A stretch of DNA of 64,000 nucleotides. It comes from Magallana gigas (Eukaryota). The stretch spans positions 15,562,001-15,626,000 of the forward strand of contig NC_088859.1 in assembly GCF_963853765.1 (NCBI RefSeq), in the 5' to 3' direction. The position numbers and the translations under genes are program-made. The notes below the pieces were generated by a model that did no database searches, was not told the origin of the DNA, and was given only the letters and a program-made list of their open reading frames with translations. Position 1 is the stretch's first letter, and each line of letters begins with the position of its first letter. Below are positions 1 through 64,000 of this stretch, piece by piece.

Positions 1-392
1 CCGTAGCTCCCAGGTCGTCCATCCGAATTTTTTCAGACCGAGAGCTACAGATTTGCAGCTAGTATAAAAGTCTTTTTTATTCTTTCCGCGGCCCATAGTA
101 GCGACACTGCATAAAAAATACATAACCTGTGTTAACGGGTAAATGTTTCTTTAATGCAATGATCGTTACCTTCATAGTCTGCATGAGACATCAAAAATAT
201 CATTAATCAGTTAATGGTTGATCCATAAGGAATTAGAAATCTGTAAAAGACAGCATGATAATATCAAATCCACAATTCATGACGACTTCAATTAAACTAA
301 TATTGCGAATGAATATAAAAAGAACGAAAGACATTTGATCATTGATCATCTACAGCCATGCTGAGATTGACCTGGACTCTGGTTTTCCTTGC

Positions 393-442
<50 letters not shown>

Positions 443-720
443 ACACACGCCAATTAATAGACATTATAAATGGTTTATTATTAAACATAGTATATTTGAA
501 AATTGTTGGGATTTGTCATTAAATAATGACGCTATCGTAATTTCAGTTGGAGGACGCCAGCGTTGCCGAGCTGTCCTCTTGGTAATGTTGTCTTCAAACA
601 TTATATGCAAAACATAACATCCTTTTTTCTTGTAAGGTTTTTATTTTCATTTATGCAATTTGGCACATTAATCTATATTCTTTGATAGAGTTTTCATTTT
701 TTTATACTTTGCATTCAATG
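1..720 (+). repeat. Dispersed repeat copy with internal (GA)n; same family as 21851-22580; its head also recurs at ~27050-27120
   Basis: The window start (ctcccaggtcgtccatccgaa-tttttcagaccg...gcccatagtagcgaca...cgccagcgt-gccgagctgtcctc) aligns by eye along its length with 21851-22580. Confidence 0.85.
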
Positions 721-1883
721 TCAAACTTCCTCGTCATTCAAATGTAAATGATTTCTTTCTAATTTTTTGTTCAAAGTTGCGGATCGAAATCGGGGCGAAA
801 CTTAAAGGGTAAAATAGCGCGTAATCCTTTGTGTTAAGTTTGTTTTGTAAATAAAGTTTCGCTTAAATGACCGGAAATAAAATTTGATATAAAATCAGAC
901 CAAGCAGCTTTAAGTTTCACATTTAAAAATCCTCATTTTGTATGTTGATGGTTTGTCTTCGGACCATAAGCCTTACGACAATTAGTCCCTAATCGTAAAA
1001 AAAAAAATCAAATTAATGTCTTTATGGGCAAAAGAGGCATTAGAGTTTACTTTTGGTTCTTTCTGGTTATGTTGGCTTGACAAAAAGCTTTACAATTTTG
1101 TTATATTGGCCCTTAGTGCAAGAAATAAAAAAAAAAGTGAAAGTGATCATAACAAAAATTAATTTATTTTATCCAAAACAAAACGTAACTCCCTTTTGTG
1201 CTGGATTTGGTACTGAGTATCCAAACATCTATTTGTAATGAATAAATTTGGCCAATAAACTACATATGCAGTCTACGAAATACCTGCATCAGAGTTACAG
1301 TCATTTTGGGTATTCCGAACCATGCACTTTTTACATTTTTGTTGCAAAATTTTTAAACAACATTTATATACAGTGTACTTGGTTGGTTGGTATCACCAGA
1401 AAGAGGCCTAGGATAATCTGCGTCACAAAAAGTTTCTTTGACACAGTGACGTTGTCGGCTTATGACACCACCACTTAATGGTGTATTGCCGGTCACTTCC
1501 TAGTACCGGTATTACGTGTCAGTAGATAAACGGCAAAACACAGTAAAAATAGGAAAATAACGATCATATACTGCATAAGTCAAAAGTGTGCTTATTTGCC
1601 GCTAGCTGCAACTACTGCATGATGACATAGGCCACATATAACTTTTATATAGGTTTTCATCCCCACCAACTCCTCTGCTAATAAATATGGTGGCATATCT
1701 CTCCCCCTTGTACGCAAATTATTTATCTATCAAATACGTCACCATGCAAGATTATTATGCCTTCTGTCAGTTTGTCACTATATATTCAATACTCATCTAT
1801 TTTCGCATAGTATTAAAGGTATAGCGTAAGCATACTATGCCGAAATAGAGCACGGCAAATGTTTTCAACGAAAAACTTTCCAG

Positions 1884-1965
1884 CGCCGACAGCGGGATTC
1901 GAACTCACGACGCTAATATCATTCGAGCTTGAAGCCCAACGCGTTACCGCTACGCTAAATTAGCC
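1884..1965 (-). other. tRNA-derived (SINE-head-like) Pol III segment, not a canonical tRNA
   Basis: The minus strand has an A-box (TAGCGTAGCGG) and a B-box (GAGTTCGAATCC), plus a stem-loop ttggg-cttcaag-ctcga. The acceptor stem pairs poorly. Confidence 0.55.
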
Positions 1966-2475
1966 GTTATTGAAGATAACGGTATTTATATATATAAAAC
2001 GTAGATATATAAGACTGACATCAAGCAATTGAAATTATTCATTTTTCCAAAAACACTTCATTATTGACGGTAATTTTTATGTTAAAGTTTTTTATAAACT
2101 TTTGAACAAATTGATTGAACATTTTTCAAAGAAATTCTACATGAGAATCACAAAAACGCTTTTTTAAATGACGCTTGATGAAGAATGTACAAGAAAAAAA
2201 TTCAATGAGATTTCGTCTGCTAAACATTTCGAGTTTTTTCGGTAAGGCCAAACGTCTCTCATTTCTTGAAAAGAACATGAACCTTTGTTGACTTTTTCTT
2301 GTACAACAACTTGTTGATTAAATAAACAATCAAATCAATTGATTAATTTGAAGAAAAAAACCAAAAGCTTGCTTTTCCAGTGATAATTTATAGGGACTTG
2401 TCAACACTCGAACGTCACAGCTACTTAAATATAGCAAAGTAAGTCAGTATATTCAACAGTCGGCATAATAATAAC

Positions 2476-2614
2476 AATAGTGTTGTGTTGTGCATGTACT
2501 ATGCCTAAATAGTAGTCAGGGTTTGATACATAGTGCACTCGCCTCCGGCTCGTGCACTATGTATCAAACCCTGACTACTATTTAGGCATAGTACATGCAC
2601 AACACAACACTATT
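2476..2614. repeat. Perfect inverted repeat: 63-bp arms, 13-nt loop (tcgcctccggctc)
   Basis: 2476-2538 is the exact reverse complement of 2552-2614. Confidence 0.95.
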
Positions 2615-3453
2615 ATATAATAAGTATGTTGATATGCAAGATAATTATGTCAACATGCAACATAACTATGTTGAAATATTTGACAAATAAGAATTATAAA
2701 AAAAAAATTAAAAATCTCAAACATCGCCAACATGTGGCATCTAAGATGCTAGATGCTCTCTATTTATGTCGACATGCAACTTATTTATGTTAACATGCGA
2801 GATAAATATGTCGACATGTAACTTATTAATGTCAACATGCACGCTATCAATGTCAACATGCACCTTATTTATGTTCACATGCAATATATTTATGTCGACG
2901 TGCAACTTATTTATGTTAACATGCAATATATTTATGTCGACATGCAACTTATTTATGTTAACATGCAATATATTTATGTCGACATGCAACTTAGTTATGT
3001 TGACATGCAATTTATAAGTTGCATGTCAACATATTTATCTCGCATGTGAACTTAAGTTTCATGTCAACATATTCATATCGCATGTCAACATAACTAAGTT
3101 GCATGTCGACATAAATAAGTAGCATTCGAACATAACTTACTTGCATGTCGACATGAATTTAACTAAGTTTCATGTCAACATATTTATATCGCATGTCAAC
3201 ATAACTAAGTTGCATGTCGACATAAATAAGTAGCATTTGAACATAACTTGGTTGCATGTTGACATAAATAAGTTGCATGTCAGCATATTTATCTTGCATT
3301 TAACATGAATAAGTTGCATGTCTGCATAAATAAGTAGCATCTTGGATGTCACATGTGGGCGATAGTTTGGTAGTTTAGAGGTAGTTTTTTGAGATTTTTT
3401 ATAATTCTTATTTGATTGCAAAATAATTATCTTGCATGTCAACATATTTATAT

Positions 3454-3582
3454 GCGAAGTACATTGAAGCGTTTAAGAGGGGTTATCTCCAGAAAAGTTT
3501 CTACGTAATGTTTTGACTGACCTTTGTCCAATCAGATCGTAGCTGGTCGGAGTTAAGACATTGCCGCTCGTGACTTAAATGT

Positions 3583-3617
<35 letters not shown>

Positions 3618-4261
3618 GAGTAAATTATAAGTGGTGCCGATGAAGAAATAATCATTAGTTATAAACTTGCAAACAAATTAGGTAAGGTCTGAATTTAAAA
3701 ATTACATGTATATCCTATATTGGTATAACTTTAAAGCGTTTAAAAGAACGATTGGCCGCGCGCCGTCGAAAACATGTACATGTATAAGAATGACGTAACT
3801 AACCAACTAAATTTTCTAGCATGGAGTCCGAAAATACGGGCATTAAATGTTTTGAAATGCAAACGAATGATCATTGTAGTGAAAAGGAAAGGCAACGGAG
3901 GCGGGTGCTTAGTGGAAAAATAAAACAATGGCGGACAAATTCGTTCTAAGGTAAAGAAAGTTTTTATTCAAAGTAAATTTACAACGTATGTTTAATTCCA
4001 GGAAGATTCGGCAAACTTTGATTAGAATACTAACGGTAACACTTGGAATAAAAGCAGTTTCTTAAATATTCGTACAGTCTTCGATGTTTGACATTACCTC
4101 ATCCCATTATCTATATATATAGACATCGCTGTTCCCTGGTTAAAGAATTTCAAAACACTTCAAAGTTTCATAAATTTATAAGGTATACTAGACCTTGATT
4201 TGTCACTTTATAAATTCTGTTGATTGATAGTTCGCTCATCTGCCTCATCTAGGCTATAATT

Positions 4262-4307
<46 letters not shown>

Positions 4308-4418
4308 CAAGTCCTCAACTCTGCCAAGCTACGATCTGATTGGACAAAGGTCAGTCAAAACTTGACGTAGAAACGTTTCTGGATTTAACCCCTATTAAAC
4401 GCTGCAATGTACTTCGCT
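3454..4418. mobile_element. MITE-like element with >100-bp TIRs abutting GA/TC microsatellites (copy 1)
   Basis: The left end gcgaagtacattgaagcgtttaa...tgacctttgtccaatcagatcgtagct is mirrored at the right end (acgatctgattggacaaaggtcagtcaaaa...caatgtacttcgc). It sits inside the foldback element. TSD not resolved. Confidence 0.85.
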
Positions 4419-4419
4419 A

Positions 4420-7400
4420 TATCTTGCATGTCGACTGATTTGATAGAAAAAGAACACGTACACATGGGGCAGAGATTAGTCAAAATATAATATCATGCCG
4501 GTAACTTTTTTATTGCAGTTTTTGAAAATCGAATTATCATTTAATGTTGATGCAGTGTTTGCACTTTTAGGTATGTATTGTATCTAAAAGATGAAATAGT
4601 TTAAAATTGAAGACATGTTGTAGTTCCTACAAAATTATTCCTTTTTTACATTGATTACTAGTATAAGACCTTCCTCTCAAAATAATAGAAAACCCACCAG
4701 GGTTATAATATGAGTAATCAAAAGGACGAATGCCAAACCAAGTATCTGTAATAAGAAACCAGGATACGTGTTCTGTATTGTATGTGCATTTACTGGTTCA
4801 TTTCCTTATCAACAGGAGAGAAGTTACAATACGTGCACCGTGTTTCATTATGGATATAAACTTAAAGTTTTCAAATTTTCCGTATCAATGAACCTCTACA
4901 GTTGAAAAAATATCTTTATTTTGTCCTTTAATACAATATAACAAGACCTTCCCCTTTATTATTTGCAAAGTGTCTAGGCAATGATTTTTTTCCTTCAAAA
5001 CTTGTTACATGTATCATTTTTGGGAGTTGATTTTAATCAACTCTCCTATGCAGTTACTCTGGCAAACCGAAAGTGAAACAGTGTTTGGACCTAAGCACAA
5101 ATCAACACCGCTGACACGACTAAGTTCTTGAAAATAAAGAAAAAAATTCAAAGTAATGTAATAGTCAAATTTCATATACTACGAACAATTTAGATATTTT
5201 TGTTGTCTCATGTATTCCTACGCCAGAGTTAATATAGTCTCGTTCAGCCAGACGCTCGGCTGTCTCCGTAAATCTGCGACAAGCAGAGAGGGGGCTCTCT
5301 TGCTAGTCAGATATTAACGGAGACAGTCGAGCGTATAGTTAAACGAGACTAAAGTTCGATATCAATAGTGCTTGGATCCATACAATTTTTAGAAATATTT
5401 CGATAACTAATACATTCCAGTAGTTGAAATCTATCTTTAAATATTACACAACATGATTCATATGGGGTTTCTCGAAATTCTTGTCGGAAAAGTCTAAAAA
5501 TTCATATTATAAAAAAGTGCGTAATTCAAATTCGAACTAGAAACTAATTGCCATGCAAGATAAATTGATTTTAAAATAAATGATAATCGATAAAATCAAC
5601 TCCCGTCAGTACTTCAGTACTTTGATTGATAACATTGTACCGTACAAATGTATCTATCATGTGAGAAGAAAACTCAAGCGATAGTGTTCTATTCCCATTT
5701 TTATTGGTTAGAACTCGGTAACAGTTAAAAGATAAACTTCTGACTAAATTTCGTATAACTAATTCATCTGAATTTTCTTTATTGCGTAAAATCAAAATAC
5801 ATTTCACCAGCATTAAAGAAGCATTGGCATGGATTACACTTGTAGAAATCTAGATCCTTCTATCAAAAGGAATACATGCCAGGGATAAATTATAAGTTGT
5901 CCTCCATATTTGTTTTTATCTCAAGGTCTCTTTGAAAACGATAGAAAGGTTCATCTGCGTCACGCCTCCTGTCATCATCATCATCACCATCATCTCCATC
6001 AAATCTCCAAGACTCCAATTTCTAAATGACAAGCAAATACAAGAAAGTAACAAAATTGAGTAAAATTTTATGTTTTTGTATCCGGCATTTTGTTGTTGTC
6101 CGTTTCAATGCATCGGAAAACTAGCTACGTACTATCATTGATTTTGTTTTCTGGTCTATTTTCTTTCTCTTTTTTATTAATTTATTTTGTAAACACGTTC
6201 ATTCTTTAAATTAAACTTAAAGCAACGCGTCGATTTATATTTCACAACCAAGAAATCTTTACAGTACAACTAGTATGTAAAACATACCTTCAATCTCTGG
6301 TGTAATATTCTCAACACTGAAAAATGAAAAATTAATAATAAGAAGTTAATAATGTTACTATCTGTATAGTAAATGCGCATATATGTAATTTTGAAAAAGA
6401 AAGGTTAATATAGAAATTACAATTCCTACCTTTGACTAAGTGTACGAACTGAAAATCACATGATTTAGAACAACGTCCCGGAAATCCTGGTTCTCCAACA
6501 CGACCGGGGGTTCCCGGTGCTCCAGGGGGTCCTTCCCCACCCCTCTCCCCTCGTGGGCCACGCTGACCTTTCTCTCCTTTCTCGCCTGGAATACCCGGTT
6601 GACCTACACACTCTATTTTGGAAAAAGTTCAAAATATGAAATTAAAAACCTATATTTGTACAAATGATACTTTATTTATCTCTTATAAATAAACAATAGT
6701 TGGTATTAATCAACTTATCATTATTGAAATATACGGTGAAACTTTTGCAGTGACTGACACAGGCAAACAATGAATTTGTTTTGTAACTTAAGAATAAATG
6801 CTGGAGATATTTTGGTATGCTTAAAAACAGTTTAACTGAAGATTGTATTTTTAAAAATTTTCATTTTAAAACAATATTTTTGTAGCACCTTTTAGTAAAC
6901 TTTCTATCATGACGTTTAAGTATTTAGAAATTATTTGATGAAAATGATATCACTACTGTCTGCCTGCAAACAAAAAAAACTCAAGTTCATAACAAAAGTG
7001 ATATAGAAATTAACAAGACTGTCCATTAATCTAGCTAAATTGCATTTTTATTAATACGATTGAAATGATATTCATTCAACAATCATTCTATCATTGTGAT
7101 TAATAACTATGTATAACTACTGAATAACTATTTTACTAATTACAATTAAGCTTCAATGTACATAGCTTAACATTATAGGCATGTACGAGTATGATAAAAT
7201 CCTACCACACTCAGTGCACTCAATGGGACAAACTCCGTCTGAACCTGGTGTACCATCTTGTCCGGGTGACCCGGCCAGTCCTTGACTCCCTTGTTCCCCT
7301 TGACTCCCGGTATCCCCCTTTTCCCCCTTGTCCCCTTTATCTCCTTTCTCCCCGGGCTGACCAGGATTCCCTGTATCTCCTTTATGTCCCTTGTCTCCGG

Positions 7401-7644
7401 GTTCCCCCTTCTCTCCCCTATTTCCGGGTTGTCCTTTATCCCCCGGAACTCCTTCGGGACCTGGTTGTCCAGATAGTCCCTGTACACCTCTGTCTCCTTT
7501 CTCCCCGGGCCCTCCTTTATCCCCCGGTGTCCCCGGGGTACCTGGGGTCCCTGGAATTCCCGGTGACCCTTTTGGCCCATCCGCTCCTTTTTCTCCGGGT
7601 TCACCTTTGCATCCTATTTAATTATAAATATTACATATAATGTA
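4420..7644 (+). repeat. Segmental duplication, copy 1 (pairs with ~28560-31172)
   Basis: Introns and exons align colinearly with 28560-31172. Similarity stops at aatgtac (7644/31172). Copy 1 has ~620 extra bp (~5010-5630). Confidence 0.9.
5235..5351. mobile_element. Short palindromic (hairpin) MITE with TA at both ends
   Basis: tagtctcgtt...gacgctcggctgtctccgt / acggagacagtcgagcgt...aacgagacta form an imperfect ~117-bp foldback. Confidence 0.7.
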
Positions 7645-8104
7645 CTGAGAGTCTGTAATGTCCTGTGATAATACTAATTATAAAAGATTTCAGAAAAAAT
7701 TATTTTTATTGTTTCTGCTATATATATCTTCTTAATCATACGTCAGAATTTAATGTTGATATTTAGACGTGTACATTTCAAGGTTTGGATTTGAAGATTC
7801 TACAATCGTTTGAATAAACCATAAAATTTACCTTTGGGACAGTCTGTTGGCGGAGGTGGATCAAAAACTTGAAAAGATAAAAGCAAACTTTCATATCCAG
7901 GCAATATAATTACTTATTGATAAATCATCTCATCGAAAAAAAATATTTTGAACAAAATAGTAAATTCTTTAAGTTACTAATTAAAAAAAAAAGTTGAATG
8001 CGTAACAAATTTGTAATGACTCTCTCGCATTTCAAAATAAAATAAATATTTTTTGAAACATACGGTTAAGTCTGAATGTTGTTTACTTATTTTAAAAATC
8101 TATA

Positions 8105-8156
<52 letters not shown>

Positions 8157-8237
8157 GAACTTAAAAGCATACGTACAACTAAACCCTCTGACGATGACCG
8201 GAGTTAAAAGTAGCAGAATCCAGGTTAACGTTGTCAT
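5890..8237 (-). CDS. Short secreted collagen-like protein (copy A, 279 aa): signal peptide, Cys knots, 43+15 Gly-X-Y triplets, helical segment, Asp-rich tail
   Basis: Exons 8237-8177, 7867-7832, 7613-7206, 6603-6430, 6316-6288, 6021-5890; all GT-AG, phases consistent, 840 nt. Translation: [35 protein letters not shown]-(GXY)[10 protein letters not shown](GXY)[69 protein letters not shown]. Confidence 0.85.
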
Positions 8238-8709
8238 GATTGACGGAGACAGTGAGCAACTTCTACTCTGCATCAATTTTTATAACCACTGTAAGTATAA
8301 TCTATTTAAAAAATCTAATACTCATAAAAGTACTTTAAGTAGTTTACATTTTTTAGTACGGTAGTAGCCTATTACTGCTGATGTCAAGATATGGTCTATA
8401 AGATAAAAGAGCGATAAACATAAATGAGTTTAATTGATCTCTCATTAAATACATATTGATATCGAACATATACGGTTAAAAGTCATACCGGTACATCTTC
8501 ATACATGTATGTGCTTGAAATTTCGGGATGCATACCAAAACAACCCCCAAAAAATATATCAGATGAGTTTCAGTTAAACTCAAATACTTTGATTTTTTAC
8601 ATTAATATACATGTAGAAAAAGAGAGATATCGATCAGTGGGCAGCTTCAATTTTTCAGCTCTGACATAAGTCTTATAAATCGTTCAGTTAAACCAATTTG
8701 CATTTCAGT

Positions 8710-9041
8710 TTATTTCTCATGCTTACGTAGCGGTGACTCCAATTTATTTTTCTAATACTATAACAATTCATTATCGCTGCGAACTATGAATTGAACGTTT
8801 GTAGTTTTGTTGTTTTATTAGGGATTTGTTTTAACATAAAAATTCAAAATTTACCTTCAATTTCCAAGATAAGAACTTCATATAGCTAAAATAAAAAGAA
8901 AAAAAATTAACATTTTTAAAATACGGGTTCTCCTTCCAGACCGTGGGGACCTTGTGTTACCTTTTTTTCCGGGAGGTTCCAGCTAACCCTTAAATCCAGA
9001 AGACCCTGGAAGACCTTGAATACCCGTTGGACCTCGACATC
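8710..9041 (-). pseudogene. Degenerate 3' fragment of another collagen paralog
   Basis: ag|ga tgt cga ggt cca reads GCRGPTGIQGLPGSSGFKG, then an in-frame TAG (8985-8983) and a frameshift. It is followed by exon-like 8885-8855 (YMKFLSWKLK|gt) and 8751-8710 (KNKLESPLRKHEK*), which shares KLES with the last exon of copy A. Confidence 0.65.
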
Positions 9042-10181
9042 CTACAAACAAAATATGGACATCTTTTTAAATTCAAATACTTGAATAAAAATACTTTGTG
9101 TCAGATACCTAAAATTAATACTGAAATACAAATATGAAATCTTGTTGAATTAAAAAAATTCGAGACTTTGTAACGTGCAAAACAAGTTCAAAAGTACGGT
9201 GTACGCGTGCTTCGTTTTATATTCATTCAAAACTACAAAAGAGAAAAAGAAAACTGTGTTTATTAAGTTGCAGTTATGTGTATTTTATTATTTTAATTCA
9301 AATTATTTTATTTATAAAAATGCACAAAATAAGGCATTTAGAAAACTGTTGTATATATTTGAATGAATGATATTAGAATTCTTATACATACCGCATCGCT
9401 TCAAATACATAAATAAAGCTTTCTTAAAAAAGATTTCAAAAGAAAAGATTTCGTTTTATAATTTAAAAAAGGGTTTTTCAATTAGAAATAATAAGTTATT
9501 TTATTTAGATCAATGCATCAAAGGAAATATTCGCTGTGAAACTTTTCACCAAAGCGGAAAATTCTTAATCATTTCATATATCAACAAATTAACAACAAAT
9601 CCAACTGTAAAATCTATAAAATAAACCATTTTTGTGTACTTTCGCAAAAAAACACTAAAAAGTACAAGAAATTATCGTTCAATCTTGTACCGAATTCAAC
9701 ACAAATACTTATTTTTTTCTGATGCAGTGGGTCTAAAAAAAATAAAATAATTTCAGTCAAACACAAAATACCGTCAGAATCATTTGAAAATTTATTGGTG
9801 AGATTTTGAAAATAGGCATTGTTATTTTCATGATATCAACTTATTTTGTTACCTTTTATTCAGTAAAATATGTAAAACACAAATAAGTTTCAGTAGCCAA
9901 TGTCAGTCTGTACTTTAAGAATATATTTTACTTTTTAATGTAAATGACGTCAAACATGGGGATGGTTCGCTCAATTTTATACAGTTAGCTCTTTGTTCGT
10001 AAAAATGCCTTAAAACTGCACGTGCAGGACTTCAACCTATGATTGCAGATTCGTCCAGGTGATTTGTGATCCGGATTTTTTTTTGCCTGTATCATACGCA
10101 TCGTTTTCCATGCATGCTTTCTTATGGATTATACATGTACATGTATATAATTATATACAAGGCTCAGTCCGTTTATATTGA

Positions 10182-10238
<57 letters not shown>

Positions 10239-10293
10239 ATCTCTCTTAGAAGATGAATATAGTTTCTTTTGATTTTCAGTTCAAGTACAACAT

Positions 10294-11174
10294 CAGCGAA
10301 GTACATTGAAGCGTTTAATATGGGTTTTACTCCAGAAAAGATTCCATGTAATGTTTTGACTGACCTTTGTCCTATCAGATCGTTGCTGGGCGGAGTTAAG
10401 ACATTGCCGCTCGTGACTTGAATGAGAGAGAGAGAGAGAGAGAGAGAGGGCGAGAGGGCGAGAAAGTGAATTGAGTAAATTATAAGTGGTGCCGATGAAG
10501 GAATAGTCATTAGTTATGAACTTGCAAACAAATTAATTAAGGTCTGTGTATAAAAATATATCCTATACTGTTATAAAGTGTTTTAAAGAACGACCGTGAA
10601 AATTTATGTGGCCGCGCACCGTCGACAATATGTACTATACATGGATAAGAATGACGTTGCTAACCAACTTAATTTCCTAGCATGAAGTCCGAGAATACGG
10701 ACATTAAATATTTTGAAATGCAAACGAATGATCACTTATGAACATGATGAATTTAGTTGTAGTGTAAAGGAAAGGCAACGCAGGTGGATGCTTAGTGGAA
10801 AAGTAAAACAATGGCGAACAAATTCGTCCTAAGGTAAAGAATGTTTCACAATGAGTAACCATGAAGAAAGTTTTTATACAAAATAAATTTACAACCTATG
10901 TTTAATTCCAGGAAGACTCGGCAAACTTTGATTTGAATATAAACGGTAACACTTGTAATAAAAACAGTTTCTTAAATATTCATACAGTCATTACCTCATC
11001 CTATTACTGATTTATATATAGACATCGTTCCCTGGTTAAAGAATTTCAAAACACTTCAAAGTTTCATAAATTTATAAGATATACTAGACCGTGATTTGTC
11101 ACTTTATAGGATAACTATTGTTGATAGATAGTTCGCTCATCTGCGTCATCTATAATTTACTCCATTAACCAGTT

Positions 11175-11219
<45 letters not shown>

Positions 11220-11348
11220 AAATTAAGTCACGAGCGGTAATGTCTCAACTCTGCCTTATACGATCTGATTGGACAAAGGTCAGTCAAAACGTTACGTAAC
11301 AACTTTTCTGGAGTAAATGCCTATTAAACGCTTCAATGTACTTTGCTG
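10294..11348. mobile_element. Second copy of the long-TIR MITE at 3454-4418
   Basis: Same TIRs (cagcgaagtacattgaagcgtttaa ... ttaaacgcttcaatgtactttgctg) and a colinear interior. Confidence 0.85.
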
Positions 11349-12393
11349 TTTTAGTTATAATTATAATACAGTATGAAGTTGAACACAGGAAGTGACTCTT
11401 AAAGTAAAATATAAGTCAAATTTTATAACTTCTTGCTTTACGGGTGGCTTCAAAGGCCAGTACATAATGAACACAACAACAGATGGTACAAAAGTTTAGA
11501 GTAATCAAATTAAAACGCAAATTAAAAAAATTATAGGAATGTTATCTTTCAAAAACTTTGCATACAATTAGACATACATTTAATGTCTCATTTAAAAGTG
11601 AAACAAGTGCGGGTCCATCTAAAAATTTGAGATATAGCATGAAATAAGCTGAATTCAGGCCAAAATTGAAGTATACTTCTATGAAATATAAGCTTAATAT
11701 GCCAAAATATATCGATAGAAATATCACAATATTAATTAAATATCTATTTTAGAGCATCATAAATATATAGTAACACACAAACTATCTATAAGTTTGGTCT
11801 GCCCTGAAAATTAGGAAGCTAAAGTAACAGTACTCTATATCTAGTGAGTTATAAAAATTGTGCATTTCCTTCTTGAAAACCTTACGCCACAAAATATAGT
11901 CCCCTACTAAACGCTGTAAAAATGTAATTTATTTTTAAACAATATTACTCAATAAAGTTTAGTTATTACTATAAAATATAAATATACTACTAGAATTAAT
12001 ATATGATGCAGAATTTTCAGACTAGAGGTGACCCAAAATGGCTACCCAAAACCTATGGATCGAACCTCTTTAAAATCAATATCTCTTTGTGTTTAAATTT
12101 TGAGGATTTTGAGTATGTTTATGCAGATGAAAAGAATTGACAGCATCATATTCTAATAAGAAAAGTTAAGACGAGGAATAGTTAACAAAAAAGAAACCAA
12201 ACCAAAAAAAGAGTAGAATAAATTTATAGAAAACGTGTCACTATGCTTCTGTATATATATACACAAGAAGACCTTGGAATTACCGATCACAACATGTAAA
12301 CAAGATTAGAACCAACAAATATTTCAAATTATAATGATTTAGGTACAGCTGTATTTACAAAATCATTTTTAATGATGAAAAGTCGTGCGTCTT

Positions 12394-13964
12394 CTAAAGC
12401 CGATGAGTATCGTCTTTAGGGTATTTATCAAAGAAACTGCCATCAAGGGCCCCATGATACCCAAATATCTAGTCCAAGAAACCACCGGTATCTCCTTGAT
12501 GCTCGTTACCAGGAAAGAAACTTCCGAAATGAAGTGCACTTTCTAAATTCTGTAAAGAAAAAACCCGAATAACATCTGTTTAGTTATTGCTTAAAAAGAA
12601 AGATATTGTTATGAGTTACTGTTTTGTTTTATAATAGTTAATTATACCATTATATGCAATAAACGCAATTTTAAACTGTTAAAAAATGTGATGTTACATT
12701 AATTTCACATGTTATATTACAATACTTGTTTCTAATTTGAAAGCCATAAAACTTACCCGGACTCTTGATTCCAATTCAAAAAAGCCTTTTGAAAAGTAAT
12801 GATTATATTAATTAATAGTTGTAAAATTGAAGCTTTTCTAAAGAAAATTGATGTAGAAACTAATTTTAAACAAACAAAAGAAATTGTTTTGGGTTTTTTA
12901 TATTGCTAAAAGTCTTTGAAACTAAGGTGATCGATAAAATGTTTCGTTTTTAAGGCTGCATTGATATAAACAATTATTATAATGAATTAAACGTGCAACC
13001 TACCATGACTATCACAAGTTCCAACACAACTTCCGGGTTTTCCGGAGATCCCTCTTGGACCAGGGTGACCGTCTAATCCCGGATGTCCGGAATCTCCGGG
13101 AGATCCAGGATCGCCCTTTTGTCCCTTTGGTCCCCTGGATCCAGGATGCCCATCTTCTCCACTTTGACCTGGTATTCCCCTTTGGCCCTTGGTCCACTGG
13201 GTCCTGTTTCCCCCGCAACCCCTTGTGGACCACGTTCCCCCTTATGACCTTTGTCTCCTTTATCGCCTTTGTCTCCTTTCATCCCAGGCGCCCCATCTTG
13301 ACCAGGATGTCCTTTTTCCCCATGTCGCCCTTTTCCCCCTTTTCTCCTTGGGGACCCGGATCTCCTGGATGTCCTTTTTTCCCCTTTTCCCCTTGATCTC
13401 CCTTTTCACCTTTCGGACCTTGCTCACCGGGTAACCCTGTAGGCCCACGCCTTCCGGGAGGACCAATGCAAGTTTAAACAGCAAAATTTCAGACAATAAC
13501 ATTTAGTGAATAATTAACTTTTTGCACATGGATTTTAATTTTGTTTACATGTAGCAGCAGATGTTATACCTTTAGGACATCTTGAGAAGTCTCCAAAGCC
13601 GTGATCTGACGGAGGGGTAGGGGGAGACGGTGCTGTAAATATTTCAAAACGATCTAAGTTATACGAACAATAGAATTTTTTTTAACCAATTCGATAGTTA
13701 TACATTTACAACCTGTAAATTAAATGCAATGTACGAACATCAAGTAAAATACACATCATACATTTTTTTCTTCACAAACAGTTACTTAAAAGATGCCACT
13801 TCAGTTTTCAAACTTTAAAAATCTCATTTATTTTCATTTGTTTTGGAATTTTAAGTTGCTTTCTTATAAACAATAACCTTAATGTCATACTAACCAAAGC
13901 CAGAGAAACCTTGACTACCAACGACAACAGCCAAGAGAACGAGAACCAAAGGTAGGCGCTGCAT
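12394..13964 (-). pseudogene. Collagen paralog B, disabled
   Basis: Exons 13964-13895 (MQRLPLVLVLLAVVVGSQGFSGF), 13632-13570 (APSPPTPPSDHGFGDFSRCPK), ~13472-13004 (Gly-X-Y ending GSCVGTC), 12785-12757 (GFFELESRVR), 12549 onward (NLESALHF...). Defects: no AG at the expected collagen-exon acceptor (~13473), two 1-nt frameshifts (~13315, ~13190), and a TAG at 12471-12469 followed by 24 more open codons. Confidence 0.8.
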
Positions 13965-14357
13965 GCTTAGTGTAAAATGTTACTTGTATTACAATTTACC
14001 ATGTTTTTATACGATTGGCTTAATGGGACATTAATTGATTAAGGCATATAAAAATGAATTTTGATCAAATCTTAATTTGTCTATTAGTTTTCATTTACAT
14101 TTATGATTACAATCTAGACTCTAATTTGTCCTTCAAATAAGCTACTCTAGATCTCATAAAAGATAAATCCAACCAATAAAATCATTTTTATTATTAAACC
14201 TTTTTACCCTTTTGAACTTCAGTTAACATTACAAGGATATAGACGAAATCAATCCCATTTTTATCTTTACATATAAATGCATGTATTCACTATTGAAATT
14301 ATCTTATCATTGCATGTAAAAATATAAGATGAGAATTAACACTCTCCAACGCTATTT

Positions 14358-15165
14358 AAACAAGAAATGAATTCCTGGGTCCCCCGCCGGTCAAGCAGTA
14401 TACTAGTATCGAGTCTATCGACCAAGGCTGATTTAGGAACTTGACCAAGGTATTAGTGGTATAAACATTTGGTATAAATTTAATGAAAATCCGTCATAAT
14501 GTGTAGGCATGAGAGCGCTTACAAGGTCAATTTTTGGATAAAACGGAGTCATTATTGTGGTCAAAGTCCCATAACTCCAACAAAAAGTATCGACCAATGC
14601 TGATTTTCGAACTTGACCAAAGTATTAGTGGTATAAACATTTGGTATAAATTTAATGAAAATCCGTCAAAATGTGTAGGCATGAGAGCGCTTACAAGGTC
14701 AATTTTTGGATAAAACGGAGTCATTTTTGTGGTCAAAGTCCCATAACTCCAACAAAAAGTAACGACCAATGCTGATTTTCGAACTTGACCAAGGTAATAG
14801 TAGTATAAACATTTGGTATAAATTTAATGAAAATCCGTCAAAATTTGTAGGCATGAGAGCGCTTACAAGGTCAATTTTTGGATAAAACGGAGTCATTATA
14901 GTGGTCAAAGTCCCATAACTCCAACAAAAAGTATCGACCAATGCTGATTTTCGAACTTGACCAAGGTAATAGTGGAATAAACATTTGGTACATGTATAAA
15001 TTTAATGAAAATCCGTCAAAATTTGTAGGCATGAGAGCGCTTACAAAAAAGTGTGACGGACGGACGCACGGACACACGGACGCACGGACACACGGACACA
15101 CGGACCCACGGACGGACGCCCGGCATTTCTATGTCCCCGCTCCGCGTTGCGGCGGGGGACAAAAA
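14358..15165 (+). mobile_element. Non-autonomous Helentron (HINE) carrying about 3.7 copies of a 172-bp satellite (Cg170-like)
   Basis: 5' aacaaga start and sub-terminal gtcccccgccgg; central 172-bp tandem units (period visible at 14527/14699/14871); (gacg/gaca)-type microsatellite; 3' palindrome gtccccgc...gcggcgggggac. This is the known oyster HINE layout. Confidence 0.85.
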
Positions 15166-16958
15166 CAAATACTACAGATTGATGATGGTTCAATTTTGTT
15201 TCTGGTTCAATTTTGTTTCTCTTATTACATGTTTTTATTAAATACTCAAATAAATCAATAGTAAGTGAATATATACAAATGAAACAGCAATAACGTTTAA
15301 TCTACCTAGACACCAATAGTTTAGAATTTATCAAAACTTGTAAAATCAAGATACAAATTCTATTCTGACAAAATACATCTGATTTTCCGAATTAAACTTT
15401 ATAGATCGTTAAAGTATCATGTACGATTTCATTGTTCAAAGAAGGATATATGCTCTCAATTATTTTTTACCATTTTCGATGCATTTTTTATGAGAAAGCG
15501 GAAAATCTGTCTTGATTGCCAATAACACACTGAAAAAATATTGAAACTTGGTGTGAATAAAGGCATGATGTTATTATCTCATATATTATGTCCAGTAAAG
15601 TCAATATGTTAATTTTTTAAATTTTGAAATTATTTATGAAAATAAAAACATTTTTTTTTAAATATTTTTCAAACTTATGGATGAAATCTTTTTGAGAATT
15701 AAAGAAACATTTTTTGAAAACATAAAACGATACAGAATTTCATAATCTAAATCTACCGGCCAGCAAAGGTATCCAAGACAATATGATTTATATCCGTACA
15801 AAACATATTCTTACAGGGGCAGGCGTTCTATTAACTGTAAAGGTTGTTTTGTCATCACTGCAAAGTCCAACAGTATTGGAGAGGATACGGGATCAATGAT
15901 CTTTCTGTCTTTTGACATACGGGTATTTTAATGTTGTCAATGAAATCTATCATTGTGACAAGTACATCCACTCGTCGCTCCTACTCAAACTTTAAAAAAG
16001 GATAAGCTATACTAGTAAATATGGGACATAACGGAAAAAATACAAACTTATTACAAATTATTATTCATTATCTTAGCCTGAAAGTGGAATCGGGAAACTC
16101 TCACCAAAACAATCAAAGACAACTTGCTTCCAATTTAGGACAACTCGCCTTCATTCAAAGTTGCTTAATACAGGGAATTAAGGTTTCTCCACCCTTGATG
16201 TTTTTATGGTTTAATCCATGAAATTGTTGTTTAAATTTGAAGATCAATATGTTAACAATCAAAACAAACTAAAATATTGATATGTTGCTTATATATTTTT
16301 CATGCTGTAGGAGCTAACACAGGTAAACTATCAGAGCAATTATAGCGACAACAACTCTCCAATTAAACATCACATACATTCCATACTTAATTCCAAAAAA
16401 TAAAACCAAATCTTTCTAGAAATTAATCATTATCATTTTTTTTTATAACAATTTAAAGTCATGTGAACTTGCCAGTATGTATATAATAACAAAAAAAAAA
16501 TAGATTTTGATTCATGTTTTCAACACTGAAAAAATACAGTACACCAAATCAAAATGTCTAACTTTTTAAATAATGGTTCAAACCCACTCAAAATTGGTAC
16601 ATTTGTAATTCATTATATATCCTATCTTAATTCAAAACGAAAATAGTATCATGCCAGGTAAAAAAATTTGAAAAATGGTGTCTATACATGGTTGCCATTA
16701 TACAGTTTTGAGAGTTTTTCATTGAATTCAACGATTTCAACTATCTAAATTGTAGAACATAATTGCCATATCACTCCAAATAACTTCAATTGTGTTAACA
16801 CACAACAAATAATCAAGAAATGTGGGAAAACCCGTGAATTATATAACACTATGATCTTATTTATTCATGTAGTACCCGTATGTACAGAGTCCGACAAAAC
16901 TGTTTAGTTTCATTAAACACATTTAATAACACTATAATACATGTATGCACATGAATGT

Positions 16959-18230
16959 TTACAAACTGAAATACTCAACAACCTTCTGAATAACTTTTGC
17001 TGACTTTGCTATTCTTGCAGCTTTGGGATTTTCTGTCAATGGTTCTGTGAATACATTTCGAATACCATTTTCTGGGTCTCTAGTGTGGATTTGTCTCAAA
17101 TGTGACAAACTGAGGCCATTTACAACCAACTTTCGAAGCATTAAAGCTGACAAAATTTGCATCTTAATAAAGGCTCTAAAGATTCCTTGCATATGTAATA
17201 TGACAAATAAAACAATATTTTCACATAATGTTCTATCTGACAGACACAATTTTGAGTAATACAGCTTTTCTAATGATTTAACATCAGCCATAGCATTATG
17301 GGCCTCATATTCCTCTCCTAGTAGAATCTGCACTAATGTCTCTTGCTTGTAATTGGACAGGTTAACATCTTTCAAAGATTTTTTTGAAATCTTCAGAGTA
17401 TCTAAAAACCCAGTTATATTACCACTAAATCTTTCAAGAAGATTGCTACTTCCTAAATGGTGGCGTAATATAAGCAAGTCAGAACTTTGAATATTATGTA
17501 CAACTATAATTGGATGATTGAAAGAATCTAAAAAGTTCAGGAACGCAATGAGTGCTTCACATGGAGGAACTGCTGGAACTGCCTCTCCCTTGTAGCACAG
17601 ATTGTTTCCATCAAAGGTTAAACATGTTGCTTCAGAGGCCTCCTTGCTGATGCAACGAGTTGGTAGGGCATATATTGAAAATTCTTTTTCCTTGCACTTT
17701 GAAGAATATCAGATGTTCTTCATGCAATAAGGAAAAAAACTAATAAGCTATTGCCTATTATTATTCACAATTATCTCTTTATATAAATCAAACTGAAAAT
17801 GCAAATTTCACAAACCTAATCCTCCAGTTTCCAAATAAAAAAACACCAATGGATATGTGTGTAGGTGTTCTACAGGGGAATTTAGTTGAATGTCATTTAA
17901 ATCAATATATTCTTCCGACCCCAGGCAAATGTTTGCCTGATATGTGTCTACTTTGAAAAAATAAAATAAATAAATTAGATTCTAATGTGCATATATACAT
18001 CAAAGAGATTTTCAATCTTGCAACATACCAATAAAGAAACATGTACCTTCAAGAACAGACTGAGATGCATTCTTTGATTGCCTTTCAGCCTTTAGTTCCA
18101 GTCTCCTACGTTTGACATCCGGCTGCCCAACTCTTAGTCGTTTTCTTTCCATCTTCCTGTCTTTACGTCTCATGTGTCTAAAATGTAGGTACCCGGCGAC
18201 ACAGAACAACTCTTGTTAAGCTACCAATAA
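16959..18230 (-). pseudogene. Decayed spliced transposon gene: Mutator-like transposase C-terminus plus PML-like DEDDh 3'-5' exonuclease
   Basis: Pieces read SVSPGT..RHMRRKDRK..KRRRLELKAERQSKNASQSVLE|..TY, ExoI VFFYLETGGL (catalytic D changed to Y), FSIYALPTRCISKEASEAT, ExoII IIVVHNIQSSD, ExoIII YEAHNAMADV. Frameshifts are present. Family assignment is from motif recall only. Confidence 0.65.
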
Positions 18231-19069
18231 AAATGTTAAATACTTCAGCATATACATTGTTCTAACTTATTCTTCTAATTCAATTGAAGACATTTTTATC
18301 ATGAATGTGGCAGCTATTATTAGGCACAATTTTGAATATTAAATAGATATATTGATAATGGAAACACTTCAATTTTATCAAAAAATACATGTATATTGTA
18401 CAATTTAAACAATTGTTAGTTTATCAGCTATTAGTCATCAGTGAGTGTGGTTGCAGAAGAAAACGCTAATGTGTGCCAATACATAGGTTCTGGGTATATA
18501 GAGTTTGACTTTTGTAGATGCCATGAATTACTATAGGTGATTCTATAAGCAAGAAGTTACATTGTAATTTAGTAAAAGTTTATTCTCTTCACATTACTTT
18601 AAGTCTTTCGGTCGGTCACCATTACATTGTTTCAAATCGAATGAGAAAATCGGATTGAAAATCGAAGGAATTATCGCACAGCACCTAATGGGCATACCTT
18701 CAAAGTCAGACTTTGGTCCAAGATGGTTATAAATACGATTTCTTTATAAACAATGAGTTTTTTCCATGTTAAACAAAAATCTTCTCATGAATATAATTTT
18801 ATCAATCATTTGTGAATGGGTTTTACCTACTGTCATTAACAATATCGTTGTTTATCAGTGCTGATTAATTAAGATTGATATGAATTTAAAAAATGGCATA
18901 AAAAGTATTTATAAATCCTCATGACATATATTTTTGGAAGAATTGTTCCAATGTAACTTCCTGGGATGTTTCTTATATGAACAGCGTACACATTTTTAAC
19001 ATATATTTGGTATACACGTACATTTCAATTACAGTATCCTTTAGAAATTTTTCTTTGAAATGGATTGAT

Positions 19070-19080
19070 AAAGTGTGGTC

Positions 19081-19167
<87 letters not shown>

Positions 19168-19237
19168 CTATTTCAATATTTTTTTTAAATTTTTGTATTT
19201 GGCTAATTTTTGTAAGACTTCACTTAAAAGTGTGGTC

Positions 19238-19312
<75 letters not shown>

Positions 19313-19372
19313 TTTCAATATTTTTTTTAAATTTTTGTATTTGGTTAATTTTTGTAAGACTTCACTAAAAAG
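19070..19372 (+). repeat. Tandem duplication of a ~150-bp unit containing (AT)n
   Basis: aaagtgtggtcttataa(ta)n...tatttcaatatttttttttaaatttttgtatttgg...gacttcact occurs twice in a row, with different AT lengths. Confidence 0.9.
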
Positions 19373-20080
19373 TGCCAATGTGCATCTCTGGAGAGGCTGT
19401 TTCACGTCTCATTCCGTCAAAGAACCATTGTTGGACACTATCAATGTAATGGTACTGAACCACCAACGATAAACTTAAGTTGATTGTTTCATATCGGATC
19501 CATAAAAAGGGAATTTAGAATAAACAAAAAGAACCCCATTTTGTTTAGTTTTCAACAGCGGAGGTTATTTTCTCAATTGTTAGGTTTTTGATGCAAGGAA
19601 AAATTGCAGTTTTAAAGTATCTTTGATCAGATAGGGCTTTTTAAAGAATCTGTTGCAAATAACAATTGAATTGACCTACAGGGGAGATGGATTTGACGGG
19701 ATAAAATCACTTTTGAAAATTAAGATTTTTTTGTTATTTTATATCGTACATATTTCTAAATTTTTCAAATTTGCATTTTGAGCCTATCAGGCTATATTGC
19801 TCTTGCAATCTTATTACTAATCTTCAAAGTTGGCTAAAACAACATTTTCTCAGTAAAATGGTATATTTCTGCATGGTTTTTGGCCTAATTATCCTTCACG
19901 ACCGGCCTGCCCCTAAAAAAATCTGAGATACTTTTTAGGTTTTGTTCAAAGGAATAAATTAAGATATGATATTTAGGGACAATTCGCCCCTTGAGTCGAA
20001 TTTTGCCAAAAAAAAAAAATATCCAAAATTGATTTCTATCTTAATAATGGACTGTATTTAGATCAAGAATTTTAAATTCT

Positions 20081-20160
20081 AGATAGCTCAGTGGGTTAAT
20101 CTGCTGGCTAGGTCACACAGGACGTTTTTTGTGCCCTGGTTCGAGTCCGTCTGTGGGCAT
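20081..20160 (+). other. tRNA-derived A-box/B-box segment (SINE-head-like)
   Basis: TAGCTCAGTGG at 20084 and GGTTCGAGTCC at 20138; no convincing cloverleaf. Confidence 0.5.
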
Positions 20161-20489
20161 ACCTTTTCTTTTTTAAATTGACAGCTTTTATAAACACAAT
20201 TTAATTTTTCATATAGAATTGTGTATTTTTCATATGTAACTTCGACCTTCTTCCTTAAATGTACATTTGCTTGTTGAATTAAAGATATCGATAAAAAAAT
20301 ATTTACTTAACTACATGTAAAAGCAATCAACCTGAACTATACTTTAACAGGACCTGTTTAATGTAAGCATGCTTTGTTTAAGGACAAGAATCATTCACTC
20401 TGTGTTACTCGAGATAGCTATATAGGTGCTATTTAGAGAAAACATTCATTTGCCTTTCCAAACCATTTTATGAAATAGTACAATAGGTA

Positions 20490-21230
20490 GAGAAGCATTG
20501 AGAAGTAGATGCACTTCGTTCTTTGCAAAGAACGTGTGCATTGGTGACATTTTATGCCAAAAATGCAGGATGTTTATAGAGCAAGTTACAGTTTTCCGTC
20601 CATTTGCCATGCCGGCATTTGGGTACGCCCCTTATTCAAAGGATGCAGCTGTTAACACGGAAAAGAGCAGGCACGTAGCATCATTTGGGGGGGGGGGGGG
20701 GGGGGGGGCTCATCGAAAAAATCTTTTAAAAAATGGAAATTCCAAAAATCATGGAAATCCTATCGCAAGGGGGAGGGGGACTGTTAGTCTACCTATAACT
20801 TCTTTTCCTGTCTTAATTTTGTTACACACTCCCAAAGCAGTTGGAAGCAAATACCATGATAATTCAATCTTTTATTGCTGCGAGAAAAATGGAGGGGCCA
20901 TCCCCCCCTGCCCCCCCCCCCCCCCGTCCCCCGAATGCTACGTCCCTGAAGAGTTCATTTGAATGTACAGTTTAATGTACAGTGAATAATGATAGTGTTC
21001 AAGTAAAAAGTAAACTGAGTTTACTGTGTATGGCCTAAAATGAAGAAGAGGAACAAATATCGGTATGCTTTCTGTGATAACAGAAACCAATACCGGCCCT
21101 ATAGGTCTCGTCTTTTGTTATAAACAAGTGTTCCTTACAACACTTTTTTCTGATTTCTTCAGAAACCAGTGTTCAGCAACATGCTTTGTTTGTGATTGTT
21201 ATGCAGGGGGAGGGGTATGAAATGGAAAAG
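20490..21230 (+). pseudogene. Possible decayed Cys-rich (zinc-binding) N-terminal region of a transposase, split by a MITE
   Basis: DILCQKCR. Removing the 20668-20948 insert keeps the frame through to ..EQISVCFL* (a CxxC with the last Cys changed to stop). Several stops. Confidence 0.3.
20668..20948. mobile_element. GC-rich CAG-ended MITE with 5-bp TSD (AAGAG)
   Basis: TIRs caggcacgtagcatc / gaatgctacgtccctg; poly-G and poly-C tracts inside; aagag on both flanks. Confidence 0.75.
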
Positions 21231-21267
21231 GCAGCTTCGTAGACCTGAACATCTTCTCTAACCAAGG

Positions 21268-21690
21268 GTGACGATCTTCCGTGTTTCTCTGTTTACTCGA
21301 TTCACGGCGTTTCTCTATTCTCAGTTCCATGGTGGTTCTCTATTCACTCAATTCACGGCGTTTCTCTATTCTCAGTTCCATGGTGGTTCTCTATTCACTC
21401 AATTCACGGTGTTTATCTATTCCCTGGTAACCGGTGGTTCTCTATTCCCTGATCTGCGGTGTTAATCTATTCTCTGATCAACGGCGTTTCTCTATTCCCA
21501 GTTCCATGGTGGTTCTCTATTCACTCAATTCACGGTGTTTATCTATTCTCTGATCCACGGTGGTTCCCTGTTCACATCCATTCACGGTGTTTCTCTATTC
21601 CCTGATCCACGGTGGTTCCCTGTTCACATCCATTCACGGTGTTTCTCTATTCCCTGATCCACGGTGGTTCTCTATTCACTCCATCCAGGA
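21268..21690 (+). repeat. Minisatellite of 25-27-bp monomers organised as 51-52-bp dimers
   Basis: cacggtgtttctctattccctgatc alternates with cacggtggttctctattcactcaatt-type units. Confidence 0.9.
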
Positions 21691-21850
21691 CGAGTCTGAG
21701 GGAGGTAAAGAGAGAGTATCAGTAGCAAGCTGCATGATGAATTTAATGGTACTAATTGTTTTCACAAAATTTGCGTATAAATAAGGTTAATCAGTCCAAA
21801 ACTAGCGCACGTTTTTTTGCACATTAAATGCACATTTTCAATAGGTGACA

Positions 21851-22264
21851 CTGTGGCTCCCAGGTCGTCCATCCGAAATTTTTCAGACCGGAAGCTACAG
21901 ATCTGCAGCTAGCATTTAAGTCTTTTTTACCCTTTCCGCCGCCCATAGTAGCGACATGCATAAAAAAAACATAACCTGTGTTAGGGTGCAATTTTTTAAT
22001 GCAGTGATCGCTATCTTCATAGTCTGCATAAATCATCAAAAATATCATTAAACAGTTCTTAATGGTTGATCTATAAAATGAGAAATCTTTAAAAGATAGC
22101 ATGATAATATCAAATTCGCAATTTATGACTTCAATTCAAGTAATTTATCGAGAAAATATAAAGAGACATTCGGTCCAACGATAGACATTTGATCATCTAC
22201 AGTCATGCTGAGGTTGACATGGACTCTGCTTTTCCTAGCGACGACAATTGCATATGGATTTGCT

Positions 22265-22307
<43 letters not shown>

Positions 22308-22580
22308 GTTGATCAATGGATATTATAAATAGTTTATAACATAGATTGTTTGAATATTATTGGGATTTGTCATAAAATAATGACGCTTTTGTCATTTCAG
22401 CTGGAGGAACGTTTTCGACGCCAGCGTCGCCGAGCTGTCCTCAGGGTAATGTTGTCTTCAAACATTATACGCAAAACATAGCATGCTTTTTTCATGTAAC
22501 GTTTTGATTTTGATATCTGCAATATGGCACATTAATCTTTATTATTTGATAGAGTTTTGATTTTTTTTAATCTTTTCAAT
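21851..22580 (+). repeat. Dispersed repeat, same family as 1-720
   Basis: Colinear with the window start, including the internal (GA)n. Confidence 0.85.
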
Positions 22581-22765
22581 TTGTTCATTATATGGTGTAA
22601 TCTTTGTCCTTAGTAGAAAAAATAACCATTTTTTCCATTCCGAATCTTGAAACAGTTTAAGTATGGCCTTACCAAAAACCTGAATTACATCTCTTTATAT
22701 AATTCTACTTGTATGAAATAAAAAAAATAATGGAGAAAGACAGCAAATGAATTCTTACTAATCAG

Positions 22766-25700
22766 GATGCAAGGGTAATCCTGGAAATCCAGGATTTCAC
22801 GGACCTCCGGGAAACCCCGGCCAACAGGGAGAGAAGGGGGACAAAGGTGATCCGGGGAACAAAGGACAAAAAGGAGACCGAGGAGATCCTGGTTCAAGAG
22901 GTGTTTCCGGAGAAAGGGGAGACCAAGGGGAAACTGGACCACGTGGGTTTCCAGGAGTTATGGGACCACCTGGTAACCCAGGACAACCCGGATCATGTTC
23001 CAGCAGGAGCGATAACTTACCATCTGGTATTCTTTAGTGTTTTTTGATTTAAATTTGTGTATATTTAATTCCGATTTATTAGTATTAAAGATATAGAATG
23101 CTAAAAACTATTTGATATAATTTTTTTTAAGACACTTTGTACAGTTTTGAGGCAACTAGTGCATATGATCAAAGGTCCCCTCCATTTTTCCATTTCTTAT
23201 ATTCAACTTTTTTTATTAAAAATTAAATGTGTCAAAACAAACATGAATTTATGTTATTTTTACAGTTCTAATCCGCAAGAGGTTATCACATATGTTAATT
23301 TTAAATCACATTTGAATGTACGTATGTTTTGTCAATTTGCAATAAATAAACCGTATAGTGATAATAGTATTTTCAAACTTTCCTTTCAGTATTGAAGAAT
23401 CTCTTCATTTTTCGAAAAATTCAGGTTTGTAAATATTTTATCAGTCTGTATTTTTCGGTTTCTCTCAAGGACTATATACGGTTTGAACCTAAAATGGCCC
23501 CTTATGTGAACATCGTCATTTTACTGTTATTCTTCGTTTCCTTAGTACAGATATGCATTTGACGTTTCTTCATAATTTTCATTTTGATTTAAGTGCCCAC
23601 AATTTAAAAAATATGACATCATAAAGTTTACCTTTTCCCGCCATTTTCGCAATTTTAGCATAAACCGGCTCGTTTTCAAGCAGTTTTTTTTAAGAAAACA
23701 TTGACCGATTGCTTGAACAACAAAAATATTTTCACTAAAGATGTATCTATCCAGTACTTATAAGTGATAAAAAGTTCGTTCTTGTTCAAAGCGTCGCTTT
23801 ATATTTCCCATTCGAAAAAAAGGAAAATGTCAAATTTTCACTGATTTTGTTTAAATTATAAAAATAGCGTCACTTTTGATGTCATATATTGTCAGTGAGT
23901 GCAAGTAATTCAAATAAATAGGCCAAAAATATATTTTATATCTATTCTTCTGAAAATAACACAACAATTTAATGTACATGAAACACTTCAAAAAATTACG
24001 ATTTATGGGGGCCCAATTTGATTAATATCATATATACGTTAGTTCTTTATTGCGCTGATTTGGATACATTTTATTTTAGTCATTAGAGTTAAAAGTTGAA
24101 AAACTGAAATGGTTACTACATGAAATAATTGGAAAAGGCAACAATGGCAATGGCAATGGTAATAATGGCAATGGTAACAACGGCAATGGCAATGGTAACA
24201 ATGGCAATGGTAACAACGGCAATGGCAATGGTAACAATGGCAATGGCAACAACGGCAATGGCAGTGGTAACAACGGTAATGGCAATGGTAATAATGGCAA
24301 TGGCAACAACGGCAATGGCAATGGTAACAACGGTAATGGCAATGGTAACAACGGCAATGGCAACAACGGCAATGGCAGTGGTAACAACGGTAATGGCAAT
24401 GGTAATAATGGCAATGGCAACAACGGCAATGGCAATGGTAACAACGGTAATGGCAATGGTAACAACGGCAATGGCAATGGTAACAACGGCAATGGCAACA
24501 ATGGCAATGGTAACAATGGCAATAGCAACAACGGCAATGGCAATGGTAACAATGGCAATGGTAACAACGGCAATGGCAATGGTAATGGCAATGGTAACAA
24601 TGGCAATGGCAACAACGGCAATGGCAATGGCAACAACGGCAATGGCAATGGTAACAATGGCAATGGCAATGGTAACAATGGCAATGGCAACAACGGCAAT
24701 GACAATGGCAACAACGGCAATGGCAATGGCAACAACGGCAATGGCAATGGTAACAATGGCAATGGTAACAATGGCAATGGCAACAACGGCAATGGCAATG
24801 GCAACAACGGCAATGGCAATGGTAACAACGGCAATGGCAATGGTAACAACGGCAATGGCAACAACGGCAACGGCAATGGCAATGGCGGCAATGGTAACAA
24901 TGGCAATGGCAACAACGGCAATGGCAATGGTAACAATGGCAATGGCAACAACGGCAATGGCAATGGTAACAATGGCAATGGTAACAATGGCAATGGTAAC
25001 AATGGCAATGGCAACAACGGGAATGGCAATGGTAATAACGGGAATGGCAACGGTAATGGCAATGGCAACAACGGGAATGGTAATAATGGCAATGGCAACA
25101 ATGGAAACAATGGAAATGGAAACAACGGTAATGGCAATGGAAACAACGGTAATGGCAATGGAAACAATGGTAATAACGGCAATGGTAACAATGGCAACGG
25201 CAACAATGGTAATAACGGCAATGGCAATGGTAACAATGGCAATGGCAACAACGGCAATGGCAATGGTAACAACGGTAATGGCAATGGTAACAACGGCAAT
25301 GGCAATGGTAACAACGGCAATGGCAACAACGGCAATGGCAATGGTAATAACGGTAATGGCAATGGTAATGGCAATGGTAACAATGGCAATGGCAACAATG
25401 GCAATGGTAACAACGGCAATGGCAATGGTAACAATGGCAATGGAAACAATGGTTATAACGGCAATGGTAACAATGGAAACAACGGTAACAACGGCAATGG
25501 CAATGGTAACAATGAAAATATTAACAACGGCAATGGCAATGGTAACAATGAAAATAGTAACAACGGCAATGGCAATGGTAACACCGGCAATGGTAACAAC
25601 GGCAATGGCAACAATGGTAACAATGAAAATAGTAACAACGGCAATGGCAATGGTAACACCGGCAATGGTAACAACGGCAATGGCAACAATGGTAACAATG

Positions 25701-25801
25701 AAAAAAGTAACAACGGCAATGGCAATGGTAACACCGGCAATGGTAACAACGGCAATGGCAATGGTAACAACGGCAATGGCAATGGTAACAATGGTAACTG
25801 A
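22766..25801 (+). CDS. Collagen paralog D (5' exons not found), predicted to end in a long Gly-Asn repeat tail
   Basis: Exon 22766-23026 reads GCK plus 24 perfect Gly-X-Y triplets plus GSCSSRSDNLPS (phase 1-1). Exon 23145-23174 reads VLRQLVHMIK (compare copy A QFVHLVK; weak donor gtcccc). Exon 23390-23424 reads VLKNLFIFRKIQ (phase 1-0). Exon 24080-25801 is phase 0. The join is open throughout, but the exon linkage is inferred. Confidence 0.6.
24080..25801 (+). CDS. Terminal exon, 573 codons plus stop: SLELKVEKLKWLLHEIIGK then ~555 aa of (GN/GNN)n
   Basis: Good acceptor ttttattttag|tca. The frame is open to TGA at 25799-25801, exactly where the repeat ends. AATAAA at 26091. It is missing from the ORF track because the frame has no start codon (TAG directly upstream). 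Confidence 0.75.
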   Translation, partial: SLELKVEKLKWLLHEIIGKGNNGNGNGNNGNGNNGNGNGNNGNGNNGNGNGNNGNGNNGNGSGNNGNGNGNNGNGNNGNGNGNNGNGNGNNGNGNNGNGSGNNGNGNGNNGNGNNGNGNGNNGNGNGNNGNGNGNNGNGNNGNGNNGNSNNGNGNGNNGNGNNGNGNGNGNGNNGNGNNGNGNGNNGNGNGNNGNGNGNNGNGNNGNDNGNNGNGNGNNGNGNGNNGNGNNGNGNNGNGNGNNGNGNGNNGNGNGNNGNGNNGNGNGNGGNGNNGNGNNGNGNGNNGNGNNGNGNGNNGNGNNGNGNNGNGNNGNGNGNNGNGNGNGNGNNGNGNNGNGNNGNNGNGNNGNGNGNNGNGNGNNGNNGNGNNGNGNNGNNGNGNGNNGNGNNGNGNGNNGNGNGNNGNGNGNNGNGNNGNGNGNNGNGNGNGNGNNGNGNNGNGNNGNGNGNNGNGNNGYNGNGNNGNNGNNGNGNGNNENINNGNGNGNNENSNNGNGNGNTGNGNNGNGNNGNNENSNNGNGNGNTGNGNNGNGNNGNNEKSNNGNGNGNTGNGNNGNGNGNNGNGNGNNGN

Positions 25802-26334
25802 CAAGGGAGCCGAAAACCTTATAAAAGAAAAACAATTCTATAGTTTTGTTTTAAATGACAGTTTATGTTAACTTTAACTAACTCTGCTTGCAAACTTCAT
25901 TTGTAATAATGCATTCAATGAAATTCAACGAAATTGTAAATTTTGTTATTATCATGTTTTATTCATTAAATAATTTTTATTTTATTCATTTGTGAAATAC
26001 TTAATGTTTTGAATTTTTACTTCCCATTCATGTAAAATTATATTTTTGTTTCATTTAAACTGTTTCACTAATTTGAGTCTATATTGGCACAATAAAAAGA
26101 AACTTAAGAATTTGAAAAATAGTATATTTGATTATTTTGTGAGATAGATGTGATTTACGGTTGTCACCAATATTCGTTGAACACATTCGTTAATTTCAAT
26201 GTTGAGTCGATGTACAAAATCAAATGTGCAGCGAAATATAATATTTACTGACGATTAATGACTCTTAATTAACATACCCTGAAAAATGTCAATTTTACTT
26301 AGACAACGAAAAATGAGATGTTCATCTGATAGCT

Positions 26335-26985
26335 AAAGGGGCATGGTCATGATTTTGGTCAAAAACTATTTTTCCGATTTAAATGTTTACAATGCTTTAG
26401 TAAGGCATTTTTAATAGGCGGCCAAAATTTGAGTGGCATTCGTTGAGTTGCATGTATAGGCGAGTTACAGAGCTTACAATTCAAAGCTTTTGTAGTTCCA
26501 TACATTTATGAGGAATATTTTTTTTCTTTTGTCCGCATTTTGCATTTTCCCATATTCAATTTTAATAAAATTGATATCTATAATTAGGGAAATTTCTGTA
26601 CTTTGTAAATTGGATTCTACTTTTAACGGGAACTCTTTTTTAAAGGGCATATAGGCCGACTTCCTGGGGTGCGTGCAGTCTGTTTACAAACAGCTTGAAA
26701 ACACGAGGTTTTGGGTGTAGGCATGTTCGCAGCTAGAAAACTTGAGAAAATGCCGTATCGCATGCCCATTTTTTGATGTTAGATAATGAGTAAGGTATCA
26801 TAGAACACTGCTATCTATTTTTTCTCACGAGAAAAATTTTTCGATATTTTTACAATTTTTTTTTACATAGACTTATATAGCGAAAACAATTACCGGTGTG
26901 ATACCTTGAAGTGAAAATTCCAGTTTTATATATAATAAAAACAGAAAAATAAAATTTGACAAAAAAAACGAGACCATGCCCCTTT
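26335..26985. mobile_element. Non-autonomous TIR element (aaggggcatggtc...gaccatgcccctt), Kolobok-like
   Basis: Matching termini; the same 5' end occurs at 59771 and 60653 after TTAA. Confidence 0.7.
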
Positions 26986-27827
26986 TAGACCAACGCCTCA
27001 GGTTTAAGCTTCGCTAGCCAAGGGTGAGGATCCACGGTGTTTCTATTAACTGTAGCTTCCAGTTTGCCACCCCCCCCCCCCGAATTTTTCAGACCTGGGG
27101 GTACAGACCTGCAGCTAAACAGAACTATGAAAATTTTGGTCTGCAATATGAAAACGACATACTTAAATCGAATAATTTACCTGAAGAGATACAGACTGCA
27201 ATTTAACACCTAAAGAATAAATTCAGAGGTCAGGCATGGATGGAATCCTAAATGGGTTTTACAATTCTATGAGATTTTGTTTATCGCTAATTCTTGTACT
27301 GTGTTTTAATTTGGACATTTTTCAAAACGCTTGAACGAAATAAAATGCATCACTGCAGTTTAGATCAAGAGGCCAAAGACGATATCAAGCATTACAGAAT
27401 GGCTGTTGCAAACTGTCATAAGAGGTCGATACAGAAGCAACACTGAGACAAATACCGTCACTCGATAAAGGTAAAAAATTCCTACTTAGTTTTTATTTAT
27501 GGACAAAGGACACTGTATGTATGATAAAGAAGTGCGCATAAAATTGTTCGTAAATATAAACCATGAAATTTAATAAATTGCATATTTTCTTTATTGCATA
27601 ATTATCCAAAATGAATATTTTCAATATAAAAAGTATGAAAGATGTAAATGGAGATTGTGGAAGTTCATACAAGTATACTTTATTTGAACACCATTTTCTT
27701 ATCAAGTAAGTTAAGACTGGTGTTGAGGAATACTATAGCACTATACTCTGTTCCAAGATAAAATATCCCCTTTTCACATCTTGCTTAATTACTCGATATT
27801 TATAATACATCAGGATTTAAACGATGT

Positions 27828-28618
27828 TTATGGTGGCATATCTCTGCCCCTTGTATGCAAGTTATTTATCTATCGAATATGTCAACATGCAAAATAAGCA
27901 TTTGACATGCAAGATAATTATGTCAACATGCAACATAACTATGTTGACATGGAAGAAATTTGTAATCAAATAAGAATTATAAAATTTTTTTAAAAATCTC
28001 AAATATCGCCAACATGTGGCATCTAAGATGCAAGATGCTACCTATTTATGTTAACATGCGAGATTAATATGTTGAATGGTAACTTATTAATGTCAACATG
28101 CATCTTAGTTATGTTCACATGCTACACTTATTTATGTGGACATGCAACTTAATTATGTTCACATGCAAGATAAATATGTTGAATTGCAACTCGGTTATGT
28201 CAGCATGCAACTTATTTATGTTAACATGCAATATATTTATGTCGACATGCAACCTAGTTATGTTGACTTGCAATTTATAAGTTGAATGTCAGCCTATTCA
28301 TCTCGCATGTGAACTTAACTAACTAAAGTTGCATGTCAACATATTTATCTCGCATGTCAACATAACTTAGTTGCATGTTACCATGAATAAGTTGCATGTC
28401 GACATAAATAAGTAGCATCTTGGATGTCACATGTGGGCGATATTCGAGATATTTTGAGATTTTTTATAATTCTTATTTGATTGCAATTTTCTTGCATGTC
28501 AACGTAGTTATGTTGCATGTTGACATAATTATCTTGCATGTCAACATTTCTATCTTGCATGTCGACATATCAAATAAAAAATAACTTGTACACAAGGGCA
28601 GAGATATGCCACCATAAA
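27828..28618. mobile_element. Foldback-like MITE, uninterrupted copy
   Basis: TIRs tttatggtggcatatctctgccccttgt / acaagggcagagatatgccaccataaa, with internal inverted arrays of catgtcaac subrepeats. Confidence 0.85.
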
Positions 28619-31172
28619 TATAATATCCTGCCGGTAACTTCTTTATTGCAGTTTTTAAAAATCGAATTATCATTTAATGTTTATGCAGTGTGTGCACTTT
28701 TAAGGCATGTACTGTATTTAAAAGATGAAATAGTTTAAAATTGAAGACCTGTTGTAATTCCTACAAAGATTTTCTTTTTTTACATAGATTATTAGACTTT
28801 CCTTTCAAAGTAATGAAAAAACCAGGGTTATAATATGAGTTATCAAAAGGACGAATGCCAAACCAAATATTTGTAATAAGAAACCAGGATAAGTGTTTGG
28901 TATTGTATGTGCATTCACTGGCTCATGCCCTTATCGACATGAGAGAAGTTAGAATAAGTGCACCGTGTTTCATTATGGATATAAACTTAAAGCTTTCAAT
29001 TTTCCATATCAATGAACCTCTACAGTTGAAAAAATATCTTTATCGTGTCCTTTGATACAATATAACAAGTGTCCTTTGATACATATAACAAGGCCTTCAT
29101 CTTTATTTTTTGCAAAATGTCTAGGCATTAAATGAAGTTTTTTTTTCTTCAAAACTTGTTATCATGTTTGATAACAGTACCGTACATATGTATCTATCAT
29201 GTGAGAAGAAAACTCAAACGATAGTGTTCTATTCCCATTTTAATTAGTAATTTTAATTAGAACTTGGAAACAGTTAAAAGTTAAACTTCTGACTAAATTT
29301 CGTATAACTAATTCATCTGAATTTTCTTTATTGCGTCAAATCAAAATACATTTCACCAGCATTAAAGAAGTATTGGCAAGGATTACACTTGTAGAAATCT
29401 AGATCCTTCTATCAAAAGGAATGCATGCCAAGGATAAATTATACATTTTCCTCCATATTTGTTTTTATCTCAGAGTCTCTCTGAAACCGATAGAACATCA
29501 TCATCATCATCATCTCCATCAAATCTCCAAGACTCCAATTTCTTAAATGATAATGCATATTCAAGAAAGTAACAAAAGTGAGTAAAATTTTATGTTTTTG
29601 TATCCGACATTTTGTTGTTGTCCGTTCCAATGCATCGGCATTTAATTATTTGTTTTCTGATCTGTTTTTCTGTCTCTTTTTTATTTATTTTTTTAAATTT
29701 TGTAAACACGTTTATTCTTTAAATTAAACTTGAAGCAAGGCGTCCATTTATATTCCACAACCAAGAAATCTTTACAGTACAACTAGTATGTAAAACATAC
29801 CTTTAGTCTCTGGTGTAATATTCTCAACACTGAAAAATGAAAAAAATTAAGAAGTTGAATTTTAGCCTCCGCCCTAATTAATAATGTTACTATCTGTATA
29901 GTAAATGCGTAATTTTGAAAAAGAAAGGTTCATATAGATATTACAGTTCTTACCTTTGACTAAGCGTACTAACTGAAAATCACATGTTTTAGAACAACGC
30001 CCTGGAAACCCTGATTCTCCAACACGACCGGGGGTTCCCGGTGCTCCAGGGGGCCCTTCCCCACCCCTCTCCCCTCGTGGACCTCGCCGACCGTTCTCTC
30101 CTTTCTCGCCTGGAATACCCGGTTGACCTACACACTCTGTTAATTTGGAAAAAGTTCAAAATATGAAATTAAATACAATTATTTGTACAATTAATACTTT
30201 TATTATCTCTTATAAATAAACAACCGTTAGTATTAATCAACTTACTATTTTTCAAATATACGATGAAACTTTTGCAGTGACTGACACGGGCAAACAATGA
30301 ATTTGTTTTGAAACATAAGAATAAATGATGGAGATATTTTGGTAGGCTTCAAAAAAACAGTTTCATTAAAGGTTGGATGTTTTTTAAATTTCATTTTAAA
30401 CGGCATTTTTGTGGCACCTTTTAGTAAACTTTCTATCACGACGTTTAAGTATTTTCAACTAGAAATTATTTGATGAAAATGATATCACTACTGTCTGCCT
30501 GCGATCAAAAAAACTCAAGTTCATAACAAAAGTGATTTAGAATTTTTAAATAAGACTGTCCATAAATATAGCTAAATTGCATTTTTATTAATAAGATTGA
30601 AATGAAATTTATTCAACAATCATTCTGTCAATGTGATTTATATCTGTTTATAACTACTGAATAACTATTTTACTAATTACAATTGAGCTTCCATGTACAT
30701 AGCTTTACATTATAGGCATGTACGAGTATGATAAAATCCTACCACACTCAGTGCACTCAATGGGACAAACTCCGTCTGAACCTGGCGTACCATCTTGTCC
30801 GGGTGACCCGGCCAGTCCTTGACTCCCTTGTTCCCCTTGACTCCCGGTATCCCCCTTTTCCCCCTTGTCCCCTTTATCTCCTTTCCCCCCGGGCTGACCA
30901 GGATTCCCTGTATCTCCTTTCTGTCCCTTGTCTCCGAGTTCCCCCTTCTCTCCCATACTTCTGGGTTGTCCTTTATCCCCCGGAACTCCTCTCGGACCTG
31001 GTTGTCCTGGTGGTCCCCGTACACCTCTGTCTCCCTTCTCCCCGGGCCCTCCTTTATCCCCAGGTGTCCCCGGGGTATCGGGGGTCCCCGGAATTCCCAG
31101 TGACCCTTTTGGCCCATCCGCTCCTTTTTCTCCGGGTTCACCTTTGCATCCTATTTAATTATAAATATTATA
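28560..31172 (+). repeat. Segmental duplication, copy 2 (pairs with 4420-7644)
   Basis: Colinear with copy 1, apart from the ~620 bp it lacks. Confidence 0.9.
29470..31150 (-). pseudogene. Collagen copy C: 5'-truncated duplicate of copy A
   Basis: Exons 31150-30743, 30127-29954, 29829-29801, 29541-29470 match A exons 3-6 in size, except the last. No signal or CPK exon (duplication ends at 31172). Two Gly substitutions (GTP-DTP, GQP-RSM). A 29-nt deletion in the GAT run frameshifts the tail to ...FDGDDDDDDVLSVSERL*. Confidence 0.8.
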
Positions 31173-32717
31173 TATAATGTACCATATGTAAGTGATTAAA
31201 ATTGGGTTGATGGTAGTGATCCCACTTGGAAACTTTGTTCTCTCATTTAGAGAAATCAAGGCAACATTCAGTGGCGTCGGAAGCTAGTATACCTACTACG
31301 ACTCCAATTTTCAATATCAACATTAAATAATTTAGTCTTTCTAAGGTATTATATTAAGGAATAATTTTGTTTGCTGCGAGAAAAAGTGGGGGGGGGGGGG
31401 GGCTGAAACCTCCCTGATGCTATGTTCCTAACGGATGGGTTTAACTTTGCAAAACACGTGGGGGGGGGGGGGCTTAGCCTATGACATTCAGCATCTGAAT
31501 CAAAATGAGTGGTATTTTAGTTTTCTCAGATGCATTATGGATGATCAATTGTTCAGGTTAGGTAGGGCCAATGCACACCTGCTCTCAAATATACAGCACC
31601 ATGAGTCATGATTTGTCATATACATTTGGTTTAGGTGAGACTTATATTAGTTCATTTTAGAGCGGAACTGCTCTAAAGAATTTAACCTGAGTTTTTTTGT
31701 ATAGTCAAAATAAATCCACATATACACCTAAATAGATTTGAAATATATATGTGTATATATATACGTAAAATTTTTCATGTACACATACATACATGCAGTA
31801 TTAAATCTTTTCAGGTATAACTGCATCCACGATATATCATCTCATTTAATCTTTTATACCTTTCATTCTTAATTCCGAGGACCAATCCTATTCTCTTATA
31901 TAGGTGTTTTTTTGGTCCTTTGTTTTTTGTGGGGTTTCTTTTTTTTTTGCATTTTGGGGCCCATAAGTGGAATAAATACAATTTTGTATGAACCGATTGG
32001 TGAGATTCGGTCCACCAACATCTAAATAAATTCAGAGATGTTTATTATGTGAGAGAAACAAAAACAGGTTTTTGTTACATGCATTTATTCTGAAACAATA
32101 GAAAAAATAACACAGCTACTAAATGTGGTCGTTTTCAGCTTCGAAATGTTAAACAAGGTGGTACATGTACATCTCAATAACAAAATTATAAATGGTTTAT
32201 AAAAAGTTAAATGAAAATGTTCATGGTTTATCACAAAAAGCATGCAGACATCAGCAAAACAAAGAACTCCCTCAATGGCTATTTTTTGAAACAATTATTA
32301 GAGCATTTCAATGAGAGAGAGAGAGAGCTTCTGAGCCATTAGGGTACCCCCCCCCCTTTCCCCCAATTGTTGATTAAAAGAACTAGACGAAGTGAGCAAT
32401 TCAAAATTTTTCACAAAAAATATCATGATAAAAAATGCTATTTTGAGACATCTTATATATTTAAGGGACCATTATAAAAATGATCAGTGATACTTGCAGA
32501 CCTATGCATTATACTTGGTTTGTTAATTCATTTTCAAATGCAAATATTTTTTGCAAACCATCTTTAGATTATTTTTTGTCAAATATTCATTTGGTCAAAG
32601 ATAAGTACAAAACATTACTGCAGAGATGTACATACATGTCAGAAGACCAGACAGTTTAAGACTTGGCTAAGACTGCCTGTCCAATTGAAAGTAACACATA
32701 CCGTACATAAGCTTGAA

Positions 32718-32932
32718 TACTGTGATTTCATCAAAATTCGTTGAATACCAATATTCATGGATTTCATTGTTGAGTGATCCATGAAAATAAATGCTCAATC
32801 ATTTGCAACATATAATTATAATTGATATTGTACTGATACAATCATTGACCACAAATTTACGTATCCTTGAAAGTGCCATTTGAAGTAAACCAACAAAATT
32901 TGATACCCACAAATAATAATCAAACCACAATT
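32718..32932. mobile_element. ~200-bp TACTGTG-type MITE, degenerate; related copy at 47708-47909
   Basis: ctgtgatttcat start and ccaca(g/a) end, with a shared internal ttcactgttgag/ttcattgttgag motif. Confidence 0.5.
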
Positions 32933-34788
32933 GTGCTCTTAGTATAAATTAACATTGATAATATCAAGTACAAAAGTATCCTAATTAAGGAAAAAATATA
33001 CAGAAATACAGCAAATTTGTTCTAATTGTTTTTTTTAATACGAGAAACTTTCATATGGGAAAAATTGTAAACATGTGTATCTGATATATGTTCACTTTTA
33101 GGTGTATGTGTCAGCAAGGCCCTTGGTCGAAATTCAAAATTTACAAGAGATCTTTGCTTCCACACACTTACTTACTGCAGAAATTGTAACCCATGCACCT
33201 ATCTGGCGGGGGAGGGGGGGGTCCAGGTTCTCTACCCTCCCCCCCCCCCCCCGGAAAAATTAAAAACTATATTTCATCAGGCAGTTTCACATACAAAAAA
33301 AAAATGAATATGACAAAAGCTGAATCAATTACACTTGGCAAATGAGTTGGCAATTCATAACTTTAAACATCAAAACTTTAAAGACACACAAACATTAAAT
33401 TTTGGCCAGGCTAAAAATGAAAATAAAAATAAACACAATCATTATTATGGAAGACAACCTCACAATTTGGACAAGAAAAGTCATGCAATAATTTGCATGC
33501 TTACAAAATACTGACCCTGTGTTCGGCATAAAATGTTTCAAAAATATAAACTTCAAAAACGTTTCCCATCTAAACATGGTGCCATGATTTCAAGGTACAC
33601 TGTACATGTACATAATAACAAACCTTATACAAAGAAGAAGCCACAAATGAATAGAAATTCCATAAAATTCTTTCAATTTGCATAAATTGGCTTGGGATTT
33701 TGATTCACTTAAAATGGTTTTTTTTTTGCTTCAAGTATAGCTGAAAAGTTCCACATTTGACTACACAAGAAATATATTAAATTGACTTCTAAACTCTACA
33801 ACGCAACAATGATTAATATTGGCGACATGTACAATACAAGTTATATGAAATACTTCCCTGCAAAAAAGGGGGGAGAGGTATGCAAATGAATAATGAACCA
33901 AGATGAAATAAATAGCACCTCATGGGGAAAAGACCCCACATGAAATAATTCATTATGCCACTATAACGACAACCATTAAATCCTACTCTACAGATGTATA
34001 TGGTCCACAACAAATATTACGGTATGATGAACAGCAATCATACACACACAAACACACACACACACATAGTAAACATAAGCACAAATTTTGGCAGTTTCTT
34101 TTTCATAAACTAATAAAAAAAAAAGGGTAAACAAACAGGTTTTTGGCAACATACTTCAAAAATATAAATATGGATGTCAAAAAGAATAACAAATACCATT
34201 TCTAAAGTTCCCTTCATTTGACCAAAGTAAAAATGTGACATCTTTTCACCATAACTGGGAGATAAAGCACTATCCAGCTTGTATATCAGACCTAATTTGA
34301 ATGCATAGCAAGGTATAGGAGATGACAATCTATGCTCTAAAGCTCTAAGAAAAAGCATGCTATTTTGTATTGCTCAGTCATTTGATAAAATAAATAATTC
34401 TCTGTAAAGCCTAGCTACTTTACAGATAACAATTGCTTTCAAACAAAATTATAAAAAGACAAACTTGAATGTATGAAAAAAAAAAATTAACAAAAATGTA
34501 AAAAAAAAAAACCCAACAACTTCATTTTCAATTTATGATTTTGAAATACATTATAAGCTGCAACATAAATGGTTTTAATTCTAAACCATTCATAGTGGAA
34601 ATATTACAACATCACATAAAGCAAATAAATATTTTTCAGATGTAAAATCAATTTCAAAAAATTTTGAATTGTTTGACAATAGCATTGGTCTTGATTACAG
34701 ATATGACAACTCTGTTACAGAAATACTTTGGCACTGCCTATTGGTAAACCTACTGGTAAATAATTTAAACATGAAACGATACAATCTT

Positions 34789-37700
34789 CTACTCAATGAT
34801 AATGACTTCACTATCGGAGGAATCAGTATTTCCCTCATCTTCGCTCTCACTGCTGGATGTGTCCTGGTTTTCTCTAATTGGCAAGAGGATCTTCTCTGGA
34901 AGATCGGTGACTTCTTTTTCCTCCTTCTTCGCCTCTTCTTCCTTTGGTGGGGGAACGTTGACATACTTGTGGGTGGTCAGAAAAGAACCGTATGTGCTTC
35001 CCTCCTGTGAGGTCACCTCATCTTTGGTGCTGGTGGGTGATGGTTCTGGGACTTCCTCAGAGTCCGTCCCATGCTCTGGGATGGACAGGGACAATTTTTG
35101 GTCCGACCGCTTTAAACTGTCAACGCGGAACATCTTGTGTTCCTGTCCTGCTCTCTGAATGGCAATGGTGGCCTCCATGTCAATCATTGCATACTCGATG
35201 GATGTTGATTTCTGCATTTTTAGGGACTTTTGAGAAGCTTTACGACTCTTACGAATTGGTTTCTCACGGAGATCAATCTCGGCATAATTCAACTGACGCT
35301 CCGGTTGTTCTCCCGTAAGTGACATTGACTGTGAAAATGGCGGAGATGAGGGTGGACTTGTTTCAAAGTTCATGTATGATATTTTGTTAGAAAAGGTTCT
35401 CTCCGAAAACTTTGAGTACAAACTTTCTGAACGAGAGAATTTCGGCAGGTTTGGAGAATCTCGGTCTTTGCTGAAAGCGCTGAACTGGGACACTTGATCA
35501 AACGTAAATACACTGGAATTCATGGAGGGGGAGCGAGGGGTTTGGGAGGGACTGGAGCTGAGACTCTCGTTCAATGGCCGCTTCCTCTCCAGTACAATGT
35601 AGCAGTTTCCAGCCCTGGGCCTCATGACGGTGTAAGCTGGGCTGTTCCTCAGGGCGTTCTCACTACAGATACTGTCGGTGTAAGAAGACAGGGAAATTTC
35701 ATCATCAGACGAGTGGTCCTGGTCCAACTCCACCACCACAGCTGTGGACCGGGAATCCTGATCATCCACTGTACTGCTCACAGATGCTGGGGATCCTTCT
35801 TTTACAGCTGCTGCAAATATTTAAATTAACATAATTTTAAAATATTCCAAGAAGTCACAAGTATTTACTTATACACATTTACATTTTTTTGAGCCAAACA
35901 TGTTGATATCTGTTGTAATATTGCTGCAAGAACTTTACGTAATTAAGGGGACTAATTGGTCAACAAATTAATCATCAGATATACCTTAAAATTATAAATA
36001 TGATATTTTAGATCATAAACTATCATTTACCAGAGTCAAAATCTTAATATTTCAGCTCTTTTTAAAAATTAGTTCCCTATATGTATCTTTAAACAGAACT
36101 CTTTGTTTCAAGGAGATTAATTAAGTCTAAATAAGGCCATGGCCAAGGAACAATGTTAAGCATAAAAATTTAAGCTTCATTCAAACTTTTACCTTGTCTG
36201 GGTACCCATATTGATTCCTCTGGCTCCTCTGCAACTTTCAAAGTTTTAGACATCGAATCATCTGTATCTGTTGGTCCTATCAGAGCATAACTGTGCTCTG
36301 ATCTGAATGACGAGATGCTTTTATTATCCAGTGTGTTGTTATCTTTCCACAGTTCCTCTTTTCCATTGGAGGGAGCGTTCTCCAAAACAGGGGACAAAGC
36401 ACTACTTTGGTAGTTCTTTTGCTTTGGAGGTACAAATGGAGCCAAAGAAGCTACATATTTAGCAATAGCTGCAGCTTCTTCGTAAGGCGAAAATGCTTTC
36501 TTAGGGCACATGTTCAGCTTGAAATCGTCAGATTTCAATGAGTTTGTTTTCTCAGAATCTGTATCACCATAATAGTCCTTTACTTTAGAATATTTCATCA
36601 GATCAATCAGCTTTTCATCATCAGTTTTGCTCGAGGTCTGGCACAGTGGCATTTTGTATGATGGTTCATCCACTCTCAAAACAGTAAATATTCCCATTTC
36701 CTGGGTCTTCCGAAACTTCTGGAAGGATTTGGGTGACATGCATTTTCCCTCTGCATTACTTTTGGATGCTGAATCTTCCGAATCTGTTTGTCCATCACAA
36801 GGTCCTGTGTAGCCAGTCCTGCTTGTAGAATTGGATTCAGTACTTCCCGTGTCATTGGACTGTGTCATTTGGTCTGGTCCTATTAAATGCCTGTGGTCAT
36901 CAGTGGTCCCATTGGAGCAAAATGAATCTTGAGAAGTTTGATGAAAATTGTCTTTGGGAGCAGCGGCAGCAGCAGTAGAATTCATCTCCAGAAAGCTACT
37001 TCTGTTTGGAAAGCTAGAGGATCTTCTTCTTTCCACAACTTCAGACTGGTTCTGTTCAATACTGCTGTTGGCAGCAGACGACACACTTGATGTTGAGAGA
37101 TCCTTGACACTTGCATTTTCCTTACACACATGAATGTTTGATAAGGTTTTTTCTAAACAACTCTCACTAGAACTAGAGTTAAGAAGATTTTCTTGACTCT
37201 GAGACATGCTTTTCCTGTTACCCGAATTCCTTCGGATCAGTCTGGTAAGAAATCCTGGACTTTTACCAGGGTTTTCTGTACTTTTGTCATTTGGTGCAGA
37301 TTGCACTGAGGTTGTACTGGCACTTTTATGAACTTCCTGAGAAGAATCTTTGAGAATATTATGTTTCTGGAAATTTATCAAGTTTGGGAAAGGCAAAGAG
37401 GATTTTCCTTTTAACACCTCTTTGGCTTTTTCTGGTGACATGTTTTTGTTTGAGGAATTGTCTTCAGAGTTACGTCTTTCAATCTTTGGCGAGGCTGCTC
37501 CATTATCATCTCCGACAATTACAGAGTCTCTCACTGTTTGAGCGTTATGAACATAACTTTTTAGGGACTTTATATTTTCAAGGACTGATTTCTTCTGACT
37601 AGTTAAATGATGCATGAGCAGATAGTTTTCTTCCCTTACAGGGGTACTAGCAGCACTGCTGGGTGTGTCACTTAAACTGAGAGAATGATGAAACACCGGG

Positions 37701-40700
37701 CGAGAGAAACGACTCTCTGCAACTGAGGAAGCACTGCTTGATCGGGTGTACATCTTCTGAGGAGAATCTGAAGATTCCACTTCATCCCTGGATTTCAGTG
37801 TTACCCGTTCATCTTCAAACATCCCACTCATATCCATGTAACCGCACACATCATCGGGATTCAAATTTTCCTTTCCTGCAGAAGAAGGTGATCTCTTTGG
37901 AAGCCTCACTTTCAGTGGACCATCCTTATAATTGGACAGCTCAGAGGAACTTCCATGGGGAACACGTAGAGCCAATTCAGACCTTCTTCTGCTGCTTGGT
38001 GATGCATCCACTCCTGCCATAAGAAGATAATTTGGCTCCCGAATCGGACTCATCACTGGATTTACACCTTGCCTAGGACTTGAATATTGAGAGGAATACT
38101 TATTTCTTTTAGACAGATGGGCTCTGTGCTTTCCGGGAGGGATGGGAGGGGGACAGAACGGTCTACTCTTCCTCAGGAGTGCTGGTCCCTTTGGAGGTAA
38201 AGCAGGTGGTTGGGCGGCAGCTTCTTTGGCGGCAAAATCATTTGCGTATATACATTCAGTGTTTGCATAGTTTGACTCAGGAAGATCAATCGGAATTTTG
38301 TGAGATTCACCATCAACCCCTCTAACACAGCGATCTCTTGGAGATTTGGATTCCCTGTCATAACTCTCGCTTCTGTGAGACAGGATGCTACAGGTATCGT
38401 CGTCCGACTGGTTCCGTACGTACACATGACATTTATCCACATCTCTCCCTCCATCGTATTTCTCTAAATTGACATACGGCAATGGAGCAGACATTTTGGA
38501 AAAAGACGGAATTTTGCGTAGCCGCGACACCAAGTTGGGACTCAAAAGGACACTGTCGGAAAAGCCCGAAATACTACTCTGTGAACTAATGGTGGAATAT
38601 CGGTCGAGTCTGGGACTTAATGTGGCACGACGATGGTTCTTTGATTTTTTCCTTGGTAATGGTGGTGGTTTTTCTGCAAGATGGTCAGTTGTTTTCACTT
38701 TAGGTTTCTCCTTCACACCCTAAAAAAGTATCATAGTTTATTACATTCAGTTTTGAAGATTCATGTTCAATACCAAATATGGTATATTTGAATTTATAAT
38801 AAAACATACCTCATTGTAATTTTACTAAATTCAAATTTTTTTTGAAAAGTTTTTCTACTTTATAAATACTTGTATGTTTAATCGCATACACATATATTAC
38901 CATCATGATTTCTTCCAAAAGAGTTATTTCCCTTTGCAGTACTTCTTCTGATTTTTGAAGATTTTCCAGCTCGAGTCTCCGGCATTGTTCAGTCTCCTCT
39001 TCAATTCTGGAGGGTACTGATGCCACAGAAATGGATTTGCTGCCCTCCGATTGATTGCCATAGAACCCGTAGCCACATAGAGAGGGAGCACTGGCCGACA
39101 CCTTCACCATCTGCCCTAGGGCAGATACAGAGTTCTCTCCCGAGGAAATACTCATCTGAGAGTCGGAACTCGGTCCACTGGCAGAGCTCAGGCAGGCTTC
39201 AGACTCGATCCACTGCTCGATTCTGTTGTCTACACATTCTTTGCTGAGTTTATGAGACAAAATATCCGAGACATTTTTGAGTTCCTGAGAATTTTGAGAT
39301 ACACAATGGGTTGGTTGTTGAAATTGTTTAGTATTCAGATATAAATTAGAATTGTCCACTTTCCTTATTCGACTAGGGGGAACGTCGTATAACAAGTATT
39401 TTCTTCTCCCAGTCTCAAATTCATTTTTGTTTCGCAGATGTTTTTCGTTGTAAGCAGATGCATGGGAAAAGTCAGTGAAACTCAACGAGTGCCGTTTTGA
39501 TCGCTTGTCGTCAAAGAAGTTTTGGTCTGTGCAGTTTGACCAGTTCGGGAAATCTCTATACTGACTGTTATCGTTGAAGGAACTGTTGAGTGGCTCCAAA
39601 TGGTAGTCAAATAGCTGTGATCCTGTAACACATTTAAATCAGACTCATGAGGGGCTCTCTCAATATATCAGTTAGTTTAAAACGATGAAAGATGATCAAT
39701 TTAATTTAAAATCATACTCCACTTGAAAAAAAAATAAATTTGTTCATTGTCTATAAAATATAGCATATATTTGAAATTCTTTTCAAATTAACATGCTTAA
39801 TTTAAACAATTCCTCCAAATGGAAAGGCTACACTTTTGCTGTCTAAAGCATATCATTTAACAAATGCATAAATAAAACTAATTCTTTACTTTAAAAGCTG
39901 ATAAATAAAAATGAATTGATCAATAGCAAAGTTAGATTAATTGACTTACTTCGTTTGATAGACTTTCTACAGCTGGCTGTTTTCCCTTGACTGGCCAAGC
40001 TAACGATTTCATTGATCAACTCTGCTTGTTCCGACGTAAAAGCATGGACTCCAGCACCTACAAAAACACAACACTGGCCATGTTACTGTTATCAATTATG
40101 CATGTTTATTCATGGTTTTTTTTTTATGAAATAAAAAATAAGTTATTTTTTTTAGTGTAATGCAATGCAAGATGCATGTGTATCTCCTTGCAAATATATG
40201 TTAACATGCTGCCTGCAAATGCATGACTTAGAATTAAAATTCAACTATCAATTGAGTATGTATTAGAGGATGATAATTAATTTTTATTTTTGGAAATTTT
40301 AAAATTGACATCCCTCCTAAAAAAAGGAGAATATGAAATTAAATAATTTACAATTTATTCAAAGCATATTTCGAGAGAGAGAAAAAAATATGAGAGAGAG
40401 AGAGAGAGAGAGAGAGCCTGTTTTAAGTACGGTAGAAAACACATCTGAGGAGAGATTGGTCTAAAAAAAAAAGATTTTGCACTTGACTTACCTTTCCCAC
40501 AATTTGATCCACCTTCGAATATGAATTTTTTGTCCACCACACCAAATTTCCGCAAGTCTGAAATCTGCCAGATGGCTAAGACTTTGGGAGGAGCACCGTT
40601 TGTCAAGCAGAACTTCTGCCGGTGGATGTGCATCCGCAGAACGTCCAAGGGCAGCTTACTGTTGTTAGGAACATTGGTCACTTGCACTTTGAACTGGTCC

Positions 40701-43700
40701 TCTGCAACAAATGAAAACGAAATATATGTACTGTGCATGAAAAATTTTCTTTCTAAAATTAACACTGCATATCCACTGTATAGACTGTAAGGCTCCATTA
40801 AATACTCACATAGATCTAGAATCTGAGAGAAAAAGAGATTTCGGTGCTGATGAATGAACATGTTCATCACAGAAACTCCGAAAACATTTCTCTCTTATAA
40901 TAGGATCTTTGTAGAATTTATAGAATTAATGAAGACAGCTGCTTCTTTTTACACACAGCGGACTTTATGTGCAAACATGATGCACTGGATAGTATACAGA
41001 AGTTGACGGCCGATAAAAACTATCTGAACCTTTTTATATCAAAGTAACGAAGGATGTTTCCAATTCATGAAATCAAATTTAGCCGTGTACTTTTTGAAGT
41101 AACAAAATGTCATACTTTCTTCAAGAAGGAAATGCACTTAATTCTATTGCTAAATATCAGTCCTCGTATGTTATTTCTAATCTTTCACACGCATGAAACA
41201 TCCTGTTTTTTTTTTTTATTATTATGAATGAATCCTAAGCTCTGCTTGCTTTTAAGATATTTTTCTTCCCAGAGTCAATTTGCCCCTATTGAAGAAAAGT
41301 ACACAAAGCAATCAGCAGAATTAAGGCCATCTTGTATTGTGTTAACTGTCACTTCCTGACTAGAACTTCCTGTCTCAGTGATGACATTCCTGTTAATCTC
41401 TCAACAATTATCCATCTATACAGCTTATCAATTGACATCTTGATTTTATTTTTCTTTGTCACATTATCACTTGATGTCACAAACAAACATTTATAAAATT
41501 TCTAATTGCTTAACTTTTATATATATCTTTTATCCAATTCGTTCACATCCTTTTAAATATTTTTAACATAATACGCACATTTGGAGAAAAAAAACATTAT
41601 TACCAAATAGGGTAATTTAAATACTTCTTTAACAGAATGAGGTTTTTTTTCAACTTTTGGTACCTTCCCCAAGGCTTCTTCTGATTTTGATCTCAAACTG
41701 TATAAGGTTGTCCCTGTTTTCAAAGGAAAAGAGCGTGACTTGTTTCTGGCAGACAATGGCTAAGACATTGGTCTCCTTGTCATAGCTGAAGCCTGTCTCC
41801 AGACCGAAGAATCCCTCAATATTAAAGTTTGCCTTTGGTTGCCGTTTGTGAACATCTTTAACGTCCACCTTATATAGTTGTACGTTGAGTTGATCTGAAA
41901 AAAAAAAATTAAAAAATAAAATTCGGATCACCAAAACAGGTTAATTACTTTTCTGTGTGTGTGTGTGTTAAGTCACGTCTTTTGCGTTGTAAAAACATTG
42001 TTTCTTTTGTGTTTAGGTGTCTATAAAATCTATTTATGTTGTGTTTAGAGCAAAACTTTAAAATGTTTTTACACAGAAAACCAAACTGATGGTGTTAATG
42101 TGGGAGAGACAAACATATAATCATGAATCAATTAATGTCACACCGAGCCATTTTGGTTTCTTTGTTCATGACTCAAGTCACAATGATGCAATATCTTTCA
42201 TGCAATCAATACCGTAACACATTTTTTTTTAATATTTCGATAATTCATAAATGCAGTGTTGAAATCCCAGCCCTTCCCATTACACTCATAAAGGAGTAAA
42301 CTCAACTGAAGCAAACACGAATCTAAGATAAATGAATCAGCAATATACTCTCCAACTGATCAAATAACTAATGTACATTACTTACTGATAGATTAATACT
42401 TGTCATTGTGTTTACATATTTGATAAAATTTTGTCAGAAAAAAGAAAACCTAATATTTAAAGAGAAAAAAATTCTTATTTAATAAATAATTCATTTGGGA
42501 CATTGATGTACTTTAAGATACTGGTTTACAAGTAAGCTAGCTGCTTCAGCAAAATTAACAACTGGGATGCCTAGTACAGTCTCTTGCAAAAACAATTAGA
42601 TAATTGGTGTTTTCCCATAATCATTTAGCAAAAGATAAACCTTCTCAACATAGGCTATTAGCATGCTTGACCTCCTGTATGTTCTGTTAGGCATTGGACA
42701 TCAAAAGCAGATGTCTTGAAAAGACGTCTGAAAATCTAACTACTGGCATATCAATTAGCTGGGGCTTAAAAGGCTCGGATTATCTTCATTTTGTACCAAA
42801 GTAAATACTGTTTAATGTGACTCATAAGCTTTTTTAAATGAAGATAGATAAAAAATAAATCAAGAAAACGCTAATCTGATTCCGAAAAATCATGACCCAC
42901 TTAAACCAACCGGGTTAGAAAATCTGCCTTCAAACGAAAGAAGATGCTCTCTAAAATTTTACAGATCAGGGAACATCTGGAGAAGTGCAAAAAGTATCCC
43001 ATAACTCTTCTGTGTGGTTTAATTGGCCTAAAACTCGGCAGACTGGAGTATCCAGGCTGATGGTTTAGAAACAGTTGTCTTGCACAGCAAGCCATCCTTG
43101 TGTGAATATTCTCTCTGGTTTTTAAGTCTCTCTCTCAACACACCGATACTGTACCAGCTCCTGTCTTTGTTGTTAGCGTAAACATCTCCAATGAAGAAGT
43201 TTTTAAGGGTTTAACAGTTCAGTCTAGCTGCTCGGATTCTTTTGAAGGGCTTTGTGATAAATCACTAACTTTATTGTCAAGACTTCATTGTATACAAACA
43301 TGGGTACAGTCTTGAAACTCCACCTCAAATGATGACATCATGTTAACGCATTTACTTTAACAGCAATAAAATGTTGTTTTATGACTAACTGTGCAATATG
43401 ACCAGTTGAGATGCAAAAAGCAAAAAGAACAATTTATTTAGATTTCCACCTCAATAGCATTCACACAGACTAAATGCTTACATCTCATTCCCAAGGTGTA
43501 AAATTTCAATGGGCTATATAGATTTTAATCATTTATTCTTTCTTTCTTTCTTTAAATTCCTCAGCGTTTTCACTTAAAACGAGCCACAGCTTATATGGCG
43601 CAGTGCCAACAAAATGCATGTTTATGGATTTTAATATGTGCGATGTATTGTTCAATAACATATTAATTTGAAGCGAGCAAGTACAAATCGAGGGAGTTAC

Positions 43701-45681
43701 GTGGCATTTAAAAAACACAACTCGAGCAAGCACAGCTAATATCAAGGTCGTGTAACCTAGTTATACATATACTTGTCGTCAATGTTTATATCAAAAACTA
43801 AAACATAATGCAAATATATAGCTGCATGTATTTATATGCATTAGGACATGCACTTATCAAACAAACAATTTACACAAATATAAAGACTTCATCTTCTGTT
43901 TCAATTTATTTTCTTTACCACCCCCCCCCCCCCCCAAAAAAAATAAATTTAAAGAGGGGTACAAAAGTGCCACCCTGCAGTTCACCCATAAATACCCCCA
44001 GAAGTACAAAATGCGTTGAAGGAGATGTTGACACGATTGTGTGCTTTTTGGAAAACAGACACGATCGGGTGTGAGGTCTCCGATCTTCCACCAGACAAAA
44101 ACATTGTCAATAATAGTCTTCCTCTCCTTATCAACAGACATCTTAACTAGCTATTCTCCATATGCACAGACAGCCATGCATGTTCTTGAAGACGCAAACA
44201 GAGGAAACCCTGGCCCAATAACAATTGCTAAATTATTATCACTGCCGCAGAGCTCATTTTAATATTACGGTAATGATTTATTATGTAAGACGCATAGAGA
44301 AAAAATCTGAATGTCCTGAAAAATTGAGAGCCGGCCTTTTTGTTATGTATATCTGAATAATACTTTTTCAAATAACTTTTCAATTACCATTAAAATGAAA
44401 AATCAGAAAAATGAACACATATACCATCTTTGGAACAATATCTTTTAGATTGGGAATTTTGCTCTAGTTGGAAAAAAATTTACGTTCCATATTTCGAATA
44501 TTTTGAATTACCGAAGCAAACTGAGGTGTCTGATTAATTGTAACATGTCAAAATAATTAAATCTCAATTGATGGCAGGGAAGGTTAAATATGAAATAAAT
44601 GATCTAACATGACATAAATTGAGAGTGTATATAAGCTGATAAACGCAGTTTAACAGAACTGCCTTTGTCTTGCCAAGATTAACACTCCCCTAAATTATGT
44701 ATGTTTCTCTGAACTCTAATCCATCATTTGATGCATTACAAATGTGGAAAAAAAATTACATTCCAATACGTTTTAATGCAATTTTATGGAGAAAAAAAAG
44801 AGCAAATATTGTATTTCACCAATAAGACCAAGAGATAAATCAAGAATTTGTAATCTGGGGCAGGAGCTTTGCTGTCAAGTATAAAAGTAATTTTTGACAA
44901 GATTATTGCTTTCTGCAATATAAAGAAATAATTGCATACTTGAGGCATGATATCATCGAATACAAAGCAAGATGTGGGGCGAGTATAAGCATCCATTTAG
45001 CATGACAAGCATTCCAAAATCTTCACAATTTATAACAAAACCTTGCTCATCTGCTCCTGCTAATACAAAACAAACGATTTCCGAGACAGGAAATGCCTTA
45101 TACAAATTACATGGTTCTTTCATTTCCGCATCACTCACTTTACAGACTACGAACATAAGAAACAAGACTTTCGCTGCATTAACACTGAAAAAGAAAGATG
45201 GTGCAAAAATAATACGGGAGCAGATTTATCAAACGTTTTTAAAAATAAATCTCTAAAAGCCTTTTTTAATACTTCTGCAAGTGTCTGCAGATGCCCCATT
45301 ATGTAGAACTTGAAAGGTAAAGCTGGCCCAACTCAAATCAAGCAGGCAAACGAAGAATTTCATTTTCTATATTAAAGTTAAAAATACATGCAGCCATTTT
45401 ATGCTTTATTTAGTGTGATTATCAAAATCATAGTACATTAACTTAATTACAATATATTGTATATTTTTATACATGTACTGGTTCCTTCACTGTAAAAAGT
45501 AGATGTCATTAATAAAACTGTCATGCTAAAGACACTTTACTATCATTTATAGGATATGAGACTTCAAATTTCAATATTATTCAGTATCAGATTTTAATTT
45601 CAGCAAATCTTTAATGGTGGATGTACAATTGTATTTTAACACAGCTACTGGTATGTTCCCTGAGAAAGAGGGGGTGGGGTT

Positions 45682-45768
<87 letters not shown>

Positions 45769-47385
45769 ATACCAGCAGTTAATAAATAATAAGAAAATCT
45801 TGAAGTCCATATCTCTCTTAATTTGCTTGCACATCTTGCTTCACTAAAATCAAATAAACTCCGACTGCAATAATAAACCTATATCGTACACACCCTTTTC
45901 TCTCAGATAAATCTTAACAATTACTAGGTAGCAGCTCCCACACTTCATAAAAACAATAATAGATAAATGGTTTCAATAACAAAGAAAAAGATTCTTAACA
46001 TATAACATTTTTTTTTTACTTTTCCTCTCTCTGGTTTGAATTAATGAATAGTTACATTTAGCTAGAGTAGGGGGAAAACAAGGAGTATATCAACTGCAGT
46101 ATTGATAAAAATAGCTACAATTATTATAATATTATCAGTTTTAAAATAAATCTTGGAACATAAACTTTTTAACAAATATTATATATTAATTAATTTTATA
46201 GCTTTAATTAAGTAAGCCTTTGTTTTTGCATTAAACTCGGACATCACATCACCCACTCTTGTGTACAAGTATCTGCTATCAACAATACTGCATTTGCTAA
46301 TTGGGACATCTTAAAAGTTACATTCACTGGGTCAATTCATGCTAATAATCTTCAAAAATTATCTGCTAGAAGTGTATTTGACATGGGATTCAATGCTTTC
46401 ATACTCCCTTTTTGACATGGGATTCAATTCTTTCATACTCCCTCTTTGACATGGGATTCAATGCTTTCATACTCCCTCCTTGACATGGGATTCAATGCTT
46501 TCATACTCCCTCTTTGACATAGGATTCAATGCTTTCATACTCCCTCCTTGACATGGGATTCAATGCTTTCATACTCCCTCTTTGACATGGGATTCAATGC
46601 TTTCATACTTTATCTTTGACATGGGATTCAATGCTTTCATACTCCCTCATTGACATGTCATTCAATGCTTTCATACTCCCTCTTTGACATGGGATTCAAT
46701 GCTTTCATACTCCCTCTTTGACATATCATTCAATGCTTTCATACTCCCTCTTTGACATGGGATTTAATGCTTTCATACTCCCTCTTTGACATGCCATTCA
46801 ATGCTTTCATACTCTCTCTTCCTGATCATCCTGAATATCAGTGCAAGAAGATCACGCTAGGAACTCTTTCTACCTGAATCTCAGAAACATTTGTACGGCT
46901 CTGCAATCAGCGGGAACCTCTAGATAATCAGTGTGTGAATATTACTGGGTGAAAAAAAAAAATCTGACATTTCATTCATGTACAAAAATATGAGAACTCC
47001 AGGAGGGAAATGTACTACGGTATCAGAAAAGAGTTTTCGAATCGATGATGGCATCTTGTTTTCTCTGTATATCTAAGCATACACACCCAAAGTGCACCGT
47101 GGATTTTTCGGTGTCCTTGCACTAGACAGCATGACCTAAACATTTGATTTATTTTGTCTATGAACCTATTGTGATACCTAATGATTGATCACACTATGAG
47201 CACAAGTCTTACTATAGCAGTATAAATCGGTTACAAGCATTTACATATATACAAAAATACAAATTATTTTTGCATGCTTTATGTACATGTATATGGCCGG
47301 TAGATTGAATATGGAATATAAAAAATGCTTGTCCTGCATTGATGTGTCAGAACTAGAGTTGCGAATATAAAAAGAAATCATGTTA

Positions 47386-47442
<57 letters not shown>

Positions 47443-49708
47443 ACTCTCTCTCTCTCACAGACACCCAAACATTTTAATGTAAATGTACTTTAGACATGAG
47501 TGCATTTATTTAAATTGATCAAATCCTTGCCCTCTATGCAGTCAGAAAGTGCAACAACACTTATCACAAAATCAGAAAAATCTTAATCTGTGACCAACTA
47601 CTTTAACTTGTTTGGTTTTAGTCTACCTCACATTTAGGAATTAATAGCAATAACCCCCCCCCCCCCCCCCCCTCCACCCAAAAAATAATATTTCATATCT
47701 CCAAGACCTGTGATTTCATTGATATGAATAAATTCATTTAATTGCATTTTTGGGGGGAATTCACTGTTGAGTTGAACTACCAAATTAAATATTTATTGAA
47801 CTGCAAAATCTGCATAATAACATATCTATATGAATTTAAGTAGTCTTGGAATAATAGTTTTCACTAAATCCATGAAAATTGTTGCCCAAAAATATGGATG
47901 AATCCACAGAACTGAGCAGATGAATGTAAACATTTAGTGGGTGAATGAAAAATATCATCTTTGACTTTCAAATTTGTAAAAATTTAGGAACTTCCTGTTT
48001 ATATAAAACCATGAGTGATATATTTTTAATTCAATCAAAACGAGGATTATTTGAACATGGGAATTTAATCTAATTACTACAACAAAGAGAAAAGGAATGC
48101 CATACTATTTACAAAGGTTGTAATGAATAGCTATGTTAGAGATAATACTTTTCCTTGTTAAAAACAAAACTTTAAAATATAATCCTTGGAATTATTTGAA
48201 AGCATTCTCTAGTGAAAAACATCTTGCAATCCAAAAATGTTCTCTTGTATACATCAAAAAACAGGAAAATGGGAATCATTTCAAACTAGTTAATAGAGCA
48301 GCTGTCTTGCTTGTTTGTGGCACAGTTAGATTAGAGGAACTTCGTAGGCCAAATAGATCCCAAGTTTAAGACTTGTGTCAAGTTTTGAAGATTTCCAGTT
48401 CTTGCCATTATTCAGTATGTTTGCAAACAAATGCGCAACTAACCCAGATAACGATTGACTAGTGCTAGCTTTGGAAAGTAATTCTTGAAACTGAGATGAA
48501 GAAATTTCTTTTTTCAAAGTAACTGAAGTTTTGTTTGAACCGAAAAGAAAGAAAAGGAAGGTTAATTGTACACTCAGACTCCATTTGCATGATTAGAACT
48601 TTGTTCTTTCAAAACTAGATGATAAAAGGTTCTAAAAGCTTTACAGCCAATCTTTCAATTCTTTAAGTGGTTAAACATCTATAAGTCTGCACTAATATCC
48701 GAAATCAATTCTTCAAAAACTCTGAACATGACATTTATTTTGTAACCCTCAACCTATTATGCAGGTCTTAATTAGTTATTGCTCTGTCATAGATTAACCG
48801 TAATAAGAAATAAGAAAGTTATCATTTTATTGTTGAGAAGGAATATCCTGCTCANNNNNNNNNNNNNNNNNNNNNNNNNNNNNNNNNNNNNNNNNNNNNN
48901 NNNNNNNNNNNNNNNNNNNNNNNNNNNNNNNNNNNNNNNNNNNNNNNNNNNNNNNNNNNNNNNNNNNNNNNNNNNNNNNNNNNNNNNNNNNNNNNNNNNN
49001 NNNNNAACTAAACCTCCTTTTTTATAAATGTAAATGCTATTTAGAACAAGAAGCATATAATATATATCTGCTGAATAAACATAATATTTATTTTTTTTTC
49101 AATGAGAAAGGGGGTATTAACAATAATAATTGCCACCACATGTTTTAGATTATGGTCCAAATCCGCTTTACTTTGCTATGTTGGGTTGACCCAACCCTGT
49201 TTTTTTCCCCTCATGAATCAACATAGTAAATATTATCTTTTAGTAAAGTGTGTCAAAAATCAATGTGTTTCCCTGGCATCTATAGACCCCTGCAGGGTTT
49301 CAAATCACCTGATTGCTAGGGACAAACTCAAAGGAAGTTTCATTGTTTACATTTATCATAAGTAAAAAAAAAATACCATTAAAAATCAATGATGTATATG
49401 TGTATTTTATGCAGAAATTAACGGAGATTTGCATTCATTTATATTCATTAAGGAGTGTATATAGAAAAGATTTACACTGGAATTGGTCTATAAAAGTTTA
49501 TATTAAAAAAGTTTACTCACCAGCGACGGGAGATGGTTTTCGTAAAACACACCAACGAGGTTTCCACTGAAATGCCCAAGAAATTCAAATTAGAATATAC
49601 TTAAATCAAATATTTTTCACGCGACAAAACTTTGTCAATTATGTTTACCTTTTTTCCATCTCGATATTTTACTCTGCCCTCTGTAACAACACAACTTATA
49701 TCCGACAT
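34789..49708 (-). CDS. DOK7: Docking protein 7 homologue (PH + IRS-type PTB, long disordered tail), ~1641 aa
   Basis: Exons 49708-49649 (MSDISCVVTEGRVKYRDGKK), 49566-49521 (WKPRWCVLRKPSPVA), 41894-41664 (..GLETGFSYDKETNVLAIVCQKQ..IRRSLGE), 40701-40492 (..WQISDLRKFGVVDKKFIFEGGSNCGK), 40057-39950, 39622-38901, 38719-36193, 35810-34789. Phases are consistent, 4926 nt. The motifs match vertebrate DOK7 as recalled (RDGKKWKSRWLVLRKPSPVAD, LAIVC, WKLSDLRRYG, FIFEGGTRCG). Confidence 0.92.
45685..45767. repeat. (GA)n microsatellite; others at ~397-438, 8111-8152, 10187-10235, 22273-22305, 47388-47456, 49931-50013, 56568-56604; (TG)n at 59695-59746
   Basis: Read directly from the sequence. Confidence 0.95.
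46380..46821 (+). repeat. Minisatellite, 13 x 34 bp (gacatgggattcaatgctttcatactccctcttt), in DOK7 intron 2
   Basis: Head-to-tail units with exact 34-bp period and no spacers. Confidence 0.95.
48855..49005. other. Assembly gap (151 N) in DOK7 intron 2
   Basis: Run of N. Confidence 1.
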
Positions 49709-49925
49709 GTTGGTCCCATACTTCTGAACCGCACTGAATGGTATGCAGTGATTTAATTGGGCACATGAAAACAGTAGCGGGGGAGGGATAGGCTCAAAAC
49801 TTGTTTTTGTGCGGTTAACCAGAGATGATCTCCTAAGACAAGCCTACAGGCGTGTGCTAAACCATCCAAAAGTTGATCATTGATTGAAATAAACTTCTGA
49901 ATGTGAAGAAGACTGTGAATCGATA

Positions 49926-50015
<90 letters not shown>

Positions 50016-50167
50016 ACGCTTTACGTTATCCTTTAAAAAAATTAAGATGTATCTGTATCAAAATAAAAATGGACGATTGATTAAATATATACCCTTTTAA
50101 TATTTGCAATGGTGTGCAGGTACATATAAATGTAGCTGTCAAAGTTAAACTTTTAACTATCACTGGC

Positions 50168-50423
50168 CAGTGGCGGATTCAGAGGGGGAATTCAAATGGG
50201 ATTTCTCTACATGAAACTGATTTCAACGGCGTAGCATGAAAAAAAACCCCGTGTGGAACGTATATAGAAAGCCCATTTTTAATCACCCTCTCCCTGGGTT
50301 CAACTGTGACGAGTCACACATGAGCTTCTCTGGGCTTAGCCCCCCCCCCCCCCCCAAAGGCTGCCTAGATCCCCTGTCTAAAACTGGCACCCCCTGTAAC
50401 TTCAAATCCTGGATCCGCCTCTG
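50168..50423. mobile_element. GC-rich CAG-ended MITE with 5-bp TSD (CTGGC)
   Basis: TIRs cagtggcggattcag / ctggatccgcctctg; ctggc on both flanks. Confidence 0.75.
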
Positions 50424-53119
50424 CTGGCGTTGGCCAGGCTTTAAAAAAAAAGATACATGTAGTATAAAGTATAAATTTAAATGATATTAATGATCGAGTT
50501 TCTCGCTAATGTTACTTTACTTTTACTTACGGCAATATTCTCAAATGGGGGAGGGGGGGGGGGGGGCAGAGGCACATTTAGGCTCTTGAAGTGTGTGAGA
50601 AGGTCGGCGTTTTATTAATGATGAACATATCCAGTTTGTAAAATTGCTAATCAGTTATTGCACTTGTTATATATTTTTTTAAATAGCTAGCGTTTGACAC
50701 ATAAAAGCTAGACTGTACATGTGTTTTTACCTGAATCATTTTAATGACTGCATCTTCGAAGATGTCTCCCCTATAGCACAGAAATACGTGTAAATGAATT
50801 AATGTTTTATTTCTCTAAAACCATATCAATGGCACACGAGCAAGACTCCCACCTTTTCACATTAATTTCCGAAAAGATCTGTTTTGTCTTGAGTTTACAA
50901 AGAAAAGTCTTCCTGTATTTTTGCCTCTTAACCTCAATTTATATTCATGAACATATTTCTTTGGAAATCCCTAAAAAATGGGAAGCAGCATCAATAGGCT
51001 ACATTGTGCACGACTAGTTCATTTGTAATAAGTTTATGTGTTTAAAATACATTTCAGATTGACATCTCCATCAAATTCATGACATCCTCCCCCACTATTC
51101 ATCTCTCCCGATACCACACACAGGCTTTTAAGAATGTCATGCTGTTGATACAATGTGACCGGAACTTTGAACTATATATTTATTCTAAATTTCCAAAATA
51201 ATGATAAATTAACCACCAAAAAAACCTCTTTATGAAAAGAGGGATAACTCTATTGTCAAGTTCATACAAAACCGACAATATCTTGCATCTTGGCTAAAAT
51301 CTGTTGCTATGCAAGACTGGTTCAGAAATGTAGAAAATTCACCCAAATGTTATTTTAAAGGATTTTGTATGATATTAAGGGTCATTTTTACAAAATGTAG
51401 AACATGTAACCACAAATTACCAATAATTGAAACAGGAAGGTGAAATAACTTAATTAACATAGAAAGATGTTTTAACATTTGGTGACTAATACTACTACAT
51501 AATGCAGTGTATGTAATGGAATGCCTGGCATTTAATTTTAGTCCGTAACAAATTAATTGATGAGATATACTCAACGAATGTTAACTTATAAATTTGGAAA
51601 TCATTAAATACCATAGATATTAATCTATTGAAAAAGTTGTCCATATATAAATTGCGTTAAAAAATATTTGCTCAATTTATTCAAATTTCTTTATTTTTCC
51701 TAACTTGATCCTGCATTTGTACATTTGTAAATGTTTTTTTGTACCTCATCATGTACCGTTTATGTGGGTTGAGAGAAACAACCCCTCAAACATTCATTCA
51801 TCTTAGACTATACTAATCTCATGGAAAAGAAAAGCTCTGTTTAAAGACCGGAATATTTTCAAATTCTAAAGCTTAAATAATGATAATAGTGATGTATGTA
51901 TCTCAAGTGGCACGTACATAAATGCTAGTTTGTTCCTAGAAGTTTTAAATGTTGAATAATCTGTACAATGGAACGGGAACAATGGAAACCGTCCTCTATA
52001 ATGTTCTATACTTAGTCTATCGGCAGCAATGTCTGCTGTATAAATTACAAGGAAACCTACATCAGTAACTTTTGACGTGAAATAACTTACTGATATCATG
52101 TACCACCCCCATCCCCCTCCCCCAATAAAACATTCAATATCTAAAACAAGCTAGCAAAATATTAATGGCGAATCACTGGCGAAATTGTGACAAATGATGC
52201 TATAGGCGAAAGTTAAGACAGTGTTCTTTTGATAATTTTTTAAATTAAAACTTACGTACTTATTATTCATTACCTTTAGTAGTATCATTTAGAGAATCGC
52301 TGTGCTTTGCAAACGATGACTTACTTTGAAATTTGGACAATTAATGTACAGGTTGTCCCACATGATACATTAAATAATTACACTTTGGGGTTTTTGGTCA
52401 TTGAAAAAATAAAAATTGATTCTAAAGTCTAAATTTTTACCTGATGCTTAAAGCATTTGCACAAATCTCAAATAAGAACCTATTAATTACTGTATGAAAT
52501 TAAAATTCAGTTTCATTTATTTCTCTTCGAGCCAATACAATTACGTACATGTAGCTATAGATAATATTTGTTGACTAACTTGAATTCATGTTTGCCGTTT
52601 GTTTACGAAACCACGTCTCCACTTGCAATTTCATCCAGCTGTTTTCGTAAACAGATTGTTTACAAGTGATCTTCAAGACATATCCATTCTATACAGAAGA
52701 TTTCATTGAATAATTTAAATCTTAGTCTCTGGTTATAGGCGTTGATCTTTAAAAACCTTTCTCCGGACAATAATTGACTTTGGGTATGGTGTTGACAATT
52801 TCGTCTAAACACTTTTAAACTCTCTATTATAGAGAAAAAGACCCGTGGCCCTTATAGCAATTGTTTTGTTGCAGAGAGGTGATAAGCTAATCTAAAGAAA
52901 TAATATTTTCAGTTTTCACCCTTGTTTATCGACTGTCAAAAATATGGACCCCCGCAGTTGTGCCATGCAAAGGGAAATTTTCAGCAAGGTTCGGCTGGTG
53001 AAAAATTAACAAAAAGTTAATTAAACTGAAAAATCTTACCTGACAAGCGTTGGGGACCTGGATTTAAATTTCATTTCAGATATTGTGCATGAGCCAAAAT
53101 TTTGATTGGATTTTTCACG

Positions 53120-53614
53120 ATGGAGTTACGGAGCATTGCCTTTGAGTTGGGGCTAGAACGATTGCAGACAGAAACGACATTTGTGAAAGATGAAGCCCTG
53201 AAAGTACATTGCCAGCAATTTAATGAAGACTTAGAAGAGGAAAGGTTCTTTCGACAAGTGCGGCCTGCGTATGTAACAGAAATGGAACACTCCGTTACTA
53301 GTATACAGCGGGGATCTCTACCCTCGGGCTCGGAATTGTTTCGGCAGGCGATGTTAGACTACGGGAAAGTGTTTCGAGAACAACTGGCGGAAAAAGACAA
53401 ACCATGTGATGAGGTCGCCGAAGAAAGTGATGTTGTGGAATCTCAAATGAAAGACAAAGTACCTACCCATAAGAATACAGCCAGGAGACCCAGTCAGAGG
53501 AAGTCATCTCTTGTGTACCCACCCAGAGGCCAACCCGTGTTACGTAGATTGTACTCCGTTCAACTGGACAGGAGCACAGTGCAGGCTCAGAGTTTCGGGG
53601 GCCGGAAACGGTGA
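53120..53614 (+). CDS. Uncharacterised 164-aa protein, single coding exon
   Basis: ATG at 53120 follows an acceptor (ttcatttcag, 53079) and an in-frame TGA at 53090. GC is elevated relative to the flanks. Reads MELRSIAFELGLERLQTETTFVKDEALK...GGRKR*, with AATAAA right after the stop and again at ~53814. No family recognised. Confidence 0.65.
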   Translation: MELRSIAFELGLERLQTETTFVKDEALKVHCQQFNEDLEEERFFRQVRPAYVTEMEHSVTSIQRGSLPSGSELFRQAMLDYGKVFREQLAEKDKPCDEVAEESDVVESQMKDKVPTHKNTARRPSQRKSSLVYPPRGQPVLRRLYSVQLDRSTVQAQSFGGRKR

Positions 53615-55130
53615 ATAAAATTTCTGGGATTTTTGAAGACATGTCGGTATATATGTATACTAAATTTATCCCCAAAAAGCAATTTCATGAACGAATGAAA
53701 CACGTATAATGCATGCGTGTTGTATTTTTTTTTAGTTGATTATATAACTTTTGTTTCCAAGGAGAAAGATTATGAAACCATTAGATTTATTAGTTCCTAA
53801 TTTATTGTTTTCAATAAAATATGTATGGAAATTTGAGTTATTTTTATCATTACCGGTAAATCCGTAGCTTTGCTTGTCACGTGCATACAAAAGCATCATT
53901 ATTCTATTTCAAGACCGACAAGATAGATACTGTTGACATAAATCAAGATTCATTGCAATTCTATCTATTACCGGTATAACAGATATTAAATAAATATATA
54001 CAGGTGGTCTCCATATGTTTTGATATGCTTCCATAGTAAGAAAATGCTATTATACATCATCATTATTTTTCATGCAAATAAAGGGTAAAGATGCAGTTAA
54101 ATTACAACTTTATTTAAGAATTTAAAGATACATGTTATAAATACGCAACATGTCATGATGAACAACGCATGCATGAATGAGCACCACGGAGATTGATTAA
54201 TTGGACACACTTGACTTATATCCCTGTTTTTTTTTCAAAACGTGTCATAAAATTAGCAAATTATGTAAATAATCGTTGTATACCTGGTAATGAATTCATT
54301 ACAAAACTTAATTCTCCTGTATTCCGCCGGAGCCGAAAGACCGATATTTCTGAACCAAGGCTCGAGAAACTTGCATTTCCCAAGGTAAGGGGAATCATAT
54401 TCACTTCTTGATAACTTGAATACTAGTACGTAAACTTGTGAATATTTTTTGTACTAATTCCTTTTGTTTATTTTACAACTCGGCGACAAGAAAGAGTAGG
54501 AGAGAATCCATGTATATTTCCATTGCTTCTTTTCGTTTTTACTTCCTATTTATCGTTGGGATGGTATATCGTTTAAAAGAAAATATAATACTTTCCTAGT
54601 TGATTGAAAATTAACAAACTCGATGGTTATCTGTCTCATATTTTAAAGGTATTATAAAAACCCGACACATATAAATAGCAGTGAAATTGTATGAGATTTT
54701 GTATGCGTTTGTTATGTTACTGGCGTGAAACGCTTACTGTTTTTAGTCTTTAACAATTTTAATAGAAATTTCTAACACTTGATACAGTGTTTTTATTTGA
54801 TATAATTAACTACTTTACATTTATCAAGATACCTACATGCATGTTTATTTTTGATGTTGTGTAAATAATAAATATACAATGTAAAACGAAATTCGTAAGG
54901 GATTTACGGTGTTCAACAAATATGATAATAAGGAATTTTATATTACGACTAGCAGGGCCCATATACATGAATAAACCAATTTGAAATTGTTGTAAATAAC
55001 GAACACTGATATAAAACAAAGTTAATTGCGGATAATGCGCATTTAGAACATCCCTAAGTTCTTAATTATTTCAACCTTGAATTAAAAAAAAAAGCATGTT
55101 TCTCTAATTTGACAGAAGAAAACGAGAATC

Positions 55131-56565
55131 ATGCAGTCGTTCTGGCTTGTAGTGGTGACGATAGCAGTCATCCGTCAATGTTTTTCAAAGACTCTGGATG
55201 ACGTAAAACTCAGTCGTAAGTTTTGTTTATCAAAATGGTCGTCTGCATTTATCATATAATCACCTTGCACCGTGTGTGTTGATTCTGTGCAAACGTTTGG
55301 ATATAAAAAGAAAAAAGAAACAAAACAGATAAAACAAATTTACGTTATTCAAATGATAAATATATTCACTACTACATGTACTTTATAACACCTAATATTA
55401 TGCAATGTGTTTCAAATAAGAATAATTGCTAAATATTGACAAGTATTTTTTTTTTTAATTTTTATAAGTCAAATCTGTGCATGTTTTTACTTGATGTTTT
55501 ATTTTATGGACAAAGAATTTCGGGAAATGTATAATTTTAATCTTTTATCTTATAATTTCTCAATTGAATTCAAGAACTTGATTGGTACATATCTGGGAAG
55601 ATATCAGATATAATCAAAGGAGAAGTTGAGGGACTATCTCAAAATATGACAGCAGATGAACTCGACTGTAAAAATAAGATAAACGTAGTAGCAGACACCT
55701 GTTTTGAATGCAGCAGGTAAATGAATTTCGATATCGATCAATCAAGTTGAATTTACGTGATTTTGGTGTCTAAATGCCACTTTATTGGCACGATTCTGTA
55801 TTAACATTTCACGAATGATATTTCTTTTTAAAAGGTTAATCCAAGAACAACAACCGCCAACAAATCATGTTGATTTTACAAGTACGTTTTTTATATGTAA
55901 ATTGATATTTTAAAAAAAGAATGATTTTCGGGACATCACATTTATGATTATATTAGTTAAATAAGTTTATGGATATATATGTGCGTGTTGATTTATTAAA
56001 TATTTTTTAAAATCTTCAGTAAGTTAAATACATAGCTTGCAAACAAATACAATGTGAACATGTATGTAAATCAAATGTGTACAAGTCATGTATCTATATA
56101 TAAACATGTACATGTATGAATTAAGTCAAAAAATTGATATATCGTTGCATTTCTTTTTGACAAAAGAGGTTCTACATGTACAAAAGGAAAAAACACAAGA
56201 CTGGAAGAAAATCAGAGGTATGAATATGGTCGAGACCCGAAAGTCGTAACGATAACCAAAAGGCAGTTCATTAATTATTTATAAACCGATTTTTTGATGG
56301 ATAAGCGCCATTCTAATAAATCTTTAAAACTAAATTAGATATTTTTGAACAACCATCACTCACTGTACTTGTTTTTTTTATTTTTATACAGATGTATGTA
56401 TATATATGTTGATTTTTATTTTCTGTTTCTTCCTTTGGACAGATAATATCTTAAAAGATATGACGAATGCAATAAAGAAAGCATCAGGTACTTTATTTCT
56501 GTCGACAAAGACAACATCAAACGCCTAAATAAGATTGAAATTACATTTTTTGGTAATAAACATTC

Positions 56566-56605
<40 letters not shown>

Positions 56606-57894
56606 ATACGGTATAACCAAAAAAAAACAAAACAATATTACAAAATGGATTGGGGGGGGGGCGTTAGTAGCATATACTTTGATTCATTAACATCTTTAAT
56701 TGTTTGATTCATTTATTTCTTTAGATTTCTTTGAGGAAAAACTTCGATTTCCAAAAATCAAGTTACCCAAAGTCAAACTACCTTCCGTAAATCTACAAAA
56801 TATAAAAATCCCAGATATCGATTTCAAGAAAATGTCATTACCAAAAGTGGACTTTTCCAAAATACAGATACCGAACATCAATCTTCCATCGTTCGATCTC
56901 TCCAGTATTCAGATACCCTCCATAACGATTCCAAAAATGGATTTTGGAAACATCCAGATCCCGGAATTTAGAATTCCCAGTGTCAAACTACCCAAAATAA
57001 GTTTTCCGAAGATTGACCTCGGTAGCATATTTCGTGGAAAGCGTTCCATTACCGATTGTAAAGATTGTGAACTTTTTCAAAGAGAGAGCAGGGAAAATAT
57101 ACTTCTGAAAGGTAAACTTTGGTTTATTTTCGTATGGTAAAGTTTAATAAATCTTCATGTTATAGATCTATATGTAAATGGTGCATGTGCTGGCAATTCA
57201 TGTATATGCATGTATATTGTGAAAGACATGCTCACTGTAACTTACCGTCTGAACAAATTCTGGTTTTTTTTTCACAGTTTGCGGCTCTCAGTATGTGAAC
57301 AGCATGAAATCCAGACAGGCATATTTGGATAAGTTAAAGTTACTCAATTCAGCACTGGAATCCGACTTTGTGTATAATGTAGGTAATATGTATTTATAAC
57401 ATCAAATAAACATATACTTATAATTATCAAAAAATGAATAAAAATTAAAAAAAAAAAAACGATAAAAGTACTTAAATTTTATCATTTATTATTTATTTTC
57501 GCAAGAATAATTTATGTGAACTTAAAGTTATTATTAAAATATTGATAATTTTAGAATTAGATAAATGTTCAAAAGAGATGTTTATTAATTCTTTTTTTTT
57601 AAATGGATACCTTAATATTACGGTGAGAAAAATATTTTAATATTTTTCAACCGTTTACACGTGTATGTGTAAATAATAATAATGATATTTCTTTCCACTC
57701 GTTTGTAGGTTACTTTCGATGAAAGCTCTTTGAACTTCTTGGAAATGTCCGTGAATCTGATCAGCATTGACTACAGATTGTCCAATTCCACAGCTCGTAC
57801 CTACAACGCCACGGGCGAAAAGTTCTATCTCATCGACATGATTCGATCAGCCGAAGTTCTGGCGCCAAAACTGTTCCAGGATTTTCTGAATTAA
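55131..57894 (+). CDS. Secreted prepro-protein (347 aa): signal peptide, Cys segment, amphipathic linker, P-x-hydrophobic pentapeptide repeats, GKR site, Cys-containing C-terminal domain
   Basis: Exons 55131-55215, 55575-55716, 55835-55881, 56167-56217, 56443-56487, 56725-57111, 57278-57378, 57709-57894; GT-AG, phases consistent, 1044 nt. Reads MQSFWLVVVTIAVIRQCFS...DCKNKINVVADTCFEC...FPKIKLPKVKLP..PDIDF..PKVDF..PKIDLGSIFRGKRSITDCKDC...KVCGSQY...FQDFLN*. Confidence 0.8.
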
Positions 57895-59693
57895 TTAAAG
57901 ACTAACAAAGCAGACGTCAACTGGACGTTAGGATAAGTTTTGCTTCTTTCAGGTGCTTGTTCCAAGAAATATTTGTTAATACATGTGTGTTTAAAACCGA
58001 CGATGTGCTCATTTCTGGAAAAAAATCTTGAAAATTTCTGTTTATGACTTCCAGCTGATGACGATATATAGTGTATCATATGAATGTCCACGTTTAATCA
58101 AGTTGATTTGAAATTAAAAAAAATGCATCGTTTTCATTGTGCACTGGTTTACTATAGATATATAAATGATTTATTCAACATATGCATGGTCTGCTCGTTT
58201 TCTGAACACAACTTTGCGATGCAAATGTTCCTTAAAATTCAATCAAGTACAACAATAAACCAAAGTCTACGAACGTCCAGAAAACTTGTTCATTCGAGAT
58301 TCGAAATACGTGATTCGAGATTCAAATATTTAAATGAACCAGTCAAATCATGGATCTGAAAACATGTATCCTAGTGACATCAAACAGTTCTAAATAAAGA
58401 CCATCCATTCGATCTCGAATGAGCTCTCTTGGCTATCGTAAAAGTTTACATAAAACAGGAGGTCTTCTTTACAGTATATGTAGTAATATAGCGTCACTTG
58501 TACAGAACGTGCGGATATCCATGGAATCAGTAGCTCTGACTGCATATAAAGTCATGAAATAACCAGTACTGGTAACATTTAGATACGAGTATAAAAATAT
58601 TAAAGATAAAATCAATCACCGAAATATTATAATCAAAAGTTAGTTAATGAATTGTCTGATCTAATGCTATGCAATTGCGTCGGAAGAAAATTGAAGGTGG
58701 AGTTGGGGCTAAACTTATCGGAGATCTTTACAAGTCCCCCCCCCCCCCCCCCCAAAAAAAAAATTATAACAAAAAAGTTTGGGGGGGGGGTGTAAGTGCT
58801 AGGCATGATAGAAATAGGATCAATATGCATTACAGTGTACAATACATTATCAAGTAGTAAAATTCTCAAGCAATTTAATTTTCATATAGAGAACAGCTAG
58901 CTTTGGTGGCTTAGTAAAATTCAAATTTCAGTAACATATACATGTACAAATTAAGATCGTCCTTTCTTGTTCAATACACGTCTTTACAATCTTAGGTTTG
59001 TGTTTCTCATTAAGTTATCTTTTGTTTATAGTTTCTCGACTTTTAAAAAGAATATTTGATAGTTAGTCGTAAGTAAAATGATCTTTATACATTTAAATTT
59101 ATGCTCCGCCTTTTTAGGAAAGTATGTGCATTTAAACCAGGATTCTTCTTGACGTCCACTTGACTCTTAAAAAAGCTTTCACTCTGCATCAATTGAGCCT
59201 TTCCCTAGTACTTCAAACTTGACGCAGACTCTCGTAAATGATTACAAGGACTATATAGTATGGATTACACAATCGAGTTATGTCACAGTATTTCTATTAA
59301 AGGTTAGGGACAATTCTCGCTTGAAAATAAAAATTTTGTCAAAGCATTATTACCTTAATCCTAAAAGCGCGATTTAGGTTTTTTAAATCATGTTTAGTTC
59401 CCCTGAACCCAAGATGTGAATATTGAATAACCTGTCGTCCGTCTGTCTCCGAACTTTTTACATTTTGGTTTTGTTTCCAAAACTACAGAGCTCAACAAAC
59501 TACATGCTGAACGAACCTTGTTCGAAAAAGATATCCAAGTTTTCTTCTTACTTGAAGGTGCATTTGGGATAAAGAAATTGTATTTAACTACTACTTAACT
59601 TATAAGGTGTCTGTTGGTTTCCGTTTACGACGCAACTTAGAGAGCGATATCAACATTTGATGTTAGATTAAATTGTGTTTATGTCACGACCCC

Positions 59694-59749
<56 letters not shown>

Positions 59750-59770
59750 AGCACGTTCTCTTAATTGCAT

Positions 59771-60120
59771 TTAAAGGGGCATGGTCACGATTTTGGTCAA
59801 ATTCAATTTTACTGTTTTTATTATTTACAATGCTTTAGGAATGTATTTCTAATAATCATGTGAAATTTGAGAGTCAGGCGTAGAGTTTTTAGCCAGATAC
59901 AAGGCTCACAATTCTTTGTCATGTAAACAAGGCTCGTGCCCTGTGTTTGTTTACGTACATGTAGGTTCCATGTACCAGTCTAAAATCTTTTTCAAGCTGA
60001 TTTGTCTATCTTCTTTTTCATTTTAAGCATAAATAAACAGTTTCTAACGTTTAACAAAATCATTTCAGTTCGAAAACTGGAATTTTCACTTCAACATTCA
60101 AAATGTAAACAAAAGCTTTG
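59771..60120 (+). mobile_element. Truncated copy of the ttaa-aggggcatggtcacg (Kolobok-like) element; another at 60653-60950
   Basis: 5' ends match the 26335 element; no 3' TIR seen. Confidence 0.6.
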
Positions 60121-61530
60121 AACAACTTGTGAAACTGATTATCTTGGTCCGACATCTCGTTCTGAAAAAAAGAATGTATACATGCGAAAAGTTGAAAGAT
60201 CTAGATAATCAATTATTTATGCGCAATTAAATTAAATATTAAGAGGCAGACTAGAGAACGTTTATTTACGTCATGAGAATAGGAAAAGGAGTAGCAAATC
60301 AGAAGTCGAAAAGATTTGCCTCTTATTATATAAGTGTTATATAACTGTTGAATACTTATACGAGATTTTCACAAATTGTAAGTCTTAGAAGGAAGTGCAA
60401 CAAAGAAGTAACATAATAAAACACCCATGTGGATGTGCATAATGCATATACGATTTTATCTAAAATAATAGATTTATAGCCCAAATGAACAATTCTGTAA
60501 ATATAAACAATCAAAGAATGGTGATTAAAGTTGATAATACATAATCCCCATGCATACACCCCCTTCCAGATTCAAGATATTAATTTGTGCAAAAATACAT
60601 TACTTTGCTCGTTATGGGTTAGCCACCCCCCCCCCCCCCCAAAAAAAAAGGTTTAAAGATGCATGGTCACGATTTTGGGCAAAAATTATTTTTCCGATTT
60701 TAATGTTTACAATGCTTCAGTAAGGCATTTTTAATTGGCAACCAACATTTTAGTGAGTTATAAGGGAGTTACAGAGTTTGCAATTCTTTGCTATGTAAAC
60801 AAAGCTTTTGTTTACATTTTGAGTGTTGAAGTAATAATTCCAGTTTTAAACCTAAAATGACTGAGTTAAACGTTAGAAACTGTGTCTTTATGCTGAAAAT
60901 GAATAAGGAGATAGACAAATCAGCTTGAAAAATCAGCTTTGTAGGGTCCAAAAATGACGTCGCCAGGGTGGGGCGATTATCCTCACCTCACGATCTACTA
61001 TAAAATATTTTATCTTCAAAAATAATTCTCATAATGCATTAAATTTTTTAGATATAAACTGAAATCTTAGAGAACGAGATTTTAATAATCTTTCCCGATT
61101 TGCCACGATTTAATCGCATCCGTAACATTACCTTTGGATCAACCCGCGTATATGCAACCATAAAAACTTTATCCTGCCCAATTTTCCACTTATTTTTTTG
61201 CCAGTTTTATCACAAAATCAATATGATAAGAAATGCACGTGTACTATAGTGTTACACTTATTATTTTCCTTTTATCCAAATAAGTTCTTAATTTCATAAT
61301 TACATGTTCATGTACATGTATTCTGCTACACACACGTAAAGATTCGTTCCACTCCAAAGGGATTGGGGCACTCACGATAAACAAACTTCTTAAACGGGGA
61401 AAGGTGAACAGTACAACCATTCACAAGTACATGTTCTTATGTTGATGAAACCGATGATTGGTCACGTATCACTTACGAGGCTGATTTTCGAAAAAGTTCT
61501 TGACCACTCTCGTCCAAATCAGATTTGAAC

Positions 61531-61557
61531 CAGGAAGTCGAGAGATGGTATATAACA
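61531..61557 (+). promoter_or_regulatory. Candidate core promoter of the EF-hand precursor gene: ETS motif CAGGAAGT plus TATA-like gtatataa
   Basis: The motifs lie ~50-75 bp upstream of the ATG at 61607; motif match only. Confidence 0.35.
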
Positions 61558-61606
61558 GCAAACAGTTAATCCTCATACCATAAACGTGTTAACCTTCTCT
61601 GGAGAC

Positions 61607-63793
61607 ATGGTAGCTATAATTTCTGTCAATTTATTTTTCTATTTAATTTGTTGAATCTTGAATTCTTTGTATTTTATTTTATAGTAAGAGTTATCAACCA
61701 TTAAGATCATTTACAATTTGAATTAATTTTGCGCGTTGTTTAATTTGATTGCATTTCCAGTACTGTTCTTTTTCTACCTGTAACTTGAATTCGTTTTATC
61801 TATTTGCTATCTTTTTACTCAAATCAAATATTACTATATATTGATGGCGCTTTAACCGTCATTTGTTCTTTAAACTAAATTGATTATAAACTCCAATTCT
61901 TTATTTTTTTTTTCAGGCCAAATTCCGCTACCTTACCATTCTTCTTTTGATTTGTCTACTGACCATTGATCATTCCGAATCATGGCGGCGCAGGCGTTTC
62001 CGGCGGTTTACCAGGAGAGTTGGCCGCGCAATTAGAAGAGTCAGAAGAACGATACAAACGGTGAACACAGCGGTCGGCGTCATCCGGGCGGTTGGAGCTA
62101 TAGCCGGGGCAGGAAAGCGATCAGCTGACGATGTATGTTTTTAAAAAAAAAATATTTTTTTCGTGGTATGATAGTTAACTGTGACTTTTTTAACAGTCTA
62201 TAATTAATGTTTTATGAAATTGTTTTAAACATGAAAATTTTATAGTTACTGTAGCTTGCGTATGATAATAGAATTAGATATAATAAATTTTTAAATGAAA
62301 AAGGGAGCTTTCTGAAATGCACATGTATAGAAACTGGTGCATATGCACATTCTTTTTATAGCAAAAAGAAATATTAACGTGGTTAAAATACAATTCCGTT
62401 TTTACTACGTATGTCGGAAATTCTCTAAACTATGAACCCTACAGAATTGCTTGAATTGTGATGAAACACTAAGTAGGGCAAAATTCTGTCAGTCAGTTGG
62501 GAGAGAGCAAACACTTTTTTTTCGTTGAGGCGGGTTAACATGAGTTAAGGTATTTTGCCTTATATTGCAGGTTCTTCCAGAAATAAACGTTTGTGACTTT
62601 AGCACCCTGGATTTAGACAAAGACTATGATGTGGATGAAGAAGAACTGATAACTCTCATACAAATGTCAGGATTAGAAGAACTAGAAGATTTGTTTGAAA
62701 AACTAGATAAAGATGGAGGCAAGTATTTGTTGGGTTTTTTTTTGGGGGGGGGGGGGTGGTGGATATGTTTGTTTTTTGTTTTGTTTTGTTTATTTATAGA
62801 ATTTTCTGTTAAAAATTATTCATAAGAACCTGTTTAAGTTGGTTTTTCGGTAACCTCACAGCAAACCAATCTTTTAAAATAACAAAACTATTCCAATTGA
62901 AATATAAATCACATAAATCAAATAAATTCTGTTAAGGACAGAAACAGGACGATATTTTAAAAATGCTTTTCGACATGTGATGAATTTTAAACAAAATACT
63001 CTTTAATCTTCTTTAAAGTTGGAAAAAGGTTTATTTTTCATCTTGAAACATTATACAATGTAGTTTAAATGGTAGAGTACGATGCATAATATTTGACTGA
63101 CTATTGCGTCGTTCAAGATTTTTTATATTAGGCTTTAAAAAAAAATCTTAAATATTATAAACAATGATGATTAAAACACTACAATTTTTGTTTTGTAATA
63201 GAATTTTTTTTTTTACAAAATACACGTTTTTACTCATACATATTGCTAAATGAAATCAATGATAAAATTGAGTGATTTTGACCTTGTCTTATATTGTAAT
63301 TATAAGGTTATTTTATGCTTTTGAAAAATAAAATAGATAGATTTGTTTACAATTGTTCGAAACACATCTTTGTTACAATATAAAGTATGGTTTGATTGAT
63401 AATTATATTCAAAAAATAATGAATGACTTAATAAAAGTATTATCATTATGCTATTGAACAGATAAGAAAATTACACAAGAGGAGTTCGATTCTTCCGACA
63501 TTATAGATGAAATATGCTCCGAGGATGAAAAAGGTAAGTAAATCCCAATGTCATTCAATGTTTTTAAAAAAATAATTTTGGTCTAAAATACTCATGTTGT
63601 GTGCCTAATTCAACAATACTGTATATTCAAAATTAACAACATGTAAACACAACAACACGTTAAAAGATTTCATTTTAAGGAAAACAACTCATGTCATGCA
63701 ATTACTGTAAGTTCTATGCTACTGGTATTTCTTCATCTATTTCATATAGAAGACAAACAAATAGAAAATGAAGATGCTAAAGGAACAGTATAA
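61607..63793 (+). CDS. Secreted precursor (160 aa): signal peptide, Arg-rich cationic peptide, GKR, acidic two-EF-hand prodomain; candidate antimicrobial peptide
   Basis: Exons 61607-61609 (ATG only), 61917-62132, 62571-62718 (GC donor g|gcaagt), 63462-63533, 63750-63793; 483 nt in frame. Reads MAKFRYLTILLLICLLTIDHSES-WRRRRFRRFTRRVGRAIRRVRRTIQTVNTAVGVIRAVGAIAGA-GKR-SADD..C..DLDKDYDVDEEEL..DKDGDKKITQEEF..C..KGTV*. Confidence 0.88.
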
Positions 63794-64000
63794 AAGAACC
63801 ATTGTGTTACAAAATATGATATCGACAAACTGCAATAGAACGGACACTTTCTATCATTACTGTGAAAAGAATTATGTAAAAGGGGTTATTCAGTCAAATG
63901 AATTTTACTAGATATTTCTGGTTTTACATTTCATTACAATTGAAGACGGGTTGTGGTAAATTCATGGTAGTAAATTAATAAAGAAAAAAAACCCATATTG

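Follow-up and report, generated by a model that had tools for sequence, protein, structure and literature searches.

Our analysis of a 64,000-nucleotide stretch of Magallana gigas DNA, hereafter the window, revealed what is with little doubt a complete and expressed five-exon gene on the plus strand, whose product joins a collagen helix and a coiled-coil-like neck to a tail made almost entirely of Gly and Asn. On balance we favour the reading that this product is a secreted homotrimer that works in the extracellular matrix, most likely in a shell-forming setting. Few shell-protein motifs have had an effect on CaCO3 precipitation measured, and the Gly-Asn repeat domain is one of them; so far the motif was known from carbonic anhydrases and from small acidic proteins, and here it stands on a predicted collagen/coiled-coil trimer, in a species whose own nacreins lack it. 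Gene catalogues miss the protein, holding a frameshifted 116-aa fragment only, and trypsin-based shell proteomics is blind to the tail because its 554 residues include one Lys and lack Arg. Should secretion take the protein into shell, cement or mucus, it would be a structural or regulatory candidate that had no chance of being listed in earlier inventories.

Exon structure and splicing of the gene

When the five exons are joined, they give a single open frame of 2124 nt with one stop, at its end, and a product of 707 aa; an in-frame TGA lies at 22190-22192, five codons 5' of the ATG (Table 1). The initial annotation had proposed four exons, all of which are bordered by AG/GT and fit together in frame, and had left the 5' end missing. 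We recovered the missing part as a signal-peptide exon and a small exon behind it. A 492-nt contig from run X29 spans 22219-22257 of exon 1 plus eight more letters before 22401, and the same run supplies the joint 22445>22766 with GT..AG borders; the frame of exon 2 was confirmed as well. Exon 1 also aligns with the signal exon of a neighbouring paralog, copy A. At the other end of the gene, the frame that had been described as opening at the acceptor 24080 with SLELKVEKLKWLLHEIIGK, running through a Gly-Asn repeat and stopping at the repeat end is indeed present.

RNA contigs were compared over 21700-24145 of the window. The joints 23026>23390 and 23424>24080 were found in contigs of three runs (X15, X25, X29) from three studies, the second of them as initially predicted, and every RNA-supported joint is GT..AG, on the plus strand and in frame. 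These spliced contigs place the collagen and Gly-Asn exons in one plus-strand mRNA, in the Gly-Asn frame, as had been claimed. In two of the three runs the contig depth is low (5x), and for a poly-A RNA run of the same species no read fell on the exons in the roughly 1% of the run that was sampled. Two small linking exons had been postulated between the collagen exon and 24080. The one at 23390-23424 is used, and the one at 23145-23174 is skipped via 23026>23390 in all three contigs, leaving the proposed junctions 23026>23145 and 23174>23390 unsupported. The skipped exon resembles a 10-residue exon of copy A, and its sole RNA cover is one unspliced 171-nt contig with a depth of 3.4; since it is 30 nt long, its skipping preserves the frame. 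The RNA comparison reached about 50 nt into the repeat, which leaves room for internal splicing within it.

Table 1 Features of the Gly-Asn collagen gene and its paralogs in the window
Feature	Position	Strand	Basis or remark
TATAAA box	22157..22162	+	~45 nt 5' of start codon; sequence inspection; putative promoter element
Coding sequence	22205..25801	+	five exons, Magallana gigas (Pacific oyster)
Exon 1: ATG and predicted signal peptide (MLRLTWTLLFLATTIAYG/FA)	22205..22265	+	phase 1 end, GTACGG donor
Exon 2: Ser/Thr/Pro-rich linker, one Cys (SGGTFSTPASPSCPQ)	22401..22445	+	X29 contig
Exon 3: CK, 26 Gly-X-Y triplets, SCSSRSDNLPS	22766..23026	+	phase 1-1; contigs X15, X25, X29
Relic or alternative exon (VLRQLVHMIK)	23145..23174	+	weak GTCCCC donor; outside observed mRNA
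Exon 4: heptad neck, first part (VLKNLFIFRKIQ)	23390..23424	+	joints in X15, X25, X29
Exon 5, start: neck, second part (SLELKVEKLKWLLHEIIGK)	24080..24136	+	RNA joint at 24080
Exon 5, remainder: 554-codon Gly-Asn tail, then TGA (25799-25801)	24137..25801	+	sequence; RNA contigs reach first ~50 nt of repeat only
Likely 3' UTR	25802..26096	+	predicted by motif scan: ATTAAA at 25965, AATAAA at 26091
Paralog copy A, short Cys-knot collagen	~5890-8280	opposite to the gene	same cluster
Paralog copy B, short Cys-knot collagen	~29990-31150	minus	same cluster

Collagen head and Gly-Asn tail

The collagen exon had been described as intact with 26 triplets, and this was borne out: Pfam Collagen (PF01391) matches it with an E-value of 5.9e-19 (68 bits, the cut-off being 27.2), the 26 Gly-X-Y triplets run without interruption with Pro at 13 of the 52 X/Y positions by manual count, and Cys residues stand on both sides of the helix. 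Exon 1, judged by inspection, has the n-h-c layout and A-x-G cleavage motif of a signal peptide, besides its homology to copy A. The N-terminal part is 35 aa long and non-repetitive, and two His occur in the mature protein. Behind the helix, a neck of about 30 aa shows the heptad register N,I,I,L,V,L,L,I with hydrophobic residues at 3-4 spacing, and AlphaFold2 placed a helix at residues 2-18 of its exon-5 part (pLDDT 71-89), the only confident region of the model. Collagens normally bear a trimerisation nucleus C-terminal to the helix, which is where the neck is placed here. Exon 5 showed no Pfam domain, and no lectin, C1q, chitin-binding or alpha-carbonic anhydrase domain was found on it. Taken from these features of the sequence, the protein is probably a secreted trimer; we infer its trimerisation from the collagen triplets together with the Cys on either side of them and the heptad neck.

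The tail consists of 316 Asn, 221 Gly and 17 other residues (97% Gly/Asn), arranged as 132 GN and 84 GNN units with 214 Asn-Gly dipeptides, and TGA follows directly after the last unit. It is almost without acidic residues; its longest pure G/N run is 250 aa, and its final ~80 codons are organised as a higher-order repeat that includes E, S, T, K and I. Each of the six reading frames through the repeat is open or almost open, and the open frame is therefore no evidence for coding; the phase of the repeat is fixed because the spliced RNA contigs join 24080. In that phase, departures from GGC/AAT across the 554 codons number 6, 10 and 229 at codon positions 1, 2 and 3, respectively, although amplification of units passes on some third-position variation and such counts overstate the independent events. 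A third-position purine occurs in 10 of the 221 Gly codons and in one of the 317 AAN codons (316 Asn and one Lys; Fisher p = 8e-4); a purine at this position of an AAN codon would alter the residue. The third-position bias of the repeat variation argues for selection on the protein. When the exon-5 part of the neck was modelled with 188 tail residues from the single sequence, the tail had a pLDDT of ~30, which is weak evidence of disorder; the tail is probably disordered.

The initial annotation knew of no described collagen-Gly-Asn fusion, and this held for the large protein collections searched: among 5.8 and 1.84 billion proteins there was none with the neck plus tail, and no collagen with a Gly-Asn tract. 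The UniProt entry for the locus is only K1PSW8 (Magallana gigas), the frameshifted 116-aa mis-model. In a word-indexed search, the first 40 residues of exon 5 gave no match at E <= 10, with Gly-Asn words swamping the candidates, the whole of exon 5 retrieved unrelated Gly/Asn-rich proteins only, and the collagen exon retrieved only the K1PSW8 fragment and, from another species, a single fragment of 83 aa. An exhaustive HMMER search of 1.84 billion representatives returned 225 low-complexity matches, none of which begins at the neck or has a collagen helix, and the ESM Atlas gave no usable match. The longest pure G/N run among 165 matches is 99 aa, and the oyster tail is far longer and purer than any match of the two billion-scale searches. 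Literature searches on GNGNGN-type motifs and on K1PSW8 yielded nothing relevant. A mantle-biased C. gigas 'asparagine-rich protein' (PMC13664851) was also considered and set aside, as no tie to the locus could be made.

Proposed function and competing readings

In the matrix scaffold that we favour, the neck would set the register of three chains, the collagen helix would then zip, and disulfides would lock the trimer, giving a rod of ~25 nm; on this rod three long Gly-Asn chains, neutral and strongly hydrophilic, would be presented within the extracellular matrix. If secreted, such a molecule would be a natural design for the multivalent display of a low-complexity polymer. The nacrein/N66 NG-repeat domain inhibits CaCO3 precipitation in vitro (PMC7747718), and the oyster tails may likewise influence how CaCO3 is deposited, or attach to other components of the matrix; by this analogy, a role in the shell matrix proper is a tentative possibility.

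The same protein could serve a non-mineral purpose, as a hydrating, sticky or gel-forming polymer of mucus, larval or adult cement, ligament or periostracum, or as an immune agglutinin-like tassel, a collectin-style molecule without the lectin head. The order of collagen, neck and C-terminal effector is that of collectins, Gly/Asn tracts serve as linkers or tails in prawn pro-resilin-like, papilin/ADAMTS-like and nematode ShK proteins, and nothing links the gene to mantle tissue. However, lectin, C1q and chitin-binding domains are absent, and the long GN/NG repeats of molluscs have been documented in shell matrix proteins (PMC6003135, PMC7747718), and we regard this reading as doubtful. That the Gly-Asn exon is mainly part of a different transcript, starting inside intron 4 or on the minus strand, with the collagen-linked form as a minor by-product, appears very improbable: the RNA contigs cover only the beginning of the repeat and show some heterogeneity, in that the X15 contig keeps 90 nt of the intron 5' of the collagen exon, but in each of the three runs one contig carries both the collagen exon and the 23424>24080 joint with equal depth on either side, the contigs gave no report of another joint into 24080, and the joints are all GT..AG on the plus strand.

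The gene may also be transcribed but functionally neutral, a young member of a birth-and-death cluster in which a coding microsatellite ran away in the terminal exon, giving a tail without a selected role that may even destabilise the product. Decaying copies do lie in the cluster (at 13026-13464 a collagen with a frameshift, and copy B with its Gly substitutions), the ancestral exon at 23145-23174 is now skipped, and repeat units of 6 and 9 nt preserve the frame automatically. The neck-plus-repeat exon is a single copy in the genome, and a related locus in another species, which looks broken, has the neck exon without the repeat, implying that the tail is young. Against neutrality stand the intact frame from ATG to stop, the 17 non-Gly/Asn codons among 554 compared with 229 third-position differences, the near absence from Asn codons of the Lys-creating third-position purines that are present in Gly codons, and the correctly spliced RNA of three studies; we consider it unlikely. 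If the tail is neutral nonetheless, the locus would be a clean case of how a coding microsatellite grows at a gene's end inside a birth-and-death cluster.

A more specific version of the favoured matrix scaffold, in which we place little faith, is that the trimer supplies in trans the NG activity missing from the oyster nacreins. To our knowledge, Asn-Gly is the most deamidation-prone dipeptide, and its spontaneous conversion to Asp/isoAsp-Gly after secretion might make a polyanionic, calcium-binding matrix out of a soluble polymer that starts neutral, with a built-in clock. If deamidated in this way, the tail would end up similar to the Asp/Gly tail encoded directly by the neighbouring paralog.

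Comparison with paralogs and known systems

The paralogs of the cluster are built on the same plan: their signal exon is homologous, CK opens their collagen exon behind the splice glycine, a short helix exon carries VLRxL, and in the terminal exon a KL..W motif precedes a low-complexity tract. Copy A differs in having two collagen exons instead of one, and in place of the 554-aa Gly-Asn tail it carries, at the equivalent position, a 43-aa acidic Asp/Gly-rich tail. Homology of the two tails is speculation only, the DNA alignment being too poor.

With nacrein/N66 and pearlin/N16/N14 of the pearl-oyster shell matrix, the protein would share the character of a secreted molluscan protein with long tandem GN/GNN repeats. 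Nacrein, pearlin, N66, N14 and abalone shell proteins all have such repeats (PMC6003135); the initial annotation's statement on those of nacrein/N66 agrees with the literature, and the length of the NG-repeat (Gly-Xaa-Asn) domain varies within species (PMC6003135, PMC7747718, PMC6599672). In nacrein/N66, however, the repeat lies within or beside an alpha-carbonic anhydrase, a domain that the oyster protein lacks, and the C. gigas nacreins are in turn without the NG-repeat domain (PMC7747718). In pearlin the repeat is part of a small acidic protein, whereas here it forms a C-terminal tail on a collagen and coiled coil, several times longer than the nacrein/N66/pearlin repeats and nearly free of acidic residues. 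Gly/Asn tracts also occur in non-mineral extracellular proteins among the matches: a prawn pro-resilin-like, chitin-binding cuticle protein (P0001) and a papilin/ADAMTS-like protein (P0025) are likewise secreted with NG-rich low-complexity tracts, but these are broken by Y, S, K and R and accompany no collagen helix; a nematode ShK protein was found as well.

In architecture, the protein resembles collectins and other collagens with a coiled-coil neck, with which it shares a signal, a Cys-containing N-terminus, a collagen helix, a heptad neck and a C-terminal effector. The likeness is one of domain order, and where collectins and C1q proteins carry a C-type lectin or gC1q head, the oyster protein has a low-complexity tail with the stop right after the repeat. 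The mussel byssal preCols, including preCol-NG, reportedly described by Qin and Waite in 1998, share with it a block-copolymer logic, in which a collagen helix is combined with glycine-rich low-complexity domains and Asn is a partner residue. The preCols have a several-fold longer collagen core that is flanked by further domains on either side, their termini are rich in His/DOPA and they lack a coiled-coil neck, whereas the oyster protein combines 26 triplets and a coiled-coil neck with a single C-terminal tail.

Spliced RNA and exon structure

The proposal of the initial annotation that the collagen exon and the Gly-Asn exon belong to one gene is borne out by spliced plus-strand RNA, which joins the two in frame. 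RNA from four runs was mapped over 21700-24145, a span ending just inside the Gly-Asn array. Joints 23026>23390 and 23424>24080, both with GT..AG borders on the plus strand, were found in contigs of three runs from three studies (X15, X25 and X29), and contig depth was equal on both sides of the joints (5, 39 and 5, respectively). The splice chain first proposed is thereby kept in part: junction 23424>24080 and one small exon (exon 4) stand, and junctions 23026>23145 and 23174>23390 do not. In the contigs exactly 35 letters separate the collagen exon from 24080, showing that exon 4 is the only exon there and that 23145-23174 is skipped, which keeps the frame because this segment is 30 nt long. 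The skipped segment (VLRQLVHMIK) has a weak GTCCCC donor, was touched solely by one unspliced low-depth contig, and looks like a relic of the ten-residue helix exon kept by the paralog copy A. The 5' exons that had been missing were recovered from a contig of X29 showing joint 22445>22766 and, upstream of it, 22219-22257 plus eight letters matching the exon end at 22265. No reads on the target exons were obtained from X23, a poly-A run of the same species of which about 1% was read as raw reads, implying that expression is not ubiquitous or was low in that sample.

At 21700-21945, upstream of the target, and at 23586-23667 and 23750-23831 in intron 4, RNA-contig depth was in the hundreds. These stretches matched at 95-99% identity with loose ends on both sides, and behave like pieces of abundant interspersed repeats rather than target exons.

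Exons of the target and of its paralog copy A
Feature	Coordinates	Strand	Content
Exon 1	22205-22265	+	ATG; encodes MLRLTWTLLFLATTIAYG/FA, typical signal peptide
Exon 2	22401-22445	+	Ser/Thr/Pro linker, one Cys
Exon 3	22766-23026	+	collagen helix, 26 triplets
Exon 4	23390-23424	+	35 nt, between collagen exon and 24080
Exon 5	24080-25801	+	SLELKVEKLKWLLHEIIGK, then Gly-Asn tail and TGA
Copy A	about 5890-8280	-	signal exon, two collagen exons, ten-residue helix exon, terminal exon

Joined, the five exons give 2124 nt with a single terminal stop, encoding 707 aa. The window sequence occurs in runs labelled as one oyster species and as 'oyster metagenome'. The ATG lies five codons past an in-frame TGA and ~45 nt past a TATAAA, and exon 1 can be aligned to the copy A signal exon. 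In the target (22260-22314) as in copy A (8110-8153), a (GA)n microsatellite stands just past the donor of the signal exon and is thus conserved across the duplication. The collagen exon is intact as predicted, its triplets being uninterrupted Gly-X-Y (68 bits on Pfam Collagen). The predicted frame of exon 5 was likewise found, entered behind a pyrimidine-rich tract and AG and continuing for 554 codons after the opening peptide, with the TGA (25799-25801) directly after the last repeat unit. Putative poly-A signals were located by motif scan at 25965 and 26091.

Codon constraint and origin of the Gly-Asn tail

The tail contains 316 Asn, 221 Gly and 17 other residues, and Tandem Repeats Finder places the array at 24140-25791, with repeat periods of 15, 21 and 36 nt; at the protein level it comprises 132 GN and 84 GNN units. 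The main deflationary explanation is that this array is a neutral runaway repeat. An open frame is no proof of coding here, since other frames of the same repeat are also open: as the initial annotation had recognized, the bacterial-style ORF list reports wrong-frame readings, 457-580-aa ORFs in three other frames. The codon pattern speaks against neutrality. The most frequent codons are GGC and AAT; departures from them number 6 at position 1, 10 at position 2 and 229 at position 3, although independent changes are fewer than these counts because part of the pattern was copied along with the repeat units. A purine at position 3 is silent in Gly codons and turns Asn into Lys in Asn codons; third-position purines occur in 10/221 Gly codons versus 1/317 Asn/Lys-box codons (Fisher p = 8e-4). 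An asymmetry of this kind is expected if a Gly/Asn polypeptide is under constraint, and not from a neutral DNA satellite. The data thus show a single spliced plus-strand mRNA, the frame in which it is read and constraint acting on that frame.

The short Cys-knot collagens among which the target is clustered all lie on the minus strand. Where the target has its Gly-Asn tail, copy A has a short acidic tract of Asp/Gly. A 1458-nt genomic contig from another sequencing run (L013:1-1458) shares about 80% identity with window 22762-24125 in the collagen and neck exons, but past ...KLKWILRE it runs on without any Gly-Asn repeat; its downstream 520 nt match window 27090-27743, single copy in the genome, inverted and 3 kb further on. 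The tail is therefore lineage-specific and starts at a rearrangement breakpoint; in this comparison, made with no outgroup, either the repeat-bearing or the repeat-free state may be ancestral. In the L013 copy the frame is also shifted and the splice sites of exon 4 are missing.

Some other members of the cluster appear degraded. Copy B (29994-31151, minus), a near-duplicate of copy A with several triplet Gly codons altered (e.g. GGT to GAT) and no signal-exon homolog in the alignment, looks like a decaying duplicate. The collagen exon at 13026-13464 (minus) is readable only with two frame switches; the same sequence forms one open frame of ~50 triplets in an upstream paralog of the cluster (L015:4102-4638), so the broken frame in the window probably reflects either a pseudogene copy or an assembly indel. 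A 21-nt unit (TATTTATGTCGACATGCAACT and its complement) is arrayed in both orientations at 2761-3340 and 27878-28569, next to copies A and B, and the arrays were apparently duplicated with the collagen genes. At 34789-40870 (minus), large Ser-rich open exons of 330, 848 and 262 aa, together with a further exon that matches the IRS-type PTB domain below threshold (Pfam PF02174, E 0.006), probably represent an IRS/Dok-like adaptor gene with no relation to the cluster.

Database searches

The genome contains one copy of the neck-plus-tail exon. Word-indexed searches of 5.8 billion proteins, queried with the start of that exon, its full length and the collagen exon, returned K1PSW8 (below) but no oyster protein with the tail, and exhaustive HMMER over 1.84 billion cluster representatives gave 225 low-complexity matches, led by a papilin/ADAMTS-like protein whose NG linker is interrupted. 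A collagen helix is absent from all 165 proteins retrieved across the searches, in which pure G/N runs reach at most 99 residues, versus 250 in the target. Because low-complexity filters limit these searches and the word-indexed one covers proteins of 0.55-1.75x query length, the tail is 'not found' rather than 'absent'.

K1PSW8, a 116-aa 'uncharacterized protein' of Magallana gigas in UniRef/UniProt, has residues identical to two frames of the locus and is composed of the wrong-frame plus-strand ORFs 22847-23047 and 22350-22481 joined to the first 35 collagen-exon residues. We rejected it as the gene's protein, as a wrong-frame exon 2 is strung to the collagen exon via a frameshift; it is a mis-model of the first oyster annotation, an artefact hiding the real gene.

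Predicted protein and possible roles

We regard the target as a complete collagen/coiled-coil/poly(Gly-Asn) protein, predicted to be secreted, that the catalogues have missed. The computed mature chain is about 689 aa and 64 kDa, a basic 135-aa head followed by the tail. Cysteines bracket the collagen helix (CPQGCKG... before, ...GSCSS after), and the a/d positions of the heptads in the 31-residue neck VLKNLFIFRKIQSLELKVEKLKWLLHEIIGK are occupied by N, I, I, L, V, L, L, I. AlphaFold2, run on a single sequence and thus weak, gave a confident helix for the exon-5 part of the neck and an unstructured tail (pLDDT ~30). No collagen helix of 26 triplets can exist as a single chain; nucleation is usually provided by a C-terminal heptad neck, as in collectins and scavenger receptors, and cysteines on either side usually lock the chains together, so the product should be trimeric. 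The resulting rod, about 25 nm long, would display three flexible, neutral chains, each 554 residues long and highly hydrophilic. No dipeptide deamidates faster than Asn-Gly, and hence the 214 NG sites per chain could become Asp/isoAsp-Gly after secretion; that this might acidify the tail over time is speculation from general peptide chemistry.

The protein may serve in mucus, cement or an immune 'tassel', as non-mineral extracellular proteins carry Gly/Asn-rich tracts too. A shell-matrix role, itself only a tentative possibility, would be the single likeliest, ranked first because of precedents in molluscan shell proteins: the best documented is the NG-repeat domain of nacrein and N66, an inhibitor of CaCO3 precipitation in vitro that possibly binds calcium (PMC7747718; PMC6599672), and pearlin, N14 and abalone shell proteins also contain GN and GNN repeats (PMC6003135). 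The nacreins of C. gigas lack the NG-repeat domain (PMC7747718). What we rate as new in the target is that a collagen-like scaffold and a molluscan NG-repeat domain are combined, both components being of already known kinds.

Follow-up and report, generated by a model that had tools for sequence, protein, structure and literature searches.

What does a secreted precursor deliver when it couples an arginine-rich, cysteine-free peptide to an acidic domain with two EF-hand loops? A gene at positions 61607–63793 (+ strand) of the window, the 64,000-nucleotide stretch of Magallana gigas DNA that we analyzed, raises this question, and the original prediction, made from the letters of that stretch, saw in it a candidate new antimicrobial peptide (AMP) family. 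As read from the sequences, the gene belongs to an oyster-only, uncharacterized family of secreted precursors in which a cationic peptide, cecropin-like and probably amidated, is coupled to an EF-hand propiece. Because the predicted precursors are built in this way, the family is a good candidate for a new oyster AMP family.

Gene structure and expression

The locus is a real gene, transcribed at a very high level in the Pacific oyster. Its five exons (Table 1) encode a precursor of 160 amino acids, and the splicing, including that of a GC-AG intron, was confirmed by RNA contigs from three runs. At the 5′ end, transcript contig L021 aligned to 61537–61610 and resumed at 61916, where an RNA loose end reading ...CTCTGGAGACAT was spliced onto exon 2. 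Intron 3 opens with the donor GC at 62719–62720; the transcript contig placed the end of exon 3 at 62718, and runs X17 and X18 each had loose ends at 63460 with the sequence ...GACAAAGATGG spliced onto exon 4. This splice creates the Asp at position 5 of EF loop 2 (D-K-D-G-D-K-K in proteins P0027 and P0079); the older model K1RKD8 (P0084) is wrongly spliced at this intron. In the three RNA runs, word depth was 5,000–33,000 in exons vs. 30–100 in introns, a ratio above 100 (depths not normalized). P0027, the protein of an independent transcript assembly, is identical to our model except for T159A. Thus, spliced RNA, the exon/intron depth, P0027 and orthologs in three oyster genera exclude a chance open reading frame.

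In 4/4 cluster paralogs checked, a TATA box lies 49–73 nt 5′ of the ATG. The 1 kb upstream of the five family genes scanned contained no κB-like site, no Rel site and no notable C/EBP site.

Table 1. Features of the precursor gene, in window coordinates.
Feature	Position	Strand	Remarks
TATA box (TATATAA)	61549–61555	+	58 nt 5′ of ATG
Start codon ATG	61607–61609	+	final three bases of exon 1
Intron 1	61610–61916	+	GT-AG, phase 0; directly after ATG
Exon 2	61917–62132	+	remaining signal peptide, mature peptide, G-K-R, SADD
Signal peptide remainder (residues 2–23)	61917–61982	+	ends S-E-S, then Trp24
Predicted mature peptide (residues 24–66)	61983–62111	+	43 aa, net +14
G-K-R	62112–62120	+	putative amidation-donor Gly and dibasic convertase site, then Ser70
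SADD	62121–62132	+	first four residues of propiece, closing exon 2; joint 62132>62571 in three RNA runs
Intron 2	62133–62570	+	GT-AG, phase 0
Exon 3	62571–62718	+	Cys81, EF loop 1, linker helices, start of EF loop 2
Cys81 codon	62592–62594	+	
EF-hand loop 1	62610–62645	+	
EF-hand loop 2, first four residues	62706–62717	+	in exon 3
Intron 3	62719–63461	+	GC-AG, phase 1; interrupts codon 5 of EF loop 2
Exon 4	63462–63533	+	remainder of EF loop 2 (up to 63484), its exit helix, Cys141
Cys141 codon	63515–63517	+	
Exon 5	63750–63793	+	acidic C-terminal tail and stop; joint 63533>63750 (GT-AG) in two RNA runs
Stop codon	63791–63793	+	
3′ UTR	63794–64000	+	at least to window end; run X17 RNA depth, L021 aligns to 63949

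Predicted processing of the precursor

The N-terminus is hydrophobic and has small residues at positions −1 and −3 of the predicted signal cut, as the signal-peptidase rule demands. The 43-residue peptide that would follow contains 14 Arg, no Lys, no Asp or Glu and no Cys, for a net charge of +14. It starts with Trp, continues as an Arg-rich amphipathic N-half and ends in a Gly/Ala/Val/Ile-rich C-half. The N-half has a helical hydrophobic moment of 0.82, a value attained by 0.5% of shuffles, and the peptides of the four paralogs analyzed are built in the same way, with net charges of +9 to +11.

The peptide ends in A-G-A, followed by G-K-R. K68, R69 and S70 are invariant in 20/20 family members; Gly precedes them in 15/20, and Trp stands just after the predicted signal cut in 15/20. 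The invariant K-R-S and the frequent preceding Gly suggest cleavage and amidation, and the predicted precursor probably fits the kind of amidated secretory peptide that is processed by a convertase and peptidylglycine amidating monooxygenase (PAM). The signal peptide ending in S-E-S, the Cys-free 43-mer with 14 Arg and no acidic residues, and the G-K-R all lie where the original prediction had placed them. The amide of the whole peptide would have a monoisotopic mass of 5030.01 Da, and that of the C-half alone 1980.15 Da. Five Arg-Arg or Arg-run sites lie within the peptide, and convertases might cut there too.

The EF-hand propiece

The domain encoded by exons 3–5 is acidic (net −26), and its two Cys flank a pair of canonical EF-hand loops. 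Loop 1 (residues 87–98) reads D-L-D-K-D-Y-D-V-D-E-E-E and loop 2 (residues 119–130) D-K-D-G-D-K-K-I-T-Q-E-E; both have the acidic residues at positions 1, 3, 5 and 12 and the hydrophobic residue at position 8 that we used to define a loop. Among 20 members, the flanking Cys81 and Cys141 do not vary, nor do the ligands D87, D91, D119, D123 and E130; E98 is almost invariant. Both loops lack Gly at loop position 6, as do the four M. gigas cluster copies, which may mean a lower Ca2+ affinity.

The EF-hand profiles considered were PF13405 and PF13499, with PF10591 for the SPARC extracellular type. Pfam EF-hand_6 scored 29.4 bits (cut-off 25), and SPARC_Ca_bdg, the extracellular SPARC calcium-binding module, matched marginally (22.1 bits, cut-off 22); EF-hand_7 was below its cut-off of 30 for the window protein (24 bits) and was passed by P0037 and P0045. 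The AF2 model had a pLDDT of 80–85 across approximately residues 78–144, with short paired strands at 93–95 and 125–127. Its best Foldseek matches were lobes of calmodulin, NCS-1 and troponin C (probability 0.97–1.0), with E-values of just 0.02–0.1 because the query was the whole 160-residue model. PDB and fold matches also included calbindin D9k and the calmodulin-melittin complex 8aht, and the ESM Atlas returned generic EF-hand clusters only (scores up to 0.80). In these models the propiece folds as a genuine EF-hand pair; Pfam, AF2 and Foldseek thus supported the pair of EF loops that had been proposed for the acidic domain.

A pair of this kind could clamp the basic amphipathic helix in a Ca2+-dependent manner, much as calmodulin would, with calcium switching release or activity. 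EF-hand lobes loaded with Ca2+ classically bind basic amphipathic helices, the calmodulin-melittin complex appears among both the fold and the sequence matches, and the charges are complementary (+14 vs. −26). In the AF2 model of the whole precursor, however, the peptide had a pLDDT of 40–46 and was not confidently docked, and the canonical calmodulin-binding spacing of hydrophobic residues (1-5-10 or 1-8-14) was not found in the peptide by eye. Moreover, oyster extracellular fluids and sea water contain about 10 mM Ca2+, so that the EF-hands would be permanently loaded and a switch of micromolar affinity would never be off outside the cell. For this last reason we rate calcium gating as unlikely, and the calcium-gated release suggested by the original prediction, given the undocked peptide and the ambient Ca2+, is without support. 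A complex prediction for the peptide (P0027:24-66) and the EF domain (71-145) with two Ca scored 0.00 and weighs neither way.

An oyster family and its conservation

Five paralogs lie on the same chromosome, 2.7 Mb distant, making six genes in the genome. The family is multi-copy and clustered; the paralogs have four exons, with phases as in the window gene, and the acidic C-terminal tail (exon 5) is confined to the window-type (type A) subfamily. All oyster genera for which there are data, namely Crassostrea/Magallana, Saccostrea and Ostrea, yielded relatives, and these are without exception annotated as ‘uncharacterized’ or ‘EF-hand domain-containing’. None was found outside oysters: the family searches gave only oyster proteins and generic EF-hand proteins. 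Looking up the peptide strings, LOC105336047 and K1RKD8 gave no paper on the family, subscription journals being outside coverage, and the family was not described in anything that a general literature search on EF-hand-bearing oyster AMPs returned.

Across the whole family, the peptide is the region that varies most, with a mean identity of 24%, whereas the EF domain reaches 52% and the cleavage site 89%. The insert is cationic in 19/20 members and acidic (net −2) in one Saccostrea homologue; in the Saccostrea copy P0085 it is Pro/Arg-rich. Both subfamilies keep the start with Trp-Arg-Arg, the amphipathic periodicity and the tail of hydrophobic residues. At the level of sequence, the variability of the peptide, the cationic inserts and the clustered multi-copy genes compose a pattern typical of effector precursors.

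Because the EF domain outranks the insert in family-wide conservation, the comparison also bears on a different reading, in which the secreted EF-hand domain or the uncleaved protein is itself the product, an extracellular calcium binder for mucus, shell or matrix. The marginal SPARC match, the invariant Ca2+ ligands and Cys pair, the non-cationic insert of one homologue (P0043) and an expression as high as that of secreted structural proteins are consistent with it. The invariant K-R-S with its frequent preceding Gly, however, suggests cleavage and amidation, the start, periodicity and tail of the peptide persist across both subfamilies, and among the gene’s own orthologs peptide conservation exceeds that of the EF domain. 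We consider such a product improbable, and would say the same of the basic segment being merely an anchor to anionic surfaces or a dispensable propiece.

In these orthologs, the peptide is the best-conserved part of the protein: it is 93% identical to that of C. virginica (EF domain, 67%) and 63% identical to that of O. edulis (EF domain, 53%). The original prediction had proposed a prodomain search to see whether homologues carry hypervariable cationic inserts. Homologues do carry very different cationic inserts, but the ortholog peptide does not vary in this way. Between M. gigas paralogs, the dN/dS of the peptide was 0.14–0.17 (Nei-Gojobori), and the same analysis, with few sites and an often saturated dS, gave no positive selection in the peptide. 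The low dN/dS suggests purifying selection, which is expected of a peptide with a fixed target rather than of an arms-race effector. Together with the conserved ortholog peptide, it makes a conserved-target or signaling role possible.

In such a role, either the full amidated peptide or some shorter product, for example the hydrophobic C-half of 21 residues that a cut at the last Arg-Arg would leave, would act on a receptor as a hormone, neuropeptide or cytokine-like signal, and the EF-hand region would be a precursor module. Beyond the 93% identity and the low paralog dN/dS, G-K-R followed by Ser resembles prohormones, and there are several internal dibasic sites. A precedent exists in pleurin/HCS2, a molluscan neuropeptide precursor with an EF-hand motif (PMC8398477), and the oyster pleurin gene (L020) likewise encodes a signal and a peptide with G-K-R, followed by an acidic region and by an EF loop that a phase-1 intron interrupts. 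In contrast, the exon depth of 5,000–33,000 in bulk oyster RNA (not normalized) is far above what we would expect of a neuropeptide, and a +14 amphipathic 43-mer is unlike the known oyster neuropeptides. The main text of a mass spectrometry-based survey of oyster ganglion neuropeptides held no matching string, Saccostrea copies carry a wildly different peptide, comparing the family profile with the pleurin exon by hhalign gave no match, and the C-terminus lacks PRX-amide. A receptor-acting signal thus appears unlikely to us, whether the whole peptide or the shorter piece is considered. If the product were a signal after all, current neuropeptide surveys would have overlooked a peptide hormone that is both abundant and conserved in oysters.

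A possible role in host defense

We see an even chance that the product is a linear, amidated, membrane-active host-defense peptide with an EF-hand propiece, outside the AMP families tested. For this reading we infer cleavage, amidation, antimicrobial action, a disulfide and a neutralizing role of the propiece. Signal peptidase would cut in front of Trp24 and a proprotein convertase behind Lys68-Arg69; a carboxypeptidase and then PAM would leave a 43-residue, C-terminally amidated peptide. With its N-terminal Trp, basic amphipathic helix and Gly/Ala/Val-rich hydrophobic tail, this peptide would be built like those of the cecropin or pleurocidin type, and its most likely target would be the membranes of microbes, either on the surfaces of the oyster or in its haemolymph. 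The EF-hand pair would be of the extracellular type, with a probable Cys81-Cys141 disulfide clasp, and would load Ca2+ in the secretory pathway. Its charge of −26 would balance the +14 of the peptide, keeping the precursor soluble and harmless to the producer cell before cleavage.

Several features argue against a defense peptide. In the sequences, these are the conservation of the peptide among orthologs, the purifying dN/dS, the internal Arg-Arg sites, the lack of κB-like sites upstream, the acidic insert of one Saccostrea homologue and the lack of a position-6 Gly in either EF loop; in the AF2 model, the peptide has a pLDDT of 40–46 and is undocked on the EF domain.

A broader form of the host-defense reading has a small probability in our view. 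The family would be an oyster cathelicidin-like system, in which the EF-hand propiece and the signal form a scaffold for diverse cationic effectors (helical Arg/Lys-rich, Pro/Arg-rich and long composite), and the Ca2+-loaded propiece would silence the basic helix until the two separate, as calmodulin does with melittin.

The AMPs described from the Pacific oyster are defensins, big defensins, a proline-rich peptide, BPI and molluscidin; to our knowledge, no linear helical cecropin-like peptide is among them. If the peptides proved microbicidal, they would fill a major gap in the mucosal or humoral defense of oysters, be relevant to aquaculture mortalities from Vibrio and OsHV-1, and offer a set of templates adapted to salt.

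Comparison with known systems

The prediction that the peptide stands outside described AMP families held for those tested: the gene structure is not that of myticalins, the Cys-richness of mytimycin is absent, and there is no cecropin match in Pfam. Peptides of the cecropin, pleurocidin and dermaseptin types have Trp at position 1–2, a basic amphipathic N-helix, a hydrophobic Ala/Val/Gly-rich C-part and amidation, and Ascaris cecropins have an acidic C-terminal propiece behind a basic site. The oyster peptide shares the Trp start, the basic amphipathic N-half and the hydrophobic C-half with insect cecropins and Ascaris cecropin P1, but it uses Arg instead of Lys and its propiece is an EF-hand pair. 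Cecropin membership (PF00272) was rejected, as five family members gave no Pfam match at E up to 1; among solved structures (PDB), the peptide had no relatives.

Pleurin/HCS2 has the same order of a signal, an amidated peptide ending in G-K-R, an acidic region and an EF loop interrupted by a phase-1 intron. Its peptides, however, end in PRX-amide, and the oyster pleurin has one EF loop, no bracketing Cys and an intron one codon earlier than that of the window gene. Homology was rejected: hhalign of profile A3 against the oyster pleurin exon gave a probability of 0.3%.

Myticalins are linear and cationic; some have Gly as an amidation signal, and a dibasic site leads into an extension that is anionic (PMC5577615, PMC12294457). 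The oyster precursor shares its three-part plan with myticalins and modiocalins: the signal is followed by a Cys-free Arg-rich peptide (with Gly behind it in myticalins A and B), and this by a dibasic site that precedes the anionic extension. Both are families of several clustered genes, each restricted to its lineage (PMC5577615, PMC12294457). In the three-exon myticalin genes, exon 2 has the ATG at its 5′ end and a conserved phase-1 intron lies just past the cleavage site; the myticalin/modiocalin extension is of low complexity, with no EF-hand mentioned (PMC5577615, PMC12294457). In contrast, the oyster gene has five exons, an ATG that ends exon 1 and a phase-0 intron after S-A-D-D; its propiece is predicted to be a folded EF-hand pair, and its signal is unlike the published myticalin consensus. 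Myticalin membership was rejected on gene structure, and the family searches returned only proteins of oysters and generic EF-hand proteins.

The mytimycin precursor consists of a signal, a mature peptide, a dibasic site and, at the C-terminus, an anionic extension containing an EF-hand motif (PMC8004829). The oyster precursor, also from a bivalve, shares this order, with an EF-hand extension behind the dibasic site. The mature mytimycin has 54 residues and 12 Cys (PMC8004829), whereas the oyster peptide is linear and Cys-free; membership was rejected on the lack of Cys in the mature region. Neither the family nor the prodomain searches returned a Mytilus protein, and homology of the two EF-hand extensions is therefore not established. 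The function of the mytimycin EF-hand module is unknown (PMC8004829). If the host-defense reading is true, the oyster gene would provide the second bivalve EF-hand propiece on a defense peptide, after mytimycin, and the function of such propieces would become approachable in a simpler, Cys-free system.

Gene structure and expression

The window gene has five exons (see table) and is real and highly expressed: in three RNA libraries, word depth was 5,000-33,000 over exons vs. 30-100 over introns (un-normalised, with coded tissue labels). Contigs of three RNA libraries span the GT-AG joints 62132>62571 (three runs) and 63533>63750 (two runs), and a loose contig end joins exon 2 to the upstream sequence ...GGAGACAT(G). 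Loose ends from two runs join exon 4 to ...GACAAAGATGG; therefore, the donor of intron 3 is GC (consensus G/GCAAGT), and position 5 of the second EF loop is an Asp made by splicing. An alternative intron of equal length, with a GT donor 5 bases downstream and an AG 5 bases further in, would place Gly instead of Asp at this position, but the RNA shows splicing from the GC donor. The old UniProt model K1RKD8 (P0084) has its splicing error precisely here. The donor is an ordinary GT in four of the five M. gigas paralogs (P2-P5), and apparently in the fifth, P6. The 160-aa protein from an independent transcript contig (P0027) equals the spliced model except for T159A, and the transcript of a 92% identical relative (P0079; contig L021) aligns exon by exon with identical boundaries. 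On rechecking gene structure and the composition of peptide and propiece, all counts and coordinates of the original prediction were correct.

Coordinates of the window gene, its paralog cluster, oyster pleurin and other features of the window
Feature	Position	Strand	Description
TATA box	58 nt upstream of ATG	+	
Exon 1	ends with ATG 61607-61609	+	
Exon 2	61917-62132	+	rest of signal peptide (end S-E-S), peptide, G-K-R, S-A-D-D
43-residue peptide	61983-62111	+	first residue Trp
G-K-R	62112-62120	+	followed by S-A-D-D
Exon 3	62571-62718	+	part of 91-residue acidic propiece
Intron 3	62719-63461	+	GC-AG; GC donor at 62719
Exon 4	63462-63533	+	part of 91-residue acidic propiece
Exon 5	63750-63793	+	part of 91-residue acidic propiece
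Paralog cluster (L013-L018)	C7:12914431-12962930 (12.914-12.963 Mb)	-	five paralogs, P2-P6; 2.7 Mb from window gene
P6 (L018)	C7:12961872-12962930	-	divergent sixth family member
Oyster pleurin (L020)	C5:23278890-23281940		
Minisatellite	24140-25791		1.6 kb, imperfect
PML-like ORF	16959-17477	-	172 codons
Three consecutive long open frames	34789-39599	-	330, 848 and 262 codons

A cationic peptide on an acidic EF-hand propiece

The peptide contains 14 Arg and no Lys, Asp, Glu or Cys (net +14, pI about 12). Its N-terminal half has a helical hydrophobic moment of 0.82, vs. a mean of 0.33 for shuffled sequences, 0.5% of which reached the observed value; its C-terminal half is hydrophobic, with net charge +1. 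This amphipathic-then-hydrophobic design was common to all four peptides analysed. In cecropins and pleurocidin- or dermaseptin-type peptides, Trp stands at the start, the helix is basic and amphipathic, the tail is hydrophobic with Ala, Val and Gly, and the C-terminus is amidated; we take the window-gene peptide to share this design. The peptide had no match among solved structures or Pfam families, and its AF2 pLDDT was 40-46, as expected where folding happens only on membranes. Natural antimicrobial peptides with runs of 3-5 Arg are treated as a recognised group in PMC12371492.

The 91-residue propiece has 34 Asp+Glu vs. 8 Lys+Arg (net -26, pI 4.05) and carries two 12-residue loops with the EF ligand pattern (residues 87-98 and 119-130), flanked by Cys81 and Cys141. 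Its EF-hand_6 score exceeds the Pfam cut-off, and its score for the extracellular SPARC Ca-binding module lies just at the threshold. AF2 models it at pLDDT 80-85, with the short, paired strands that characterise EF-hand pairs, and Foldseek and sequence searches returned calmodulin lobes, NCS-1, troponin C and calbindin D9k. Gly at loop position 6 is absent from both of its loops and from four M. gigas cluster copies. The EF-hand protein might itself be the product, with the basic segment as an anchor or propiece, which we consider unlikely. We rate slightly lower still the calcium switch of the original prediction, in which the EF-hand lobe holds the basic peptide and releases it in a Ca2+-dependent way. 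An EF-hand lobe that binds a basic amphipathic helix is well conceivable, but AF2 lent the switch no support, and the ambient Ca2+ of an oyster, about 10 mM, makes an extracellular switch implausible.

The reading that we favour, with roughly an even chance of being right, is a membrane-attacking, amidated peptide processed from a secreted EF-hand precursor. The precursor would enter the secretory pathway, the EF-hand pair would fold and bind Ca2+, probably closed by a Cys81-Cys141 disulfide, and the negative charge of the propiece would offset that of the cationic peptide. A convertase would then cut after the invariant K-R, the basic residues would be trimmed and the Gly turned into a C-terminal amide, and the freed peptide would attack anionic microbial membranes. 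The gene's very high mRNA level is compatible with an effector made constitutively for the surface or the haemolymph. So are the TATA promoters of five family genes, in which a scan of 1 kb upstream found no kappa-B-like sites; this absence speaks, weakly, against an induced immune gene. For the paralog P3, the RNA libraries contain about its exonic fraction.

An oyster family with variable cationic inserts

Six-frame genome searches with exons 2 and 3 found the five clustered paralogs. P2-P5 have four exons, with intron phases as in the window gene, and a signal peptide starting M-F-R-Y. Their peptides (32-46 residues) run from (G)W-R-R through a basic amphipathic stretch to an Ala/Val/Thr-rich tail, followed by G-K-R-S-T-D/N-D and an EF-hand pair with both Cys. 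In P6, an extra coding exon lengthens the peptide region, which starts with basic W-R-R-A-R-K-F-F, then turns Ser/Gly/Asp-rich and has another amphipathic segment ahead of G-K-R, and resembles the long 77-residue insert of a Saccostrea echinata protein (P0037). Within the cluster, P3 and P4 are near-identical in exon 2 (peptide dS 0, signal dS 0.07) and differ in exons 3-4 (dS 0.25), and P3 vs. P5 shows the reverse pattern, suggesting exon-level gene conversion or mosaic histories.

In protein databases, members occur in Crassostrea angulata, C. virginica, Magallana gigas, Saccostrea cucullata, S. echinata and Ostrea edulis, all named ‘uncharacterized protein’, ‘EF-hand (calcium-binding) domain-containing protein’ or ‘S100-G-like’. 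Profile searches with the EF-hand exon (1.84 billion representatives) and the full-length protein (5.8 billion proteins) matched only generic multi-EF-hand proteins outside oysters, at E 3e-7 or weaker, and no Mytilus protein. A maximum-likelihood tree has two clades (support 100/99): type A, which contains the window gene and has an acidic tail, and type B, which contains the cluster. Each includes Ostrea, Crassostrea and Saccostrea, so with midpoint rooting the A/B duplication predates these genera.

Across a 20-member alignment, the invariant positions are those of the cleavage site (K68, R69, S70), the two Cys (C81, C141) and the Ca ligands (D87, D91, D119, D123, E130). Gly stands before K-R in 15/20 members, and in 15/20 the first residue after the predicted signal cut is Trp. 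Mean pairwise identity is 43% for the signal peptide, 24% for the peptide, 89% for G-K-R-S and 52% for the EF domain. The original prediction raised the question of whether homologues of the prodomain carry varied cationic inserts, and they do: inserts span 32 to 77 residues, and 19 of the 20 are cationic (+4 to +14; the other is -2).

Between window-gene orthologs, the peptide is 93% identical in M. gigas and C. virginica (EF domain, 67%) and 63% identical in M. gigas and O. edulis (EF domain, 53%), and its dN/dS between M. gigas paralogs is 0.14-0.17 where measurable. Thus, the peptide is a constrained, functional product. By these sequence comparisons, the peptide does not evolve like an arms-race effector in Crassostrea and Ostrea. 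The type A peptide is near-constant in these genera, in contrast to Saccostrea, where type A has multiplied (P0039, P0043, P0045, P0078, P0085) on long branches with very different inserts: Ser/Arg repeats, Pro/Arg-rich (the S. cucullata copy P0085), Asn/Gly/Arg-rich and one acidic. Ortholog conservation and low dN/dS, together with internal dibasic sites and the precedent of pleurin/HCS2, would suit a signalling peptide. However, the family shows no similarity to oyster pleurin in profile comparison, and its abundance, charge and variability in Saccostrea are contrary, so that we find a signalling product as improbable as the EF-hand protein being the product.

Other features of the window

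The minisatellite has periods of 15, 21 and 36 (64-75% matches), with units such as AATGGCAATGGTAACAACGGC; on both strands, several of its reading frames stay open for 457-580 codons, none of them matching Pfam. The last 70 residues of the 172-codon ORF match ‘PML, C-terminal domain’ (PF25244, E 2e-17), a similarity that points to a probable exon of a gene of TRIM/PML-like or exonuclease type. No Pfam family matched the three consecutive open frames at an E cut-off of 0.001; they may form a large set of exons or belong to an unclassified mobile element.

Comparison with known peptide families

The window family resembles mytimycin in precursor logic, in that both place an EF-hand extension after a dibasic site (PMC8004829), but its mature peptide lacks Cys and we found no sequence link, so membership was rejected. 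In peptide type it resembles the myticalins (PMC5577615, PMC12294457), but, as judged from published descriptions, it differs from them in how the gene is built, in its signal peptide and in the kind of extension. Membership of the cecropins and of the pleurins was rejected by profile. In the product of the oyster pleurin gene, the signal peptide and LFYTSSKENDYPRF precede G-K-R; an acidic region comes next, then K-R and, at the C-terminus, the only EF loop (D-R-N-G-D-Q-L-I-T-K-N-E). A phase-1 intron splits this loop one codon upstream of the window-family position; profile comparison detected no other similarity. Therefore, as judged against mostly open-access literature, this is a new family among precursors of linear, cationic, amidated peptides that carry an anionic propiece, and its unusual trait is that the propiece is a folded EF-hand pair.
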